Translations under genes and position numbers: made by a program | Shown: piece after piece, positions 1-64,000 of the stretch | How the letters are laid out: the number at the start of each line of letters is the position of its first letter | How positions within the stretch are numbered: position 1 is the stretch's first letter | Notes under the pieces: model-generated | What the model saw: the letters and a program-made list of their open reading frames with translations, nothing else | The model's database searches: none | What the model was told of the DNA's origin: nothing | From: an uncultured Actinomycetota bacterium | Lineage (GTDB): Bacteria > Actinomycetota > Thermoleophilia > RBG-16-64-13 | DNA length: 64,000 bases | Direction of reading: 5' to 3' | NCBI GenBank assembly: GCA_963790415.1 | Contig: CAWBOK010000008.1 | Location: forward strand, 7,125-71,124

Positions 1-1128
1 CTCAACGCGGGAGCGGGTCCGCTGACCCTCTCGGCGTCGCCTGCCGTGTTGGGCGCGAACCTGGACATCCTGCTCGAGTTGCGCAACGCTGCCGGCGCGC
101 TGCTGGCCTCGGGCAACCCCGCGGACCTGCTGGCCGCCACGATCAGCACCACCGTGCCAGGAGGCACCTACTACGTGACGGTCAAGGGAACGGGTAAGGG
201 TGACCCGTCCACCGGGTACACCACCTATGGGGATCTGGGCGCGTACACACTCAGCGCGACGCTGGTCGGGACCGTGGTCCAGAAACCGCCGGTCGCCGTG
301 GCGGTCGCCACGCCGACATCTGGTCTCGCGCCGTTGGTGGTCACGTTCGACGGCACCGGCTCCAGCGACCCAGACGGGAACATCGCCGGGTACTCGTGGA
401 GTTTCGGCGACGGTACCACCGGCTCGGGCGCGACGGTTACGCACACGTATAGCGCGGTCGGCAGCTACGCCGCCGCCCTCACCGTGACAGACAACGACGG
501 GCTCACGGCCGTCGCGACCGTGACCGTGACGGCCACGTCGACGAACCAGCCGCCCACGGCGGTCGCCACGGCCACGCCGTCCTCGGGCTACGCGCCGCTG
601 TCCGTTGTCCTGGACGGTTCCGGTTCCCGCGATCCCGACGGCTCGATCGCCTCGTACGCGTGGAACTTCGGCGACGGGACCACCGGTAGCGGAGTGAGAG
701 TCACGCATGCCTACAGCAAGATCGGCACCTACGCCGCGGTCTTGACTATCACCGACAACAAGGGCGCGAAGGCCACAGCGTCGACGCAGATCGTGGTGAC
801 CGGGAATCCCGCCAAGGTCTTGCGGGTGACCTCGATAAGCCTCACCTCGACTCGTGTAAGCGGCCGGACCGTCGTGAAAGCTACGGTGAAGGTGACCGAC
901 CTCAACGGGTTGGGCGTGAGCGGCGTCACGGTCAAAGGGACGTGGAGCGGTGTGATAGCGGGGACGACCTCGAGAGCGACCACCACCGGCGGCACGGTCC
1001 TGCTCACCTCGAGCGCGTTCACCAAGACCGGGGTGGTCACCTTCTCGATCACCGGGCTGACCAAGTCGGGCTACACCTATGACGCCACCAAGAATCTGGT
1101 GACCTCGGCCTCGATCACGATCAAGTAG
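1..1128 (+). CDS. Secreted PKD-domain protein, 5' partial (PPC-like domain followed by two PKD domains)
   Basis: Frame is open from base 1. Two PKD repeats (FDGTGSSDPDGNIAGYSWSFGDG...HTY; LDGSGSRDPDGSIASYAWNFGDG...HAY) follow a PPC-like segment (LDILLELRNAAG...GGTYYVTVKG). Confidence 0.8.
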   Translation, partial: LNAGAGPLTLSASPAVLGANLDILLELRNAAGALLASGNPADLLAATISTTVPGGTYYVTVKGTGKGDPSTGYTTYGDLGAYTLSATLVGTVVQKPPVAVAVATPTSGLAPLVVTFDGTGSSDPDGNIAGYSWSFGDGTTGSGATVTHTYSAVGSYAAALTVTDNDGLTAVATVTVTATSTNQPPTAVATATPSSGYAPLSVVLDGSGSRDPDGSIASYAWNFGDGTTGSGVRVTHAYSKIGTYAAVLTITDNKGAKATASTQIVVTGNPAKVLRVTSISLTSTRVSGRTVVKATVKVTDLNGLGVSGVTVKGTWSGVIAGTTSRATTTGGTVLLTSSAFTKTGVVTFSITGLTKSGYTYDATKNLVTSASITIK

Positions 1129-1158
1129 GAGCGGCGCCCGCCGGCCACGCGCACGACT

Positions 1159-1197
1159 TCGGGCTCGGGCGCCCCGCCTTACGGGGTCCGAGCCCGA
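1159..1197. terminator. Stem-loop between convergent genes, probable terminator
   Basis: TCGGGCTCGG...CCGAGCCCGA inverted repeat with an inner CCCC/GGGG pairing, lying between the PKD gene stop and the guaB stop. Confidence 0.55.
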
Positions 1198-1223
1198 CGC
1201 GCATTTCAGACTGCGGCCGAACC

Positions 1224-2693
1224 CTACCGGCGTTCGCCGTAGTTGGGCGCTTCCTTGGTGATGGTCACGTCGTGCGGGTGGCTCTCGATCAGGCCGGCGC
1301 TGGAGATCTTGACGAAACACGAGCGGGACCGCAGCTCGTCGATGGTCGCGCTGCCGGTGTAGCCCATGCCGGCCCGCAGGCCGCCCACCAACTGGAAGAC
1401 CATGTCGGTCAAGGGACCCTTGTCGGGCACCATGCCCTCGATGCCCTCGGGAACCAGTTTCTTGCGGCCTTCTTGGAAGTAGCGGTCTCCGCTGCCCTCG
1501 CTCATGGCGGCCACGGACCCCATCGCGCGATAGGCCTTGTAGCTGCGGCCTTCCCAAAGGATGCGCTCCCCCGGACTCTCGGTGGTGCCGGCGAAGAGAG
1601 AGCCGATCATCACGCTGTTCGCCCCGGCGGCGATGGCCTTGGCCATGTCGCCCGAGTAGCGGATGCCTCCGTCGGCGATCACCGGGATGTCCGCTTCGTC
1701 CGCGACCCGGCTGCACTCGGACACCGCGGTGATGTGCGGCACGCCGCAGCCCGTGACGATGCGGGTGGTGCAGATGGAGCCGGGCCCGATCCCCACTTTG
1801 ATGCCGTCGACTCCCCGTTCGATGAGAGCGGTTGCTCCCGTCGCCGTGCCCACGTTGCCGGCGATGAGTTGGACGTCGGGGTAGTCCTCCCGGATGGATT
1901 CGATCGTGTCGAGCACTCCTCGCGAGTGGCCGTGCGCCGTGTCGATGCAGATGACGTCGGCCTGCGCTTCCACCAGCGCTTCCATGCGGGCGGCGGTGTC
2001 CGAGGCAACGCCCACGGCGGCTCCCACCCGCAGCCGACCGAGCTGGTCTTTGCAGGCTTTGGGGAACTCGATCTTCTTCATGATGTCTTTGATGGTGATG
2101 AGTCCCCGTAGCTTGAAGTCGTCGTCCACGACTAGGAGCTTCTCTATCTTGTGGATCTTGAACTGCTCTATCGCCTGGTCCAGACTGGTGCCCACCGCGA
2201 CCGTCACGAGGTTCTCGGACGTCATGAGCTCGTATATCGGCCGGGTCAGGTCGTGCTCGAAGCGCGTATCCCGGTTGGTCACGATGCCCGCCAACTTGCC
2301 ATCGGGGTGGATGATGGGCACCCCGGATATCTTGTACTCGGCCATGAGGGCCTCGGCGTCGCCATAGGTGGCGGTGAGGGGCAGCGTGATGGGGTCCACG
2401 ATCATGCCGGCCTCACTCCGCTTCACCTTGCGCACCATGTCGGCTTGGCGTTCGACCGACTGGTTCTTGTGGATGATCGTCAGGCCGCCTTCTCGGGCCA
2501 GCGCGATGGCGAGGGCGGTCTCGGACACGGTGTCCATGGCGGCCGAGAGGAGGGGGATGTTGAGGCTTATCGTTCTGGTGAGTCGCGTGGTCACATCGGT
2601 TTCGAGCGGCAGCACCCTCGACTCCGCGGGCAGTAGGAGGACATCGTCGAATGAAAGCCCTTCCGCCGCGAACTTGCGCTCCCAGTCGATCAC
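1224..2693 (-). CDS. guaB: IMP dehydrogenase
   Basis: [20 protein letters not shown] pair, catalytic [18 protein letters not shown] and VPEGIEG motifs. Confidence 0.97.
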
Positions 2694-2859
2694 GCCGCAC
2701 CTCCCACGTTCGTTTCGTCGATTCTAGCCGAAAGGGGGCGGATGTGCGACGCGATGTCGTACGGCGCGAGGAAGGCGTCTCGTGCCGCGCCCAGGCCACC
2801 CGGCGGCATGCGCGTCGCGTGTACAATCATGTCGTCTCGTTCCGATGGGAAGGAGCCTC

Positions 2860-3396
2860 GTGGAAGGAAGGCCTGGCGACACCGATACCCCGTCGCGAAA
2901 GAAGCGGCGGCCGAAGCTCGACATCCCCCGGTCGGGCCTGGACAACGTCGGCGATGTGGCGGCCGGCATCGGCGTGTTGGTACTGGTCACGTTGACGGCG
3001 GCCTCCTGGGCCACCCTCCCGGACAGCGTGCCCACCCACTTCAACGCCGCGGGCGTTGCCGACGACTGGGGATCCAAGAACTCGCTGCTGCTCCTCCCCG
3101 TGGTGGCGTTGGCGATGTGGGCCGGGCTCACGGTGCTGGCCCGCTTTCCTCAGGCGTACAACTACGTGCGCGCGATCACGCCCGAGAACGCCGCCCGCCA
3201 GTACGCGATGGGCCGTACGTTCGTCATCCTCCTGAAGGCCGAGATGGTGTGGCTGTTCGCCTCCATCCAGTGGATGACCATCACGACCGCGCGCACCGGG
3301 AGCGCCGGTGTGTGGGCGTCGGTGCTCTACGTGTGGATCGCGGCCATATTCGGATCGACGGCCGCCTACATCGTGATGTCGTATCGCGCGGGGTAG
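2860..3396 (+). CDS. DUF1648-domain membrane protein (SdpI/YfhL-like)
   Basis: LPDSVPTHFNAAGVADDWGSK motif and about 4 TM segments. Start uncertain: GTG at 2860 follows an AAGGAG RBS, while the ORF track starts at 2782. Confidence 0.75.
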   Translation: MEGRPGDTDTPSRKKRRPKLDIPRSGLDNVGDVAAGIGVLVLVTLTAASWATLPDSVPTHFNAAGVADDWGSKNSLLLLPVVALAMWAGLTVLARFPQAYNYVRAITPENAARQYAMGRTFVILLKAEMVWLFASIQWMTITTARTGSAGVWASVLYVWIAAIFGSTAAYIVMSYRAG

Positions 3397-3642
3397 AGAT
3401 CCGTCGCACCGTGCGCGCGATGGCGATAGTGCGACGTCCGCCGAAACAACGCAAGCCGGCACGTGGACCTCAAGGTTCCGTCATCCGCGGGCGGTATGAT
3501 TGGTTCTGTCCGCAGACGCGTCAGTGCATGGAGTATTGCATGTTTGATATTATGCATAATGAACTGCAGTGTCTGCCGCAGCCCGCCCCTGCCGCGGGGC
3601 TCCTGGACCCTTGCCCCGCGTGATCGCGTAGGGTGGCGGTCC

Positions 3643-4914
3643 ATGGCCTTCTGCTTCGTCCACGCAGCCGATCTGCACCTGGACACGCCCTTCGAGGGGG
3701 TGGCCGAGACCTCCGGCGCGGTCGCGGAGAGGTTACGGGACGCGTCTCTGGAGGCTTTCGACCGACTGGTGCGCCTGGCGATCGATCGGCGGGCGGCGTT
3801 CGTGGTCCTGGCGGGCGATCTGTACGACGGGGCCGAGCGCGGGGTGCGCGCGCAACTGCGTTTCCTGCGCGGCCTGGGGGTTCTGTCGGCGGCCGGCATC
3901 CCGGTGTTCGTGGTGCACGGCAATCACGACCCGGTGGGAGGGTGGCCCGGGGTGCGTGAGTGGCCCCCGGGTGTGACGGTGTTCGGCAGCGACCAGGTGG
4001 GTGTGGTCCCGGTGACGCGCGACGGCGCCGTGCTGGCCCGGGTGTATGGCATCAGCTACGGCCACCGCGAGGTGACCGAGAACCTGGCTCTGCGTTTTCA
4101 CCGAGAAGAGGGGGCCGGCCTCCACATCGGCCTGCTGCACTGCACTGTGGGGGACGATCCGGCACACGGCCGCTACAGTCCCTGCTCCTTGGGTGATCTC
4201 CAGCGCGCGGGCATGGACTACTGGGCTCTCGGTCACGTCCACACGCGACAGGTGCTCCGCGAGGGCCGCCCGTGGGTGGTCTATCCGGGCAACACGCAGG
4301 GGCGCAGTCCCAAGCCCAGCGAGCGGGGCGCGAAGGGCGCCTGTGTGGTGCGCGTGGAAGGCGGCGAAGTGCGGGCGGTCGAGTTCGTGGCGCTCGACCG
4401 GGTACGGTTCGCAGCCTTCGAAGTGGACGTCGCGGGAGCGGCCGACCTGGGCGCCCTGCGGGCGCGGCTGGCAGCGGAAGTCGATGCCCTGACGGCCACC
4501 GGCGCCGGTCGCGACCTGGTGGTACGGTGCACGTTGCGAGGCAGAGGAGCGGTTCACGCCGACCTTCGCTGTCACGGGGGGGTCGATGAGCTCCTGCGCG
4601 ACCTGCGCGACGAGACCTACGGGGGTCGTGTCTGGTGGGAGGGCCTGCGCGACCTCACCCGGCCGGAGATCGATCTGGAGGCGGTGCGTGGCCGGGGGGA
4701 CTTCGCCGCCGAGCTGCTGCTCCGGGCGGACCGTCTGGCCGCCGACGGCGCCGAGTTGACGAGCTTCGTGCAGACGGCGCTGCGTGGGAGCGCCCCCTCG
4801 GGAGTCCACCGCCACCTGGCGTCTTCAGACCAGTCCGAGGCGAAGGCGGTGATCGAGGAGGCGCTCTTCCTGGCTCTCGATCTGCTTGGGGAGGAGTCGG
4901 ACGCGTGTACATAG
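3643..4914 (+). CDS. SbcD/Mre11-family (YhaO-like) metallophosphoesterase nuclease
   Basis: FVHAADLHLD, LAGDLYD, HGNHD, ALGHVH and YPGNTQGR motifs. ATG at 3643. Confidence 0.9.
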   Translation: MAFCFVHAADLHLDTPFEGVAETSGAVAERLRDASLEAFDRLVRLAIDRRAAFVVLAGDLYDGAERGVRAQLRFLRGLGVLSAAGIPVFVVHGNHDPVGGWPGVREWPPGVTVFGSDQVGVVPVTRDGAVLARVYGISYGHREVTENLALRFHREEGAGLHIGLLHCTVGDDPAHGRYSPCSLGDLQRAGMDYWALGHVHTRQVLREGRPWVVYPGNTQGRSPKPSERGAKGACVVRVEGGEVRAVEFVALDRVRFAAFEVDVAGAADLGALRARLAAEVDALTATGAGRDLVVRCTLRGRGAVHADLRCHGGVDELLRDLRDETYGGRVWWEGLRDLTRPEIDLEAVRGRGDFAAELLLRADRLAADGAELTSFVQTALRGSAPSGVHRHLASSDQSEAKAVIEEALFLALDLLGEESDACT

Positions 4915-7900
4915 AGGGGTGGGGTGTCGACGGGTTCGGGGTGTTCCACGACTACGAGGAACGCGATCTTCCCGCAGGGCTCTGTCTGTTTCTGGGCCCG
5001 AACGAGGCGGGAAAGAGTACTCTGCTGTCCTTCCTCCGCGGTGTCTTGTTCGGCTTTCCCGCGCGCAAAGCCGCTCAGCACTATCCGCCGCAACGCGGTG
5101 GTCGCCACGGGGGGAGGGTGTTCCTGGGGGGAGCGGGGGTTCCGATCGCGGTGGAGCGGGAAGTGGGCGTCAAGGCGCCGCGTATCGTCTATCCCGATGA
5201 TGTCGAGTCGGGCGACGTGGCCGTCCGTCGTCTCCTCGGCGGCGTAGACGACGGTCTCTTTCGCTCCGTCTTCGCCTTCGGCCTCGCCGAGTTGGCCGAC
5301 CTGGGTAGTCTTTCGTCGGCGGGGGTGAGCGAACGGATCTTCTCCGCGGGCATAGCCGGCGCGGGCCCTATTGCCGGGAGCGTCTCGAAGCGGCTCGACA
5401 AGGAGGCTTCGGAGCTCGTGCGTCCTCGCAGCGGTGGGCTGGGGAACGAACTACTGCGGCGTCTCGGCGAGGCGGAAGCGACCGCCCGCGACGCGGCGCG
5501 GCAGGCGGAGGGATACCCCCGGCTGGTGGATGAAGAGGCCGGACTCGGCACTGAGGTCGAACGGATCCGGCGTGCCGGGAACGACGCCGACCGCCGGGAG
5601 CGCCGCGCCAGGCTCCTGGGAGAAGCCTGGCCCGTCTATAGCGACCTGTGTTCGGCGCGCGAACAGCTACAGGCGCTCGAGGACACCCTCGGTGCGCCGG
5701 GAGCGCAGCAAGCCGCCGACGATGGCCTGCTTCTCCTCGAGCCGCGCGCAGCCGCGGCGGCCCATACGGTGGAGCTGCAGCGCGATCGCCTCGGTCGGCT
5801 GCCGGAGCTGCGCGTCCTCGCCGACGGTCGAGCGGTCGCTCTGCAGCGGCGGCTGGCCGATCTCGGGGCGGGTTGGGACACGGTGCGGGTCCGCGCTTTC
5901 GACGCCTCCCTGCCGCGGCAGCAAGAGGCCCGTTCCTGGTGGCGCGCGTGTGTGGACGCAGCAGCGGGCGTGGAGGAGGCGCGGCGCGTCCGGTCTGCCG
6001 CCGCCGTCGCCGCGGTCGCTCTCGACCACGAATTGCAGGAGGTTGAGAAGGAACTGGAGGCGATGCCCGCGACCGCCGCGGACGCGCTCGACTCCGCCGA
6101 GGACGCGATCCGTCGACTGCGTGCCGATCTGCCTTCGCTCGGTCTCATAGACAACGACCTGCGAGGCCGCCACGCGATGCTCGACGACCGCCGCAGGCAG
6201 GTGCGCGGCGCGGAGGCCGCCGTCGCCCCGGCTGCCCCGTGGGGAATGGTGGGCCTCGCGTGCCTGGCGGCGGCGATCCTACTGGCGGTCGGGGCGGTGT
6301 GGCTGGCGGTGACGTCGTCGGTAGCCGGCGGCCTGGCGGCCGCGGCCGGGGCGGTCGTGCTGGCGGCGATGGCCGCGGCGGTGCGGGGTTGGGCGGCACG
6401 AGATGGGCGGCGGCGGCAGGCCGCCGCCCGCGAGGCCGTCGACATGCAGGCCGACATCGACGCGATGGCGACCGAGATCGACGACCTTCAGGAACGTCGG
6501 CGATCGTGCGCCGCCGCGATCGCCGCGGCCGCCGCCGCCGTCGGTCTGAACGCGGAGCCGAGCTTCGCCGATGTGGAGTCCCGCGCCGCCCAGCTTGCCG
6601 CCCTGCGTCGGCAGACATTCGCCAGAGGGCAGGCGGAGCAACGTCGGGCCGGGTTGCTGGCCCGACTCGAGGGCGCCCGCGGCGACCTGGCTGGAGCCGA
6701 TGCCGCGGCCGTCGTCGCCGGGGCGGCTCACGCGACGGCTGAGGAGGGTTGGCGGGCCTTTCGGGAAGCGGCCGGTCTGCCCGCCGGCGTGGCGGCGGAT
6801 GATGCCGCCGACCTGCTGCGTGCCATTCAGGCGGCGCAGGACGCGCTCCGGGACGCCGAGGACGTCGGTCGTCAGCACGGCGAAGTCTTGCGTCTGGTCG
6901 ATGAGTGGGAGGCGGAGGCACGCGAGTTGCTTGCCGCGGCGGCTTCGGCGTCGAACGGAGTCGAGGGTGCGACAGCGGTCCCGGGCCCGGCCGCCGCGGC
7001 CGCCGCCGCCCCAGCACCGGGCGCCGTCGCATCGCCGGAAGCCTGGTCAGGGTCCAAGCTGGTGGCTCTGATCGAGCAATTGGCGGCGCGGTGCAGCCGC
7101 GCTCTCCAGGCCCGGGGCGAGGCCGAGGAAGGGCTACGCATGCTCGCCGAGCGCATCCGCGCTCGCGAGGATGACCTTGCCGTTCGCTTGGGGAGCGGCC
7201 CTGATGCCGCGGAGCTGCTCGCCGAACTGGAGACAGGCCGACTGGGAGACTGGGAACTCGAGAGCGAGCGCGCGGCCGCCGAAGCGGCCGCCGCGCGGGA
7301 TGAACTCGAGGCCGCTATCCGCGCCCACCACGACGCCGGGCAGCGGCGTCGCGCGCTCGAAGAGTCCGCCGACGTGGCCGCGCGGCAACTGACGGCGGAG
7401 GGGGTGCGCGCCGAACTGGGGCAGGTCGTGCGGCGCTGGGAGGTGATCGCGGCGGCTCGGGCGCTGATCGATCAGACTCTGGCCGACTACCGTCTCACTC
7501 GGCAGCCGCCGGTGCTCGCCGAGGCCTCCCGCTACCTGGCTCTGATCACCGCAGGCGCCTACGAACGCGTGATCGAGGCCGACGGCGAAGGCTTCCTCGT
7601 GCTCGACGACCGTGGAGGGGCCAAGTCGCCGGACCGGCTTAGCCGGGGCACTGTGGAGCAGCTGTACCTGTGTCTGCGACTGGGCCTGGTGGCGGAGTTC
7701 GCCCGCGGGGCTACGTCGGTGCCGGTTATCATGGACGACGTGCTTGTCGACTTCGACCCCCTCCGCGCCCGGGCCACCGCCGCCGTGTTGCTGGAGTTCG
7801 CGGCACAGCACCAGGTCCTCTTCTTCACCTGCCATCCGCACACGATCGATCTCTTCCATGACGTGGATCACACGATTCCCGTGCGCGTGCTGCCCCGGTC

Positions 7901-7937
7901 GGGGGATGGTGCGTCGGCCGCCTCGGGCCGACCTTGA
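4905..7937 (+). CDS. YhaN-like SMC/AAA_27 ATPase with coiled coil and central TM hairpin
   Basis: GTG start after GAGGAG, overlapping the nuclease stop. Walker A GPNEAGKST, signature LSRGTVEQLYL, Walker B VIMDDVLVDFD, FFTCH. Confidence 0.88.
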   Translation: MYIEGWGVDGFGVFHDYEERDLPAGLCLFLGPNEAGKSTLLSFLRGVLFGFPARKAAQHYPPQRGGRHGGRVFLGGAGVPIAVEREVGVKAPRIVYPDDVESGDVAVRRLLGGVDDGLFRSVFAFGLAELADLGSLSSAGVSERIFSAGIAGAGPIAGSVSKRLDKEASELVRPRSGGLGNELLRRLGEAEATARDAARQAEGYPRLVDEEAGLGTEVERIRRAGNDADRRERRARLLGEAWPVYSDLCSAREQLQALEDTLGAPGAQQAADDGLLLLEPRAAAAAHTVELQRDRLGRLPELRVLADGRAVALQRRLADLGAGWDTVRVRAFDASLPRQQEARSWWRACVDAAAGVEEARRVRSAAAVAAVALDHELQEVEKELEAMPATAADALDSAEDAIRRLRADLPSLGLIDNDLRGRHAMLDDRRRQVRGAEAAVAPAAPWGMVGLACLAAAILLAVGAVWLAVTSSVAGGLAAAAGAVVLAAMAAAVRGWAARDGRRRQAAAREAVDMQADIDAMATEIDDLQERRRSCAAAIAAAAAAVGLNAEPSFADVESRAAQLAALRRQTFARGQAEQRRAGLLARLEGARGDLAGADAAAVVAGAAHATAEEGWRAFREAAGLPAGVAADDAADLLRAIQAAQDALRDAEDVGRQHGEVLRLVDEWEAEARELLAAAASASNGVEGATAVPGPAAAAAAAPAPGAVASPEAWSGSKLVALIEQLAARCSRALQARGEAEEGLRMLAERIRAREDDLAVRLGSGPDAAELLAELETGRLGDWELESERAAAEAAAARDELEAAIRAHHDAGQRRRALEESADVAARQLTAEGVRAELGQVVRRWEVIAAARALIDQTLADYRLTRQPPVLAEASRYLALITAGAYERVIEADGEGFLVLDDRGGAKSPDRLSRGTVEQLYLCLRLGLVAEFARGATSVPVIMDDVLVDFDPLRARATAAVLLEFAAQHQVLFFTCHPHTIDLFHDVDHTIPVRVLPRSGDGASAASGRP

Positions 7938-9124
7938 TGGATCCTCGCCGCCGCACCGCGGTGCTCCTTGTCTGCGGTCTGGCCATCTTCACGGATGTGG
8001 TCGGCGTGGGGGTGGTTGTGCCGGCCATACCTCAGTTCGCCGCTCTCTTCGGGGCCTCGGAGGCCGCTCTGGCCTATGCGTTCTCGGCCTTCTCGGTGGC
8101 GTTCCTGATCGCGGCGCTCCCGCTGGGGTATGTGGTCGACCGCACGGGGCGGGCCGACCTCGTGGCATTCCTGGGGATGGTGTGCGTGGCCGGATCGGCG
8201 CTCAGCTTCGCGTTTGCCGATCAGCTGTGGATATTTGCTCTGGGCCAGGGTCTCCGCGGTGTTGGCTCAGTGGCGACCTGGGTGGCCGTTCAGCCGCTGG
8301 TGGCCCGCGTCTCCGGCGGGTCTAACGGGCGGGGGATGGGCATGGGAGTCGTCACGCTGGCCATGGGCTTGGGCCTGGTGGTCGGGCCGGCCTTGGGGAG
8401 CCTGGACGGGCTGCGCACTCCCTTCATCGCGTACCTGGGCATCGCGGTCGTGACGGCGCTTCTGGTGCTGGTCGTGCTGCGGGGGGAGCGCACCCACCAC
8501 GGCGCGGCCGGTCTTCACTACGGCGCTCTCCTGCGCCGGCGACGCATCTCCGCGGCCTGCCTGGTCGTGCTCGTGCTGTACGCGGGGGTGGGCATGATGG
8601 AGGTGCTGTTCCCTTTTTACATGGACTCCCTCGGCTACGCGAAGAGTGGCATCGGCCTGTTGTTCGTGTTGCTTGCATTGACCATGGTCGTCAGTCAGCC
8701 ACTCGTCGGGCGGTGGATCAACCAGGTGGGAGCGACCCTGCCTATCGCCGCGTGCCTCGTGTCGGTGGCCGCGCTCCTCACGCTGATGGTCATCGGCCGC
8801 TCGTTCGCCGCGTGGACGCCGGTCTTTCTCGCGCTCGGGATCGCAGTGGGGATGGGGGTCTCGGCGTCTATGTTCCTGGTGGCCGCCGACGCCAGGGCCG
8901 AGGAGCGGGGGGCCGCTTACGGGTTGTGGAACTTCGCCTTCTCCGTAGGCTACCTGGTGGGACCCGTGATCGGGGGGACGCTCGCTCAGACGACCGCCGG
9001 AGGCGGGTTCTTCTCTGGGATTCGATCCCCGTTCGTCGCGTTCTCGCTCATCTTTCTGCTCGCGCTGCCACCCATCGTGGTGCTCGCCGGCGGTGGGCGA
9101 CCCAGGGGTTTGCATGACGTATAA
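7934..9124 (+). CDS. MFS transporter
   Basis: About 12 hydrophobic segments. GYVVDRTGR loop motif and ERGAAYG. Confidence 0.85.
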   Translation: MMDPRRRTAVLLVCGLAIFTDVVGVGVVVPAIPQFAALFGASEAALAYAFSAFSVAFLIAALPLGYVVDRTGRADLVAFLGMVCVAGSALSFAFADQLWIFALGQGLRGVGSVATWVAVQPLVARVSGGSNGRGMGMGVVTLAMGLGLVVGPALGSLDGLRTPFIAYLGIAVVTALLVLVVLRGERTHHGAAGLHYGALLRRRRISAACLVVLVLYAGVGMMEVLFPFYMDSLGYAKSGIGLLFVLLALTMVVSQPLVGRWINQVGATLPIAACLVSVAALLTLMVIGRSFAAWTPVFLALGIAVGMGVSASMFLVAADARAEERGAAYGLWNFAFSVGYLVGPVIGGTLAQTTAGGGFFSGIRSPFVAFSLIFLLALPPIVVLAGGGRPRGLHDV

Positions 9125-9155
9125 TGCGTCGGCGGCACGGGGAGGAGGAGTACCG

Positions 9156-9287
9156 ATGAAGGTCTTGTTTGGCAGCGACGTACTCGACCACCCGCTCGAC
9201 CTCGATTCCGCGAACCTGGAAGACGCGGTCGCTCATGAAGTCGCGAGGGCCGGCGGCGCCTTGGCCATCGCGGCCGTCTCGGGCTAG
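9156..9287 (+). CDS. Small hypothetical protein (43 aa)
   Basis: ATG at 9156 after a strong GGAGGAGGAG RBS, with TATAAT at 9120-9125. Reads MKVLFGSDVLDHPLDLDSANLEDAVAHEVARAGGALAIAAVSG. Confidence 0.55.
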   Translation: MKVLFGSDVLDHPLDLDSANLEDAVAHEVARAGGALAIAAVSG

Positions 9288-9296
9288 GGCGGGCCT

Positions 9297-9958
9297 GTGG
9301 ACGGCACCCTGACGGAGAGCCGCGGCAGACGCCCCTACTCCGTCGGAGAGGAGATCGCGAACAGCGTCATCCACGGCGTGGGCGTGGTCCTCAGTGTGGT
9401 CGGGCTGACGCTGCTGGTCGTGTTCGCCGTCGACTCCGGAGGCGGGTGGGAATCTGGCTGCGGCCGTCATCTATGGCGACCACGCTGCTGCTCGAGTTCA
9501 CCGCGTCGACGCTCTACCACAGCTTCCCGCAGCCTCGGGTCAAACATGTGTTCAAGATCCTGGACCATGCCGGCATCTACCTGCTCATCGCGGGAACGTA
9601 CACCCCCTTCATTCTCGTGACGCTGCGCGGTGACGGCTATTGGTGGATGCTCGCGCTGGTGTGGGCCATTGCCGTAGCGGGCATCGCGGCGGAGGCGTTC
9701 TGGGTCTACCGGCCCCGATGGGTGTCCGTGGTGGTCTACCTGGTGATGGGTTGGCTCATCGTGCTGATCATCAAGCCGCTCGCGAACAACCTCGACCCTG
9801 CCGCCGTGTGGCTGTTGGCCGCCGGTGGGCTGGCCTACACGTTCGGCACGATCTTCTATGTCCTCAAGCGGGTGCCCTACATGCATGCGGTCTGGCATGC
9901 GTTCGTCCTGGGCGGGGCATTGTGTCACTTCTTGGCGGTGGCGTTGTACGTGGTGTGA
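9297..9958 (+). CDS. Hemolysin III / PAQR (TrhA-like) membrane protein, frameshifted near 9445-9480
   Basis: EEIANSVIHG, STLYHS, LDHAGIYLLIAGTYTPF and HAVWHAFVLGG motifs, split over two ORFs. Confidence 0.88.
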
Positions 9959-10022
9959 CGCCGCAGCCCGCGGGCCCGCACGGGGAGGTGCTCCCAGCGC
10001 GATGGGGCGGCCGTGGGTGCCG

Positions 10023-10028
10023 TATAAT
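10023..10028 (+). promoter_or_regulatory. Probable -10 box (TATAAT) for ettA
   Basis: Perfect TATAAT in GC-rich intergenic DNA about 50 bp upstream of the ATG. RBS GAGGAG at 10062-10067. Confidence 0.5.
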
Positions 10029-10078
10029 CTGCCGCTCCACGCTCACCCCCCCGAAGTAGCAGAGGAGAACCCCGCCTG

Positions 10079-11750
<1,672 letters not shown>

Positions 11751-11810
11751 GATCGCCGCGGCGCGCTGGCGGTGTCGCGGCGGCGAAACCGACGACGCGG
11801 GAGGCGGACC

Positions 11811-12621
11811 ATGAAGCCAGCGCGGGCGGACTCTCCGTTTTGCGACGTATCTGGCGCCGAGCATGTGGCCGGTCTACGAGTTCATCGCCGGCTATGTCGG
11901 GGACGCGTTGGGCCGTCCCGCGACCCTTGTGACCGGCTCGTCCTTCGACCAGTTCGCCGAGGGGGAAGTCGACGTCGGCTTCATATGAGGGCTGCCCTAC
12001 GTCTGGCTGATGCGCCAGAACCCGCCCCCGGTCGAACTTCTCGCCGCCCCGGTCCTCTCGGGTGAGCGCTACGAGGGCCGGCCGATCTACTTCTCCGACG
12101 TCGTCGTGCGCGCCGACAGCCCGCTGCGTTCGTTCGCCGAACTGCGGGGGCACTCCTGGTCGTACAACGGCACGGACTCTCACTCCGGCTACAACGTCAC
12201 CCGCGCTCGGCTGGTCGAGATGGGCGAGACCCAGGGATTCTTCTCCCAGGTGGTCCAGGCGGCGCTCACCAGCGTTCGATCGAGATGGTGCTCGGCGGGG
12301 AGGTGGAGGCCTCGGCGATCGACTCTCAGGTGCTCGCCATCGAATTCCGCGAACACCCCGAGTCGGCGGCCGGTCTCAAGATCATCGACTCGCTCGGGCC
12401 GTCGACCATCCAGCCCGTGGTGGCCTCGGTCCACCTGTCCCAGGAGGTGAGGGCGGACGTCCGCCGGGTGCTTCTCGACATGCACCAGGACCCGCGGGCC
12501 CGAGCTGGCTCTCGCGTACGGGTTCGTCGAACGGTTCGCGCCGGTTGCCGATGAGACCTACGACGACATCCGCCGGATGCTCGCCGCCGCCGAGCAGGCT
12601 GGGTTCATGCAGCTTCGTTGA
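11811..12621 (+). CDS. PhnD/SsuA/transferrin-family substrate-binding protein, candidate selenoprotein (in-frame TGA 11986-11988), about 3 frameshifts
   Basis: Reads LRFATYLAPSMWPVYEFIAGYVG...DVGFI(TGA)GLPYVW...PIYFSDVVVRADS...SHSGYNV...HQRSIEMVLGGEVEASAIDS...TYDDIRRMLAAAEQAGFMQLR*. RBS GGAGG precedes ATG 11811. Confidence 0.8.
11989..12027 (+). promoter_or_regulatory. Candidate bacterial SECIS element
   Basis: TCTGGC-TGATGC-GCCAGA hairpin (12002-12019). The loop starts about 20 nt after the TGA with G at loop position 2. A lower GGGC/GCCC stem is possible. Confidence 0.6.
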
Positions 12622-13873
12622 CCGGCCGCTTCCGCCCGACGCGCAGGAACAGCACTCCGATCGCCGGCAGCCCGCCCATGGCCGCCAGCAGGAGGAAACC
12701 GGCGGTGAATCCGCCCCCGGTGTCCAACAGCACACCGACCAACCACGGCGCCAGCAGGGACCCGGCGAAGCCGAGCACGTTCATGTAGCCGGTGGCCGCG
12801 CCCACCGTCCGCAGATCGACCACCTCGGGGACGAGAGAGAACATCGGGGCGAAGTAGAACATGCTGAAGAATCCGGAGATGAGGACCGCGGCGAACACCC
12901 CGAGCAACTCGGGAGAGAACGGCAGCGCCAGTGTGGCCAGGCCCATGGCCACCAGGGAGAAGGCGATGATCCGGCGCTTGCCCCACCGTGCCGAGGCGGC
13001 TGCGCCCGCCGGGTTGCCCACCAACGCCGCCACGCCGAGACCCGCGGTCAGGGCGGCGGCCAGGTCGCGTCCCGCTCCGAACTCCTGGGCGAGGAAGGTG
13101 GGTGTCCAGACCAGCACGCCAACGCCGGCCGCCAGCCCGGCGGCGTTGAAGAGCCCCAGCAGGTTGATGTCCCTATTCCGGGACGCCCGTGCCAACGCGG
13201 CGCCCACGTCGCGCACCGACGTAGTCCGGTGCTCCCGAGGCGGCAGAGCGCGCACGGCGGGCTGCAGGAGGGCGACGAGCGCGACGACCACGACGATCGC
13301 CGCCAGGACGAGGAGCACGGCGCGGAACCCGGCCGCCTGGGCCACCGGAGGGAAGATCACCAAGGCGGCGACCGTGCCGATGCCCCAGCCGGCGCCGAGG
13401 AACCCCCAGGCACGATTGAGTCGCTCGGGGCGCACGGCCTGAGCCAGCACCGGGCTGCAGCACGGAATGATCATTCCGCAACCCAGACCTTGCAGGACCC
13501 GGCCGGCCGCGAACCCCGCCAGCGACGAGCTCGCGGCGAACATGAGCGAACCGGCGATCAGCAACGCCGCGCTCACGGCGAGCACCCGGCCGCCGTACCG
13601 GCCGGCCGCAAGCCCGGAGGGGATGGGCGCCAACCCGTACGCGAGCATGAAGCCCGACGTCAACAGCCCGATCTCGGATGCGGAGAGCCCGAACTCACGC
13701 TGCAGATCGGTGGATATCACCGCCATGAGGCTGATCGCCAGCCCCGAGGCCGTGAAGCACAGCATCGTGACGATGGCGAGGATATCCTCGCGCCGACTCC
13801 GGCCGGGGTCGGGCGGCGGGTGCGCCGGGAAGTCGCCCGGGTAAGTGTCGTGTAAATCGTCGCTGCGGGCCAT
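12605..13873 (-). CDS. MFS transporter
   Basis: About 12 TM segments. GLAAGRYGGR, GRVLQGLG and ARWGKRR motifs. Confidence 0.85.
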   Translation of the reverse strand: MARSDDLHDTYPGDFPAHPPPDPGRSRREDILAIVTMLCFTASGLAISLMAVISTDLQREFGLSASEIGLLTSGFMLAYGLAPIPSGLAAGRYGGRVLAVSAALLIAGSLMFAASSSLAGFAAGRVLQGLGCGMIIPCCSPVLAQAVRPERLNRAWGFLGAGWGIGTVAALVIFPPVAQAAGFRAVLLVLAAIVVVVALVALLQPAVRALPPREHRTTSVRDVGAALARASRNRDINLLGLFNAAGLAAGVGVLVWTPTFLAQEFGAGRDLAAALTAGLGVAALVGNPAGAAASARWGKRRIIAFSLVAMGLATLALPFSPELLGVFAAVLISGFFSMFYFAPMFSLVPEVVDLRTVGAATGYMNVLGFAGSLLAPWLVGVLLDTGGGFTAGFLLLAAMGGLPAIGVLFLRVGRKRPVNEAA

Positions 13874-13967
13874 TGCAGCATACTATCGCCTGTAGTAATT
13901 TGCCGTATCGACGTTGCGCACACTCCGACGTTCCGTACAGTCGCACAGACTTACCAAGGGGAACCAC

Positions 13968-14672
13968 GTGGGATCCAATCGTCAGTCAAGAAAGCCCGCA
14001 GATCGCAAGACAACGCCGTCTTCGGCCGATCGCGTGGACGACCTCGCCGCCAAGCGCGAGCGTTTCGAAGAGTCGGGCAGGTTCCCGCTTCGGAAGGTCG
14101 TCGTCGCTGTGTCCGTGGTTGTTGTGCGTCTCCCTGCTGGGGATGGCAGGCTGGTCGAAGGTGCAGGCTTCCAAGCAGGTCTCGAGTGGCGTGCAGGTCG
14201 CGCCTCAGGCCTCCGCCTCTTCGGCGAGCAATGCCTCGAACCCCGCGTCCGGCGGAACCGTCAGCATGGTCCCTGTCGCCTTGACGGTGTCCGGCGCCGA
14301 CGCCAGCTTCGCGGTGGCCGACGTACAGAAGGCGACTCTCGCCGGCATGAAGTACACGCGCAAGACCCCGCTCGCGGGTGACTGGCAGAACATCACCGGC
14401 GGCACGATCCCTCTCATCTCGTACGTCGCTGCCGCAGCGGCAACCTGGTCGTGGCGACCTCCTTCTGCGAGCCGTGCAAGAGCACGAGCTTCCATATCGA
14501 AGGGAACACCCTGGTCTGCGATACCTGCTTCACCAAGTGGGATCTGAACACGCTCCAGGGTGTCTCCGGCGGCTGCACGGCCTATCCGCCTCAGGCGATC
14601 AAGGCCCAGCAGCAGGGTGGTAACATCGTGGTGGCGACCGCCGACCTGGAGAGCTGGACGCCGCGCAACTAG
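13968..14672 (+). CDS. DUF2318-type membrane-anchored Cys-rich (Fe-S/metal-binding) protein, frameshifted near 14125 and 14435
   Basis: N-terminal TM segment, then ATSFCEPC, LVCDTCFTKWDL and GGCTAYPP motifs. Reconstructed across three frames. Confidence 0.7.
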
Positions 14673-14706
14673 CCTGCGGTATGGTGGTCATCGCGTAGTC
14701 TGGGGA

Positions 14707-14737
14707 CGCCGACCCTCCCGGTCCGGGAGGGTCGGCG
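14707..14737 (+). other. Intra-operon stem-loop without U-tract
   Basis: CGCCGACCCTCCCG-GTC-CGGGAGGGTCGGCG, a perfect 14-bp stem between the DUF2318 gene and the permease. Confidence 0.6.
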
Positions 14738-14762
14738 CGCTCTGTGGAGGACGGTCCCGCTC

Positions 14763-15920
14763 ATGCGCATCTCTCACATCGCCCTACGCAACGTCCGCCA
14801 GCACCTGTCGCGGAGCGCCCTCATGCTCCTGGTCATCGCGGCCACGGTTGCTATCGTCTGCGTTCTGTATCTGGTGACCCGCAGCGCCGAACGCGACCTC
14901 GCCAACAAGGTGGACGCATACGGGGCGAACATCGTCGTCGTTCCGTTGACCAAGGATCTGCCGCTGACCTATGGCGGGGTGAGTCTCGGCGGCCTGACCT
15001 ACGACGTGCGCTCCCTGCGCATGACCGACCTCGAGAAGATCCGAGCCATCCCCGACAAGCAGAACGTCAACAACGTGGCCCCCAAGCTGATCGAGGCCGT
15101 GGAGGTCGGCGGCGTGCAGCTTCTGGGTGCCGGGGTGGACTGGAAGCAGGAACTCGCCCTCAAGAAGTGGTGGCAGATCACGGGAAGCCGGCCCCAGGGC
15201 GACCACGACGTCCTTCTGGGCAGCCGGGCGGCGACGAGACTCGGTCTGCGGCCGGGGGCCACGGTGCCCCTCGGCGGTGAGAGGTTCCGGGTGGCCGGCG
15301 TGCTCGGCCCGACCGGCACGCAGGAGGACGACCTGCTCTATCTCGACCTCGCCACCGCGCAGCGCGTCTGGCAGCGTCCCGGAGAGATCAGCCTGGTGGA
15401 GGTCTCCGCCTACTGCAGCACCTGCCCCATCGAGAAGATCAACGCCGAGATCTCGGCCGCCATCCCCAACGCCCGGGTTTCGGCCCTCCTGAAGGCGGTG
15501 GAATCCCGGCGCCTCCTCATCGACCAGTTCCGTCTGTTCAGCGCCGTGCTCTCGGGCCTCATGATCCTGGTCGGCTGCCTGATCGTGCTCTCGTCGACAC
15601 TGGCGGGGGTTCGTGACCGCCGCGGGGAGATCGGCATCTTCAGGGCCATCGGCTATCGGCGTACGCACATCTTCACGATCATCCTGGTGGAGAACCTGGC
15701 CCTGGCCTTGGTCGGCGGGCTGGTGGGCGTGCTGTTGGCCACGCTGGCGGCCGGACCATTGGCGCAGGCCGTGGCGGGGGTGAGCCAGGCTCTTCTGCCC
15801 AGTCCTGTCACGTTGATGCTCGCGCTGGGCGCCTCGGTGGGAGTTGTCCTCGTGGCCAGCATCTACCCGGCCTGGCAGGCCTCGCGCCTGAGCCCAAGCT
15901 TGGCCATGAGGACGATGTAG
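14763..15920 (+). CDS. FtsX/MacB-family ABC permease with extracytoplasmic CxxC
   Basis: ALRNVRQH..RS, YGANIVVVP, SAYCSTCPIE, RRGEIGIFRAIG and YPAWQASRL motifs. Confidence 0.88.
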   Translation: MRISHIALRNVRQHLSRSALMLLVIAATVAIVCVLYLVTRSAERDLANKVDAYGANIVVVPLTKDLPLTYGGVSLGGLTYDVRSLRMTDLEKIRAIPDKQNVNNVAPKLIEAVEVGGVQLLGAGVDWKQELALKKWWQITGSRPQGDHDVLLGSRAATRLGLRPGATVPLGGERFRVAGVLGPTGTQEDDLLYLDLATAQRVWQRPGEISLVEVSAYCSTCPIEKINAEISAAIPNARVSALLKAVESRRLLIDQFRLFSAVLSGLMILVGCLIVLSSTLAGVRDRRGEIGIFRAIGYRRTHIFTIILVENLALALVGGLVGVLLATLAAGPLAQAVAGVSQALLPSPVTLMLALGASVGVVLVASIYPAWQASRLSPSLAMRTM

Positions 15921-15922
15921 CC

Positions 15923-17080
15923 GTGCGCCTGCGGACCATCGCCATCGGCAATCTCCGCCGACGCAAGGGCAAGGCGGCGCTGGTCGTCATAGGGCTGGGT
16001 GTGGCCGTCGCGGCGTTCGTGCTGGTGCTCTCCCTGGTCTTCTCCCTGCGGGCGACCATGGACGACAAGCTGAGCAGATACGGCTCCAACCTGGTGGTCA
16101 CGCCCGCGAGCACCCAACTCAGTCTCACCTACGGCGGGGTGAGTGTCGCCGGCGCGGGGAGCGGGGAGGTGCGCTACCTGCAAGAGGCCGACCTGGCCCG
16201 CCTACGCGCGGTGCCTTCGGGCAAGGAGATCGCCGCGGCGGTGCCCGTGTTGCTTCAGTCGGTCGAGGTCGACGGTCGCTCGTTCCTTGCTATGGGGACG
16301 GATCTGGCTGAGAGCGCCAAGGTCAAGCTCTGGTGGCGGGTGGAAGGACGGCTGCCCGGCAACTCGGACGAAGTCCTGCTGGGCCTCAACGTGCGGAATG
16401 CCCTCAACCTCGACGCGGGCAAGACCCTGACAGTCGCCGGACGGACATTCACGGTGGCAGGCGTACTCCAAGAGACCGGGGGCGAGGAGGACAACCTCGT
16501 CATCATGCCGCTCGCCACTCTGGCCGATCTCACCGGCCTCAAAGGCCGACTCAACCTTATCGAGGTGACGGCGGCGGGCACAGGCGCTGTCGATACGCTG
16601 TCCCGGGAGATCGAGGCGGCTGTGCCCGGCTCCTCGGTGGCTTCGGTCAAGAAGAGCATCGAGTTCACCAACCAGGCCAACTCGTCCCTGGCCGACTTCG
16701 GCCTGACCATCACCCTGCTCATCGTACTGATCTGCGGCCTCGTGGTCATGATCACGATGCTGACGTCGGTCAAGGAGCGGCAGAAGGAGATCGGGGTGTT
16801 CCGCGCCGTCGGCTACAAGCGGATCCATATCACCAAGCTGGTGCTCATCGAGGCGGTCCTGCTCAGCTCGGCCGGCGCCGTGGTCGGGGTGATCGCCGGC
16901 CTGCTGGCCGCGTTCGTCGTGCCGTCGCTGGCGCCCAGCCTTGCGTTGACGACGACGCCGAATCTCGTGGTGATCGTAGCGGGCGTGGCCCTGGCATTCG
17001 TGGTCGGGCTCCTCGCCGCTCTCTACCCTGCCCGCCGGGCCGCCAACATGGACCCCGCGACGGCTCTCAAGCAGATCTAG
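15923..17080 (+). CDS. FtsX/MacB-family ABC permease (paralog)
   Basis: NLRRRKGK, ERQKEIGVFRAVG and YPARRAANMDP motifs. Confidence 0.88.
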   Translation: MRLRTIAIGNLRRRKGKAALVVIGLGVAVAAFVLVLSLVFSLRATMDDKLSRYGSNLVVTPASTQLSLTYGGVSVAGAGSGEVRYLQEADLARLRAVPSGKEIAAAVPVLLQSVEVDGRSFLAMGTDLAESAKVKLWWRVEGRLPGNSDEVLLGLNVRNALNLDAGKTLTVAGRTFTVAGVLQETGGEEDNLVIMPLATLADLTGLKGRLNLIEVTAAGTGAVDTLSREIEAAVPGSSVASVKKSIEFTNQANSSLADFGLTITLLIVLICGLVVMITMLTSVKERQKEIGVFRAVGYKRIHITKLVLIEAVLLSSAGAVVGVIAGLLAAFVVPSLAPSLALTTTPNLVVIVAGVALAFVVGLLAALYPARRAANMDPATALKQI

Positions 17081-17163
17081 CGGCGCGAGGCCGGCTCGGC
17101 CGAAGGCCCGCGGCCAGCGCCTGGGCCGGCCCCAAGTTCGGGGACGGAGCCGGCGGGCGGTAC

Positions 17164-17621
<458 letters not shown>

Positions 17622-17625
<4 letters not shown>

Positions 17626-18749
17626 GTGGGCTCCCCTTCCCAGAAGCGATCGATGGCTTGGTCGAGGATCTCGTAGAGCCGGCCGTCGTCGTCGGCTTGG
17701 GTGCATCCGGGCAACCTGTTCCTGTCCAACCACCGAGACGGGAGCGCCGATGCTCCGTGGAGTGCGCCGACAGTCGCTCCCACCACCGCGGCCACCGTGT
17801 CGTTGTCGTAGGCATCGTTGACGGCTCTGACGATCGCCTCTTCCGGCGACGCGGCGTGGAGCGCCAGGGTGGCCAGCGCGGTCGGCACGGTCTCGAGGAG
17901 ATAGGCTCCCGAGTGCCATCTGTCGCTCACCTGGCGGACGGTCCATCCGTCCACCAAGGCGGGAGTCAATCTCTGCGAGAGAAAGTCGCACAGGCTCCCA
18001 CGGAAGTCGTCGGTGGGGACGCGCGGCTCGTACTCCACGCCGGTCTCCAGGGGTCCCGCGTAGCGGAGGAAGGTCTCCAGCCACCATCCGCCCGGGGGCG
18101 CCTTGGGAGCCCGCCATGCCAGGCACTCGAAGAAGAGCCCGACGAACCCGACACTGGAGACCACGGCCATCTCGTCGGCGTGGGTGAGGGCCGTTGCGTC
18201 GATGACGTCTCGCCAGAGAGCCGTGCTCGGGTCGTGCAGATGCGGGAAGCAGATCGGCGCGATCCGCATGAGGGCACCGTTGCCCGCACTCGGTTGACCC
18301 AACTCCCACCACACTATCGGCTCCTCGCCGCGGACCTGCTGTCCGTAGGCGCGCAGGAACCGCAGCACCGTTCTTCCCATACCGCACAGGGGCCGGGAGG
18401 CGAACGTGGCGGCGAGGTCGTCTAGGTCGAGGGCGCCGCCGCCGGTCTTGCCCGGCCGCAGCAGCGACTCCAGCGTCCACGCGGCCATCTGGGTGTCGTC
18501 GGATGGCAGCCCCACGCGCCTGTTGGCGGCGTGGCGGTTCGGCAGATAGTCCCGTATCTCGCCGTGCGCGAGACGACGGTCGTCGGGAATCTGTCCCTCG
18601 GTGGTGTTGCCCAGGGCGTCTCCCACCGCCAGCCCGAGGATCATGCCCCGCAATCGGTCGCCGGTAACAGTGTCCCGCGGAGGCGGCGGCGGCAGTGGGG
18701 GCGCCACGGCCGGCCAGTGGGAGAAGTGGTCCGGGCGGACCTCGGTCAT
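17622..18749 (-). CDS. ADP-ribosylglycohydrolase family protein
   Basis: [48 protein letters not shown]. Confidence 0.92.
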
Positions 18750-18767
18750 GGTATGCCTACTTCCGAC

Positions 18768-19196
18768 CTACCGCCCGGAGATGTAGTTCTCCAGTTGGTC
18801 GATCCGATACTCTTTCTCGTCCAGGGTGGCCTTGACCACGTCGCGCACCGAGATGACTCCGATCAGCGCTCCCCCATCCAGCACGGGAAGGTGGCGGAAG
18901 TGTTTCTGCATCATCAATGCCATGCACTGCTCGATGCTGTGCTCCGGGGTGACGGCGACGACGTCCACGATCATGACATCGCTGACCGGTGTGTCCAAGG
19001 CGACCTCGGCCTGCGCGACTTTGCGGGCGTAGTCCCGCTCCGACACCACGCCGACCAGGGCACCGCCATCGACCACCATCACGGCGCCCACGTCGGTCTC
19101 CGCCATGAGCCGCAGCGCGTCGAGCACGGATTGGTGCGATGCGATGGTGGATGGATTCTTGTGCTTCTCTTCAAGGATCTGCTTGACGGTCTTCAT
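18768..19196 (-). CDS. CBS-domain protein
   Basis: GVVSERDYARK and FRHLPV...GVISVRDVVK tandem CBS domains. Confidence 0.9.
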   Translation of the reverse strand: MKTVKQILEEKHKNPSTIASHQSVLDALRLMAETDVGAVMVVDGGALVGVVSERDYARKVAQAEVALDTPVSDVMIVDVVAVTPEHSIEQCMALMMQKHFRHLPVLDGGALIGVISVRDVVKATLDEKEYRIDQLENYISGR

Positions 19197-19387
19197 CGTT
19201 GGTCCCCCTGGTCTCTCGATCATATCCCCACGACTCGCCGGAGCGGTTCACTGAAGTATAGAGTACCTTCTCCCTGAATGGAGGCGGAAATGCGGCGGCA
19301 CGGGGGCGTCGCCGGCGGGCGGCGGGCGTGGTGGCAAGACCGCGCGGCCGGCCGAGCCGTCCATGAGGGCTGGTAAGATACGGCGCG

Positions 19388-21526
19388 ATGGAAACCATGA
19401 ACGAACGCGCGGCCACATCCGGCACGGCCACAGGCGGTCCGGAATCCCCCGGGCCGGCCGTCCCCGACGCCGCCCTGGATGTCCTGCGCCGCGTCTTCGG
19501 CTATCCGGAGTTCAGGCCGAACCAGCGCGAGATCGTGGACCACGTTGTCGCCGGCGGCGACGCGTTCGTGCTCATGCCCACCGGTGGAGGCAAGTCGCTC
19601 TGCTACCAGATACCGGCCGTGCTGCGACCGGGGGTCGGGGTGGTGGTGTCCCCTCTCATCTCGTTGATGAAGGACCAAGTCGACGCTTTGCAGGTGCTCG
19701 GGGTGTCGGCCGTGCGACTCGACTCTTCGCTGGAGCCGCGTGAGGCGCGCGACGCGCTGAACCGGCTGCGGGCGATGCGGGAAGGGCAACGGTCACCCTG
19801 CCGGGCCGCGCGACCGCGACGGCGGCGTCGTGGGCGCGGGTGCCGACCATGATGGCCGAGCCGGCCCGGCGGCGCGGCGGATGCAATCGACCTGCTCTAC
19901 GTGTCGCCCGAGCGGCTGATGACCGACGGCATGCTGGAGTTGCTCTCGACCATCCCTCTGGCGCTCTTCGCCATCGACGAGGCCCACTGCGTCTCCCAGT
20001 GGGGCCACGATTTCCGCCCCGAGTACGTGCAGTTGGCCCAGTTGCGTGGACTGTTCCCCGGAGTGCCCTTCCTGGCCCTTACCGCCACGGCCGACGGCCA
20101 GACCCGCGACGACGTGCGTCGCGTGCTCGGGTTGGCCGGTGCGCCGGCGTTCATCGCGGGCTTCGACCGGCCGAACATCCGCTACGTGGTGACCGAGAAG
20201 CGGGAACCGCTGACACAGCTCCGCCGGTTCCTCGACGACCGTCCGGACCACGCGGGCATCGTCTATTGCCTGAGCCGCAAGCGGGTGGAGGAGGTGGCCG
20301 CCCATCTGCGGGCCCACGGGATCCAAGCCGCCGCCTACCACGCCGGGCTGCCCGCCGAGGAACGCACGGCGGTGCAGGAGGCGTTCCAGCGAGACGACCA
20401 GCGCGTGGTCGTGGCGACAGTGGCCTTCGGGTTGGGCATCGACAAGTCGAACGTGCGCTTCGTGGTGCATTTCGACATCCCGCGGAGCATCGAATCGTAC
20501 TATCAGGAGACCGGCCGAGCGGGACGCGACGGTCTGCCCGCCGAAGCCCTGCTTCTGTACAGCCTGCAAGACGTGATGGTGGCCCGGGCGCTGATCGAAG
20601 GGGGTTCCGCACGGGGTCGCAGCGGCTCCGGCGGGGGCGGGCCCGGCTGGGCGCGCGACCGCGACCCCGAGCAGCCCCGCGATCCGGAGCAGGTGCGGGT
20701 GGAACTCCACAAGCTGAACGCCATGGTCGGCCTGGCCGAGGCCCGCACCTGTCGGCGGCGCGCCTTGCTGGGCTACTTGGGCGAGTCCTTGGCGGCCGAT
20801 TGCGGCAACTGCGACGTCTGTCTCGATCCGCCGGACTGCTACGACGCCACCGAGGATGCCCGCATGGCCTTGTCGTGCGTGTATCGCGTGGGGCAGCGGT
20901 TCGGGGTGGCCCACGTCATCGACGTGTTGAAGGGCGCGGACACCGCGCGCATCCGGGACCTCGGTCACGAGCGCCTCTCCACCTACGGCATCGGGGCCCA
21001 CCTCAGCCGCGATGCCTGGACCAGCCTGGTGCGACAATTGATCCACCGGGGCTATCTGGAGCAGGATATCGCCCGCTACTCCGTGCTCACGCTCACGCCG
21101 GCGGCGCGGGCGGTGTTGCGCGGCGAGGAACAGGTCGTGCTGGCCCGGCCGCGGTTCGAGACTTTCGGGGTGGGCAGGGCGAAGAAGGACCGGAAGCGAG
21201 CCTCGGCCCCAGGTAGCCCTGGGGTCCGGACTGCCGGGTCGGGTGCCGCCGGGTCGGGCTCTGCCGACTCCTCCGATCCCGCTGCCGCCGAACTGTTCGA
21301 GCGGCTGCGGGCGCTGCGCCGGCGCTTGGCCGACGAGCAGAAGGTGGCAGCGTACATTGTGTTCTCCGACGCTACTCTCTGGGACATTGTCGCGCGCCGG
21401 CCGCAGACCGAGGCCGAGCTTCTCGAGGTGAGCGGCGTAGGTGAGACTAAGCGAGAGCGGTATGGGGCGGCGTTTCTTGAGGAGCTGCGTGGGGATGGTG
21501 GCGGCGACGAAGCGCTGGCCGGGTGA
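19388..21526 (+). CDS. recQ: ATP-dependent DNA helicase RecQ, frameshift and insertion near 19770-19890
   Basis: [45 protein letters not shown]...CGNCDVC zinc site, RQC and HRDC domains. Confidence 0.93.
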
Positions 21527-21823
21527 GTGGAGCCTCCAGCAGTCAGTGGGAATTCGATATGGGCCCGCTGAGTCTTTCGTCCCGTCGACCTGCAATGCCG
21601 TATGCCCAGTGTGCCGGCGAGCAAGCGCGCGATCTCCTGCTTGTTCGCCATGTGACGTTATCGCTCCCCGGGCCGCCTCCTGGTACAGTCGTGACAGCAG
21701 CAAAGGTTGCGCGACGACTCGGTTGTCGCTCTTGCGTAGGCGATCGTTCCACCTTGACCAAGGAACCGTGAGTGTGGATTGTCCTCCTGATGACTGGTCT
21801 TCTGCTCGGGCGGTGCGTCTTGT

Positions 21824-22090
21824 TCAGGCCTCTGCGACCTGCTCCAATGCGGGCACAGGATCCGTCATGTTCAGCTCCTTGCTCAGTGCCCGTCGCGCCT
21901 CTCCCAGCCAGTACGCTGCTCCCATGTCGGCGAACTCGGCTTCGGCCAGCCGGAGGTGTTCCCCGTCGTCGAGACGGCGGCCGATCTCGAGGTGGGTGAT
22001 TGCTCCCTCGTAGCGCGCCCCCTGTCTCTCGGCCACGGCTAGGCTCTTCCGCCACCAATGCTCCGCCCGCCCCGGCCGGCCTGCAAGAAG
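21824..22090 (-). pseudogene. C-terminal TPR-like remnant, probably from a large STAND/cyclase-type regulator
   Basis: WWRKSLAVAERQGARYEGAITHLEIGRR...AEAEFADMGA resembles the terminal TPR of AAA-cyclase proteins. No upstream body or start. Confidence 0.45.
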
Positions 22091-22222
22091 ACCCCTGTTT
22101 ACCCGCGGTCTGGATACCGATACACGGCGCGGTTTCGAAGAGATGAATCGGGCGTTGAAAGCTAGGGCAGAGCAATAATGAGCGCACGATCGACGGAGAG
22201 AAACCGACTTCGACGTGCCTGC

Positions 22223-22303
22223 GAAATCACCCCGGGCGTGCACTGCCTGGCGGCGGGCAAGGCGCTCCTTCGGTCCAACACCTACTTTGTGCGGTCAGGA
22301 TAA
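22223..22303 (+). pseudogene. N-terminal fragment of an MBL-fold metallo-hydrolase
   Basis: EITPGVHCLAAGKALLRSNTYFVRSG* resembles the typical EIAPGV...NVYFV start of MBL hydrolases. Confidence 0.55.
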
Positions 22304-22352
22304 GATGATCGGGTCGGCTTCTTGAAGACCAAAGTGGGGGGGTGGACGAGCT

Positions 22353-22898
22353 ATGAGATGGCCTACCACGGCTGTAGGGCTGCTGATGATCGAGCATCGT
22401 CTAATCGAGCGCGTGCTCGCGAATGCTCCGCAGCATCTCGCTTCTCTGACTGGGGGAGGCGACATCCCCGCCTATATCGATGTCGTCGTCGACTTCCTGC
22501 ACGTCTATGCGGATCGCACCCATCACGGCAAGGAGGAGGACATTCTCTTTCGACAGCTTGCCGGTAAGTCTCCCGATGCCGAGGTTGCCCGGCAGATGGA
22601 AGAGCTGCTCGCTGAGCATGCGCACGCCCGGGAGACGACGGGACGGCTGGTCGAGGCGAACATGCGCTTTCGGAGCGGCGATGAAACTGCCCTCGGGGAG
22701 ATCGAGCAGACCCTGGGCGAGCTCGTCCTCTTCTATCCGCGCCATATCGAGAAAGAGGACCGGTACTTCTTCACGTCCAGTGTGGCGTACTTCTCGCCTG
22801 AGGAACGGCAAGCCATGTTGAGCGAATTCTCCAACTACGACCGCACGATGATCCATGAGAAATACCGCCAGGTCGTGGATATGTTAGCGGGGGAGTAG
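22353..22898 (+). CDS. Hemerythrin HHE cation-binding protein
   Basis: LMIEHRLIE, YADRTHHGKEEDILF, EHAHAR and HIEKED motifs. Confidence 0.9.
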   Translation: MRWPTTAVGLLMIEHRLIERVLANAPQHLASLTGGGDIPAYIDVVVDFLHVYADRTHHGKEEDILFRQLAGKSPDAEVARQMEELLAEHAHARETTGRLVEANMRFRSGDETALGEIEQTLGELVLFYPRHIEKEDRYFFTSSVAYFSPEERQAMLSEFSNYDRTMIHEKYRQVVDMLAGE

Positions 22899-23021
22899 CC
22901 CGTCCACTCTGGGGATTGGCGGACGTCTGACCGTGGCTCGGTCCCATTCCGGCTCGGTTGACGGACTCGGCGCGAAGGACTAGTCTCCCCGGCTGTCCGC
23001 AGTCCCCAGCGAAGGGCCGCC

Positions 23022-23276
23022 ATGATCTCGACTCCGGCGCGGTGGAGGGTGGTATCTGCCTTCGCCGCCGTCTACATCATCTGGGGAACCACGCATCTTG
23101 CCATCCGCTTCGCGGTAGAGACCGTCCCTCCCGTCCTCATGGGCGGTCTCCGCTTCATCCTCGCCGGCCTACTGCTCTACGGGTGGACGCGGCTCCGCGG
23201 CGTCGGGCGCTCGGAGCCATCGCACTGGAGGCCTGCGATCATCTCCGGGGTCCTCGTTGTAGCCGTCGCGCAGTAG
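23022..23276 (+). pseudogene. Truncated EamA/DMT transporter
   Basis: AFAAVYIIWGTT...PPVLMGGLRF. Only 84 aa of a family usually about 290 aa long. Confidence 0.7.
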
Positions 23277-23310
23277 ACGCTCCGGCGCCTATCGGGGGGC
23301 GCCGGAGCGT
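23277..23310. terminator. Stem-loop between convergent genes
   Basis: ACGCTCCGGCGCC...GGCGCCGGAGCGT, a 13-bp inverted repeat. Confidence 0.6.
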
Positions 23311-23317
23311 GGAGGCG

Positions 23318-23794
23318 TCAGGTCCCGGCCTCCAGGGACTTCTTCAAAGACTCAATCGTGCGCCGGCGCTCGCCACGGCCGATGATGCCGACCATCGGCT
23401 TCATCGCCCGAAAGGCCCCGAACAACGTGGATTCGGCCACGTGATGCACCGCGGTTCCCTCCGGGGTCGGCTCGAGATCGTAGCGCACGCGGGCCTCGAC
23501 CACCGGCGCGCCAAACCAGCGCAGCCGCTCCTTGAAGACTACCCGCCTGGGGGCCTCGAACTCTTCAACGTCGCCGCTGAATGTACCCATGCGTCCTTTG
23601 TCGATGAAGGGCGTGCCCTGTCCGACGGGACCGTCTGAGCACTGTCGGCTCTCTTTGAAGACGCCGCGGTGCGACATCCAGTCGGAGTAGTGGGAGACAT
23701 CCGCGAGCCGGGCAAACACGTCTTCGATGGGACGGTTGATGGTGACATCTTCCTCGACCCGTACCGAGATGCGGTCTGTTGCTGTCGCTTTCAT
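23318..23794 (-). CDS. SRPBCC (polyketide cyclase/START) family protein
   Basis: VTINRPIEDVFARLADVSHYSDW, GPVGQGT, YDLEPTPEGT, LKKSLE. ATG after GGAGG. Confidence 0.8.
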   Translation of the reverse strand: MKATATDRISVRVEEDVTINRPIEDVFARLADVSHYSDWMSHRGVFKESRQCSDGPVGQGTPFIDKGRMGTFSGDVEEFEAPRRVVFKERLRWFGAPVVEARVRYDLEPTPEGTAVHHVAESTLFGAFRAMKPMVGIIGRGERRRTIESLKKSLEAGT

Positions 23795-24297
23795 TTCATC
23801 CTCCACAACATCCGCTGTGAGAGGGGCGACGCGATCCTTGAATCGCCCCGGGGGCCAAGGGCCGGGTCTCACAGAGATTGTAACAATACAAACATACCCG
23901 GATCGACCTGTCCCCAATCCGGACCGGCACCGTGAACGCGCGCCGCAGAGTGCCGATCGAGGCCACGCTCCTCGGCCTCTGCGATAAGGACGTAGTACTC
24001 GGCCAGGCTTTGGGTCGTCACTCGCGTGTCTGGCCGCTTCTCCGTTGTGGGGCAAGGTATGCGACCGGGAGGACAGGGGATGCGTCTGTCGACCCCTCTT
24101 CCAGCACCCAGCGGAGAAGCCCTTTCTCGGACTCCGGCGGCCCATGGCCCGCTGGACATCTCTTATGGTGGCCAAGGTGCCCAGCACCCCCTGCAGTATC
24201 TGAGGGGAGTGGGGGAAGAGCATCTCTTCGCCACTCAACTCCAACTCCACCTGAGTTGTAGTCTCGCGGGGTTCGCTAGGCGCGGGGGTCACGCCCG

Positions 24298-24660
24298 GCG
24301 AAGTGCGGCCGTCTGACCCACAAGGCCGCAGAGTCCTTGTTCGGGGAGGACACGCCTCCGGCTTCGATCCTGCTCACGCACGACCACCCCGATCACGCGG
24401 GCTCGTCACACGCCCGGGCATATCGCCTGCTTCCGGCGGAGTGACCGGGTCCTGATCACAGGCGACGCCCTCCTGACCGTGAACCTCAACTCCTTGTGGG
24501 GTCTTCTGCTGCACAAGCCGAGAGTCTCCGGGCCGCCCTGGTACACTACCTGGAGTTAGCCGGCGGCAGAAGAAACGGTCGCTTCTCTGGCAAAGCTCGA
24601 GCCGCTTGTGCTGGCCGGCGGGCATGGGATTCCTATGACCGACCCCGAGACCCCGAGTGG
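24298..24660 (+). pseudogene. MBL-fold metallo-hydrolase remnant with internal deletion and in-frame TAG at 24557
   Basis: AAESLFG...ILLTHDHPDHAGS joined directly to HTPGHIACFRRSDRVLITGDA...LAGGHG. Confidence 0.7.
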
Positions 24661-24761
24661 GCCGCCGCCCCTCTGGGAGTGCCTTTCTCTATGCGCTTCC
24701 AGACCATGACTATGCAGACAAACGAGGCAGAACCGTCTGCTCTCGCCCGCTTGGAGGTCTG

Positions 24762-26864
24762 ATGCTGGAATCGCTGTTGTATCCGCACTCCGTCGCCGTG
24801 ATCGGTGCCTCACGAAACCCCGGCAAGGTGGGCTACGAACTTGTCGCCAACCTCGTCAAAGGGGGCTTCGCCGGCGACTTGATCCTGGTCAACCCCACGG
24901 CGCCGGAGATCATGGGATACCGCTGCTACCCACGGCTGGAAGACTACGAGGGGACCATCGAGCTGAGCGTGGTCGCCACCCCTGTGCCGGGGGTGGCGGC
25001 TGCCGTGCGCACCTCGCTGGACAAGGGCGCCCGCGCGGTGGTGGTGATCACGGCGGGATTCAAAGAGGTGGGCAGCGAGGGGGCCGCCTTGGAGAGGAGC
25101 CTCATGGAGATGTGTTCCGCCCGAGGCGCCCGGATGCTGGGACCCAATTGCCTGGGAGTCATCAACACCGCACACCACCTGAATGCCTCCTTCGCCGCTC
25201 AGATGCCGGAACCAGGATCCATCTCCGTGGTATCGCAATCGGGCGCGTTGTGCGCTGCGCTTCTGGACTGGCTGACCGGGAGGGGAGTCGGGCTCGCGAA
25301 GATGATCTCCATCGGAAACAAGGCCGACCTTGACGAAACCGACATCCTGGAGGCCCTCTCAGGCGATCCAGAGACTCATGTCATCGTCGGCTACCTTGAG
25401 AGCATCGCCTCCGGCGAGGCATTCGTGCAGGCCGCCGAGGTAGTGAGCGCAGCCAAACCGGTGGTCATGCTCAAAGCCGGGACAACCGCAGCCGGGAGCA
25501 GGGCGGCGTCCAGTCACACCGGCAGCCTGGCCGGAGCGGACATAGCCTACGGCGCCGCCTTCAAACGATGCGGAGTGATACGCGCGGAGACCTTCGAAGC
25601 CCTTCTTGATTATGCGTTGGCCTTTTCCATGCAGCCACTCCCCGCCGGCGAACGAGTCGCCATCATCACCAACGCCGGCGGCCCCGGCATCATGGCGGCG
25701 GATGCGGTGGAAAGCTCGGGGTTGAGCATAGCGGTCCTCTCCGGGAGCACGGCAACCGCCCTGCGCGCCAAGCTTCCCGCAGCCGCCAGCGTGGCCAACC
25801 CGATAGACGTCCTCGGCGACGCAGACCCCGAGCGCTACGCCGAGGCGGTGAGGGCCGCCCAGGATGACCCGAACGTAGACGCTGTCATCGTGCTCCTCAC
25901 CCCGCAGGCCATGACCCGTCCGGCCGAGACCGCCCAGGTGGTGGCCGCCGCGGCTCGGGGCGAGAAACCCCTGCTCGCGGTCTTCATGGGCGGAGTGGAC
26001 GTCATGCCGGGGAGAGAGGAGCTCGCGGCCGCCAGCCTACCGGACTACCCGTCCCCCGAGCGCGCCGTTGCCGCGTTACGTGCCATGTGTGAGTACTCGG
26101 CCTGGCGAAACCGTCCACCGCGCCGGCTCACCCGCTTCCCTGTGAACCGGCGACGGGTCATGCGCATCATCAACAGTCAGTGGAACATGGGCCGCCTGAG
26201 GGTGAGCGAACCAAAGGCCAAGGAGATGCTGAAGGCGTACGACTTCCTGGTCCCCGAGGGGGGCGTCGCCCTCACCGCCGACGCCGCGGTGGAGACCGCC
26301 ACCCGCGTCGGCTTTCCGGTGGTCATGAAGATCGTGTCACCGGACATCCTACATAAGTCGGATGTGGGCGGCGTTCGGCTCAGCCTGAACACCGCCGGCG
26401 AGGTTCGGGACGCATTCGATCTCATGATGCTCCGGATCCCGTTGCGCCAAGCGGAGGCTCGGCTGGAAGGGGTCTACGTGGAGACCATGGCCCCGCGAGG
26501 GCGCGAGGTCATCATAGGCATGACCCGCGACGCTCAGTTCGGACCTATGCTGATGTTCGGGCTCGGCGGCATCTTTGTGGAGGTCTTGAAGGATGTCACC
26601 TTCCACCTGGCGCCCATCACGGCGGAGGAGGCCATGGAGATGCTGCGCGCGACAAAGTCCTTCGCCTTGCTGGAGGGCGCGAGAGGGCAGTCGGGCGTAG
26701 ATTTGGACGCCATCGCGAGCGGCCTGCAGCACATCAGCCAGCTGGTCACGGACTTCCCGCAGATCGCCGAACTCGACATCAACCCCTTCATCGTGAGCGA
26801 GTCCAGCGCACAACCGATAGTCGCCGACGCGCGGATCACCCTATTGGCGAAAGAGACCACGTGA
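24762..26864 (+). CDS. ADP-forming acetate/acyl-CoA ligase, fused alpha-beta
   Basis: VAVIGAS, LGPNCLG, SQSGA, phospho-His site SSHTGS, TNAGGPG, and ATP-grasp HKSDVGGV...FGLGGIFVE. Confidence 0.9.
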   Translation: MLESLLYPHSVAVIGASRNPGKVGYELVANLVKGGFAGDLILVNPTAPEIMGYRCYPRLEDYEGTIELSVVATPVPGVAAAVRTSLDKGARAVVVITAGFKEVGSEGAALERSLMEMCSARGARMLGPNCLGVINTAHHLNASFAAQMPEPGSISVVSQSGALCAALLDWLTGRGVGLAKMISIGNKADLDETDILEALSGDPETHVIVGYLESIASGEAFVQAAEVVSAAKPVVMLKAGTTAAGSRAASSHTGSLAGADIAYGAAFKRCGVIRAETFEALLDYALAFSMQPLPAGERVAIITNAGGPGIMAADAVESSGLSIAVLSGSTATALRAKLPAAASVANPIDVLGDADPERYAEAVRAAQDDPNVDAVIVLLTPQAMTRPAETAQVVAAAARGEKPLLAVFMGGVDVMPGREELAAASLPDYPSPERAVAALRAMCEYSAWRNRPPRRLTRFPVNRRRVMRIINSQWNMGRLRVSEPKAKEMLKAYDFLVPEGGVALTADAAVETATRVGFPVVMKIVSPDILHKSDVGGVRLSLNTAGEVRDAFDLMMLRIPLRQAEARLEGVYVETMAPRGREVIIGMTRDAQFGPMLMFGLGGIFVEVLKDVTFHLAPITAEEAMEMLRATKSFALLEGARGQSGVDLDAIASGLQHISQLVTDFPQIAELDINPFIVSESSAQPIVADARITLLAKETT

Positions 26865-28729
26865 TGAGTGGCTCGTACGATCCCGAATGGCGCGAAAAGT
26901 ACACGAGCCTCATCTGCACGGCCGAGACGGCCGTGGCGGGCATCAGGCCGGGCCAGCGGGTCTTTATCGGCACCGGGTGCGCCCAGCCGCAGGAGCTCGT
27001 ACGGGCACTGACCGCTCGCTCCGGCGAGCTCGCCAACACAGAGATCATCTCGCTGCTCACGGTGGGCGAGGCACCCTACGCGTTGGAGCGGCTGGCCCGG
27101 CACTTCCGCGTCAACACGTTCTTCGTGACAGCCAACGTGCGCGACGTGGTGCAACAGGGCCTGGGCGGCTACACGCCCATCTTCTTATCCGACATCCCGG
27201 AGCTGTTCGCCTCGGGGCGCCTGCCCCTGGACGTGGCCCTCATCCAGGTGACTCCACCCGACGAGCAGGGCATGTGCAGCCTGGGCATATCCGTGGACGT
27301 GGTGAAGAGCGCCGCTCAGAACGCGGCCCTGGTGATCGCCCAGGTCAACCCGCAGATGCCGCGCACACTGGGGGACAGCAACATCCACGTGTATGACCTC
27401 GATAGGCTTGTTCCGGCCGACCAGCCACTGATCGAGACTCACCGGGATCCGCCCACAGACATCGGTCCCCAGATCGGACAGCATGTGGCCAGCCTGGTGG
27501 AGGACGGCTCCACCATCGAGCTGGGGATCGGCCGCGTCCCCCACGCGGTGCTGGAGTTGCTGAAAGACAAGAAGGATCTTGGTGTGCATACGGAGATGTG
27601 CTCGGACACCATCATCGATCTGGTGGAAAGCGGAGCCATAACCGGCGCACGCAAGACCCTGGACCGCGGCAAGATCGTGACCAGCTTCGCCATGGGCACG
27701 CGCAGGCTGTACGACTACGTGGACGGCAACCCGATGTTCTCATTCCGGCCCACGGAGTACGTCAACGATCCCAACATCATCGGCCAACAACACCGCATGG
27801 TGGCCATCAACTCGGCACTGGAGATAGATCTCACCGGGCAGGTATGCGCCGACTCGCTGGGTACCCTCTTCTACTCCGGGATCGGCGGTCAGGTGGACTT
27901 CACCCGTGGCGCCGCCCGCTCGCGCGACGGTAAGGCCATCATCGCGGTCCCGTCCACCGCCAAAGAAGGGAAGGTCTCGCGCATCGTGGCCACGCTCACG
28001 TCCGGCGCGGGCGTGGTGACCACGCGGGGTGACACCCAGTATGTGGTCACCGAGTACGGAGTGGCCTACCTGGCCGGCAAGACCGTGGAGGAACGCGCCC
28101 TGGCCCTGATCAGCGTGGCCCATCCCGATTTCCGCGCCCAACTGCTGCGGGATGCGATCGAGGCACGCTACGTGAATCCCGGACTTGCCGATGTCGAGGG
28201 CCGCATCTCCGTGGGCCCGCCCGAGCTTCACACTACCATGCTGCTTCCGGACGGTACCCAGATCGGTTTCCGCCCCATTCGTCTCACCGATCTGGAAGCC
28301 TTCAAGGGCCTGCTGTACGCCCTGTCCCAAGAGACCATGTACTACCGGTTCATGGCGCACCTGCGCATCCTGCCGGAGAAGCAGATCCAGGACTTCGTCT
28401 TTCTAGACCATCGCACCGAGGTATGCATCGTGGGCACGCTGCCTGAGGCCTACGGCGAAGAGATCATATCCACCGGGCGATACTACTTGGACCCCAAGAC
28501 CAACCGGGCAGAGGTGGCCTTTGTCGTTCGTGACCATTGGCAGAACCGCGGGATAGGCACCTTCATGCTCCGCTGGCTTACCACCATCGCACGCGCGAAC
28601 GGCATCGCCGGCTTTACCGCCGAGGTGCTGAGAGACAACGTCCGCATGCAGAGCGTGTTCCACCACAGCGAGGGTAGGGTCACAAGTCGGCCGGCGGACG
28701 GCGTGCAGCACATCGAGATCGACTTCTAG
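26861..28729 (+). CDS. Acetyl-CoA hydrolase/transferase fused to a C-terminal GNAT acetyltransferase
   Basis: LGVHTEM, INSALEIDLTGQV, SGIGGQVDF, VVTEYG, then GNAT motif AEVAFVVRDHWQNRGIGT. Confidence 0.88.
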   Translation: MMSGSYDPEWREKYTSLICTAETAVAGIRPGQRVFIGTGCAQPQELVRALTARSGELANTEIISLLTVGEAPYALERLARHFRVNTFFVTANVRDVVQQGLGGYTPIFLSDIPELFASGRLPLDVALIQVTPPDEQGMCSLGISVDVVKSAAQNAALVIAQVNPQMPRTLGDSNIHVYDLDRLVPADQPLIETHRDPPTDIGPQIGQHVASLVEDGSTIELGIGRVPHAVLELLKDKKDLGVHTEMCSDTIIDLVESGAITGARKTLDRGKIVTSFAMGTRRLYDYVDGNPMFSFRPTEYVNDPNIIGQQHRMVAINSALEIDLTGQVCADSLGTLFYSGIGGQVDFTRGAARSRDGKAIIAVPSTAKEGKVSRIVATLTSGAGVVTTRGDTQYVVTEYGVAYLAGKTVEERALALISVAHPDFRAQLLRDAIEARYVNPGLADVEGRISVGPPELHTTMLLPDGTQIGFRPIRLTDLEAFKGLLYALSQETMYYRFMAHLRILPEKQIQDFVFLDHRTEVCIVGTLPEAYGEEIISTGRYYLDPKTNRAEVAFVVRDHWQNRGIGTFMLRWLTTIARANGIAGFTAEVLRDNVRMQSVFHHSEGRVTSRPADGVQHIEIDF

Positions 28730-29163
28730 GGTTCCACCGGCCCCAAGAGACGAATTGTCACAGGTCCGGAGGCGGCCTGCCTTGCGAGACGCTTGTCGGC
28801 GGTCCAGAGTTCGGCATCAAGATGCTCGGCCACGGCCAAGTATTGCGCGTCGTAGGCGGCGCTCAGCCCGAGTCGATCGGCCAGCCGCAGCGCGTGACGA
28901 AGGAGCACGGGGCTGTGCTCGTAACGAATCGGGAGGGACATGGCGGCATCGATGACGAGGTCGGCCGAGTCGGAGCTGAGAAACCCGGCGCGATGGTAGC
29001 GGTGGAGTGCGTTCGTCACCTCGTAGCCCAGAAGGGCGGGTGCATGCACGGCGACCCCAGCCGTGGCCCATTCATCCCACAGCCTCCACACCTCCGCGTC
29101 GTCCGGCCCGACGAACAACCGCACCACGAGGCTCGCGTCAACGCAGACTGTCAAGCTGCTCAT
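28726..29163 (-). CDS. vapC: VapC-family PIN-domain toxin
   Basis: VCVDAS, YEVTNAL, AYDAQYLAVAE and LWTADKRL acidic motifs. Confidence 0.88.
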   Translation of the reverse strand: MSSLTVCVDASLVVRLFVGPDDAEVWRLWDEWATAGVAVHAPALLGYEVTNALHRYHRAGFLSSDSADLVIDAAMSLPIRYEHSPVLLRHALRLADRLGLSAAYDAQYLAVAEHLDAELWTADKRLARQAASGPVTIRLLGPVEP

Positions 29164-29452
29164 CCCGTTCTGCGCGCACGTCCCTCAGCACGTCCTCCGG
29201 GGACGGGAGTTCGCGTCCCGCGATCTCGGCGCGGATGCGCTCGCGTGCCTGTTGCACGCGCCCACGCCACTCATTCTCGTCCGCAGCCCCCACGAGCTGC
29301 TCGTACGCCTGCACGGACAGCACGACGACCTGAGGGCGCCCTCCCCGCTCCACGAGGACAGACTCCCGCCCCTCAGAGACCCGCCGGAGTAACTCGCCAA
29401 AATGAAGTTTTGCCTCAGTCGCGCTCATCACTCTGTGCATTGCAGCCGCCAT
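29138..29452 (-). CDS. Phd/YefM-family antitoxin
   Basis: MSATEAKLHFGELLRRV...VLVERGGRPQVVVLS. Overlaps the toxin. Start uncertain. Confidence 0.85.
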   Translation of the reverse strand: MAAAMHRVMSATEAKLHFGELLRRVSEGRESVLVERGGRPQVVVLSVQAYEQLVGAADENEWRGRVQQARERIRAEIAGRELPSPEDVLRDVRAERDEQLDSLR

Positions 29453-29604
29453 CGTTCGAACAATCGGTCGATCATTATGATAGCACGGTCTGCATGTGGG
29501 TCGGGCGCCTTCAATTACCGTGACGCTCGCACTGCTCAGTTGATTGTTGAGGCCTACGAAAAGACAGACTCGAACACTCCCAGATTGGGTCGTGATCTTC
29601 CCAA

Positions 29605-29830
29605 TGGCGTTGGCACCGGCGCCGTGCACAGGGAGTTGGGCGAGCTGGCCGGCAGCGGGCTCATTGTGGGATCAGAGAATGACATCGACTGAACTTGAGA
29701 ACTTGGCCCGGCTCGGCAAGTTGAAGCGTGAGGGTGCGACGCAGGCCGAATTCGATGGCCTGGTTCGTTCCGGACGGATGCGTCTAGGAGATGCGCAAGA
29801 CTCTGACTTGGCTCCCGAGAGCCGCGAGGA
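29605..29830 (+). pseudogene. Collapsed remnant of a wHTH-nucleotidyltransferase / HEPN-like gene pair
   Basis: GVGTGAVHRELGELAGSGLIV-GSENDID* overlaps MTSTELENLARLGKLKRE...QAEFDGLVRSGRMRLGDAQ...PESR (ATG 29679), which then breaks off. Confidence 0.45.
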
Positions 29831-29926
29831 CGCTGAAGGCGGCGGTCGTAGCCCTTGGTCCGATCCAACCCGCAATGAAGTGAGTTCCCTCGACAACGAG
29901 CCGGCTTCCCTGCCCCAGCAGGTAGA

Positions 29927-31648
29927 ATGCACCCCATGACGCGCTCCTTCCGACTCCAGGCCGTGCTGTTCGACTTTGACGGCACCCTCACAGAGCCAGG
30001 CGCCATCGGCTTCGAGGCGATCCGGCAGGCGATCGGCTGTCCGCCCGGCACTCCCATCTTGGAGTTCATCGCGGCGCAGGCGGACGAGGTCCGGCGGGCC
30101 GAGTTATACTTCGTTCTCGAAAGCTTCGAGCTCGAGGCCGCCGCCGTCTCGCGGCCGAATGTCGGAGCGGTACAAGCCGTGCGCGGACTGAAGTCGCGGG
30201 GCTTGCCCGTGGGCGTGATAAGTCGGAACGGCTTGGCCTCGATCGAGCGCGCCCTCGAGAACTTCGACGGGCTGGGACCGGACGACTTCGACGTCATCGT
30301 GTCGCACGATCTCCCGCTGGCTCCCAAGCCCGCGCCCGACACCGTGTTCTGGGCGGCCGAACGCCTCGGGGTCGACCCGTCCGGCTGTCTGGTGGTGGGC
30401 GATTTCGGCTTCGACGTGATGGCGGGGAAGGCCGCCGGGGCGGTGACGGTGTTGGTGCGCAACCACTCGTTTCCAGCCGAGGGTTTCGCGGGCGATTCTT
30501 TCACCGACTGGGCTCGGGACGCCGACTACGTGATAGACGATCTCACCCAGCTCGATGAGGTCGTGCGCCTTGGTCTGCCGCTGCCTACGGGTAAGTTCCC
30601 CAACGACCTGCTCGCCCGGTTCCTAGCCGACCTCATACCCGAAGATCCCGCGCTCTTCGTGCGCCCACGCGTGGGCGAGGACGTGGCGGTAGTGGATCTG
30701 GCCGCCGCAGGCCTGTCACGCGGCGCCGCAGGCATGCCCTTCCCCGGCGGACCGGCAGCGCCCGATCTCGGCCTCCTGGTACTCAAGTCCGATCCCATCA
30801 CCTTCGCCACGGACTCTCCGGGGCGGTATGCCGTACTGGTCAACGCCAACGACGTAGCCACTTCGGGGGCGACACCACGGTGGCTGCTGGCCACCTGTCT
30901 CTTCCCGGCGGACTCCACGCCATCGGAGATCGTGGCCACGCTCACCGAGCTGCGCGATGCCTGCTCCGAATCGGGGATCACCCTGTGTGGGGGGCATACG
31001 GAGATCACCGACGCGGTCAAGCATGCGGTAGTGGTGGGAGCGCTCGTGGGAACGGTCGCCCGTGACGGACTCATCGACAAGAGCGCCATGCGCGAAGGAG
31101 ACCGCGTGCTGCTGACCAAACGTCTAGCCGTGGAGGGGACGGCGCTGATCGCCCGGGAGCTGGGGCCGCGCCTTCTTGACCTGGGCATGAGCGCGGAAGA
31201 GATCGAGCGCTGCCGGGGGTTCCTCTCTCTGGTCAGCATCCTGCCGGAGGCGCGCGTGGCCGCGACTTCGGGGGTCGTCGCGGGCATGCACGACGTCACC
31301 GAGGGGGGCCTGGCCACGGCGCTGGAGGAGTTCGGCTTGGCGGGCGGGCATCGTATCCGCGCGCACCTCGATCGCATCCCGGTGTTCCCGGAGACCCGGC
31401 GGGTGTGCGCGCTGTTGGGGATAGACCCGCTGGGTCTGATCGGATCGGGCAGCCTGCTGATCGCCTGCCGTCCCGCCGGCGCCGCCACCCTGATCGCTCA
31501 GTTGACCGCCGAAGGCATCGAAGCCACCGACATCGGGGAGGTGTTGGAACCGGCCGTCCCCGGGGATCCCGTCGTGGAGGGCATGCGCGCGGGCCTGCCG
31601 GCGGCGTGGCCGCGCTTCGCCGTCGACGAAGTCGCCCGGCTGTTCTAG
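29927..31648 (+). CDS. HAD-family phosphatase fused to a PurM-like (AIR synthase/ThiL/HypE superfamily) domain
   Basis: HAD motifs FDFDGTL, SRN, KPAPD, VGDFGFD. PurM-like motifs GEDVAV, KSDPIT, NANDVATSGA, GGHTE, MHDVTEGG. Confidence 0.85.
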   Translation: MHPMTRSFRLQAVLFDFDGTLTEPGAIGFEAIRQAIGCPPGTPILEFIAAQADEVRRAELYFVLESFELEAAAVSRPNVGAVQAVRGLKSRGLPVGVISRNGLASIERALENFDGLGPDDFDVIVSHDLPLAPKPAPDTVFWAAERLGVDPSGCLVVGDFGFDVMAGKAAGAVTVLVRNHSFPAEGFAGDSFTDWARDADYVIDDLTQLDEVVRLGLPLPTGKFPNDLLARFLADLIPEDPALFVRPRVGEDVAVVDLAAAGLSRGAAGMPFPGGPAAPDLGLLVLKSDPITFATDSPGRYAVLVNANDVATSGATPRWLLATCLFPADSTPSEIVATLTELRDACSESGITLCGGHTEITDAVKHAVVVGALVGTVARDGLIDKSAMREGDRVLLTKRLAVEGTALIARELGPRLLDLGMSAEEIERCRGFLSLVSILPEARVAATSGVVAGMHDVTEGGLATALEEFGLAGGHRIRAHLDRIPVFPETRRVCALLGIDPLGLIGSGSLLIACRPAGAATLIAQLTAEGIEATDIGEVLEPAVPGDPVVEGMRAGLPAAWPRFAVDEVARLF

Positions 31649-31704
31649 CCGCTGTGGCGACTTCGCGACGCGATCCGCCTGGGGGCGATGACGCCAGGGA
31701 GTCC

Positions 31705-34700
31705 ATGAACGTGCTGTCCGATTTCTCCGTACCTGTGCGGACCTGGTTCGCCGACACGTTCGGCGACTCCACACCCCCGCAGGCCCTGGGATGGCCGCCC
31801 ATCCAGCGGGGCGAGCACACATTGATCCTCGCGCCCACAGGGTCGGGCAAGACCCTGACGGCGTTCCTGTGGGGTATCGACGACCTCTTCCGCGAGTTAA
31901 CGGGCACGGCAGCGTCGGATGTCGCCATCGCCGCGTCCGGTGCCCCGGTGGCCCCGCCGGATGCCCCAGTTCCCGCGCCCGGCGCGAAAGCGCCTGGGGT
32001 TCCTCCCTCCGCGGCGAAGTCCTCGGTGGTCGCCCCGCCCGGCGTCCGCCTGGTCTATATCTCACCACTCAAAGCCTTGAACAACGACATCCAGCGAAAT
32101 CTGCGCATCCCCCTTGCCGGCGTGCGGGCTGCCGCCGCGGCGGCAGGACTCGTGTGGCCGGAGATACGCGTCGCCGTCCGCTCCGGCGACACGCCGCAAC
32201 GTGAGCGCCGAGCGCTGCTGACGCGACCACCGCACATCCTCATCACCACGCCCGAGTCTCTCTATCTGTTGCTGACGAGTCCTCGGGCACGGGAGATCTT
32301 CGCGCCGGTGCGCACGGTGATCGTCGACGAGATCCACACGCTGGCGGGGAACAAGCGGGGGGTCCACTTGTCGGTGAGCCTCGAGCGGCTGCAGAACCTG
32401 GTTGCGAGACCGATCCAGCGGATCGGGCTGTCGGCGACCATCCGTCCGTTGGAGGAAGTGGCCCGGTTCCTGGGGGGAGCGGAGTGGGCGTCGGGCGTCG
32501 ACGGCAACGCCGACACTGGTGACGGCGCGGTCCCCCCCGGCGAGGGTACCGGCGACGGCCCGCGTCGCGGCGGCCTCGTGGCACGTCCGGTCACCATCGT
32601 CGACGCGGGCCACCAGAAACCGCTCGACCTGCGGGTGGAGACCCTCACCGAAGACTACCGTGGACTGCCCGGGGGCTCGGTCTGGCCTGTGGTGATCCCG
32701 CGGGTGCTCGACCTGATCCGGCAGCACCGCACCACCCTGGTCTTCACCAACAACCGTCGGCTGGCCGAGCGCACGGCCGACCGGTTGAACGAGCAGGCCG
32801 CGGCTGAATCCCGGGGAGAGGCCTCGGGGCTCATCGTTGATGGCGTCGTCAAAGGCGTGGGTTTCACAGCGGCCGGCACGGGGGTGACCCGGGGCGAGTT
32901 GGCCGCCGCCGCCGGGGCCTTGACTGCCGGCGGGCCGCTCGCCCTGCCCCCCTTCCGCGCCCACCACGGGAGCATGGCCCGCGACGCGCGCCTGGAGATG
33001 GAACGCGATCTCAAGGCCGGCACGACCCGAGCCTTGGTGGGCACGTCGTCGCTGGAGCTGGGCATCGACATCGGAACGGTCGACCTCGTGGTGCAGCTGC
33101 AATCCCCGTCCTCGGTGGCGCAGGGCCTGCAGCGCGTGGGCCGCTCGGGCCATCTGGTCGGCCAGACCAGCAAGGGCCGCATCTTCCCCACCCATCGGGA
33201 GGATCTGGTGCAGGCGGCCGTCGTGGCGCGTGGGATGCTCGCGGGTGACGTGGAGGCCGTCGTGACTCCCCTCAACCCGCTCGACGTGCTGGCCCAGCAG
33301 GTCGTGGCGGCGGTGGCCGTGGAAGATTGGCGGGTGGACGATCTCTTCCGCCTCGTGCGCCGGGCCTACGCGTATCGCGACCTGACGCCGCGTGCGTTCC
33401 GAGCGGTGCTCGACATGGTCTCGGGCCGGTTCCCCAGCTCGGCCCACCGGGAGTTGCGCCCGCGACTGGCGTGGGACCGGGTGAACGATCGGTTGACCGC
33501 CTTGCCCGGTTCGCGCCTACTGGCGCTGACGAACGGGGGCACCATCCCCGACAGGGGCCTGTTCGGCGCCTACCTACCCGACGGAAAGACCCGCATCGGC
33601 GAACTCGACGAGGAGTTCGTGTTCGAGAGCCGGGCGGGCGACACGTTCATCCTGGGCTCCCAGGTCTGGCGCATCCTCGAGATCACCGACGACCGCGTGC
33701 TGGTGGGGGAAGCCCCGGGAGCCCTGCCCCGCATGCCGTTCTGGCACGGCGATCTGCCCTGGCGGCCCCACGAGCTGGGGAAGCGGGTGGGGGAGTTCCG
33801 GCGGACTTTGGCCGAGCGGCTGGAGCGGATGGCGTCGGAACTGTCTGCCGCGCGCGAAGCCGGCGACGGGTCGCCCGATCCCGAGGCGGGTGTCGACGTA
33901 CCTGTCGCCGGCGACACGCCGCCCGTGCAGGCAGGCGACCCATGCCCGCCGACCGTTCGGCCGACCAGTCTCAGCCTGCTGCTCGACGAGGAGTGGGACC
34001 ATCCCCGGTTACGGGAAGAGCTGTCGTGGCTCGCCCGCACGTGCGCCCTCGACGGGCCGTCCGGCAGGCAGATCCTCCGCCACATGGCGACGCAACTCGA
34101 CCGGGGCGGGGAGGTGGCCACCGACCGCACCGTCGTGGTGGAGGCGTTCGACGACGCCATCGGCGATCCGCGCATGGTGGTGCACTCCGTCTTCGGCGGC
34201 CGGGTGAACGGCGCGTGGGGGATGGTCCTGGCGGGAGCCCTGCGCGAACGGACCGGCGTGGAGGTGGAGATGCAGGCCGGCGACGACGGCATCCTCATGC
34301 GCTTCCCCGACTCCGACGCCGAATTCCCGCTCGACCTGATCGCGGCTATCGGGCCGGCGGAGGCACGGCGCCGTCTGCTGGCCGAGTTGCCCGATTCCGC
34401 GGTGTTTGGGGCTCAGTTCCGCATGAACGCCGCCCGGGCCCTGCTGCTTCCCGGCCTGCGGGGCGGAAAGCGCACGCCATTTTGGCTGCAGCGGCTGCGC
34501 GCCCGCGATCTGCTGCAGGGTGGTTCGGGGCTACCCCGACTTTCCGCTCCTGGCGGAGACCTACCGCGACTGCCTGGAAGACGTGATGGACGTTCCCGCT
34601 CTGGAAGACGTGCTGGCAGCCGTCGAGAGGGGCGAGATCCGAGTGGTGACGGTGGAGTCGCTGGTGCCGTCGCCGGTGGCCCAGAGCCTGTTGCGGAAGT

Positions 34701-36919
34701 TCGCGGACGTCCACCTCTACGACGCCGACACTCCCAAGGCGGAGCGCAACCTGCAGGCGATGGCCGTCAACCCCGAGCTGCTGCAGGACCTGTTGCGCGA
34801 CGTGCGCCTGGACGAGGTACTGAAACCTGAGGCTCTGGTGGAGGTGGAAGCGCGGTTGCAGCGCACCGCCCCGGATGGACGGGCCCGCACGGTGGAGGAA
34901 CTCGCGCTGTTGCTGGAGGAGCTGGGTGATCTCTCCACGGCCGAGGTGGTCGCCCGATGCGTCGTCGCTCCCGGTGCATGGTTGGCGGAACTCGAGGCAC
35001 AGGGGCGGATCGCCAGGATCGAGATACCAACGTCGTTGGGGATGGAGGAACGCTGGGTGTGGGGCGAGTGGAGGGAGGACTACCGGCAGGCTCTGGGCGT
35101 CGGCGCCGCGCCGGGCGCCGTGGGCCACACCCTGGCCGACCACGACGCACCCCTTGCCCGCGACGCGATGCGACGCATCCTCGAGCGGCACCTGGCGCGT
35201 TCGGGGCCGGTGACCGTGGAGCAACTCGGTCGGCGTTACGGATTCCCCGCCGAAGCGCTTCAGGATGAGCTTCACGAGATGGTCGGAACGCGCCGACTGG
35301 CCGAAGGCCGGTTCTCGCCGAAGACGGAGACTGCTCCCCCCGCCGGCGACGCCACGCCGGCCCCCGTGGCGCCGGTCGAGCCGCCCTACACTGAGTATGT
35401 CGACGTCCACGTTCTCGAGCAGCTCCACCGCCACACGCTGGGCGCGTTGCGCCGCGAAGTGCGGTCGGTCGATCTCGCCACTTACGCGGACTTCCTCGTG
35501 GATTGGCAGCGTCTGTCGGCGGATAGGCGCTTGGACGGCGAGGGAGGCCTGCGCCAGGTCCTCGCGCAGCTGCGGTCCGCGCCGGTCGTGGGAGCCGTGT
35601 GGGACAGGGACGTGCTGCCCCTCCGGCTGTGGGACTTCGACCCCGCCCTTCTCGAGTCGCTCTGTCGGAGTGGCGACCTGGTGTGGATCGTCTCCGGCGA
35701 GAAAGACCCTCGCCGGGCTCGGGTGCGGTTCCTCTTCCGTGGCGAGGGGGCGGCGTTCCTGGGGGCCGGGGCGGGCGAGGATTCCGGCCTGACCCCACCG
35801 GCTGTGGCGGTCCACGACCTGCTGCGCACGGAGGGCGCGCTGTTCACCGCCGATCTTCGCGGCGGGCTCGCACTCGATTCGGACGCCCTGGAATCCGCCC
35901 TCGTGGAACTCGTGATGGCCGGCCAGGTGACCAACGACAGCCTTGGTGTACTGCGGCGCCTCGCGGACTGGGCTCCGGTTGCGCCCCGGACGAGGCGCGG
36001 GGCCGCGTCCAGCCTGGAGGCCGATCTCGCCCGGCGCCTCGAAGGGCGCGGGCTCGGCGCCGGCACCACCCGGCGGCTCAGCGGCCGCTTCTCCGGGTCG
36101 TCGTCGTATCCAGGTGTGCGCCCGCACGGCCTGCAACGGCCGGCGCGCGGCGTCCAGCGCGCGGCTTCTCGGCGCGTGCGCGACCGACTGGCCCTGCGCG
36201 GCCCTGCTCCCGGCGGGGCCGGGCCGGCCGATCTACCCACCGACGGCCGCTGGAGTCTGGTCGACCGTCTGGGGATCATGGGTCCTCCGCTACCGCCGGA
36301 CGAGCGCTCGCTGCGACAGGCGCGTCAGCTGTTGTTACGGCATGGAGTGGTCACTCGAGCCTGTCTCGACCGCGAGGAGGGACCGTGGGAGTGGACCGCC
36401 ATCTACCGTCAGCTGCTGCGCATGGAGCTGCGGGCCGAAGTCCGGCGGGGCTACTTCGTACGGGGGCTTCCCGGGGTGCAGTTCGCGCTTCCGGAGGCGG
36501 TCGAACGCCTGCGGGCGGCGAGCGGCTCGGGCGGGGGAGAGGCAAGGCGCGCCGACGGCGAGGGGTCCGTCGTGGTCATGAACGCCTGCGACCCGGCGAA
36601 TGTCTGGGGGTCGGCTTCGCTGGGAATCGATGCCGCACAGTTTGTGCGGGTGCCTACTACCTGGCTGGTCCAGCACCGTGGCCTTCCCGTGCTCGTCGCC
36701 GAGGACACCGCCGCCCGCATCAGAGTCGCGCCGGGCGCCGATGTGGGCCTTGTTCGCGACGCCCTCGCGGCGCTCGTGGAGCATCTGAGTGGGTTTACGA
36801 ACCGGATGACCGTCGAGAGCTGGGACGGCGTCCGCGTGTTGGACAGCAGCGGCGCGGCACTGCTCGATTCGCTGGGGTTCTACCCGGACCACCCCTGCAT
36901 GACCCGGGAGCGTGGGTGA
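31705..36919 (+). CDS. lhr: Lhr-family DEAD/DEAH helicase, long form, frameshift near 34520
   Basis: APTGSGKT, ISPLKAL, TTPESL, DEIH, HHGS, SSLELGIDIG, QRVGRSGH. C-terminal half has RRGYFVRGLPGVQFA. Confidence 0.9.
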
Positions 36920-36949
36920 GGCCGGCGGCTCAGTCCCGCCGGCCTCACC
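36915..36949. terminator. Stem-loop between convergent genes
   Basis: GGTGAGGCCGGCGG-CTCAGTC-CCGCCGGCCTCACC, a 14-bp perfect stem. Confidence 0.65.
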
Positions 36950-36981
36950 GCAGGGTGCCTAGAGGGAAGCAGGTGTGGAGA

Positions 36982-38057
36982 TCACGGAAGCCACGCCGAC
37001 CCGTTCCACCACTTGTGCCAGAGGGCGTTGTCCGTCCCACGTGTGAACACGTCGATGCGGTTGGGACCCCAGGAGACAGCGTCGGGATCGGAGGTGATGA
37101 CGCCACCCAGAACCTGCCACCCCGACCAACCACTGCTGTACCACCTGTGCCAGAGGGAATTGCCCGGACCGCGCACGAACACGTCGAGGCGGCCGCTTGC
37201 CCAGGAGGAGACACCCGGACCGGAGGCGAGAGTCCCGCCGAGGTTCTCGTAGTGCAGGGCCGGAACCGTGGTGGTCGTGGTCGAGCTGGTCGTCGTGGTC
37301 GTGACTTCAGTGGTGGTCGTCGTGGTCGACGATGTCGAGGTGGTGGTAGTCGCGGGGGGCGCGAGTTGGCCGAGCAGGTTGTGCAACACCTGGGCCACCT
37401 CACCCCGGGTCATCTCCCCCCAGGGAGCCAGCGTCGCAAGCGGGAGGCCGGCAAGCAGTCCGTTGTATTCGGCCCGCCGGGCGTTGGCCCCGTGGGTGGG
37501 GGCGTCACCCCAGCCCGCGGCACCCACCCAACTCGGCGGTGGAGCGCCCAGGAGACCCGGCTCCAGGTCGTCGGCTGCCCGCACCACCATGCTGATCACC
37601 TGCAGGCGGCTGATCTCTGTGCCCGGGGAGAAGAGCCCGGGAGCGGTCCCTTGGTGATCGCATGGGCGGCGGCCACGGCCACGAAGTTGTCGGGGTAGAA
37701 GGAGGCGGTGTCGCTCTTCTCTACGTCGGTGAAGGTGCAGATGTCGGCCTCCGAGACAGGATAGCCGCCGGTGAGCACGATCATCTTGGCGAACTGCTGG
37801 CGCGTGACCGCGTCGTTTGGACCAAAGTCTCCGTTGCCGTAGCCGTTGATGATGCCGCGGGAGGCCAGATCGGTGATGGCGTCGTAGTAGGGGTGGCTGG
37901 CCGGGACGTCGGGGAAGCTCGCGGTCACAGCCAGGGCGAGCGACACCACCAGCACCATCAACGCAACCAAGACGATGGCGGCGGAGAGCACCCCTACCAG
38001 CAGTCGCCGGCGCCGGCGCCTGGTGCTTGACGTGGATACGGCAGGCTTGAGATTCAT
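36982..38057 (-). CDS. Secreted S-layer-homology (SLH) protein with Thr linker and PLL/fucose-lectin-like repeats, frameshift near 37650
   Basis: Signal/TM segment, SLH motif [10 protein letters not shown]...GIINGY...TRQQFAKM, poly-Thr linker, and [18 protein letters not shown] / [18 protein letters not shown] repeats. Confidence 0.78.
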
Positions 38058-38282
38058 ACCGACCCTCCCCCTTCGCCGTTGTCGACCCGTTCAGGGTTCA
38101 CATTCTGACTCTGATTCTATGACGGAAGCGTTCGGAAGGTAAATGCGCCCGCGGTCCGCCAAAGCGCCCCCAGCCGCTTCATGGTGACCGTCTCGGCCGG
38201 GACCATCCGGCCCCGTATCGCATCTGCCGCCCCGGCGACGTACTATGGTGGAGCTGGCGATGACACACGCGAGGAGGCATCG

Positions 38283-38753
38283 ATGGGGGCGGACACCTGG
38301 CAGGACGCGAAAGACAAGGCGATGGCCGGTTTTCTCGACAACGGGCCGGCGCATCTCAACTGTGCGCAGGCGGCGGTCGCTTTCGCGGCGTTCGGCTTGG
38401 GTCTCGATCCTCGGTTGGTGCTCGCGGCCCGCTACATGGGCGGCGGGTCGGTGGGAATGGGTCATCTGTGCGGCGCCCTCTCAGGAGCGATCCTGGCGCC
38501 CGGGCTGCGCGATTTCTTCGCTGGAGCGGAGTGGCCCGACCGGGCCGCGCCCGACAAACCGGCTCTGCAGCAGCTCATCCGGGATTTCGAGGCCGAGTTC
38601 GGCACGGCCACCTGCCTCGGGCTCACCGGCCACGACATCTCTTCCAAAGAGGGCTACCGAGTTTTCAAGCATGACCCGATCGCCAAGCGGTGCGCCGACT
38701 ACGTCGCCTGGGTCTGCGATCGCCTGGAACCCATCCTGAGAGGGGTCGACTGA
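38283..38753 (+). CDS. C-GCAxxG-C-C family redox protein
   Basis: NCAQA, LCGALSG, ATCLGLTG and RCADYV cysteine pattern. RBS GAGGAGG. Confidence 0.85.
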   Translation: MGADTWQDAKDKAMAGFLDNGPAHLNCAQAAVAFAAFGLGLDPRLVLAARYMGGGSVGMGHLCGALSGAILAPGLRDFFAGAEWPDRAAPDKPALQQLIRDFEAEFGTATCLGLTGHDISSKEGYRVFKHDPIAKRCADYVAWVCDRLEPILRGVD

Positions 38754-38760
38754 CCGTTCC

Positions 38761-40080
38761 ATGGAACGAAAGCGCTACACGATCCACCTCTCGGGTCCGT
38801 TGTCCGGCTGCAATCCGCGGCAGCGGCGTCTCTGGCGCGCCGAGTTCAAGAGACTCTGCCCCGACATGCTGACCATCGACCCCAGCGAGTGGGGCGACGA
38901 GTGGGACTTCTCCCGCGACCTGCGGGCCGTCGCCGCGTGTGATGTGGTGGTGGCCAACATGTGGAAGGAGTCCATCGGCACTACGATCGAGATCATGCAG
39001 GCCCGAGCGTGGGGCAGACCGGTGGTGGTCATCGACCCCAACCATCTCGATCACGCCATCCTCCGCGGTCTGGTCGCCCCCGAGAAGCCTGTCCACTCCG
39101 TGAAAGAAGCGGCCGCACGGGTGCGCGTCTTGGTGCGGGAGTTGGGCGGTTTCAGCGTCATGAAGAAGGACGGTTCGTCGGAATCCTTCGACCGCGACAA
39201 GTTGATGCGTGGTCTCAAGCTGGCGTGTATCGAAGCCGGCGTCGACGACCTGGAGTTTCCCAACCAGGTCCTCGGGCCGGTCGTGGCTTCTCTCCGCAAG
39301 GAGGCCGCGAGCAGGGTGGTCAGCACCGGCGATATCAAGAATGTTGTGTTCGCCCAGATCGACGGCCTGGCGGTGGAGACCGAGGGCCGCAAAGCCGTCG
39401 GGGACTTTGCCGTCCGCGTGCGGCGGGCGTGGGAGAAGCAGGAGAGCCGCAAGCAGGGGGACGCCTACCTCGATGTGCTCCACGACGACAACGACGACCT
39501 CCGTGCCCGGGTGAGAGACCTGGGGATCCTGGTAGCTCAGCTGCACCAGGAGATCGCCGAACGCGATGCCCGACTCACCGAACTCGATCGCCGCCCGGAA
39601 GCCCCTGTCCCGCCGCCTCCGACGACTCTGTTCGAAGCGTTGCGTCGCGTCGAGCGCGACTACGCCGACGCGATCGCCGTCCATCCGCGGGCACTGAAGA
39701 GCGCGAAGGATTGCCCCTTTCAAGATGTGGACAGAGCCAACACTGCGCTTCGGCTCTTGGCACGATATGCACGCGAACGTCTGGAAGCCACCTCCTCTCC
39801 CGGCTGTCGTCCACCGGGAGCGAAAGAGTGGTTCAGGCAGCGCAGGGAGGAGGCCCCCTGGCTCGGCTATGCACCGCACGAGAGCAAGACCAGCATGAGT
39901 ATGTGGGCCGTCGAGCGCACGGTCGACTTCGCGGGGGAGACCCTGCTCATCGAGCAGCATCTTCGCATCGGAAAGGGTAGCCCCTCCGACCTGCTCCGCG
40001 TCCACTTCGCCATCCACCAGGCGACAGGGCAGGTGGTCATCGGCCACTGCGGGCGGCATCTGACGAACACCAAGTCCTGA
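38761..40080 (+). CDS. Multidomain protein: NDT/nucleotide N-glycosidase-like + ATP cone + coiled coil + putative RelE-like C-terminal domain
   Basis: IHLSGP...RDLRAVAACDVVVA...SIGTTIE..A...GRPVVV; VMKKDGSSESFDRDKL; heptad segment; HLRIG...LLRVHF...VVIGHCGRHL. Confidence 0.7.
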   Translation: MERKRYTIHLSGPLSGCNPRQRRLWRAEFKRLCPDMLTIDPSEWGDEWDFSRDLRAVAACDVVVANMWKESIGTTIEIMQARAWGRPVVVIDPNHLDHAILRGLVAPEKPVHSVKEAAARVRVLVRELGGFSVMKKDGSSESFDRDKLMRGLKLACIEAGVDDLEFPNQVLGPVVASLRKEAASRVVSTGDIKNVVFAQIDGLAVETEGRKAVGDFAVRVRRAWEKQESRKQGDAYLDVLHDDNDDLRARVRDLGILVAQLHQEIAERDARLTELDRRPEAPVPPPPTTLFEALRRVERDYADAIAVHPRALKSAKDCPFQDVDRANTALRLLARYARERLEATSSPGCRPPGAKEWFRQRREEAPWLGYAPHESKTSMSMWAVERTVDFAGETLLIEQHLRIGKGSPSDLLRVHFAIHQATGQVVIGHCGRHLTNTKS

Positions 40081-40125
40081 AGGCGGGGGCGGCTCCGCGC
40101 GGCGCTGCAGGGTCGCAGGGGCGGG

Positions 40126-40251
40126 CTATCGCCAGAGCGATTCGTCGATGTGTTCAAACTCGGCGGTCGCCCTCTCGAACTCAGCGATGTCGTCGGCGGT
40201 CCAGGTGCCGACCAGCGCGTCGAGGTCGCTGAAGATGGGGTGGTTTGCCAT
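40126..40251 (-). CDS. Short antitoxin-like peptide or remnant (41 aa)
   Basis: MANHPIFSDLDALVGTWTADDIAEFERATAEFEHIDESLWR after a GAGGAG RBS. Resembles the C-terminal region of VapB-like antitoxins. No toxin gene follows. Confidence 0.45.
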   Translation of the reverse strand: MANHPIFSDLDALVGTWTADDIAEFERATAEFEHIDESLWR

Positions 40252-40419
40252 GGCAGACTCCTCGGCGCTCCGATGGTATTGGCCAGCGACAACATGATAC
40301 CGCGGGCGTGAGAGCAGGATCGTGCGCTTCTTCCGGTAGCCATAGATGCCCACCGGCTTGACAGCCACCGCCTCGGCGTGATACTTCTTCGCGGCACAAC
40401 CGAGCAACGCCGCTTGGTG

Positions 40420-40645
40420 CCGCCGGTCCGGTGATGCAGGAGCCTCTCGAGGCGCTGCGACCGCCGCCGGTGGAGAATAGGGAATCGGGTGAGAATCCCG
40501 AGCGGTCCCGCCGCTGTGATCGGGGAGTGAACTCGCATGAGGCCACTGTCCCACCACCATCGGCCCGTAGTGGGCAGTTGGCAAGGGGGATGGGAAGGCG
40601 CGGGGGAGCGGTGATCCGAGAGTCAGCAGACCTGCCCGGCGGCTG
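40420..40645 (+). ncRNA. Cobalamin (AdoCbl-class) riboswitch
   Basis: Conserved elements in order: GGTG...AATAGGGAATCGGGTGAGAATCCCGAGCGGTCCCGCCGCTGTGA...GCCACTG...GGGAAGGC...GAGTCAGCAGACCTGCC (B12 box). Confidence 0.93.
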
Positions 40646-40689
40646 GTAGGCCTCCCGTGTGAAGGGGGCCCTGCTGAGAGACGATGGCA

Positions 40690-40727
40690 AAGTCTCCGGC
40701 CTACTTTAGGCTGGGGGCTTTTCTTTT
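40690..40727 (+). terminator. Riboswitch expression-platform intrinsic terminator
   Basis: AAGTCTCCGGCCTA-CTT-TAGGCTGGGGGCTT stem (with G-U pairs) followed by TTCTTTT, 25 bp before the first gene. Confidence 0.8.
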
Positions 40728-40752
40728 GCCCCCTCAACCCGAAAGGGGGCAG

Positions 40753-41646
40753 ATGTGGCGACACAGAGACGCAGTGCAGGCTGAATCCCGACTTGAACGC
40801 GCGGTTCCTGTGGCGGCGCGGGAACGCACACGGACACGCGCCCGGGGCCGGAGGCGCGCCGGAGGGCATGCGACTCCGGCTCTCGTGGCGATCGCGGTAC
40901 TTGTCGCGTTGACCGTGCTGGTGGAGCTCGTGGTCCAGGCGGCGCACGTCGCCCCGTTCGTGTTCCCTCCGCCGTCCATGGTGCTGCGCGAGTTGGCCGA
41001 CGGACCTGGGCTGTTCGCCCGGCACGCCATGTACACGCTGTACGAAGCGGGAGCCGGGCTTGTGGTCGCGGCGGCGGCGGCGCTGATCTTCGCCGCCGCC
41101 GCTCTTCACTCCCGCTTTCTCGACCGGGTGCTGACGCCATTCGTGGTGGTGTCTCAGACCATCCCGGTGATCGCGCTGGCGCCTCTGCTGGTTCTCTGGA
41201 TCGGCTACGGAGCTCTGCCGCGGGTGATCGTCTGCGCCCTCATCGCCTTCTTCCCGATGGCGGTGATGACTCTGCAGGGGTTCCGCTCGACCGATCCGCA
41301 GTTGCTCACACTACTCCGCTCCGTGAATGCCTCGCCATGGGATGTCTTTTGGCGGGTGCGCGTGCCGGGAGCGGCGCCCTTCTTGGCCGCCGCGTTCCGC
41401 ACCGGGGTCACGTTGAGCCTGGTCGGAGCCGTGGTGGCCGAGTGGACCGGCACCGACCGGGGTCTCGGCTACCTGGTGCTGAGCGCGAACTCGCGCATGG
41501 CCACGGCACAGGCGTTCGCCGCCGTTCTCGTGATCACCCTGCTCGGCCTCGTCGCGTACGGTGGCGCCGTGCTGCTGGAACGGAAGATCTGCTGGTGGAA
41601 CTCCGCGGCCCCCGTCGGCCGCCCTTACGACAAGAAAGAAGGATGA
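40753..41646 (+). CDS. NitT/TauC/SsuC (ThiX-like) ABC permease
   Basis: FPPPS, QTIPVIALAPLL, FFP, EAA-loop region, AVVAEW...GLGYL. Confidence 0.9.
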   Translation: MWRHRDAVQAESRLERAVPVAARERTRTRARGRRRAGGHATPALVAIAVLVALTVLVELVVQAAHVAPFVFPPPSMVLRELADGPGLFARHAMYTLYEAGAGLVVAAAAALIFAAAALHSRFLDRVLTPFVVVSQTIPVIALAPLLVLWIGYGALPRVIVCALIAFFPMAVMTLQGFRSTDPQLLTLLRSVNASPWDVFWRVRVPGAAPFLAAAFRTGVTLSLVGAVVAEWTGTDRGLGYLVLSANSRMATAQAFAAVLVITLLGLVAYGGAVLLERKICWWNSAAPVGRPYDKKEG

Positions 41647-42750
41647 ACATGATGCTCCGCAAGAAACACACGCATGCCGCCCTATCGGCGACTCTGTTGG
41701 CGGTCTTCCTCCTGCTGTGGGCGACGGCCTGCGGCACCTCCGCCACGACGACGACCGCACCGGCGCCATCTTCCACGGTGGCTTCGGACACCGCGACCAC
41801 CGCGGGTTCCAGCTCAGCCGCCAAAGTGGGGCCGCCGGAGGTGGCCAAGGTCGACCTGATCATGGATTGGGTGCCCTGGGTGCTCGATATCCCGATCGAC
41901 GTGGCGCAGGAGAAGGGTTTCTACACCGACGCCGGCCTGGAAGTGACCCAGACTCTGCCGGCGGGGCCCACCGACGTGGTCAAGTTCGTCTCCACCGGCA
42001 AGAGCCAGTTCGGCCTGTACTATGCCCCGGACATGCTCATGGGTGTGGCCGAGGGCGCGTCGCTCGTGTCCGTCGCGGCCCTCATGGGCCACGCGCCGGT
42101 GGGGCTGGCCGTGGCGCCTGGTGTTGACGTCACGGAGCCAAAGGACTTGGTGGGCAAGACCGTGGCCGTGCCGCTGATCCCTTCGGTGCGGGCTTCATAC
42201 GACACCATGCTCAAGGTTGGAGGCGTCGATCCGGAGTCGGTGACCCTCGTCGATCCCGGATACACCTTGGTTGCTCCGCTGCTCGCGGGGACCTACCACG
42301 CGGTGGCGTTCACTGAGTTCGGTGAGCTTGTGGAAGCGGAAGCAATCGCGGGCGAGAAGTTGACCTATCTCGACTTCCGCGACTGGGGCACCCCCGACTA
42401 TGCGTTCATGAATGTGATCACCGCCTCCGACTTCGCTCAGAAGAATCCGAACACCGTGCGCGTGTTCGTGGAGGCGACCATGGCCGGTCTCGCCTACGCG
42501 GCGGCGAACCCCGAGGAGGCTGCGGACATCTACGTGGCCCGCCATCCGGAGCTGAAGAAGGATCTCCTTTTGGCGCAGTGGCGCGCGGCCCTGCCCTCGA
42601 TGGCCACGGCCTACGGTCGACAAACCGGCCGGGTGGCAGGACGTGGAGGCGTGGACGGCCCTGAACACATGGATGGTGGAGGCGGGTCTGCTGAAGCAGC
42701 CCGTCGAACTAGGCGGATCGGTGAGCAACGACTATCTGGCGGCGCCGTGA
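41643..42750 (+). CDS. NMT1/THI5 (ThiY-like) ABC substrate-binding lipoprotein, frameshift near 42615
   Basis: Lipobox ATAC, MDWVPW, VAQEKGFYTDAGLEV, NPNTVRVFVEATMAGLAYAAANPEEAA. True C-terminus GWQDVEAW...VSNDYL in the next frame. Confidence 0.85.
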
Positions 42751-42810
42751 TGGGAGCGGCGGCTTCGTGCGCCCGCCCGGCGCCGGGCGGGCCGGAGAGG
42801 GTGCGGCGGC

Positions 42811-43697
42811 GTGGCCCAGGAGGGCCACGCCGCCGCCTCGGTGACGGTCCGCGGTCTGCGGGCGGGTTATGACGGTCGACAGGGGCACGTGTCCGTGCTC
42901 GCCGACCTGGAACTCGCCCTCGCGCCGGGCGAGTGTCTCGTGGTGGTGGGGGAGAGCGGCTGTGGAAAGAGTACGCTCCTGCACCTGTTGGCCGGACTCA
43001 TGGCGCCCGAAGCGGGTGAGGTACAGGTCGACGGACGTGCGGTGGCGGCAGCCGACTTCGCCGGAGACGGGCTGCCCGGGTGCTCATCCGGGCATGCCGC
43101 CTACATGTTCCAGCGCGATCTGCTGCTGCCGTGGAAATCGGTGCTGGCGAACACGGTGTTCGCCGCCGAGGTGGCCCGCGGAGCGCGGACACGGCGGGCG
43201 TGGTCGGCGTTCTCGCCCGCGGGGTGTCGGTCGCCCAGAGCGGCTGGAGCTGGAGGAGCGGGCACGGACGATCCTGGGCGAGTTCGGGCTGTCGGCGAGC
43301 CCTCGATGCCCTTCCTCGCGAACTCTCCGGGGGGATGCGGCAGCGGGTGGCGCTGGCCAGAACGCTGGTCTTGGGTCGTGGCCTCGTCCTGCTAGACGAG
43401 CCGTTCGGCAGCCTGGATGCCTTCACCCGCGCGGAATTGCAGGGCTGGCTACTCGACGTGATGGAGGCCCATCCGGCCACCTGGGTGTTGGTCACGCACG
43501 ACGTGCGTGAGGCGGTGCTATTGGGTGACCGCGTCGCGGTGCTGGCGGGCCGCCCGGCGCGTATGGAGGGTTGGGTGCCGGTGCCCCTCGACCGAGCCGC
43601 CCGGCGCGGACTCGCGGCGCCCGAGGCCGACGGACACGTCATGACCCCGTTCACGAGGCGTGTGCACGGTCTGCTGGCGCAGGGGAGGATGTCGTGA
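42811..43697 (+). CDS. NitT/TauB/SsuB (ThiZ-like) ABC ATPase, frameshifted; start may be 42750
   Basis: GESGCGKST, YMFQRDLLLPW, ELSGGMRQRVALAR, LLDEPFGSLD, VTHD. Confidence 0.88.
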
Positions 43698-44935
43698 GCG
43701 TCACGCCGGGTGTACCTGTGATGTCGGGGTCCGCCGCTCCGGGAGCCGTGCTTTCCGCGACCCGGGAGCGGATCCGTCCGGTGGACCAGGGGTCAGCGGC
43801 CCGTGCGGCCGCCCGGGCCGCCGAACTGGCCATCCCCGCGGGCAGCCTGGGCCGGATGCTCGACTTGGGCGTGCTCTTGGCGGCCATCCAGGGGACGCTG
43901 CGACCCTCGTTCCCGCGGAAGGCCATCGTGACCGCGGCCGGCGATCACGGCGTGACGCGTCGCGGGGTCAGTGCCTTCCCGGCCGAAGTCACCCCGCAGA
44001 TGGTGGCCAACTTCGTACGCGGGCAGGCGGCCGTCAGTGCCCTCGCCGGTGTCGCCGGTGCCCGGGTTATGGTCGTAGACGCCGGCGTGGCCGCCGATCT
44101 GCGTGCGCTTCTGGGCGATCGAGTCTCGGCCGACTTCTCAACGGTCTTCGACAACGGCGGCGTGCTCGATCGCAAGGTCCGGTTCGGCACGGCAGACCTC
44201 AGCAGGGGACCGGCCATGAGCCGGGAAGAGGCGGTGCGGTCCCTGGAGGCGGGCATCGAAGTGGCGCTCGGGCTGCGGGGCGCCGGCATCGATCTGGTAG
44301 GCACCGGCGACATGGGCATCGGCAACACGACGCCGTCGAGCGCTCTCGCCTGTGTCTTCACGGGGCGGACCCCGGCCGACATGACCGGGCGCGGAACCGG
44401 CATTGACGACGCGAGTCTCGAGCGCAAGCGCAGGGTCGTAGGGGAAGGCCTCTCCGTCAACTCCCCCGACCCGTCCGATCCGGTGGGTGTTCTGGCGGCC
44501 GTGGGCGGCCTGGAGATCGGGGTCATCGCCGGAGTGATACTCGGCGGGGCTTTGGCTGGGATCCCCATCGTGGTCGATGGCTTCATCTCCACCGCGGGCG
44601 CGCTGGTGGCGTGTGCGCTTGCCCCTCACACCCGAGGCTACCTGATAGCCGGACATCGCTCGCTGGAGCCGGGGCATCGACTTATGCTCGACCATCTGGG
44701 TCTCACTCCACTGCTCGATCTCGACTTGCGTCTGGGAGAGGGAACGGGAGCGGCACTGGCCATGCCGTTGATAGACGGAGCTGCCGCCTTACTGAGAGAG
44801 ATGGCCACCTTCGCCGAAGCCGGCGTGGCGGGGGCGAACCCTGGAGTCACGGCGACGCGCCCCGTCGTGGCCGCGACGCGCCACATGGCGGCGGCCGGCG
44901 CCGTCCAGGCGCACCAGAGAGCGGAGGCGCGATGA
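43694..44935 (+). CDS. cobT: Nicotinate-nucleotide:dimethylbenzimidazole phosphoribosyltransferase
   Basis: GSLGR, AGDHGV...SAFPAEVTPQM, GDMGIGNTTPS, GRGTG, GGLEI, DGFI, LRLGEGTGA. Confidence 0.95.
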   Translation: MSVTPGVPVMSGSAAPGAVLSATRERIRPVDQGSAARAAARAAELAIPAGSLGRMLDLGVLLAAIQGTLRPSFPRKAIVTAAGDHGVTRRGVSAFPAEVTPQMVANFVRGQAAVSALAGVAGARVMVVDAGVAADLRALLGDRVSADFSTVFDNGGVLDRKVRFGTADLSRGPAMSREEAVRSLEAGIEVALGLRGAGIDLVGTGDMGIGNTTPSSALACVFTGRTPADMTGRGTGIDDASLERKRRVVGEGLSVNSPDPSDPVGVLAAVGGLEIGVIAGVILGGALAGIPIVVDGFISTAGALVACALAPHTRGYLIAGHRSLEPGHRLMLDHLGLTPLLDLDLRLGEGTGAALAMPLIDGAAALLREMATFAEAGVAGANPGVTATRPVVAATRHMAAAGAVQAHQRAEAR

Positions 44936-46609
44936 GCATCTGGTCGGAACAGGTCATGGTTCGCGGGCCGCAGGATCTGGAGGACGTGGCCACGGCCGGT
45001 TGGCTCTCGGGTGCCCTCTTCGCGGCCTTGGATCTGGACCTCTTCGAGACCATCGGCCTCGCGGACGTCTCCCTGGACATCGTGGCGGAGCGGACGAGTG
45101 CCGACCTCGACGCCCTCCGCAGGCTGGTGGAGACGCTGGCGGCGCTCGGCCTGCTCTCCCTCCACGAGGATCGGGTGGCCTGCAGCACCGTGGCACGGCG
45201 ACACCTGCTCGCGCAGAGCGAGGGGTATCTGGGCCATTCACTCCGCTACCGGCAACGACTGGCCGCACACTGGCCTCGCTTGGCGGAAGCCGTGCGCCGG
45301 GGCGGCTCGCCTCTCGCGGCCGCAGCTGACGACGACGCCGACCCTCCCCACGATGCCGCTGCCGAAGCGCAGGCCGTTGACACCGACGATACCGACGACG
45401 ACTATCAGGCCCGAGTACGTGCCTACCTCCTCGCCATGGACGACGTGGCCCGGTACAAAGCCCGTCTCATCGCCGACCGGGTACGACTGGATCGACTGCC
45501 GAATCCCCGCTCCGGTGGGGAGCGCTTCGTGCTCGACGTGGCGGGTGGCGCCGGCGCCGTGGCCGCAGAGTTCGTACGGCGATATCCCGACGTGGATGCG
45601 GTGGTCGTCGACATGCCGGAAGTGGTGGAGGAGGCCCGCGAGGTGTGGGCCGAGCGCGGCGATGACCCTTCGGGCGCGGCAGGTTCTCGCTTGACCTTCA
45701 CGGGCTTGGATATCTTGAGCGAACCCCTGCCCGCTCCCCCCGAGGGTGCCGCGGGGTGGGACGTGATCATCCTGTCGAACATCGTGCACGCGTTCGGTGA
45801 GTCGGAGTCATCTGCGCTTCTCGGGGTGGCCGCAGCCGCGCTCTCCGACGACGGTCTCCTGCTCGTTCACGACTTCTGGACCGACGGGCCGGGCCGCGGC
45901 CCGGCCAAGAGTGCCCTGTTCGACCTGCATATGTTGATCAACACGTATCAGGGGCGCACGTACCCCTGGGCGTGGGCCCGAGAACGTTTGGCCGCGGCCG
46001 GGCTCTCGGTTCTGGCTCCCGTCCTGCTGGGAGAAGGGCTGCACGCCGAAGACACCGCGCTGGTGGTAGGCGGCCGCTCGCCCGCGGCTTTGGCCGCCTT
46101 CGACGCCGGCCCCCTCGATCGGGTGCGCGCGACGGCACTGGATCTGGGGTTCGTCCGCACCACCCCGGTCGAGCCATCGCAGGTCTTGACGGCGGCCTGG
46201 GTGCGCGAGAAATGCCGCTTTGGCTGCGCCGGGTACGACGCGGGCGCGCAGTGCCCTCCCCGTTCGCCGGCGCCGGACGATACGCGGAAGCTGCTCGCCG
46301 GATACGGCCGCGCGCTGCTGGTTCAGGGAGAACCGCCTACGGCCGACTTCCACGAACGGATGCTCGTCCTTGGAGCGGGCGGCCTTTCTCGCCGGTTTCC
46401 CGCAGGCGCTCGTGTTCGTGGCGGGTCCCTGCCGGCTCTGTCCGGCATGCGAGCCCGACGCCTGCCGGCGGCCCGCGGACGCGCGACCGTCCATGGAGGC
46501 GGCCGGCATGGACGTGTACGGCACCGCGGAAGCGGCCGGATGGCCTCTGGAGCCGGTGCCCGACCGGGAGTCGCCGGTGACGTACCTCGGCCTCCTACTG
46601 GTGGACTGA
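44932..46609 (+). CDS. bzaC: BzaC-like SAM-dependent methyltransferase with dimerisation domain and C-terminal DUF2284, frameshift near 46370
   Basis: Class I MTase LDVAGGAG and ILSNIVH. DUF2284 motifs WVREKCRFGC..Y...CPP, GPCRLCPAC, ARPSMEAAGMDVY. Directly follows cobT, as in anaerobic bza operons. Confidence 0.78.
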
Positions 46610-48037
46610 TGGGTATGCGCATACTCTTGATACAGGCTCCGTCGGTGGAGGGACCGCGCGTCGGAGATCGTCGCGCCGCTCGGTCTGGGGGTGGTGGCCG
46701 CCGCCGCGCGCGGCGGCGGCCACGACGTGGAGCTGCTCGATCTCAACCTGGAGACCGACCCGTTCCCTGTGCTCGCCGCCACCTTGGCCCGCGTCGACCC
46801 TCGGCTTGTCGGCGTCGGCCTGCGGAACATCGATCCTCTGGCCAATCGGCGGCATTCGTTCCTGCCGCAATTCGCGGCGGTCCTCGAGGTGGTGCACAGC
46901 GCTCTCCCCGACGCACCCGTCGTGGTGGGAGGTGCCGGCTTCTCGATGTTCCCCCTCGAGATCATGCGCCGCTATCCTCGTCTGGATGCGGGCGTGCTGC
47001 TCGAAGGGGAGGAGACGTTCCCGGATCTCGTGTCGCGTGGGCGACAGGGTCCCGGTAGCGCCGGGTCGAACGGGGCGTCTGCGGCCGGCGGCCGCCTGGC
47101 CCCCGCCGCGGGCACGCCCGGCACCATCGTCCGCACGGGCCCCGCGGCGGGTGATCTGGTGGCCGGGTCGCCGCGACCCCGGCTCGCGCCGGCGGAACTC
47201 GACAAGGTGCGTCCCTGGCTGCCGGAGATGGCGGCCACCTATCAGCACACCAGCAGCTACGCGCCCGCGGCCGGGGTCGAGACCAAGCGGGGTTGCCCGC
47301 TCGGCTGCTCGTATTGCGTCTATCCGGCGCTGCAGGGGCGACAGGTCCGTTTCCGCAGTCCGGCGACCATCGTGGCCGAGGTGGAGTTGCTGCACCGGGA
47401 GGCCGGCGTCGAGTGGGTCCACTTCACCGACCCGGTTCTGAACGATCCTCCCGACCATTTTCGAGAGGTGTGCAGGCGGTTGATCGAGGCGGGAGTCCCG
47501 GTGCGCTGGACCGGCTTCTTCCGCGAGAACGCCCTCGGTCGCGAGGACGCCGCGCTGGCGGTGGGAGCCGGCTGCGCCGCCTTCCAGTTCTCCGGCGACG
47601 GCACCTGTGACGCCACCCTGGCCGGTCTGCGCAAAGGCCTCACCCGCGACGACATCCTGCGGTCCGCCGGCTACGTGGCGGCCACCGAAGCGCTCGCCGT
47701 CTATCACTTCATGGTGAACGTTCCCGGCACCGACGCGGCTGTCGCCCGGGGGGCACACGAACTCGTCGACCGGCTTCACGACCTGCACGAGCCGCGGGGC
47801 AACCTGGGCGCCGTGGTCTTCAACAACCTGCGCGTCTACCCCCGGACTCCGCTGGCCCGGCAACTCCTGGACGAAGGCGCCCTCCGACCGGAAGACGACC
47901 TGCTGTATCCCACCTATTACGACCCAGAGCCGTTCAACCGACTGCGCTACGAACTCGATGAGCACCATCAGCTCCGTTCCTGCGCACGACGCGCCCAAAC
48001 CGCCGCGCCCGCGGCTCACAGAGAGGTCGAACCTTGA
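46609..48037 (+). CDS. bzaD: BzaD-like B12-binding radical SAM enzyme, frameshift near 46665
   Basis: MRILLIQ...PLGL, GLRNID, VVGGAGFSMFP, TKRGCPLGCSYC. Position after bzaC. Confidence 0.72.
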
Positions 48038-49641
48038 CGCCTTCGCACGCGCGACCCACCACGGAACACACGCGGACCCCAGCGGGTGGACTCCGCATCA
48101 CGTTGATCGAGCATCCCCGGCAGCCGAGCTGGGTGCACATGAACGACATCGCCAACACGCCGCTCTCGAGCAGCCTGATGACCGGCTACACGGCCGGTTC
48201 GCTGGAAGCGGCGGGTCACGTGGTGGCGATCGTGGAAGGAAACCTGGCCGGGATGACCATCGCGCAGGTGGTCGCGGCCGCGGCCTCGACGAGGCCCCAG
48301 CTGGTCGGGCTGCACCTCGTGTACGACTGGTCCGACGGTGGGCAGATCGCCGTCCTGCTGCGCGACCTGCAGGAGGCCTGCGGTCCCACACCCGTCTTCC
48401 TGTACGGTTTCTATCCCACCTTTGCCTGGCCGGAGCTCCTCGAGCGCCACTCCGAGGTGACGGCCGTCATCATCGGCGAATCGGAGCTGACGGTAGTGGA
48501 GGTGGCGGCCGCGGCGGCCGCTGGAGCGCCGGGAACGTCGCCCGGCCTGGCCGGGATACCCGGGTTGGCGATCCGCGGAACGGACGGTGCTCCCCGGCTC
48601 ACCGCTTCCCGACCTCCCATCGAGGACCTCGACTCCCTGCCCTATCCGCGACGCACGCCCGAGTTGATGCGCATGCGCGAGGTCAATATCTCCGGCAGTC
48701 GGGGTTGCTACGGGTCGTGCACGTTCTGCACCATCAACCCCTTCTACGGGGGCCGTTCGCTCTGGCGGCCGCGTTCCCCCGAGAGCGTGATCGCCGAGAT
48801 GGCGGCCGTGCTGGAGGAGCATCCGGACACGAGCCGTTTCTACTTCGTCGACCCCAACTTCTTCGGCCCTGCCGGTCGAGGGCGCGTGCGGGCGCTCACC
48901 CTGGCTCGGATGATCCGGGAGCGTTTCCACATCCGCTTCGGCCTCGAGGGCAGAGTGAACGACATCGACGAAGAACTGGTCGAGAACTTGGTGGCCGCCG
49001 GGTTCGACGAACTCCTTATCGGCCTGGAGAGCGGCTCCGACGCCACCCTGCGCCGCCTGAACAAGCACACGACCGTGGAGCAGAACCGCCGGGCGCTTCG
49101 CATCCTGCGCGCCCATGGCGTGGAGCCCAACGTCGGCTTCATCATGTTCGAGCCCGACAGCTCGCTGGACGACCTGCGGGTGAACCTTACCTTCCTCCAC
49201 GAGGAACGGTTGTTGGACCGCCTGGCGGTGACGGCCAACGTCCTCTACCATCAGCAGATCCTTCTGCGGCCCACTCCCGCCTACCGGGCGGCGCTGGCCG
49301 CGGGACGGCTCGACGTCTCGCCGCACAACCCCTACGAAGGCACCATGCCCTATCTCCACCCCGAGGTGGCTTTCCTGGCGGAGACCATGGCCGAGGTGTG
49401 CCGCCACGTGTTCTCAGGGCTACCGTTGGAAGTCTGGGTGGGCGACAGCTCCGGGGGTGCCGGCGGCGACCATACCGGGGCGGTCGATCGGCTGGCGGGA
49501 TTGAACCGTTCCCTGGTGGGCCTGTTCGAGCGCCTTCTGGATGGACTCGCCGCCGGGAGACTCAGGCCATCAGCCGAGTTGGCGGCGGAGGTGGTGGGCG
49601 AGGCACGGGCCTGGATCGAGACTATCCGCCGCGCCGCGTAG
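48034..49641 (+). CDS. bzaE: BzaE-like B12-binding radical SAM enzyme
   Basis: NDIANTPLSSSLMTGY, GFYPT, SRGCYGSCTFC, FVDPNF, GLESG, GFIMFEP. Overlaps the bzaD stop. Confidence 0.72.
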   Translation: MTPSHARPTTEHTRTPAGGLRITLIEHPRQPSWVHMNDIANTPLSSSLMTGYTAGSLEAAGHVVAIVEGNLAGMTIAQVVAAAASTRPQLVGLHLVYDWSDGGQIAVLLRDLQEACGPTPVFLYGFYPTFAWPELLERHSEVTAVIIGESELTVVEVAAAAAAGAPGTSPGLAGIPGLAIRGTDGAPRLTASRPPIEDLDSLPYPRRTPELMRMREVNISGSRGCYGSCTFCTINPFYGGRSLWRPRSPESVIAEMAAVLEEHPDTSRFYFVDPNFFGPAGRGRVRALTLARMIRERFHIRFGLEGRVNDIDEELVENLVAAGFDELLIGLESGSDATLRRLNKHTTVEQNRRALRILRAHGVEPNVGFIMFEPDSSLDDLRVNLTFLHEERLLDRLAVTANVLYHQQILLRPTPAYRAALAAGRLDVSPHNPYEGTMPYLHPEVAFLAETMAEVCRHVFSGLPLEVWVGDSSGGAGGDHTGAVDRLAGLNRSLVGLFERLLDGLAAGRLRPSAELAAEVVGEARAWIETIRRAA

Positions 49642-49877
49642 CCGACCAGCGTCGGCAACCGCCTTCTCCGCGTGGAATACTATGGAGGCTGTTGAGAATC
49701 GAAGCCTTGGCCACCAGAACGCACTGGCCGGCGCGATACGGCGTCCTCGGTCGCGCACGTAGCGCTGCTACGAGCTACTCTTTCGTCCTTGTCTCACGCT
49801 TACCCATCGCGCCCTGGAGGCGAAGCGTCACTTTTCAACAGCCTACTGGGGAGGCGACGCGGTGGGGAGGGGGGATC

Positions 49878-51074
49878 ATGCGATCGATGAAACGGAACGT
49901 GGCGCTGCTTGCGACGAGCCAGGCGCTTCTGATGTCCGGCCAAGTCGTGCTGCTGGCTACGGCCGGCCTCGTCGGGGCGGTCTTGGCGCCTGTCCCGTCT
50001 CTGACCACGCTGCCGTCAGCTCTGTCGTTCGTCGCGGGCACGGCGATCACGATCCCGGCGTCGCTTTTCATGCGCCGGATGGGTCGGCGTGTCGGGTTCG
50101 TCACGGGGGCCCTCATCGGCGTGGTTGCTGGGTTGGTCGCCGCCGTGGCCATCGTGCAGGGCAGCTTCGCTCTGTTCTGTCTAGGGACGTTTCTTGCCGG
50201 CTTGTATGGCGGGTTCGGCAGTTACTATCGCTTCGCCGCCGCCGATGCCGCCGACGATGCGTTCCGCAGTCGTGCCATCTCCTACGTCATGGCCGGTGGC
50301 GTGGTCGCGGCTTTCGCCGGTTCGAACCTGGCCACCTGGTCTCGGGAGATGCTTCCCGATGCCGTCTTCGCAGGGAGTTTCCTGGCCTTCGCGGGCCTCG
50401 CGGTGGCGTCGGCGCTGGTTCTCGCGTTCGTCGATCTGCCGCGGCCGGAGACGGTCAAACGGGGGGAGACGGGTCGGCCCCTGACGTCTATCGCCCGACA
50501 GCCCGACTACGGCGTAGCCGTGCTCGTGGGCATGTTGGCCTACGGCGTCATGGTGTTCCTCATGACGGCCACTCCTCTCGCCATGAAGGCGCACCTGTTC
50601 GCCTTTGGCAGCGTTGCCTTCGTCATCCAATGGCACGTGCTGGGGATGTTCGCGCCGTCCTTTGGTACCGGCACGCTGATAGGACGCATGGGCACCCTGC
50701 CTGTGATGGGTGTGGGCGGCCTGTTGATGGTGGGGACGATCATGTGCAATCTCATGGGCGTCGGTTTGTGGTACTTCTGGGCCGCGCTTCTGATGCTGGG
50801 AGTGGGCTGGAACTTCCTGTATGTCGGCGCCACCACACTCCTCACGGGTACCTACCGGCCCGAGGAGAAGGCAAAGGCTCAGGGGCTGAACGAACTCGTG
50901 GTCTTTGCCGGTGTCGCCTGTGCGTCGTTGTCGGCTGGCGCCTTGGTCCGGGCGGTCGGCTGGCGACAGGTGAACCTGGCCGCGGTGCCCTTCATTCTGG
51001 CGGCGCTTGCGGCCGTCGCTTGGCTGTGGCTCCGGGACCGCCGGTCGGTCCTCGCCGTGGCGCCGCCGGCCTGA
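49878..51074 (+). CDS. MFS transporter (RfnT-like subfamily)
   Basis: YYRFAAAD...RAISYVMAGG, VIQWHVLGMFAPSF, LGVGWNFLYVGATTLL, EKAKAQG. Confidence 0.82.
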   Translation: MRSMKRNVALLATSQALLMSGQVVLLATAGLVGAVLAPVPSLTTLPSALSFVAGTAITIPASLFMRRMGRRVGFVTGALIGVVAGLVAAVAIVQGSFALFCLGTFLAGLYGGFGSYYRFAAADAADDAFRSRAISYVMAGGVVAAFAGSNLATWSREMLPDAVFAGSFLAFAGLAVASALVLAFVDLPRPETVKRGETGRPLTSIARQPDYGVAVLVGMLAYGVMVFLMTATPLAMKAHLFAFGSVAFVIQWHVLGMFAPSFGTGTLIGRMGTLPVMGVGGLLMVGTIMCNLMGVGLWYFWAALLMLGVGWNFLYVGATTLLTGTYRPEEKAKAQGLNELVVFAGVACASLSAGALVRAVGWRQVNLAAVPFILAALAAVAWLWLRDRRSVLAVAPPA

Positions 51075-51140
51075 CTTCCTCGCCCCCAGTCATCATCCCT
51101 TTCGTCGGCCCGTTGTCAGCCCGGCAGCGCCGACTGCTGC

Positions 51141-54134
51141 CTATTCGTACCGCAGCGCCTCGGCCGGGTACACCCGCGCCGCCTGGCGGGCGGGTAGGAA
51201 GGTTGTCACCAGCGACGCCACGTATGCCACCACGACCACCACGAGCAGCTGCTTCCAGGGCACGGTGAACTGAAGGCCTTCGACCTCCTCCTTCATGGAG
51301 GAGATGATGCCCGGAGCCACCCCGAAGCCGAGCGCCACCCCCATCCCGATGCCGAGCAGGGCCACGAACGACGACTCGAGCAGGAACGCGCTCTGCACCA
51401 TCCCCTTCTGGAAACCGATGGCGCGCAATACGCCGATCTCCTTGCGTCGCTCCACCACGGCCCGGGCGGCGACGACGCCCAACGACGCGATGCCCACCAC
51501 CAGCCCCAGGGCCATGAAACCCTGGAGCAGCGTGTTGATCATGATGGTCGCCTGAGCATTCTTCCGTATCTCCGCGGCCAATGACTCGGCCTGCATCCCG
51601 TTGACCAGGAAGCGCTTCTCGAGTGCCGTGCTCACCGCGACCGCATCCGAGCCGTTCTTGAGCGTGAGGAACTGCATGATCGGAGGCACGGGCTGCGGTG
51701 CGTACAGGTCGGCCAGGGTGGCGTTGGACGTCATGAGTTGGCCCGCGTAGAACGCGGTGGAGGAGAGGACTCCTATCACGCGCAGGCGACGCGGTGTGCC
51801 GCCCGACGGGTCGCTGATCTCTACGGCTACGTCGGGGAGGGTCCCGTCCTGCAGGTAGAAGCCCTGGAGCTGGAAGGGTGGTGCCGGAGCGCCCATGCTG
51901 TAGTTGGCCCGGGAGGGTACCAAGGCGGACGAGATCACCACGGTGTTCGGGTCGGACTGGAGGGTCTGCCACACCTGCCGATCGGAGGTGAACTCAGGGG
52001 CTTTAAGGGCGAAATCGTAGGTGATTGTCTTCGCATAGTCGGCGTCGATGCCTTGGGCCAGCAGGCGCGCGGGCTCGGCGGTGCTCTGTGCGTCCCGCGC
52101 TTCCACCATCGCTCCTGTCACGGTGCCCACCGACGTGATGGCCGCCAGGGGTGCGACAGCCGGGTCGGTCGGTGCGGCGGCCAATGCTTCGGAGACGGCA
52201 GTCTGCAGATCGGCCACCGGATTGGTGTAGCTCGACGAGGCCCGCACATCGAAGCCGCCGGCCAGCTTCACGGTGTCGCCGTAGATGCCGCCGATACCGG
52301 CGATGATGAACGACATGCAGACCAACGTGAACACCACCAAGGAGAACATCGCCAGCGTCATCCCGGTACGGAAGCGGTTCTGCATCGGGTAGGCCACGGC
52401 CGTCTTCAAGATGGGCGGCAGCGACCGGAAGCGCCCGAGCACGGCTACCGTGACGCGCACCAGCAGATCGGAGTTGAACACCACCACCCACACCGCGGCG
52501 ATCACCAACATGATGCCCGAAAGGAAGAACATCTCGATGCCCGCGCTCATGTCGGGAAACAGCTTGTCGGTGACGCTCGAAGGCAGGAGCCAGAGGACGA
52601 TCAGGGCTATCCCTGCCGCCGTGAACGCCGCCCGGTCGGGTGCCCCCAGTCGTCGGGCCAGCAGCGCCAGTCCGATGATGCACAACGAGAGGCCCAGCAA
52701 AAAGGCGCCGGCCTGACCCCCCTGCAACCCTGCAACGGAGGCGAGCACCCCGATGACCAGCAGGAGCACGATCTGGACGATCACCCGCCGTCCGCGCCTG
52801 CGGACTTTGGGTTCGGGCAGGTCGCGCACCGCCCGTACGATGTTCAAGCGGCTCACCCGCCAAGAAGACACGAGCACCACCACGAAGGTGAACACCACGC
52901 CCAAGGTGTAGGCGATCACCACGCTCCGCCAGCTGAACATGAAGCTGAGTTGCAGGTCGACACTGCCGAACGCCACCGCCATGATGCGCACCATGCCCCA
53001 ACCGACGGCCACGCCCAGGAGACTCCCCACCGCCGACGCCACGAGGGCGTAGAGCCCGCCTTCCATGGCGAACAGGCGGATGACGTGACCCCGCTGTGCC
53101 CCCACAGCGCGCGCCATGCCGAGTTCGTGTTTCCTCTCCGCGGCCAACATCACGAAGATCAGGAAGATCAGCAGGATGCCGGCGGCGATGGAGAACTGCG
53201 CGAAGAGTAGGAAGATGCCACTGAATGCTGTGCCTATGCCATCAGCGGCTGTGAGCGCCTCCTGTTTGACCGGCGTCGTCTCCAGACCCGTGCCTTCGAG
53301 TGCGGGTTTGAGCGCGGCGACTACCGCGTCCGAGTGGGTCGCGCCCGTGATGGTGTCGCCCGTGTTCTCCACCACTATGGCGTTCACGCTGCCGGCGGTG
53401 CCGGTCAGCTCTTGCAACCGAGAGAGGGGCATCACCAGCGAGGCGGCCGTTGCAGGGTACGCGCCCGCAGCGTAGATGCCCGCTATCCGCGCGTCGGTCG
53501 GCTGTTGTCCGAGGAAGATCTGGACGGTGTCCCCCGACGCGACCTCCAGCCGCTTCGCGGTCTCGGCACTCAGATAGACCTGGTCGCCGCCAAGCGAGGC
53601 GAGGTCCAACGCCGCGCCGCGTGCGTCGGTGAGGGGGCCGAAGGCGGTGACATACTCGGGCGGGAGTCCCAGGACATCCACCGAGGGCTCGCTCAGACCC
53701 GGCCCGGGAGCAAGCATGGGAGCGGTTTCCTTTGCCACCGCCACCGCTCCCGCGACTCCGTCGACCTTCTTCAGTTCGCCGGTGATACTCCCGGCTAGGC
53801 TGTCGGTGAAGTAGGGCAGGCGGCCGGCTGCGTCCCGGTCGGTCCCCTGCACGATCTCGTCCACGGGACCGATCTCGCGGAGCATAGCCATGCGCAGGGA
53901 GTGGGTCATGGTGTCGCCGGTCGAGAAGGAGGCCGAGAAGAGCAACGTGGCCAGCATGAGCCCAACGACGATGAGGCTCGATTGCGCGGGACGACGGGGT
54001 ATGTTTCGCACGGCCATCTTTAGTATCACAGGGTCCCGCAGCGCGACCACCGCCATGGCGGCGATTGTCAGGCCGAAAAGGATAAGAAGGGCGTACATGA
54101 CCGTGTCGATCGGCAACCCGAAGAGCTTTTCCAT
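51141..54134 (-). CDS. Large duplicated FtsX-like ABC permease
   Basis: Two FtsX modules: ERKHELGMARAVG and ERRKEIGVLRAIG. Ends PARQAARVYPAEALRYE. Confidence 0.88.
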   Translation of the reverse strand: MEKLFGLPIDTVMYALLILFGLTIAAMAVVALRDPVILKMAVRNIPRRPAQSSLIVVGLMLATLLFSASFSTGDTMTHSLRMAMLREIGPVDEIVQGTDRDAAGRLPYFTDSLAGSITGELKKVDGVAGAVAVAKETAPMLAPGPGLSEPSVDVLGLPPEYVTAFGPLTDARGAALDLASLGGDQVYLSAETAKRLEVASGDTVQIFLGQQPTDARIAGIYAAGAYPATAASLVMPLSRLQELTGTAGSVNAIVVENTGDTITGATHSDAVVAALKPALEGTGLETTPVKQEALTAADGIGTAFSGIFLLFAQFSIAAGILLIFLIFVMLAAERKHELGMARAVGAQRGHVIRLFAMEGGLYALVASAVGSLLGVAVGWGMVRIMAVAFGSVDLQLSFMFSWRSVVIAYTLGVVFTFVVVLVSSWRVSRLNIVRAVRDLPEPKVRRRGRRVIVQIVLLLVIGVLASVAGLQGGQAGAFLLGLSLCIIGLALLARRLGAPDRAAFTAAGIALIVLWLLPSSVTDKLFPDMSAGIEMFFLSGIMLVIAAVWVVVFNSDLLVRVTVAVLGRFRSLPPILKTAVAYPMQNRFRTGMTLAMFSLVVFTLVCMSFIIAGIGGIYGDTVKLAGGFDVRASSSYTNPVADLQTAVSEALAAAPTDPAVAPLAAITSVGTVTGAMVEARDAQSTAEPARLLAQGIDADYAKTITYDFALKAPEFTSDRQVWQTLQSDPNTVVISSALVPSRANYSMGAPAPPFQLQGFYLQDGTLPDVAVEISDPSGGTPRRLRVIGVLSSTAFYAGQLMTSNATLADLYAPQPVPPIMQFLTLKNGSDAVAVSTALEKRFLVNGMQAESLAAEIRKNAQATIMINTLLQGFMALGLVVGIASLGVVAARAVVERRKEIGVLRAIGFQKGMVQSAFLLESSFVALLGIGMGVALGFGVAPGIISSMKEEVEGLQFTVPWKQLLVVVVVAYVASLVTTFLPARQAARVYPAEALRYE

Positions 54135-54143
54135 GGCCGATCC

Positions 54144-54872
54144 CTAACCTTCGGCGTGAACTACAGGCGCGTCCAGGCCGTCGCTCTCCACCAGACCCGA
54201 ACGCATGCGTATCGTGCGATCGGCCCGAGCGGCCACCGCCGAATCGTGAGTTACCAGCACGAACGTCTGGCGCTTGTCCTTGTTCAACCGGCATAGGAGA
54301 TCCATGATCTCGGCCGAGGTCTCGCTGTCCAGGCTGCCGGTGGGTTCGTCGGCCCATATCAGGGCGGGCTCGTTCACGAGCGCTCGGGCGATGCTGACGC
54401 GTTGCTGCTGCCCGCCTGAGAGTTCCGCCGGGCGCTTGTTGTCTTCGCCTGCCAATCCCACCGATTCGAGCACTTCGCGCGCGCGGGTCCGTGCCGCCCC
54501 GGCTTTGACTCCCGCCACCAGCAGCGGCAACTCGATGTTCTCGGCAACGCTCAATACGGGCAGAAGGTTGAAGAACTGGAACACGAAGCCCATCCGCTCA
54601 GCGCGATAGCGCGTGCGCTCCCGGTCCGACATGCGGTGCAGGGCCGCGCCTTCCACCAGTACTTCTCCCGAAGTGAGGTCGTCCAGCCCGGAGAGGGTGT
54701 TGAGCAGGGTGGTCTTTCCGCATCCGGAAGGACCCATGATCGCGACCATCTCGCCGCGGGAGATGCGCACGTCGACGCCCCTCAGCGCGTGCACTTTGAC
54801 CGATCCGGTGTCGTATTCCTTGTGCACCGCGGTCGCCTCGATGATCGCACCGTCAGTGACAACACCGTCCAT
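54144..54872 (-). CDS. LolD/MacB-type ABC ATPase
   Basis: [39 protein letters not shown]. Confidence 0.92.
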
Positions 54873-54907
54873 GCGTCTCATACCTCCGCTGTGCGTGCGC
54901 CGCCGAC

Positions 54908-55273
54908 CTAATGCATGCGAGGGTTGTGCCCTGCGCCGTGTATCCAGTCTACGTCGTGAGGTTCCTGTACGTCCAGCGAGAATGTGGCCGGTCCATCGAA
55001 GGTTATCTCCACTATCCAGCTGCCGTTGTCGCCGTTGACCTCCCAGTGCACATCGGCCGGCAGGGCGAGCAACACCGTCTGGCCCTCGCTGTTCCTCCAG
55101 GCGAGAAGCGACGAGCCATCCGGCACCGGCTCGAGGTCGAGGAGTTGCGTCTCGTCGACAGGTCCTACATCCATCGTTACGACACCCACGTGCATATCTC
55201 CGATCGGTGGCGGTGGGCTCAGGCGGTGGCCGTCGCGGGCTGACACTGGACGGGCTGAGCTGCCGCCGGTCAC
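54908..55273 (-). CDS. Hypothetical protein (start uncertain)
   Basis: Protein-like acidic composition ([20 protein letters not shown]). Co-oriented upstream of the ABC ATPase. Confidence 0.4.
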
Positions 55274-55449
55274 CGAGAGTGTATGTCGCCGCCGGGCTGC
55301 TAGTCAACTCCGGACGCTCCGACCGATGGCCTCGTGCGTGGAGTTCAGCGGTACGGGGTACTGATGCTTACACGTTCGTGTCGGCGGCGCCCTCGGAAGC
55401 CGACCGGCGCAGAAACCAACCCGACGACTTCTAGTTGAGGAGGACGCAC

Positions 55450-55896
55450 ATGATCCCGAAGAAGATCCTCGTTGCCACCGACGGCTCGCTGTCCGCGCGC
55501 GGGGCCGAAACCTTCGCGGCCGGTCTTGCGGACATGATGACCGAATGCGAGTTGACCGTCGCGACGGTGCTGACTCCCCGCGGTGCCTACTCCAAGGGCG
55601 GGGCGATCATGACCTCCACCGACGCCGAGATCGAAGAGGCTGAAGCGGTGGTCGCGGAGGCCGCCAAGCGTATCTCCGGGGCCATCAGCAACGTCAAGGT
55701 AACGGTGAAACCGGTGGTGATCGAAGCCGTTTCGACAGCCCTGGGATTGATCGACGAGGCACACGCCGACGAAACCTGCAGCCTGATCATCATGGGCAGC
55801 AGGGGGCACGGGGGCTTCGCCAGCCTGGTGATGGGCTCGGTGAGCACCCAGGTGCTCCATGGGGCGCACTGCCCCGTGTTGATCGTCAAGGAGTAG
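55450..55896 (+). CDS. Universal stress protein (UspA family)
   Basis: KILVATDGS and IIMGSRGHGGFASLVMGSVSTQVLHGAHCPVLIV. Confidence 0.93.
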   Translation: MIPKKILVATDGSLSARGAETFAAGLADMMTECELTVATVLTPRGAYSKGGAIMTSTDAEIEEAEAVVAEAAKRISGAISNVKVTVKPVVIEAVSTALGLIDEAHADETCSLIIMGSRGHGGFASLVMGSVSTQVLHGAHCPVLIVKE

Positions 55897-55945
55897 TCGG
55901 GGCGTCAGGGGGCATCGTCCAGGCAGATGTAGAGGGAGGACTCAG

Positions 55946-57361
55946 ATGGAACGCATCGCCAGACACCTAGCCGCGATCGCGGTTGCTGTGACCCTAGTCG
56001 TGGTGGTGACCGTCTCAATGGCGTCCGCGGCTCAGTCACCTGAGGAGAGCAGCGGGAAGGTTGTGCCCCAGCCGGGTATCGTTGCGTCCGCGGAGGGGGT
56101 CCGCCTCGATCCGGCCGCCTCGGCCGACATACATTCGCGGCTCTCTTCCGCGATCGGGGCGCCTGCAAACCCACTGGGAGTGAGTGCATTGTCGGCGACC
56201 CCGGTCATCGAAGACAGCATCAGATACTGGACTGACGGGCGGAACCCGGCGACGCTTCTCGACCTCTCGAAACTTACTCTCGCAATAACGGAGTTCGGTC
56301 GGCTATCGATCCTCATCGACTTTAACCCGACGTTCGACAAGACGGGTGTCGGCACCACCGACTCCTTGTGGATACTCCTCGACACCGACAACAACACCCA
56401 GACGGGGTCGGACTTCTACGGAATTCTCGGATACGAGAACGTAATCGTGTTCGAGAACGCCAGTGGCTGGAGAGCCAAGGTCTATAGGACCCCGGCCGGG
56501 GTCCCGTGGACTATCGAGACGTCCTGGACCGCCACGGTCAACGGCAATTCCGTGAGCGCCGAGATACCTTTGAGTTCCTTGCACAACTCCGAAGAGCTGG
56601 TGTTCCTTCTTGCCAGCATCGACGACTCAAGCGGCGTCGTGGACCTCATCCCCGACTCGAGTTTTGGCGTCTACGACGTAGACCCCGCCTGGCTCACCCC
56701 CGTGACGACCACGACGACCCTCGCCACGACCACCACGACGCTGCCGACAACGACGACGACTCTGGCGACCACGACCACGACGCTACCTCCATCGACCACC
56801 ACCACGACCGTGCCGTCTGCGACGTTCACGGACGTTCCGCCATCGCACCCGTACTTCTTGCAGATCAACGACATGGCGTCGCGACATGTGGTCGACGGCT
56901 ACGGGAGCGGGTTGTTCGGTCCCGAGGACTTGGTGTTGAGGCAGCAGTTCGCCAAGATGGTCGTCATCGCGATGGGCTATCCGGTGAGCGAGGCGAACAT
57001 CTGCCTGTTCGCCGACGTGGACAGGCCGCTGGATGACCTCTACCCGGACAACTACATCGCGGTGGCGGCGGCCCGGGGTATCACGGTAGGACTCCTTCCG
57101 GGGTTGTTCGCTCCGTGGAACGACATCAGCCGGGCCCAGCTGATCACCATGGTTGCCCGAGCCGCGGAGTTGGCGGATCCGCCCGCCGGGTATGTCCCTC
57201 CGTTCGCCAACTTCTCGAACACGCATTACCCGTGGGCTCGCAAGGCCGCCTACGCCGGTCTTCTCAGCGGCCTGCAGGGCATGGGAGCCGGCTATGACTT
57301 CTGGTCACCGGCCACGCGGGGAGAGGTCTGTGTGGTGCTCTACAACCTCGTGAATCGGTAA
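55946..57361 (+). CDS. Secreted protein with beta-rich domain, Thr-rich linker and C-terminal SLH domains
   Basis: Signal peptide, LDTDNNTQTG loop, TTTTTL repeats, FTDVPPSHPY...LRQQFAKM...ISRAQL...ATRGE. Confidence 0.8.
   Translation: MERIARHLAAIAVAVTLVVVVTVSMASAAQSPEESSGKVVPQPGIVASAEGVRLDPAASADIHSRLSSAIGAPANPLGVSALSATPVIEDSIRYWTDGRNPATLLDLSKLTLAITEFGRLSILIDFNPTFDKTGVGTTDSLWILLDTDNNTQTGSDFYGILGYENVIVFENASGWRAKVYRTPAGVPWTIETSWTATVNGNSVSAEIPLSSLHNSEELVFLLASIDDSSGVVDLIPDSSFGVYDVDPAWLTPVTTTTTLATTTTTLPTTTTTLATTTTTLPPSTTTTTVPSATFTDVPPSHPYFLQINDMASRHVVDGYGSGLFGPEDLVLRQQFAKMVVIAMGYPVSEANICLFADVDRPLDDLYPDNYIAVAAARGITVGLLPGLFAPWNDISRAQLITMVARAAELADPPAGYVPPFANFSNTHYPWARKAAYAGLLSGLQGMGAGYDFWSPATRGEVCVVLYNLVNR
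56704..56809 (+). repeat. 21-bp degenerate tandem repeat encoding the (TTTTTL[A/P])n linker
   Basis: ACGACCACGACGACCCTCGCC-like units repeated about 4-5 times. Confidence 0.7.
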
Positions 57362-57438
57362 GGGGGCACCGTTCGGGGCACGTGGGGTGTGGCAGCTTCC
57401 GCCGTTCCTCTGCCGCCCACGTGCCCTGCGGAGGAAGA

Positions 57439-58626
57439 CTAGTAGACCGGCTGGCGTTCCTTGCTGATCGGAGGATGAGTGAACAGGCCCGCGCGGCGGT
57501 CCAGAACCAGCGGCAGCGTCCCCGTCCAACCCGTGCGGGCGTTCGTCCGGACTTCGAGATCCACGTGCCCGAAGACATCGTTCGCGGAAGCTGAGACCGA
57601 CACCAAGGCCAGTGTGGTCTGGGCCGGGAGTCTCTCCAGGCCACAGGTGGACCGATCGGGTGGGGACATGGCGAGCAGACCGGGTACGGAACTCGCGGCC
57701 AGAGCGTCGTCCAGGCGCGAGAGTAGGTGCACGAGCGGACGAGCCCGGGTGAGGAGCAGCAGGCGCTCCAGGTCGTCGACCAGGAGCAGCGGGATTCTTC
57801 CGCGCCGCTCTTTTGCCTCCTGGGCCCTCAGCCGGACGTCCTCGATGAAGGCTCCCAGGGTGTCGGTGTAGGCCGGAATGGTCTCGACCAGAGACAGAAA
57901 CGGCAGCACGGAGGCCTGGAGAGTCAGGTCCAGGCGGGTGAGCGTTTCGAGGTCGTCCGGACCCAGCGTGCGGGCGCGGAGTGCGCTGAGCGGGATTGCG
58001 GGGCCTCCCACGATACTTCCGAGCGTGCTGATCATGCGCTCCCAGGCACCCACGCTCCCTTCTTTCAAGGCGTAGTAGAGGACCGGACGCTCCGACGAGA
58101 CGGCCTCCCAAGCCACCGACTCAAGGAAGGCGGTCTTTCCGATCCCGGACCGTCCTGCTACCAGATGTAGCCCGGAGCCGAACCCCCCGGCTAGACGAGG
58201 ATCCAGATTGGCCAGCCCCGAGGGAGCAAGTTCGGGAGAGCGGGCGGCTTGCCGCAGGAACCGCCGCAAGAACACGCTCGGCTCTGTTGTTGGGGGTCCC
58301 CGCTCACCCGCCGTCGCGAAGGCGCTGCCAGCGGGGGCGACTTGGGGGCGAGGAGAGGGCCGTTCCGTGGCATGAAACAGCGCCGCCAGCCCTTCGTGCA
58401 TCGAGGCGCGAGTGGTGCCGTGCGTACGCCTGCTATTCGGGGGCGACTTCTGTTGGAGAGGCCCCTCTTCTGGGATCGGCTCGGGGGGGAATGCCTCAAC
58501 GGGGCTCCCAGGTGCCTCTTCGGCGAGGGCGGCCGAGAGGAGCTCGTCAAGGTAGCCGTCCAGCTCACGCTCCATGTTGGAGCGTCCGTCCTCGATAGGG
58601 CTCTCATCAGTCATGGTCGTCTTCAA
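57439..58626 (-). CDS. DnaB-like C-terminal (RecA-fold) ATPase domain protein with a disordered N-terminus
   Basis: PSGLANLDPRLAGGFGSGLHLVAGRSGIGKT and LLLVDDL. Lacks the DnaB N-terminal domain. Confidence 0.65.
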   Translation of the reverse strand: MKTTMTDESPIEDGRSNMERELDGYLDELLSAALAEEAPGSPVEAFPPEPIPEEGPLQQKSPPNSRRTHGTTRASMHEGLAALFHATERPSPRPQVAPAGSAFATAGERGPPTTEPSVFLRRFLRQAARSPELAPSGLANLDPRLAGGFGSGLHLVAGRSGIGKTAFLESVAWEAVSSERPVLYYALKEGSVGAWERMISTLGSIVGGPAIPLSALRARTLGPDDLETLTRLDLTLQASVLPFLSLVETIPAYTDTLGAFIEDVRLRAQEAKERRGRIPLLLVDDLERLLLLTRARPLVHLLSRLDDALAASSVPGLLAMSPPDRSTCGLERLPAQTTLALVSVSASANDVFGHVDLEVRTNARTGWTGTLPLVLDRRAGLFTHPPISKERQPVY

Positions 58627-58945
58627 TCATACTCCTGCCGATATTCGACATCGGGCCGCCGGCTCCTCGGCGCCCGTTGCGGGAATGCGAGCCGGCAGAC
58701 TTCTTGGATGGCGGCCCAAGAAGCGGCGGACCGAATCGATCCTCAGCGGGTAGTGGACACTACGCTCACCTACGTCCCCTCCAGCAAGGACCTCGATCTC
58801 CTGCTCGCGCAGTGCAAGGGCCACACAAGGTCGGGGCCACCTCGAGTCGCTGGCGGCCTGTCTCGCTGCCGAGGTCGAGTCCCGGGCCGAGCATCGGCTC
58901 TCTGCGGGGATCAAGGCCGCCCGCTTCCCGGCTGACGCGATCCCC

Positions 58946-61686
58946 CTACCGTGCGAGGAGACGGAGCACGGCTTCCGGTGTCATCGGCAGTCGATGCACC
59001 CGGGCACCCACGGCATCGGCTACGGCGTTGGCCACTGCGGCCGCCGGTAGCGACGCAGGGGGCTCACCGACGCCTTTGACCCCGAAGGGCCCCGTGCTCG
59101 AGGGGCACTCCACGATGATGGGCTCGATGGGGGGCATGTCCACCGCGGTCAGCAGTTTGTAGTCGAGCAGGTTGGGGTTGAGCACTCGGCCTTCGCTCAT
59201 GAGCACTTCCTCCATCAGTCCGAACCCGAGGGCCATCGCCACGCCACCCTCTATCTGACCTTCCACCGCCAAGGGGTTGATGGCTCGGCCCACGTCGTGG
59301 GCGGCGGCCAGCTTGAGAACGGTCACTTTGCCCGTGTCCCGGTCCACTCGGATTCGCGCGGCGTGGGCGCTGAAGCTCGGCGCCAGGAAGGCCGGGTATG
59401 TGAGCCCTTCGGCCAGAGACGGATCGAATGGGGGGAACTCGGCCAGGTAGGTTGACTGCCCGATGATGGGCCCGCCGATCTCCCGCCGGCCGATCTCGGC
59501 CAATTCGGCCAGAGTGAACGACGGTTCGGTGCCGCCCCGCACCCATACCGCGCCCTGGTCGAGGTAGAGGTCGTCGACGCTGAGCTGCAGCAGTGCCGCC
59601 GCCCTGGCGAGGATCTGCCGCTTGGCATCTTCGGCAGCCATCTGGCAGACACGCCCGACGCTGTAGGTCATGCGGCTGCCGCCGTCGCCGTGGTCGTACG
59701 GCGAGGAGTCGGTGTCGCATTCCGACAGGATGACCTGGTCGACGTTGATGCCCATCTCCTCGGCGACCATCTGGGGTATGGCCGAGAATTTGGCGCCGCC
59801 CCCGATGTCGACCGCCCCCGTGACGAGCGTCACCGTTCCATCGCCGTTGATGACGAGCTGAGCCGAGGTGGCCCATCCGCCGCTGGTCCACCAACTACAG
59901 GCGAGGCCGTAGCCCTCGTCGTCGTCTTTAGGTTCTCCCCAGCCTATCGCCGTCGCGGCTCTTTCCAGGCATTCGCGGACGCTCACCGCTTCGAGCTTCT
60001 GGCCGACGCCGGCGACGTCACCTTCGCGAACGAGGTTGTGCAGGCGGAATTCCAGCGGGTCCCATCCCATCTCCTTGGCGATCATGTCCAGGTGGGATTC
60101 CGATGCGAACACCGCCTGGGGGCCGCCGGGACCGCGGCAGGATCCGGAGCTGGCTTTGTTTGTGTAGACGCAGGAGCCGTGCAGGTCCTGGTGCTCGGCG
60201 CGGTAGGGCCCGGAGAGAAGGAACAGAGCTAAGCCGACGGCCGTGGGCCCGTTGCCCGAGTATGCGCCGGTATCGAGGAGTACTTCGGCCCGTCGGCAGA
60301 CGATGGTCATGTCGGCGGCCACGCCGGTGGTGAGGGTGAACCTCGAGGCATGGCGGGGGTTGGCTCCGACGAACTCCTCCGCGCGGCTCATGACCATCTT
60401 CACGGGACGGCGGGTCTTCAGTGCTAGGAGGGCGCAATACGGCTCCAGCCCCATCTCGAGTTTGCCGCCGAACCCACCTCCGATATGCAGGCCTATGACG
60501 CGGATCTTGGTCATCGGCTTGCCCAACGCCTGCGACATGTAGTGGCGCACGGCGAACGGCTTCTGGTTCGTGGTCCAGATGGTGACCTTGCCCGACGCAT
60601 CGGCCTCGGCCAGGGACGCGTGCGGCTCGATGTAGCTCTGGTGGACGATCTGCGTCTCGAACGTGTGCGTGAATACCCGGTCGGCTTGGGAGAGCGCTGC
60701 GTCCACGTCGCCGTAGCGGATGCGACTCTCGGAGCAGACGTTGCCGTGACGGATGGCGGGCCAGCCGGCTTCGTACTCGAGCAGGCGCTCGTGGACGAGG
60801 GCGGCCCCCGGCGCCAGGGCGTCGTCCAGCCCGTACACCGGGGGGAGGGCATCGTACGAGATCTGCACGAGCGCCGCGGCGCTCGCGGCAAGTTCCGGAG
60901 TCTCGGCCGCCACGAGTGCTACCGGTTCGCCGATCCAGCGCACTTTGTCGCGGGCCAGTACCCGCTGATCGTAGAGATCGACGCCGTAGTAACCGTCCGG
61001 TACCTCGGCCCCGGTCACGACCGCCGCCACACCCGATAGCGCGAGGGCGGGCCCCGCGTCGATGCCCAGCGATGCGTGCGTGCGCCCTCGTGCTGCGCAC
61101 GACGGCGCCCCAGAGTTGGTGCGGTCGGGAGACGTCGGCGCCATACAGTGCCTTGCCGGTTGCTTTCTCCAGACCGTCCAGACGACGCGTGTTCACGCCT
61201 AGCCCACAGTCCGCGAGTTCGCACCTGCGCCCATCGGCGACCGCTTGGATCGCCTGGACTATCTTGGCGTAACCCGTGCAGCGGCAGAGGTTGCCCGCGA
61301 TGGCTTGGCGGATCTCGGGTTCGCTCGGATGTGGCGTCGTGTCGAGCAGCGCCTTGGCCGACATGAGGAGTCCCGGCGTGCAGAAACCGCACTGGATAGC
61401 GCCGTAGTCGATGAAGGCCTCCTGCAACGGATGCAGGCCCTCATCGTGTGCGAGGCCCTCGACGGTCGTGACGGCGCGTCCTTCCACTTCAGCGACCAAG
61501 GTGAGGCAGGCGTTGCGCGGCTCGCCGTCGACGAGGACCACGCAGGCCCCGCATTCGCCGTCGCCGCAGCCCTCCTTCGTGCCCGTCAGTCCCAGCCGTT
61601 CGCGTAGGCAGAAGAGCAGCGTCTCGGTGGGTTCGGCGTAGAATGCCCGCGCGGCCACCGTTCACCATCAACTCCATCCGCATCAT
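58946..61686 (-). CDS. Xanthine-dehydrogenase-family molybdo-hydroxylase, [2Fe-2S] and Mo-cofactor subunits fused, frameshifts near 61655 and 61075
   Basis: GTKEGCGDGECGAC, QCGFCTPG and NLCRCTGY read through into RLDGLEKATG. Also GGGFGGK, CRGPG, QIEGG, KGVGEPP. Confidence 0.88.
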
Positions 61687-62567
61687 CGTTCCGGACCCCT
61701 TTCGTCCCGCGCGACGGCACGTCGCCAGGCCTCGGCGGTCACGTCTCGAACCAGGACCCGGACCATCGTGCGACGATAGTCCGCCGAGGCTCGGATGTCC
61801 GTGATGGGGCACGCGGCGGCATCGGCCAGGTCGGCCAGGTCGGCCAGCAGGACGTCGTCGAGCACCCTGCCGTGAGCCAGTTCGCACGTGCCGCCCACGA
61901 CGATCGGCGTGGGCGCGACGGCTCCGAGCGCGATCACGAGCCGCCTGCAGACTCCGTCCTCCAACTCCACCAAAGCCGAGGCACTGGCAAGCGCGATGTC
62001 CACGGCCGCACGCCGACTGATCTTGCGAAAGGCCGAGCCCGAGGCGCGGCGAGCGCACGGCGTGATCATGATCCCGCGCAGGAGCTCTCCCTCGTGCAAG
62101 ACGGTCTGCCCAGGTCCGGTGAAGAAATCCCGCAATGGGATGTCTCGGGTGCCGTGTTGATCTTGCAGCACGAGTCCGGCCTCGTAGAGGAGCAGGGGAG
62201 AGGCGGTGTCGGCGGAGGGCGCGGCGGTACACAGGTTGCCCCCCACGGTAGCCGCCATCCGAACAGGAGCGGATCCGACCGAGCCGCCGGCCTCGGCCAG
62301 CGCCATGAATCGCCTCTGGATCTCCGGGCTCGCGGCGAGCTGGGCGTGCGTGGTCATGGCGCCGATGAACACCCGGCCGTCGGGCAGCCGATCGAGTATC
62401 CGCAACTCCTCGACGTCGCGCAGAGAAACCAGGAGAGCGGCGCCCTCCCTCTGCGGGTTGCCCGGCACGAGGAGGTCGGTGCCTCCCGCCAGATAGACGG
62501 CGCCCGGTCGGCCGCCGGCCGCCAGTGCCTGCCCGAGATCGGACGGTCGGATGTAGTCGGTGCTCAT
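61683..62567 (-). CDS. FAD-binding (CoxM/XdhB-type) subunit
   Basis: LAGGTDL, IGAMTT, ATVGGNLCTAAPSAD, DFFTGPG, PITDIRASADYR. Confidence 0.9.
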   Translation of the reverse strand: MSTDYIRPSDLGQALAAGGRPGAVYLAGGTDLLVPGNPQREGAALLVSLRDVEELRILDRLPDGRVFIGAMTTHAQLAASPEIQRRFMALAEAGGSVGSAPVRMAATVGGNLCTAAPSADTASPLLLYEAGLVLQDQHGTRDIPLRDFFTGPGQTVLHEGELLRGIMITPCARRASGSAFRKISRRAAVDIALASASALVELEDGVCRRLVIALGAVAPTPIVVGGTCELAHGRVLDDVLLADLADLADAAACPITDIRASADYRRTMVRVLVRDVTAEAWRRAVARDERGPER

Positions 62568-62568
62568 G

Positions 62569-63280
62569 TCACGCTCCCAGATATGCGGCTCGTACCCGAT
62601 CGTCGGCCAGCAGCTCATGCCCTGTGCCGCTCAAGGTGACCTCGCCGACTTCGAGCACGTAGGCCTGGGCAGAGACGCTCAGCGCGAGGTTGGCGTTCTG
62701 CTCGACCAACAGCACGGTCACTCCCGAAGCGACGATCTCCTGGATGACCTCGAAGATGCGTTCCACCACAACGGGTGCCAGCCCCAGCGACGGTTCGTCG
62801 AGCAAGAGACACCGAGGCCGAGCCATGAGCGCGCGCCCCAAGGCGAGCATCTGCTGCTCGCCGCCGGAGAGCGTGCCGGCGGGCTGCCGACGACGCTCGG
62901 CAAGCACGGGGAACAGTTCGAAGACCTGCTCTTGCGGAGAGAGCCAGTCGGGCAGCCTGCGGTGGGAGTACGCGCCGAGTTTCAGATTCTCTTCCACCGT
63001 CATCTGGGCGAAGACCTGTCGTCCCTCGGGACACTGCACGATGCCGCAGCGCGACGATCTCCACCGAGCTCTTCCTCAGGATGGATTCACCTTCGAAGAG
63101 CACGTCACCCGCCACCGGCTTCATCAGGCCCGAGATCACCCGCAACGTGGTGCTCTTGCCCGAACCGTTCGCGCCGATCAGCGTGGCGATCTCGCCCTTT
63201 TCCACGCTCAGGCTTACGTCCCTCAGTGCCTGCACGGCTCCGTATCGAGCGCTGATCCCCTTCAGCTCGAGAAAGGCCAC
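62569..63280 (-). CDS. livF: Branched-chain amino acid-type ABC ATPase (LivF-like), frameshift near 63045
   Basis: GANGSGKST, PEGRQVF, LSGGEQQML, LLDEPSLGLAP, VEQNA. Confidence 0.88.
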
Positions 63281-63281
63281 G

Positions 63282-64000
63282 TCACCCTGCCTTTCCCAGG
63301 TAGGCATCGATGACCCGGCGGTTCTGTCTGACTTCCTCCGGCGTCCCGGCGCAGATCAGCGACCCGTGGTCCAGCACCACGATCCTGTCCGAGATGGTCA
63401 TGACCACCTTCATGTCGTGTTCGATCAGCATGATGGTGACGCCATCGGCGCGGATCTTGCGGACCAGGCGCACGAGTTCGGCGCTCTCGCCGGAGTTGAG
63501 TCCTGCTGCGGGCTCGTCCAGAAGCATCATGCGGGGGGTCGGTGGCCAGTGCCCGGGCGATCTCGAGCAGCTTCTGATCGCCGTAGGGGAGGGACTTGGC
63601 AAGCTCGTCGGCTCTGTGGAGGATGCCCACGAACTCGAGCGACGCGAGGGCCTCTTCCTCTATCTCCCGCTCCTCCCGGCGGGTCCGGGGCAAGCGGGTG
63701 AGGGCCTGGAACACCCCGGCCCGCGTGCGGCAGTAGCGGCCCACCTTCACGTTGTCGAGCACGCGTCATGTCCGGGAAGAGCCGGATGTTCTGGAACGTG
63801 CGGACGAGGCCCGCCTCGGTCACCTCGTGGGGGCTGAGGCGGCCGAGATCCTGCCGTCGAACGTCATCGAACCGGCGGCGGCCCGGTACGTGGCGGTGAG
63901 CACGTTGAGACCGGTGGTCTTGCCCGCGCCGTTCGGACCGATCATGGCCACGATCTCGCCCGGGAGCACCTGGAAACTCAGGTCGGCGTACGGCCGTCAG
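63282..64000 (-). CDS. livG: LivG-like ABC ATPase, 5' partial and frameshifted
   Basis: GPNGAGKT, RTFQNIRLF, LPYGDQKLLEIARALA, LLDEPAAG, IEHDM, AYLG. Confidence 0.85.

Follow-up and report, generated by a model that had tools for sequence, protein, structure and literature searches.

The closest described systems to the protein analysed here are HEC-07 and the NsnC protein of Menshen. HEC-07 (Hma-embedded candidate 07; PDLC04158-04161) is a single-gene anti-phage candidate which has been described as a protein with a RelE domain, a conserved His and an N-terminus that carries first an AdoMetDC-like and then a thioredoxin-like domain; seven of the nine HEC candidates reduced plaquing in that account, with HEC-01 and HEC-09 failing to do so (10.1101/2024.01.29.577857). 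The C-terminus of NsnC is placed in the BECR superfamily and is assigned an H-R-H triad (PMC12065111).

The window, which is the whole 64,000-nucleotide stretch of bacterial DNA that was analysed, contains a gene for a protein with the same kind of C-terminal half behind an NDT-like domain and an ATP-cone. The ATP-cone, the standard domain for reading ATP versus dATP, is known so far as an allosteric switch of dNTP synthesis. A limited literature search found no ATP-cone described in a toxin or defence protein; the ATP-cone papers among those listed concerned ribonucleotide reductases (RNR) or NrdR, and two of their abstracts place ATP-cones only in housekeeping nucleotide control (PMC11226230, PMC9110341). 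The sequence-only reading of this gene had not recognised its architecture among described systems. This no longer applies to the C-terminal half, which is the effector end of HEC-07/NsnC, so that the architecture is partly known, and the N-terminal pair of NDT-like domain and ATP-cone is the only part that is new in the HEC-07/NsnC context.

Domain architecture of the 439-residue protein

The gene lies at 38761..40080 on the forward strand and, by the ORF list and translation, consists of 439 codons and a stop. Its ATG stands exactly at the start of this interval with just seven in-frame codons upstream of it (the open frame is 446 aa long), and an antisense ORF of 464 aa (38665-40059, reverse strand) overlaps it. 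The forward frame is taken as coding because of its GC3 of 0.82 versus a GC2 of 0.46, the 26 homologues retrieved for the protein and the Pfam and PADLOC matches described below. The ORF with its ATG start is thus real, and the motifs initially picked out of it (GTTIE, VMKKDGSSESFDRDKL, HLRIG, LRVHF and VVIGHCGRHL) are each present in the translation. All four domains that had been called, namely NDT-like, ATP-cone, coiled coil and RelE-like, also stand when profiles, Foldseek and structural models are brought to bear on them. The gene is present as a single copy in its own genome.

The N-terminal domain (aa 1-129; 38761..39147, forward strand) has an NDT/DNPH1 fold as judged by Foldseek, sub-cutoff Pfam matches and residue counts over 44 aligned members. 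These 44 are what remains after exclusion of L008 (frameshifted C-terminus; also excluded from alignment A2), of L028, L031 and L049 (in-frame stops or frameshifts; also excluded from the Pfam scan of relatives) and of L019, L022, L040, L047, L051, L053 and L054 (contig run-off, short or partial). The fold is clear by Foldseek, although the sequence scores are below cutoff. Specifically, 14 PDB structures matched the full model at E <= 1e-3, with a nucleoside 2'-deoxyribosyltransferase at the head of the rows listed and DNPH1/Rcl, BcmB and MilB after it, and these matches had a probability of 1.00 and target TM values of 0.58-0.71 to a Rossmann-like NDT fold. Pfam family PF05014 scored 19.4 bits (E 1.2e-3) versus a cutoff of 28.8 in the window protein, and PF18306 and PF14359 likewise gave sub-cutoff matches to this domain. 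Among 20 relatives scanned, the PF05014 cutoff was exceeded by L039 (31.6) and L052 (34.3) and equalled by L045 (28.8).

The family signature of this domain is (Y/H)L(A/S)GP..GCN, D61, N66-M-W68-(K/R)-E70-S71-.-G73 and D92-P-N94, of which the NMW(K/R)ES.G motif is invariant across the 44 members. The catalytic Glu that the sequence-only reading had seen in GTTIE is present in the window protein as E77, but it is not a family feature. Only 6/44 aligned members have E or D at this position, whereas 37 have Gly and one has Ser, and all of the acidic residues fall in type A, the type to which the window protein belongs (E in 3/16, D in 3/16); the equivalence of E77 with the NDT nucleophile, a Glu on the helix that follows strand four, comes from motif spacing and the Pfam alignment range rather than from a superposition. 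Like the NDT/DNPH1 (Rcl) N-glycosidases, the domain has this fold and is predicted to dimerise with a conserved loop lying at the two-fold interface; the D53 position is acidic in 39/44 members, with D53 present in the window protein, and Ser71 is kept in 44/44. It differs from them in that the Glu nucleophile position is rarely acidic, in its own invariant N-M-W-(K/R)-E-S-x-G motif and in the sub-cutoff Pfam scores of the window protein. At the position that corresponds to the Tyr, the window clade has His (4/16). Since E77 is rarely acidic and NMW(K/R)ES.G is invariant, this conservation pattern makes it more likely that the N-domain is a ligand sensor than a conserved effector. Base cleavage, which had been put forward as an output of the protein, is on the same residue counts unlikely to be a conserved output of the family.

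The ATP-cone (aa 132-205; 39154..39375, forward strand) is recognised by PF03477, by the secondary structure of the model and by its conserved residues. PF03477 matches residues 132-200 with an E of 2.1e-7 and 31.8 bits, above Pfam's cutoff of 25.8, which bears out the initial call. The model shows a beta-hairpin at 132-142 (strands 132-134 and 140-142) followed by helices 145-159, 166-184 and 189-205. K135, K/R136 and G138 are kept in 16/16 type-A members, and F143 and K147 in 44/44 and 42/44 of all members, respectively. The NCBIfam model of NrdR, TIGR00244, matches the ATP-cone stretch alone (131-196; 20.2 bits versus a cutoff of 124.65). The window protein resembles RNR large subunits and NrdR in having a significant ATP-cone with a K-K/R-D-G start and conserved Phe and Lys, whereas it has neither the RNR catalytic barrel nor the NrdR zinc ribbon and its output domain is an RNase-like toxin module.

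A long helix (aa 211-275; 39391..39585, forward strand), defined by DSSP and the dimer model, follows the ATP-cone. The coiled coil that had been noted here is a single helix in the model, with in-register homodimer pairing predicted. In the dimer model two such helices form a parallel in-register coiled coil with contacts between residues 230 and 276, including 247-247, 254-254 and 261-261, and the invariant N-domain loop 67-76 sits on the predicted two-fold interface. The homodimer model has an ipSAE of 0.62 versus 0.00 for the best control, a mark attained by 20/30 solved homo-pairs and by 1/23 solved single chains, and the dimer runs had at least 75% of their contacts in common with a partner pLDDT of at least 79. 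At the level of these models there is support for a homodimer formed via the coiled coil and the NDT-like interface, and the prediction may in part echo NDT dimers whose structures were already solved.

The C-terminal effector module (aa 283-439; 39607..40077, forward strand) was delimited with PADLOC models, a model of the isolated domain and VIA-align. It consists of a helical sub-domain and a RelE/YafQ/YoeB-like sheet of the HEC-07/NsnC (PB-BECR1) type. The PADLOC HEC-07 model aligns residues 228-437 with profile positions 351-551 of 553 (E 1.3e-15), covering only about 36% of the profile, and three NsnC models match (E 1.5e-8, 5.5e-6 and 3.5e-3), the best of them aligning residues 290-435 with positions 185-311 of 316. 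These matches within residues 228-437 make a defence or toxin role plausible. They also support the RelE-like assignment of the C-terminus that had been made by eye, as do the Foldseek top rows and VIA-align, the structural match being moderate. Specifically, the C-terminal domain model (pLDDT 90.8, pTM 0.87) gave nine VIA-align chains with Z >= 5, all of them below 8. The top seven rows are YafQ, YoeB, HP0892 and RelE toxins (Z 6.6-5.8) that cover 81-87 residues of chains 84-95 residues long; they include YafQ 4q2u_B (Z 6.6, rmsd 3.1, 86 aligned), YoeB 7v6w_F (Z 6.4), HP0892 4ls4_A (Z 6.2) and RelE 2kc8 (Z 6.1). The leading Foldseek rows for this domain are RelE/ParE/HigB toxins, none of them at E <= 1e-3. 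No Pfam RelE, ParE, YoeB or HigB family matched the window protein at E <= 1, and the C-terminal profile gave chance-level rows only (E >= 0.34) against PDB chain sequences.

The putative H-R-H triad of the NsnC/HEC-07 type corresponds here to H400 (39958..39960), R413 of LRVHF (39997..39999) and H436 of GRHL (40066..40068), all on the forward strand and the last of them three residues from the C-terminus. H400 and R413 are invariant in the alignment of 16 (16/16 each), and positions 435-436 are R-H in 12/16 sequences and H-R in 4/16, giving a His/Arg pair in 16/16. A profile search found 3,759 clusters that bear the module, and 35/35 of the module-bearing proteins sampled match the HEC-07 and/or NsnC models. 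Those of about 510-545 aa match HEC-07 almost end to end, and such near full-length HEC-07 matches are the nearest neighbours of the module in the search. The module also occurs behind a PIN domain, behind SEC-C/HEAT and behind HEC-07-type N-termini; for example, P0147 (PIN, coiled coil and module) ends in an almost identical IGHVGRHLTNTK tail.

Compared with HEC-07, the window protein is likewise encoded by one gene and has in common with it the coiled-coil end, the helical sub-domain, the RelE-like sheet and the C-terminal His. However, its NDT-like domain and ATP-cone stand in place of the AdoMetDC-like and thioredoxin-like domains that are given for HEC-07, and no Hma system surrounds the gene. 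With NsnC it shares the H-R-H triad, but it has no inactive-PIN N-domain, and the partners NsnA (ParB-DUF262) and NsnB (ABC ATPase-DUF3696) were found neither in the window nor in the 16 type-A loci. The RelE/YafQ/YoeB/HigB/ParE toxins are the best structural matches of the C-terminal domain, yet the module here is about twice their size, with a helical sub-domain and an insert, and is fused to sensor domains with no paired antitoxin gene; a search of the 16 loci for a conserved small neighbour that could be a cognate antitoxin gene found none.

Family members and their distribution

Some 30 loci from phyla or classes other than that of the window, among them Acidobacteriota, Gemmatimonadota, Gammaproteobacteria and Planctomycetota, have the same pair of NDT-like domain and ATP-cone in front of an unrelated C-terminal domain (type B). 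That the type-B C-terminal domain might be a divergent RelE module was ruled out by hhalign (probability 0.3%), and this domain has no PDB sequence, Pfam or atlas match. A search with residues 1-230 retrieved 40 proteins, all of type A or B, and none of the 40 fuses this region to a known effector domain. Four proteins that appear to combine the ATP-cone and the module without an NDT-like domain look like 5' truncated calls: P0087 begins within the NDT-like domain, P0076 lacks a Met, and P0040 and P0050 begin in the last helix of the NDT-like domain.

Matches to the gene were found in 20/61 genomes of the order (12/33 of the high-quality genomes) and in 12/19 genera, with only pieces or broken copies in 5 of the 20 matching genomes. 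Within single genera, too, the gene occurs patchily (6/16, 1/6 and 2/9 in three examples). Phage genomes gave 0 matches to the protein. No full-length relative was found on plasmids, where ten records match 14-16% of the protein at its C-terminal end only, or on viral contigs, where only the N-domain is matched.

The type-A gene stands alone, with no conserved neighbour across 16 loci. Its neighbourhood had been proposed as a check on a defence role: toxin-antitoxin, defence or mobile-element type genes lie within three genes in 7/16 type-A loci, which is a plain tally that carries no claim of enrichment, and the other 9/16 loci have only metabolic or transport neighbours. Conserved nrd or salvage neighbours are absent from the 16 type-A and from 19 type-B loci, where for type B the scan took in the two closest ORFs on either side, 74 of the 106 called, L025 being skipped as its target ORF was uncalled.

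Possible roles of the protein

The best reading of the protein is a self-sufficient toxin that unites sensor and effector in one polypeptide and that most likely serves in conflict, with phages or otherwise. That it is, more specifically, a nucleotide-gated and autoinhibited RNase toxin or abortive-infection protein is a reading to which we give an even chance. In such a mechanism two chains would pair through the parallel coiled coil (aa ~230-276) and the two-fold NDT-like interface. As in ribonucleotide reductases and NrdR, the ATP-cone of each chain would bind ATP or dATP and the quaternary arrangement would shift with which of the two is bound. The NDT-like pocket, with its invariant residues yet mostly missing the classical Glu nucleophile, would probably bind a second nucleotide-type ligand rather than act as a conserved catalyst. 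Altered ligand occupancy would then be relayed along the coiled coil to both RelE/YafQ-like modules, which would pass from an autoinhibited to an active RNase (H400, R413, H436) and cut RNA, so that translation would stop and growth arrest or aborted infection would follow. The analysis shows the domain identities, the conserved residues, the solitary and patchy occurrence of the gene and the homology of its C-terminal half to HEC-07 and NsnC. That the protein binds nucleotides, which way it switches, that it cuts RNA and of what kind, that it is toxic and that it acts on phages is what we infer, as is the sensing of phage-induced (d)NTP shifts that the sequence-only reading had proposed. Of that interpretation the four-part architecture, the RelE call and, through the HEC-07/NsnC match, the plausibility of a defence or toxin role have held up, and the NDT Glu as a family feature has not.

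Many anti-phage systems attack the nucleotide pool and, to our knowledge, few read it. In this regard an ATP-cone fused to a HEC-07/NsnC-type effector offers a compact, testable case in which nucleotide state could be coupled to RNA cleavage and growth arrest, and it suggests that the variable N-terminal halves of HEC-07-type proteins would serve as interchangeable sensors for one shared output, the coiled coil with the RNase. A bolder version, possible though doubtful in our estimate, is that the ATP-cone has been recruited as an immune sensor, such that dATP/ATP and a second nucleotide are read, a change of the pool caused by phage unleashes the RNase and the type-B pair drives another candidate effector; if true, such proteins would make up a family of single-protein defence systems gated by the nucleotide pool.

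The nucleotide-gated RNase could also be a physiological, non-immune regulator that throttles host translation when ATP/dATP or energy charge changes upon starvation, replication stress or dormancy, and that would in effect be a one-chain toxin-antitoxin module. Such a role would fit the presence of matches in roughly one third of the genomes (20/61) and 12/19 genera of the order, the ordinary genes around the window gene and 9/16 type-A loci, the absence of the full-length protein from the phage and plasmid collections and the housekeeping setting of ATP-cones in the two abstracts cited above. We nevertheless regard it as rather unlikely, given the patchiness within genera with 5/20 matches broken or partial, the defence proteins that are the nearest relatives of the effector module, the swapping of the C-terminal domain on the same N-terminal pair and the toxin-antitoxin neighbours in several loci.

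Two further alternatives place the activity in the NDT-like domain. In one, this domain is itself the effector, a nucleotide or NAD N-glycosidase switched on by the ATP-cone, and the C-terminal module is a second effector or a regulator. NDT-like effectors do occur in some retron systems, the fold matches the N-glycosidases DNPH1, BcmB and MilB, D53 is present, and the window protein and its close relatives are acidic at the nucleophile position (E in 3 and D in 3 of 16 type-A members). Against this stand the Gly (37) or Ser (1) at that position among the 44 members, the His in place of Tyr in the window clade (4/16), the sub-cutoff PF05014 score and the lack of any match to a PADLOC retron or other NDT-effector model at E <= 1, and we consider an NDT effector distinctly improbable. 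The other alternative, a nucleotide-salvage or metabolism enzyme under ATP-cone allostery with the C-terminal domain as a harmless RNA- or protein-binding appendage, draws on the names 'nucleoside 2-deoxyribosyltransferase' or 'NrdR family' that sources give to some homologues and on the natural pairing of an NDT fold with an ATP-cone in nucleotide metabolism. It is at odds with the lack of conserved nrd or salvage neighbours in the type-A and type-B loci, a classical catalytic Glu that is mostly missing and putative RNase residues of the C-terminal module that are invariant, and we hold it to be highly unlikely.

Genes next to the window gene

The surroundings of the gene in the window are mostly housekeeping, with RecQ, Lhr and SLH wall proteins as well as an operon behind a cobalamin riboswitch that includes an ABC transporter and CobT. 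PADLOC matches of neighbours are mostly generic (RecQ to DpdF, Lhr to DpdJ, ABC ATPases to mad3). The sole conflict-type trace near the gene is a decayed FitA-like antitoxin, a remnant of a PIN pair that is present in L001 and L010. A functional link with the downstream genes was rejected because a cobalamin riboswitch at 40440-40653 (98.8 bits) opens a separate operon there. An operon link with the upstream C_GCAxxG_C_C gene (38181-38753, 7-nt gap) was likewise rejected as a functional link, since tblastn of its protein against 54 loci matches only the closest relative, L001. In that near relative alone, the C_GCAxxG_C_C gene and the counterpart of the window gene appear to be fused into one protein, P0013.

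The gene and its N-terminal domains

The reading frame from the ATG at 38761 to the stop codon at 40078-40080 on the forward strand (439 codons) is shadowed by an antisense ORF of 464 aa that spans almost the same stretch, and G+C-rich genomes carry many such shadow ORFs. The forward frame has a GC3 of 0.82 versus a GC2 of 0.46, lies in an open frame of 446 aa with just seven in-frame codons 5' of the ATG, and has 26 homologous proteins at E ≤ 1e-3 among 8,000 candidates scored, the majority of which are 428-448 aa long and collinear from residue 1. Taken together, these features indicate that the forward frame is coding. The gene is single-copy in its genome, and every motif quoted in the sequence-only reading is present in its translation.

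Matches of the N-terminal domain to nucleoside 2-deoxyribosyltransferase (NDT)-type families all fall below cutoff, with Pfam giving PF05014 at E 1.2e-3 and SLOG cluster 4 at E 1.4e-3, and with further sub-cutoff matches to DUF4406 and PHROG NDT families. The NDT-like fold claimed from sequence was borne out by a full-length AlphaFold model (21-sequence alignment, mean pLDDT 86.5), with which a structure search recovered 14 PDB entries at E ≤ 1e-3. Among the matches listed, a cyanobacterial nucleoside 2'-deoxyribosyltransferase comes first, followed by DNPH1/Rcl, BcmB and MilB, and those listed for this domain have a probability of 1.00 and a target TM of 0.58-0.71. Some of these PDB entries are titled as Y, D and E mutants of DNPH1/NDT-type enzymes.

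For an alignment of residues 1-240 we took 16 type-A proteins, which combine the NDT-like domain, an ATP-cone and the RNase module (the window's protein plus 15 loci), and 28 more members, namely 27 type-B proteins, which share the N-terminal pair and end in a different domain, and the protein of locus L016. The Glu of the GTTIE motif, E77, occupies what we take to be the classical NDT nucleophile position, an equivalence drawn from the spacing of the motif, the range of the Pfam alignment and the known DNPH1 and NDT active sites. The claimed catalytic Glu is present in the window's protein, but this position is acidic in just 6 of the 44 members (E 3, D 3 and G 10 in type A; G 27 and S 1 in the others). 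Position 9 is Tyr in 40 and His in 4 of the 44; G12, P13, N66, W68, K/R69, S71, G73 and N94 are invariant or nearly so; D61, E70 and D92 are kept in 43, 41 and 42 members, respectively; and the Asp53 position is acidic in 39. These counts mark the family as an NDT-like clade of its own, whose strongly conserved pocket is independent of the classical Glu. Within it, the clade of the window's protein retains E77 and D53 but carries His in place of the Tyr, so catalysis by this one protein may occur.

The proposed ATP-cone at residues 132-200 was confirmed above the curated Pfam cutoff (31.8 versus 25.8 bits), and the match to the NCBIfam NrdR model is confined to this stretch. K135, K/R136 and G138 are found in all 16 type-A members, and F143 and K147 in 44 and 42 of all 44. 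ATP and dATP are the established ligands of ATP-cones, according to two papers (PMC11226230, PMC9110341).

Residues 211-275 form a single unbroken helix in the model, as expected from the coiled coil noted in the sequence. Co-folding of two copies, with the family alignment as input, gave a median ipSAE of 0.62 over three runs versus 0.00 for the best of three controls; in calibration, this value was attained for 20 of 30 solved homo-pairs and for 1 of 23 chains solved singly. All three runs have at least 75% of contacts in common and a partner pLDDT of at least 79. In the predicted interface the helices pair as a parallel in-register coiled coil (247-247, 254-254, 261-261; listed contacts span residues 230-276), the NDT-like domains meet about a two-fold through the invariant loop (70-72, 72-75, 75-75; residues 67-84 and 96-104), and helix 150-164 of the ATP-cone also contributes. 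This supports a homodimer at the level of the model only, and since NDT dimers have already been solved, memory may contribute to the prediction.

The C-terminal module and its kinship to defence effectors

Residues 283-439, folded alone from 16 sequences, gave a pLDDT of 90.8 and a pTM of 0.87. Foldseek returned no matches at E ≤ 1e-3 for this module, with RelE, ParE, HigB and YoeB toxins as the best rows. A Foldseek-independent aligner run over 48,161 chains ranked YafQ first (Z 6.6, rmsd 3.1, 86 aligned residues), followed by YoeB (6.4), HP0892 (6.2), RelE (6.1, 6.0, 5.9) and YoeB (5.8); nine chains reached Z ≥ 5 and none Z 8, a range that by itself is no proof of RelE kinship. PADLOC matched the HEC-07 model at E 1.3e-15 (residues 228-437 on profile positions 351-551 of 553) and the Menshen NsnC model at E 1.5e-8 (residues 290-435 on 185-311 of 316). 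The consistent top list, covering nearly whole toxin chains, together with these sequence matches, argues for a RelE-type module and supports the by-eye RelE call.

HEC-07 is described as one polypeptide that joins AdoMetDC-like, thioredoxin-like and RelE-like (HP0892-like) domains and has a conserved His at its C-terminus; plaquing is reported to fall with seven of the nine HEC candidates, HEC-01 and HEC-09 being the exceptions (10.1101/2024.01.29.577857). By elimination, HEC-07 would be among the active ones. The C-terminus of NsnC is assigned to the BECR superfamily with YafQ as nearest relative and an H-R-H triad (Li, Tan, Basu, Corbett, Zhang; PMC12065111). The triad residues of NsnC also occur in the window's protein (H400, R413 and H436). 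Only 36% of the PADLOC HEC-07 profile is covered by this protein. Across 16 aligned modules H400 and R413 are invariant, and a His and an Arg share positions 435-436 in every sequence (R-H 12, H-R 4).

Searched with a profile of the module, 1.84 billion representatives yielded 3,759 clusters at E ≤ 1e-3 (1,423 at E ≤ 1e-10). Among the 150 matches listed, the module nearly always ends at most a few residues short of the C-terminus, in proteins of 144 to 1,007 aa. All 35 sampled module-bearing proteins match the HEC-07 and/or NsnC models, and those of ~510-545 aa match HEC-07 almost end to end. Other N-termini preceding the module include a PIN domain (database protein P0147) and SEC-C/HEAT (P0136, P0139).

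The front end is likewise swapped onto another C-terminus. Type B (~30 loci) matches only residues ~1-230, in proteins of ~360-410 aa from Acidobacteriota, Longimicrobiales, Gammaproteobacteria, Planctomycetota and Armatimonadota. Among 20 type-B ORFs scanned, all match an NDT-type family and 17 an ATP-cone, 9 above cutoff. Their C-terminal domain of ~110 residues carries a conserved KSH.TIWG...EGK.FD.G.KG..Q.FQV, is unrelated to the RNase module by hhalign (0.3%) and has no matches in Pfam, PADLOC, PDB sequences or the atlas. No HEC-07 or NsnC model matches any of 16 proteins of type B or other kinds, versus three of seven type-A proteins. In the type-B C-terminal domain, certain His, Trp, Gly, Gln and Phe residues are invariant (L018-L050; for example L033, 10751-11131).

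Distribution, neighbourhoods and possible roles

Relatives are encoded in 54 of 116 candidate stretches (one genome per species). Full-length type A occurs in Gaiellales, Thermoleophilia and other Actinomycetota and in two Acidobacteriota (L006, L017). Within the window's order the gene behaves as an accessory gene, matching at E ≤ 1e-10 in 20 of 61 genomes, 12 of 33 high-quality genomes and 12 of 19 genera, and being patchy inside genera (for example 6/16, 1/6 and 2/9 genomes). Fifteen of the 20 matches cover at least residues 7-416 and five are pieces: G007 is split across two frames, G002 has two fragments, one with a TAG, G045 and G051 keep just an N-terminal stub, and G053 retains residues 183-420 only. 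The C-terminus in G007 is frameshifted (L008, 2569-3036), and type-B genes are also broken, L028 being interrupted by a TAG within the ATP-cone (~10418), L031 by a TAA within the NDT-like domain (~10253), and L049 by a frameshift and multiple stops. Searches of sequenced phages, plasmids and viral contigs yielded no full-length relatives. Matches on viral contigs (L088-L090, 6001-6648; L064; L077; L133) are mostly to the NDT-like domain alone (residues ~1-100), and the few that reach ~140-170 may include an ATP-cone.

Neighbours are not conserved among the 16 type-A loci. At seven, toxin-antitoxin, defence or mobile-element type genes lie within three genes, a tally rather than an enrichment: FitA-like plus PIN (L001); HicB-like, FitA-PIN and HNH (L006); a DUF6036 nucleotidyltransferase, a Schlafen-type helicase (PDC-S41 match, 2e-132) and an XRE regulator (L008); PIN, FitA-like, Phd, HD, XRE and MNT/PDC-S09 (L010); a DruE-like helicase of 1,763 aa (L012); AAA_16 and an SF1 helicase (L013); and an IrrE-type peptidase (L017). 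The remaining nine have metabolic or transport neighbours. Type-B neighbours are mixed (Fic, AbiEii-like AAA_21 with a C5 methylase, NERD with AAA_5, PIN, Phd, WYL, transposase, and also aconitase and histidinol dehydrogenase), which again is description, not enrichment. An ADP-ribosylglycohydrolase gene adjoins or lies near the homologue in L005 (8714-9877, reverse strand) and L012 (8343-9389, forward strand), and a rhodanese-domain gene lies nearby in L004, L005 and L007; this proximity may be simple local synteny of one clade.

The sequence-only reading had proposed a nucleotide-pool-sensing defence protein. We put about even confidence in a nucleotide-gated conflict toxin, a stand-alone sensor-effector in which a coiled-coil dimer with two nucleotide-binding domains per chain would govern an RNase module of RelE type, akin to those of HEC-07 and NsnC. 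ATP or dATP would be the ligand, as suggested by the established role of ATP-cones, the signal would pass along the coiled coil, and RNase activity on some target, toxicity and an anti-phage role would follow. A physiological regulator of the same build, in keeping with the metabolic or transport neighbours of the majority of type-A loci, is unlikely. That the NDT-like domain is instead the effector we judge improbable: E77 and D53 in the window's clade speak for it, and the rarity of the classical Glu across the family speaks against it. A metabolic enzyme, to which source annotations of homologues such as "nucleoside 2-deoxyribosyltransferase" might point beside "hypothetical", "ATP cone domain" and "NrdR family", is very improbable. 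The sequence-only reading did not recognise the architecture from described systems. For the NDT-like/ATP-cone front end the literature searched likewise contained no description, nor did it mention any toxin or defence protein with an ATP-cone; the effector half is already known from HEC-07 and NsnC.

Flanks of the gene in the window

A C_GCAxxG_C_C protein, putatively redox-active, is encoded at 38181-38753 on the forward strand and stops 7 nt before the ATG. This pairing is conserved in the nearest relative alone, and database entry P0013 is an apparent fusion of both. Also upstream lie SLH/DUF346 wall proteins on the opposite strand and an Lhr-type large helicase (31405-36919, forward strand), which is broken into ORFs at 31405-34830 and 34520-36919 that overlap and lie in different frames, the sensible reading changing frame near 34520, within the DEAD-associated domain; the split reflects either a frameshift or an assembly error.

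Downstream by 46 bp, on the reverse strand, is a FitA-like (ribbon-helix-helix) antitoxin remnant of 41 codons (40126-40251). The window and L001 are 86.5% identical across 38207-40089, and the L001 PIN toxin gene (4426-4899), between the homologue and the antitoxin, is without counterpart in the window, as is the 5' half of the antitoxin, indicating that the remnant is a decayed vapBC-like pair. L001 (4426-5220) and L010 both carry a full antitoxin followed by a PIN toxin of 135 aa.

A cobalamin riboswitch (40440-40653, 98.8 bits) then leads an ABC-transporter and CobT operon. The riboswitch is common to the window and L001, but the genes between it and CobT differ (window 40440-43400; L001 5221-7056), being an ABC transporter (permease, binding protein, ATPase) in the window and a ThiC-family radical-SAM gene in L001. 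ThiC paralogues beside cobT make the benzimidazole lower ligand, and the difference may represent a swap of synthesis for uptake.

What the first reader, a model, noticed from the sequence alone, without database searches (positions are those of the whole stretch)
40420..49641. B12-riboswitch operon with a ThiXYZ-like ABC importer in place of bzaAB/bzaF, ahead of cobT-bzaC-bzaD-bzaE: candidate benzimidazole lower-ligand salvage and remodelling system
Seen: a cobalamin riboswitch and terminator followed by seven tightly coupled genes (permease, NMT1/THI5 lipoprotein, ATPase, cobT, methyltransferase-DUF2284, two B12-binding radical SAM enzymes). Established: anaerobic DMB synthesis uses bzaAB or bzaF (ThiC homologs making 5-hydroxybenzimidazole from AIR), then cobT, bzaC, bzaD and bzaE. 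In thiamine metabolism, ThiXYZ (NMT1/THI5 binding protein) imports the pyrimidine precursor and bypasses ThiC. Here the ThiC-like genes are absent and a ThiXYZ-like importer sits in their operon position. Inference: the cell imports 5-hydroxybenzimidazole or related bases made by community members, activates them with CobT and methylates them toward DMB. I know of no characterised ABC importer for free benzimidazoles.
Basis: partly seen in the sequence, partly recalled or inferred. Interest (0 to 1): 0.88.

Follow-up and report, generated by a model that had tools for sequence, protein, structure and literature searches.

The report
B12-controlled ThiY-like importer with cobT-bza genes
A vitamin-B12-sensing RNA switch controls an uptake pump, related to the thiamine-precursor pump, that sits beside the genes that attach and methylate the lower base of B12, which makes it a testable candidate for an importer of free benzimidazole bases.

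Summary
A Cobalamin riboswitch (40440-40653) and terminator precede seven coupled genes: permease, NMT1/ThiY-like lipoprotein, ATPase, cobT, O-methyltransferase-DUF2284, and two B12-binding radical SAM genes. Five genes carry single-base frameshifts. Related metagenome contigs lack the extra base at four sites, and an unrelated Lhr gene in the window is also split, so I read these as assembly errors.

"In place of bzaF" is only partly right. In Thermoleophilia relatives the usual operon is riboswitch-bzaF-like-ABC-cobT-bzaCDE. The window has a ~1.3 kb deletion that removed bzaF. Across 61 family genomes, importer and bzaF go together (5 of 6 bzaF-like genomes have it).

The import idea is strengthened:
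- The binding protein belongs to a narrow clade, and all 21 loci follow a Cobalamin riboswitch.
- 14 of 21 loci have cobT within 10 kb.
- The nearest paralogs follow TPP riboswitches (6 of 13) and never Cobalamin.
- This genome imports whole thiamine, lacks ThiD, ThiC and BluB, and has the anaerobic corrin pathway.

Best reading: a ThiXYZ paralog recruited to the B12 regulon that imports a benzimidazole lower-ligand base. CobT would activate the base and BzaC/D/E would methylate it. The substrate is inferred, not shown.

The parts
40358..40385 (+). sigma-70-like promoter (TTGACA-16-GATACT)
   Evidence: Consensus scan: 1 found against 0.1 expected. This is a pattern match only.
40440..40653 (+). 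Cobalamin riboswitch aptamer (RF00174)
   Evidence: 98.8 bits, full model 1-189. The region is 84% identical to the riboswitch of the same-genus relative.
40689..40752 (+). expression platform: a terminator-like hairpin (40689-40721, T-rich tail), then a hairpin that sequesters the ribosome-binding site (~40728-40750)
   Evidence: The fold has MFE -74.7 kcal/mol and z -2.1, which is modest.
40767..40893 (+). deletion scar: 128 nt where the same-genus relative (L020) holds 1432 nt that include the bzaF-like gene
   Evidence: blastn. Window 40375-40766 matches L020 6995-7389, and window 40894 onward matches L020 8821 onward. A short-read contig (X2, record 9) spans 40420-42801 colinearly.
40753..41646 (+). 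ABC permease (BPD_transp_1)
   Evidence: Pfam 112 bits. It is 72-80% identical to relatives.
41643..42750 (+). substrate-binding lipoprotein, NMT1/ThiY-like, of the B12-riboswitch clade; 1-base frameshift at ~42612
   Evidence: Pfam NMT1 169 bits. PDB ThiY 3IX1 at E 1.9e-41. An intact 368-aa near-copy, P0001, exists. Related contigs lack 1 base at 42612/42613.
42811..43697 (+). ABC ATPase; frameshifts at ~43187 and ~43297
   Evidence: ABC_tran is split over two frames. Relatives read in one frame. Run X1 lacks 1 base at each site.
43721..44935 (+). cobT (NaMN:base phosphoribosyltransferase); the only DBI_PRT hit in the genome
   Evidence: TIGR03160 414.5 bits, above the 319 cut-off. One PF02277 hit in G000.
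44932..46609 (+). bzaC-like O-methyltransferase (Dimerisation + Methyltransf_2) fused to DUF2284; frameshift at ~46366
   Evidence: Related contigs lack 1 base at 46366/46367.
46609..48037 (+). bzaD-like B12-binding radical SAM gene; frameshift at ~46655-46665
   Evidence: The best NCBIfam model is TIGR04385 BzaD at 364.6 bits, under the 450 cut-off. Frame change shown.
48034..49641 (+). bzaE-like B12-binding radical SAM gene
   Evidence: Pfam. No specific model exists. It is 44-50% identical over 90-97% of its length to proteins of Moorella, Thermacetogenium and Desulfitobacteriaceae, which carry generic names.

Best explanation
This is a Cobalamin-riboswitch operon of a sediment Thermoleophilia bacterium.

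The importer:
- Its first three genes encode a binding-protein-dependent ABC importer.
- The lipoprotein is a paralog of the thiamine-pyrimidine binding protein ThiY that has been moved from the TPP regulon to the B12 regulon.
- The parallel case is BzaF, a ThiC paralog under B12 control.

Proposed mechanism when B12 is scarce:
1. The operon is read through.
2. The importer brings in a free benzimidazole-type lower-ligand base, most likely 5-hydroxybenzimidazole or a methylated relative released by neighbours.
3. CobT converts the base to its alpha-ribotide.
4. The bzaC-, bzaD- and bzaE-like enzymes methylate it toward dimethylbenzimidazole.
5. CobS, encoded elsewhere in the genome, joins it to the corrinoid that the cell makes itself.

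History of the operon:
- The ancestral operon also carried a bzaF-like gene for making the base, so import was a salvage route beside synthesis.
- This lineage lost bzaF by a 1.3 kb deletion and is left dependent on import.

Status of each step:
- Shown: the anatomy, the regulation, the clade structure, the deletion and the genome-wide absences.
- Inferred: the substrate, and the activities of BzaC, BzaD and BzaE.
For: 1. Regulation
- All 20 related loci plus the window have a Cobalamin riboswitch directly upstream of the importer, or of bzaF where present.
- 15 of the 20 loci and the window are confirmed by Rfam. The other 5 rest on my own nhmmer profile.

2. Neighbours
- cobT lies within 10 kb downstream in 14 of 21 loci. 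Three loci are cut by contig ends and 4 have none.
- 9 loci carry cobU-cobT-cobS-(cobC-cbiB).

3. Clade
- The binding proteins form one clade, SH-aLRT 100 with stem length 0.73.
- In 1.84 billion representatives there is one full-length 50% cluster (636 bits) plus fragments, then a drop to 207 bits or less.

4. Contrast with paralogs
- Of 13 loci with ~30%-identical paralogs in the same class, 6 follow a TPP riboswitch and 0 a Cobalamin riboswitch.
- G008 has both kinds.
- Motif residues invariant in the TPP-linked set differ in the B12 set: N to W79, H to D82, G to P84. ThiY and Thi5 carry the His.

5. HMP salvage makes no sense in this genome
- Both TPP riboswitches control a thiamine pyrophosphokinase plus a ThiB-type thiamine ABC system.
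- No ThiD passes its cut-off, and there is no ThiC.

6. The cell needs a base
- It has CbiD, the CbiX/CbiC ORF that I read by eye, CbiM, cobU, cobQ, cbiB and CobS.
- It has no bzaF-like gene and no BluB over the cut-off.
- 8 of the 13 importer-bearing genomes checked for both lack both.

7. Mosaic within one genus
- G000 has the importer only, G001 has bzaF-cobT only, and G002 has both.
- None of the 7 bzaD-like genomes lacks both sources.

8. Selection
- 26 of 36 listed coding differences to related contigs fall at third codon positions.

9. Literature
- BzaC prefers the 5-OHBza ribotide, which fits CobT acting first (PMC12931638, passages).
- RibXY is a ThiXYZ homolog that was reassigned by its FMN riboswitch (PMC3766115, passages).
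Against: - No binding or transport data exist, and the substrate is inferred from context only.
- Benzimidazoles are small and hydrophobic. On recall, they are usually assumed to enter cells unaided, so a dedicated pump is not obviously needed.
- The importer co-occurs with bzaF in 5 of 11 importer-bearing family genomes, so it is not a simple substitute.
- One importer-bearing genome (G077) has a BluB over the cut-off.
- In 4 loci no cob gene lies within the flank.
- BzaD scores under its curated cut-off, and BzaC and BzaE have no model, so the downstream chemistry could differ.
- The window copy is broken in five places. If those breaks were real, this particular operon would be dead.
- All genomes are related MAGs, so the counts are not independent.
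Confidence: 0.55

Rival explanations
1. The importer takes up an activated or different lower-ligand form, such as alpha-ribazole, a benzimidazole riboside, or a purine or phenolic base, rather than a free benzimidazole.
For: - The B12-regulon context is equally compatible with this.
- NMT1-like genes are also tied to purine metabolism through the xanthine riboswitch (PMC7373994, passages).
- The closest fold match, 4NMY, holds whole thiamin, so the pocket can take larger ligands.
- In L037 a Glycos_transf_3 enzyme is co-transcribed with the importer.
Against: - Adjacency to cobT, which acts on free bases, and the position between bzaF and cobT favour a free base.
- I did not search for the kinase CblS.
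- Purines are made by the cell and need no B12-controlled import.
Confidence: 0.17
2. The importer carries another B12-pathway precursor unrelated to the lower base, such as aminopropanol or aminopropanol phosphate, or a small molecule not yet linked to B12.
For: - The family's more distant relatives bind taurine, 2-aminoethylphosphonate and sulfonates.
- 9 loci sit beside the whole nucleotide-loop set, including cbiB.
- 4 loci have no cob neighbour.
Against: - The protein is far closer to ThiY (E 1.9e-41) than to TauA (E 4.6e-8).
- G000 encodes what I read as its own threonine-phosphate decarboxylase in the riboswitch-controlled cob cluster. This reading is by eye from the translation, with no family search.
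- In the bza-type operons the importer lies between bzaF and cobT.
Confidence: 0.1
3. It is an ordinary ThiXYZ importer for HMP, FAMP or thiamine that happens to lie behind a B12 riboswitch.
For: - The best sequence and fold matches are ThiY (3IX1), the thiamin-bound 4NMY and Thi5.
- NCBIfam calls the neighbouring ThiC-like gene of relatives ThiC (582 bits, cut-off 410).
Against: - 21 of 21 loci have a Cobalamin riboswitch and none has a TPP riboswitch.
- True TPP-linked paralogs exist in the same class, and in the same genome in G008.
- G000 has TPP-controlled whole-thiamine uptake and no ThiD.
- The N and H conserved in the TPP-linked set are replaced.
- The ThiC-like genes behind Cobalamin riboswitches form their own clade, SH-aLRT 100.
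Confidence: 0.04
4. In this genome the operon is a decaying remnant. After bzaF was lost the rest became useless, and the five frameshifts are real pseudogene lesions.
For: - There are five frameshifts in 9.2 kb.
- bzaF is deleted.
Against: - Related contigs from up to three runs lack the extra base at 4 of the 5 sites. The fifth site is not among the rows shown.
- An intact binding protein 94% identical to the window's is on record.
- The unrelated Lhr helicase in the same window is also split across frames within its DEAD_assoc domain.
- Other few-contig MAGs of the group, G007 and G009, show similar splits.
- A bzaF-less contig exists in an independent assembly at about 93% identity, with mostly third-position differences.
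Confidence: 0.08

Closest known systems
ThiXYZ / ThiY (HMP-FAMP ABC importer of thiamine salvage; PDB 3IX1)
   Same: - Same three-component architecture.
- Same NMT1 fold: E 1.9e-41, TM 0.87 on the target.
- Same logic of a salvage importer placed beside the radical SAM synthase of the same heterocycle (ThiC there, the bzaF-like gene here).
   Different: - It follows a Cobalamin riboswitch, not a TPP riboswitch.
- It forms a separate clade.
- The N and H of the conserved DW.PN..H motif are W and D here.
- The host genome has no ThiD or ThiC.
RibXY (ThiXYZ homolog of Chloroflexi reassigned to riboflavin by its FMN riboswitch)
   Same: A ThiXYZ-family importer whose new substrate was inferred from a change of riboswitch (PMC3766115, passages). 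It is the direct precedent for the inference made here.
   Different: - RibXY follows an FMN riboswitch.
- RibXY lacks its own ATPase.
- Its substrate is riboflavin. I made no sequence comparison with RibY.
bza operon of anaerobic DMB synthesis (bzaAB or bzaF, cobT, bzaC, bzaD, bzaE)
   Same: - Same gene order cobT, methyltransferase, then two B12-radical SAM genes behind a Cobalamin riboswitch.
- Relatives carry the bzaF-like gene first.
   Different: - An ABC importer is inserted between bzaF and cobT.
- bzaF is deleted in the window.
- The methyltransferase is fused to DUF2284.
- BzaD scores below the curated cut-off.
CblT-CblS (alpha-ribazole transporter and kinase)
   Same: It is the only lower-ligand transporter named in the papers I read (PMC6461909 and PMC8123684, passages), and it is also a salvage route for the lower ligand.
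   Different: On recall, CblT is not a binding-protein ABC system. It carries the riboside, which then needs a kinase rather than CobT. I made no sequence comparison.

Membership tests
Cobalamin riboswitch (RF00174) | Covariance-model score above the gathering threshold over the full aptamer | tested here: met
   98.8 bits against 31.5, model positions 1-189.
ThiXYZ / ThiY thiamine-pyrimidine importer | NMT1-fold binding protein with a BPD permease and an ABC ATPase | tested here: met
   Pfam, PDB sequence search, and an AF2 model at pLDDT 91.4 with top fold hits 4NMY and 3IX1.
ThiXYZ / ThiY thiamine-pyrimidine importer | Membership of the thiamine (TPP riboswitch) regulon | tested here: not met
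   A Cobalamin riboswitch in 21 of 21 loci. TPP riboswitches occur only at the paralogs, in 6 of 13 loci.
ThiXYZ / ThiY thiamine-pyrimidine importer | The host can use HMP (ThiD kinase present) | tested here: not met
   The best PF08543 hit scores 25.7 bits, under the 27 cut-off, in a genome 89% complete.
ThiXYZ / ThiY thiamine-pyrimidine importer | Conserved N and H of the N-terminal DW.PN..H motif | tested here: not met
   W79 and D82 in 18 of 18 B12-clade rows, against N and H in 6 of 6 TPP-linked rows. That these residues touch the ligand is my inference.
bza operon (anaerobic benzimidazole synthesis) | First step: bzaA+bzaB or bzaF (ThiC paralog) | tested here: not met
   0 PF01964 hits in G000, and a deletion scar is visible. 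The feature is met in relatives, where 8 of 8 Cobalamin-linked ThiC homologs form one clade.
bza operon (anaerobic benzimidazole synthesis) | cobT in the operon | tested here: met
   TIGR03160 at 414.5 bits, above the 319.3 cut-off.
bza operon (anaerobic benzimidazole synthesis) | BzaD (TIGR04385 equivalog) | tested here: inconclusive
   It is the best model by far (364.6 bits against 222 for the next) but falls under the 450 cut-off. The intact G022 ortholog scores 368.6.
bza operon (anaerobic benzimidazole synthesis) | BzaC O-methyltransferase and BzaE B12-radical SAM | tested here: inconclusive
   The right Pfam families and positions are present. No curated model hit and no informative source names were found. 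The published bza HMMs are in supplements I could not open.
BluB (aerobic DMB synthase) | TIGR02476 above cut-off anywhere in the genome | tested here: not met
   The best hit scores 34.8 bits against a 150 cut-off.
CblT alpha-ribazole transporter | Homology to CblT with a CblS kinase nearby | not tested
   No reference sequence or model was at hand. The architecture differs on recall.

The most novel reading that the evidence does not exclude
This clade would be the first dedicated high-affinity importer for free benzimidazole lower-ligand bases.

- It would have arisen by duplication of ThiXYZ, in parallel with the duplication of ThiC to BzaF.
- It would let anaerobic sediment bacteria that build the corrin ring themselves scavenge 5-hydroxybenzimidazole, or other benzimidazoles, from neighbours.
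- With CobT and BzaC/D/E, those cells could finish the scavenged base to dimethylbenzimidazole.
- That would be a lower-ligand cross-feeding and base-remodelling route that works even after bzaF has been lost.
Probability: 0.45. Interest if true: 0.8.

Novelty: new variant of a known kind. Interest (0 to 1): 0.66.

Why it matters
- **Gap in knowledge.** Which cobamide a microbe makes depends on which lower base it has. Free benzimidazoles occur in the environment and are cross-fed, yet in the papers I could search the only lower-ligand transporter named is CblT, which carries alpha-ribazole.
- **A concrete target.** A B12-regulated binding protein for the free base would give a handle for studying lower-ligand exchange. 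It could be expressed, and its ligand found by thermal shift or calorimetry.
- **Unexplained genomes.** It could account for genomes that carry bzaC/D/E without bzaAB or bzaF. Shelton et al. report 96 genomes with bza genes, of which 88 have the first step.
- **Pathway evolution.** It would add a second case in which both the synthase (ThiC to BzaF) and the salvage importer (ThiY to this clade) of one pathway were copied into another.

Tried and rejected
**Pseudogene reading.** Considered because of the five frameshifts, and rejected as the main reading. Related contigs lack the extra bases, an intact near-copy exists, and Lhr is split too.

**HMP or thiamine import.** Rejected.

**AIR-riboside import to feed BzaF.** Rejected because the importer is kept where bzaF is absent (window, G006, G008, G009, G078-G081).

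**Anti-correlation of importer and bzaF.** Tested and not found; the association is positive.

**Expression.** No RNA holder was listed, so nothing can be said about it.

**Searches that added little**
- Source names for the radical SAM and methyltransferase homologs were generic.
- The ESM Atlas returned only generic NMT1 binding-protein clusters.
- The fold search confirmed the ThiY-like fold but cannot show pocket contacts.
- The MFS-like gene at 49878-51074 and the upstream genes are not conserved next to the operon in relatives.

- In one search I sent the MFS gene in the wrong frame, so its blank result means nothing.
- In some searches I used 40750 as the permease start. The ATG is at 40753, in the same frame, so the results stand.

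**Tree.** The tree is the quick tree; the careful search did not finish. I left out L045, L046 and L047 (cut or split rows) before building it.

**Literature.** Searches found no paper that describes a B12-riboswitch-linked ThiY-like importer or a free-benzimidazole ABC importer. Supplements are closed, so two files that may bear on this went unseen: Additional file 5 of PMC3766115 and Supplementary Table 8 of PMC6461909.

**What I read.** I saw passages only of PMC10468695, PMC8123684, PMC6461909, PMC12931638, PMC7373994, PMC3766115 and PMC9600662. Hazra 2015 and Bale 2010 are recalled, not seen.

Full report
**What is there**

The window is G000:C8:7125-71124, about 68% G+C. Titles of related records place it among Thermoleophilia (Actinomycetota) MAGs. 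Runs sharing 8-25% of its sampled words are mostly labelled sediment metagenomes.

Rfam finds one element in the window, a Cobalamin riboswitch at 40440-40653 (98.8 bits). The leader around it contains:
- a promoter-like site at 40358-40385 upstream
- a terminator-like hairpin at 40689-40721
- a second hairpin that pairs with the GGGGG ribosome-binding site before the ATG at 40753

Seven genes follow on the + strand:

| Gene | Coordinates |
|---|---|
| BPD permease | 40753-41646 |
| NMT1 lipoprotein | 41643-42750 |
| ABC ATPase | 42811-43697 |
| CobT | 43721-44935 |
| O-methyltransferase fused to DUF2284 | 44932-46609 |
| B12-binding radical SAM protein 1 | 46609-48037 |
| B12-binding radical SAM protein 2 | 48034-49641 |

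Four junctions overlap (ATGA, ATGA, TGATG, TTGA).

**Frameshifts**

Five genes change frame at single sites (~42612, ~43187, ~43297, ~46366, ~46655-46665). I read these as assembly errors, for five reasons:
- Contigs from up to three runs labelled sediment metagenome, each 90% or more like the window, lack one base at 42612/13, 43187, 43297 and 46366/67. The fifth site is not among the 12 rows shown, and 6 more rows were not shown.
- A 368-aa intact binding protein 94% identical to the window's is on record.
- Relatives assembled into many contigs read each gene in one frame. Other few-contig, low-completeness MAGs (G007, G009) show similar splits.
- The unrelated Lhr helicase in this window is split inside its DEAD_assoc domain, with profile positions 1-137 in one frame and 137-191 in another.
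- Of the 36 coding differences to related contigs that one search listed (848 more were not shown), 26 fall at third codon positions.

**Relatives, and the 'in place of bzaF' claim**

Strong orthologs of the binding protein (59-76% identity) occur in 7 of 40 sampled relatives and in 20 loci of the species-genome collection.

| Arrangement | Loci |
|---|---|
| riboswitch, bzaF-like ThiC homolog, importer, cobT, bzaC, bzaD, bzaE | L030, L031, L032, L044; L033 shows the same start and then a contig end |
| the same without bzaF | the window, L034 |
| importer followed by cobU-cobT-cobS(-cobC-cbiB) | 9 loci |
| importer with no cob gene in the flank | 4 loci |
| cut inside the binding protein | L045 |

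The same-genus relative G002 (L020) aligns with the window through the riboswitch and the first codons of bzaF (window 40375-40766, 84% identity), and again from the permease onward. Between those stretches it holds 1432 nt where the window holds 128 nt. The window therefore carries a deletion of bzaF. A 3.2 kb contig of run X2 spans 40420-42801 colinearly, so the bzaF-less form is not an artefact of this assembly.

Results across the 61 genomes of the family:

| Feature | Genomes |
|---|---|
| importer | 11 |
| any ThiC-family gene | 10 |
| operon-type ThiC-family gene (583-593 bits) | 6 |
| bzaD-like gene | 7 |

- 5 of the 6 operon-type bzaF-like genomes have the importer.
- 6 of the 7 bzaD-like genomes have the importer.
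- No bzaD-like genome lacks both the importer and bzaF.

The predicted anti-correlation is thus not found. These genomes are kin, so the counts are descriptive only.

**Is the ThiC-like gene a BzaF?**

NCBIfam scores it as ThiC (582 bits, cut-off 410) and below the BzaB cut-off (534 against 700). No BzaF model came up.

I examined 15 ThiC homologs of the class:
- 8 lie behind Cobalamin riboswitches, and these 8 form one clade (SH-aLRT 100).
- 1 of the other 7 lies behind a TPP riboswitch.
- 6 have no riboswitch in the flank fetched.

I call the gene bzaF-like on regulation, clade and neighbours.

**What the importer is**

By sequence the binding protein is closest to ThiY (3IX1, E 1.9e-41), then 4NMY and Thi5. 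An AlphaFold model (pLDDT 91.4) matches 4NMY (thiamin-bound), 3IX1 and Thi5 best. It is nonetheless set apart from that family in four ways:
- All 21 loci carry a Cobalamin riboswitch directly upstream. Rfam confirms this for the window and 15 loci. The other 5 rest on a nhmmer profile that I built from eight of these riboswitches. In 6 of the 8 loci scanned, a second Cobalamin riboswitch precedes the neighbouring cobU-cobT-cobS genes.
- 13 loci with the ~30%-identical paralogs from the same class have 6 TPP riboswitches on the gene's strand and no Cobalamin riboswitch. G008 holds both kinds.
- In a quick maximum-likelihood tree of 82 rows, the 18 riboswitch-linked rows form one clade (SH-aLRT 100, stem 0.73). 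That clade also takes in one library row of unknown context. The TPP-linked rows lie across the tree. Against 1.84 billion representatives the clade is one full-length 50% cluster plus fragments, then scores fall from 636 to 207 bits or less.
- Ten alignment columns separate the two sets. They include N to W79, H to D82 and G to P84 in the DW.P motif. ThiY and Thi5 share the His.

**What the genome needs**

- Both TPP riboswitches of G000 control what I read, by eye from the translations, as a thiamine pyrophosphokinase and a ThiB-type thiamine ABC system.
- No ThiD passes its cut-off, and there is no ThiC. A ThiE/TenI-like hit exists. HMP import would therefore serve nothing.
- A second Cobalamin riboswitch heads a cluster that I read as cobU, cobQ, cbiB, a CobD-like aminotransferase, CbiX/CbiC and CbiM.
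- CbiD and CobS are present. CbiZ was not found.
- The only cobT is the one in this operon.
- No BluB reaches the cut-off.

The cell can thus build the corrinoid and the nucleotide loop, but it has no known route to a benzimidazole. Among the 13 importer-bearing genomes checked for both ThiC family and BluB, 8 lack both.

**Mechanism proposed**

Shown:
- B12-controlled expression of a binding-protein ABC importer together with cobT and three modification genes.
- The loss of bzaF in this lineage.

Inferred:
1. The importer takes up a benzimidazole base.
2. CobT makes the alpha-ribotide.
3. The O-methyltransferase acts on that ribotide. BzaC is reported to prefer it (PMC12931638, passages).
4. 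The two radical SAM enzymes complete the path to DMB.

The inference follows an accepted pattern. RibXY, a ThiXYZ homolog, was assigned to riboflavin from its FMN riboswitch (PMC3766115, passages). NMT1-like genes behind the xanthine riboswitch turned out to be unrelated to thiamine (PMC7373994, passages). The coexistence of importer and bzaF in the ancestral operon mirrors thiC with thiXYZ, that is, synthesis plus salvage.

**Limits**

- No ligand is shown.
- BzaD is under its cut-off, and BzaC and BzaE have no model.
- One importer-bearing genome has BluB.
- On recall, benzimidazoles are thought to cross membranes unaided.

**Verdict**

The feature is real, and the family-level pattern is clear. 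It is a new variant of a known transporter kind with a specific, testable substrate prediction. The replacement story applies only to this lineage, as a secondary loss.

Noticed in passing
window 31180-36916 (+): An Lhr-type large helicase is split over two overlapping frames inside its DEAD_assoc domain, with profile positions 1-137 and 137-191. This is a sign that the assembly carries indel errors in general.
   Followed up: partly
window 44932-46609; L022:7628-9337: The bzaC-like O-methyltransferase is fused to DUF2284, a predicted metal-binding domain. The fusion recurs in Thermoleophilia, Deltaproteobacteria and Deferrisomatales MAGs. NCBIfam knows DUF2284 from ArsM fusions and MbdU. Its role next to two B12-radical SAM enzymes is unexplained.
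   Followed up: partly
L037:4996-7362: In one relative, a zinc alcohol dehydrogenase and a Glycos_transf_3 enzyme (TrpD / nucleoside phosphorylase family) are co-transcribed with the importer behind the first Cobalamin riboswitch. They lie ahead of a second riboswitch and cobU-cobT-cobS-cobC.
   Followed up: partly
G000:C3:395338-400412: A weak Cobalamin riboswitch hit (31.6 bits) precedes genes that look like a corrinoid methyltransferase system: a ferredoxin-like activator, a methyltransferase, a URO-D-like protein and a B12-binding protein. I read these from the translations only, with no family search.
   Followed up: no
G000:C1:674530-679524 and G000:C2:26428-28434: There are two near-duplicate TPP-riboswitch units, each with a thiamine pyrophosphokinase and a ThiB-like binding protein. 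The genome appears to be a whole-thiamine auxotroph.
   Followed up: partly
L035:18147-18839 and 20311-20832: A relative with the importer also carries CbiZ (175 bits), which acts in cobamide remodelling, and a BtuF-like binding protein downstream of cobU-cobT-cobS-cbiB.
   Followed up: partly
window 38115-40077 (+): Upstream neighbours are a C_GCAxxG_C_C redox protein and a 446-aa ORF with an ATP-cone domain. They are not conserved beside the operon in relatives.
   Followed up: partly
window 49878-51074 (+): A 398-aa multi-helix membrane protein, MFS-like by eye, lies 237 nt after the operon. It is not conserved there in relatives. My Pfam query for it used the wrong frame, so it remains unclassified.
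   Followed up: partly
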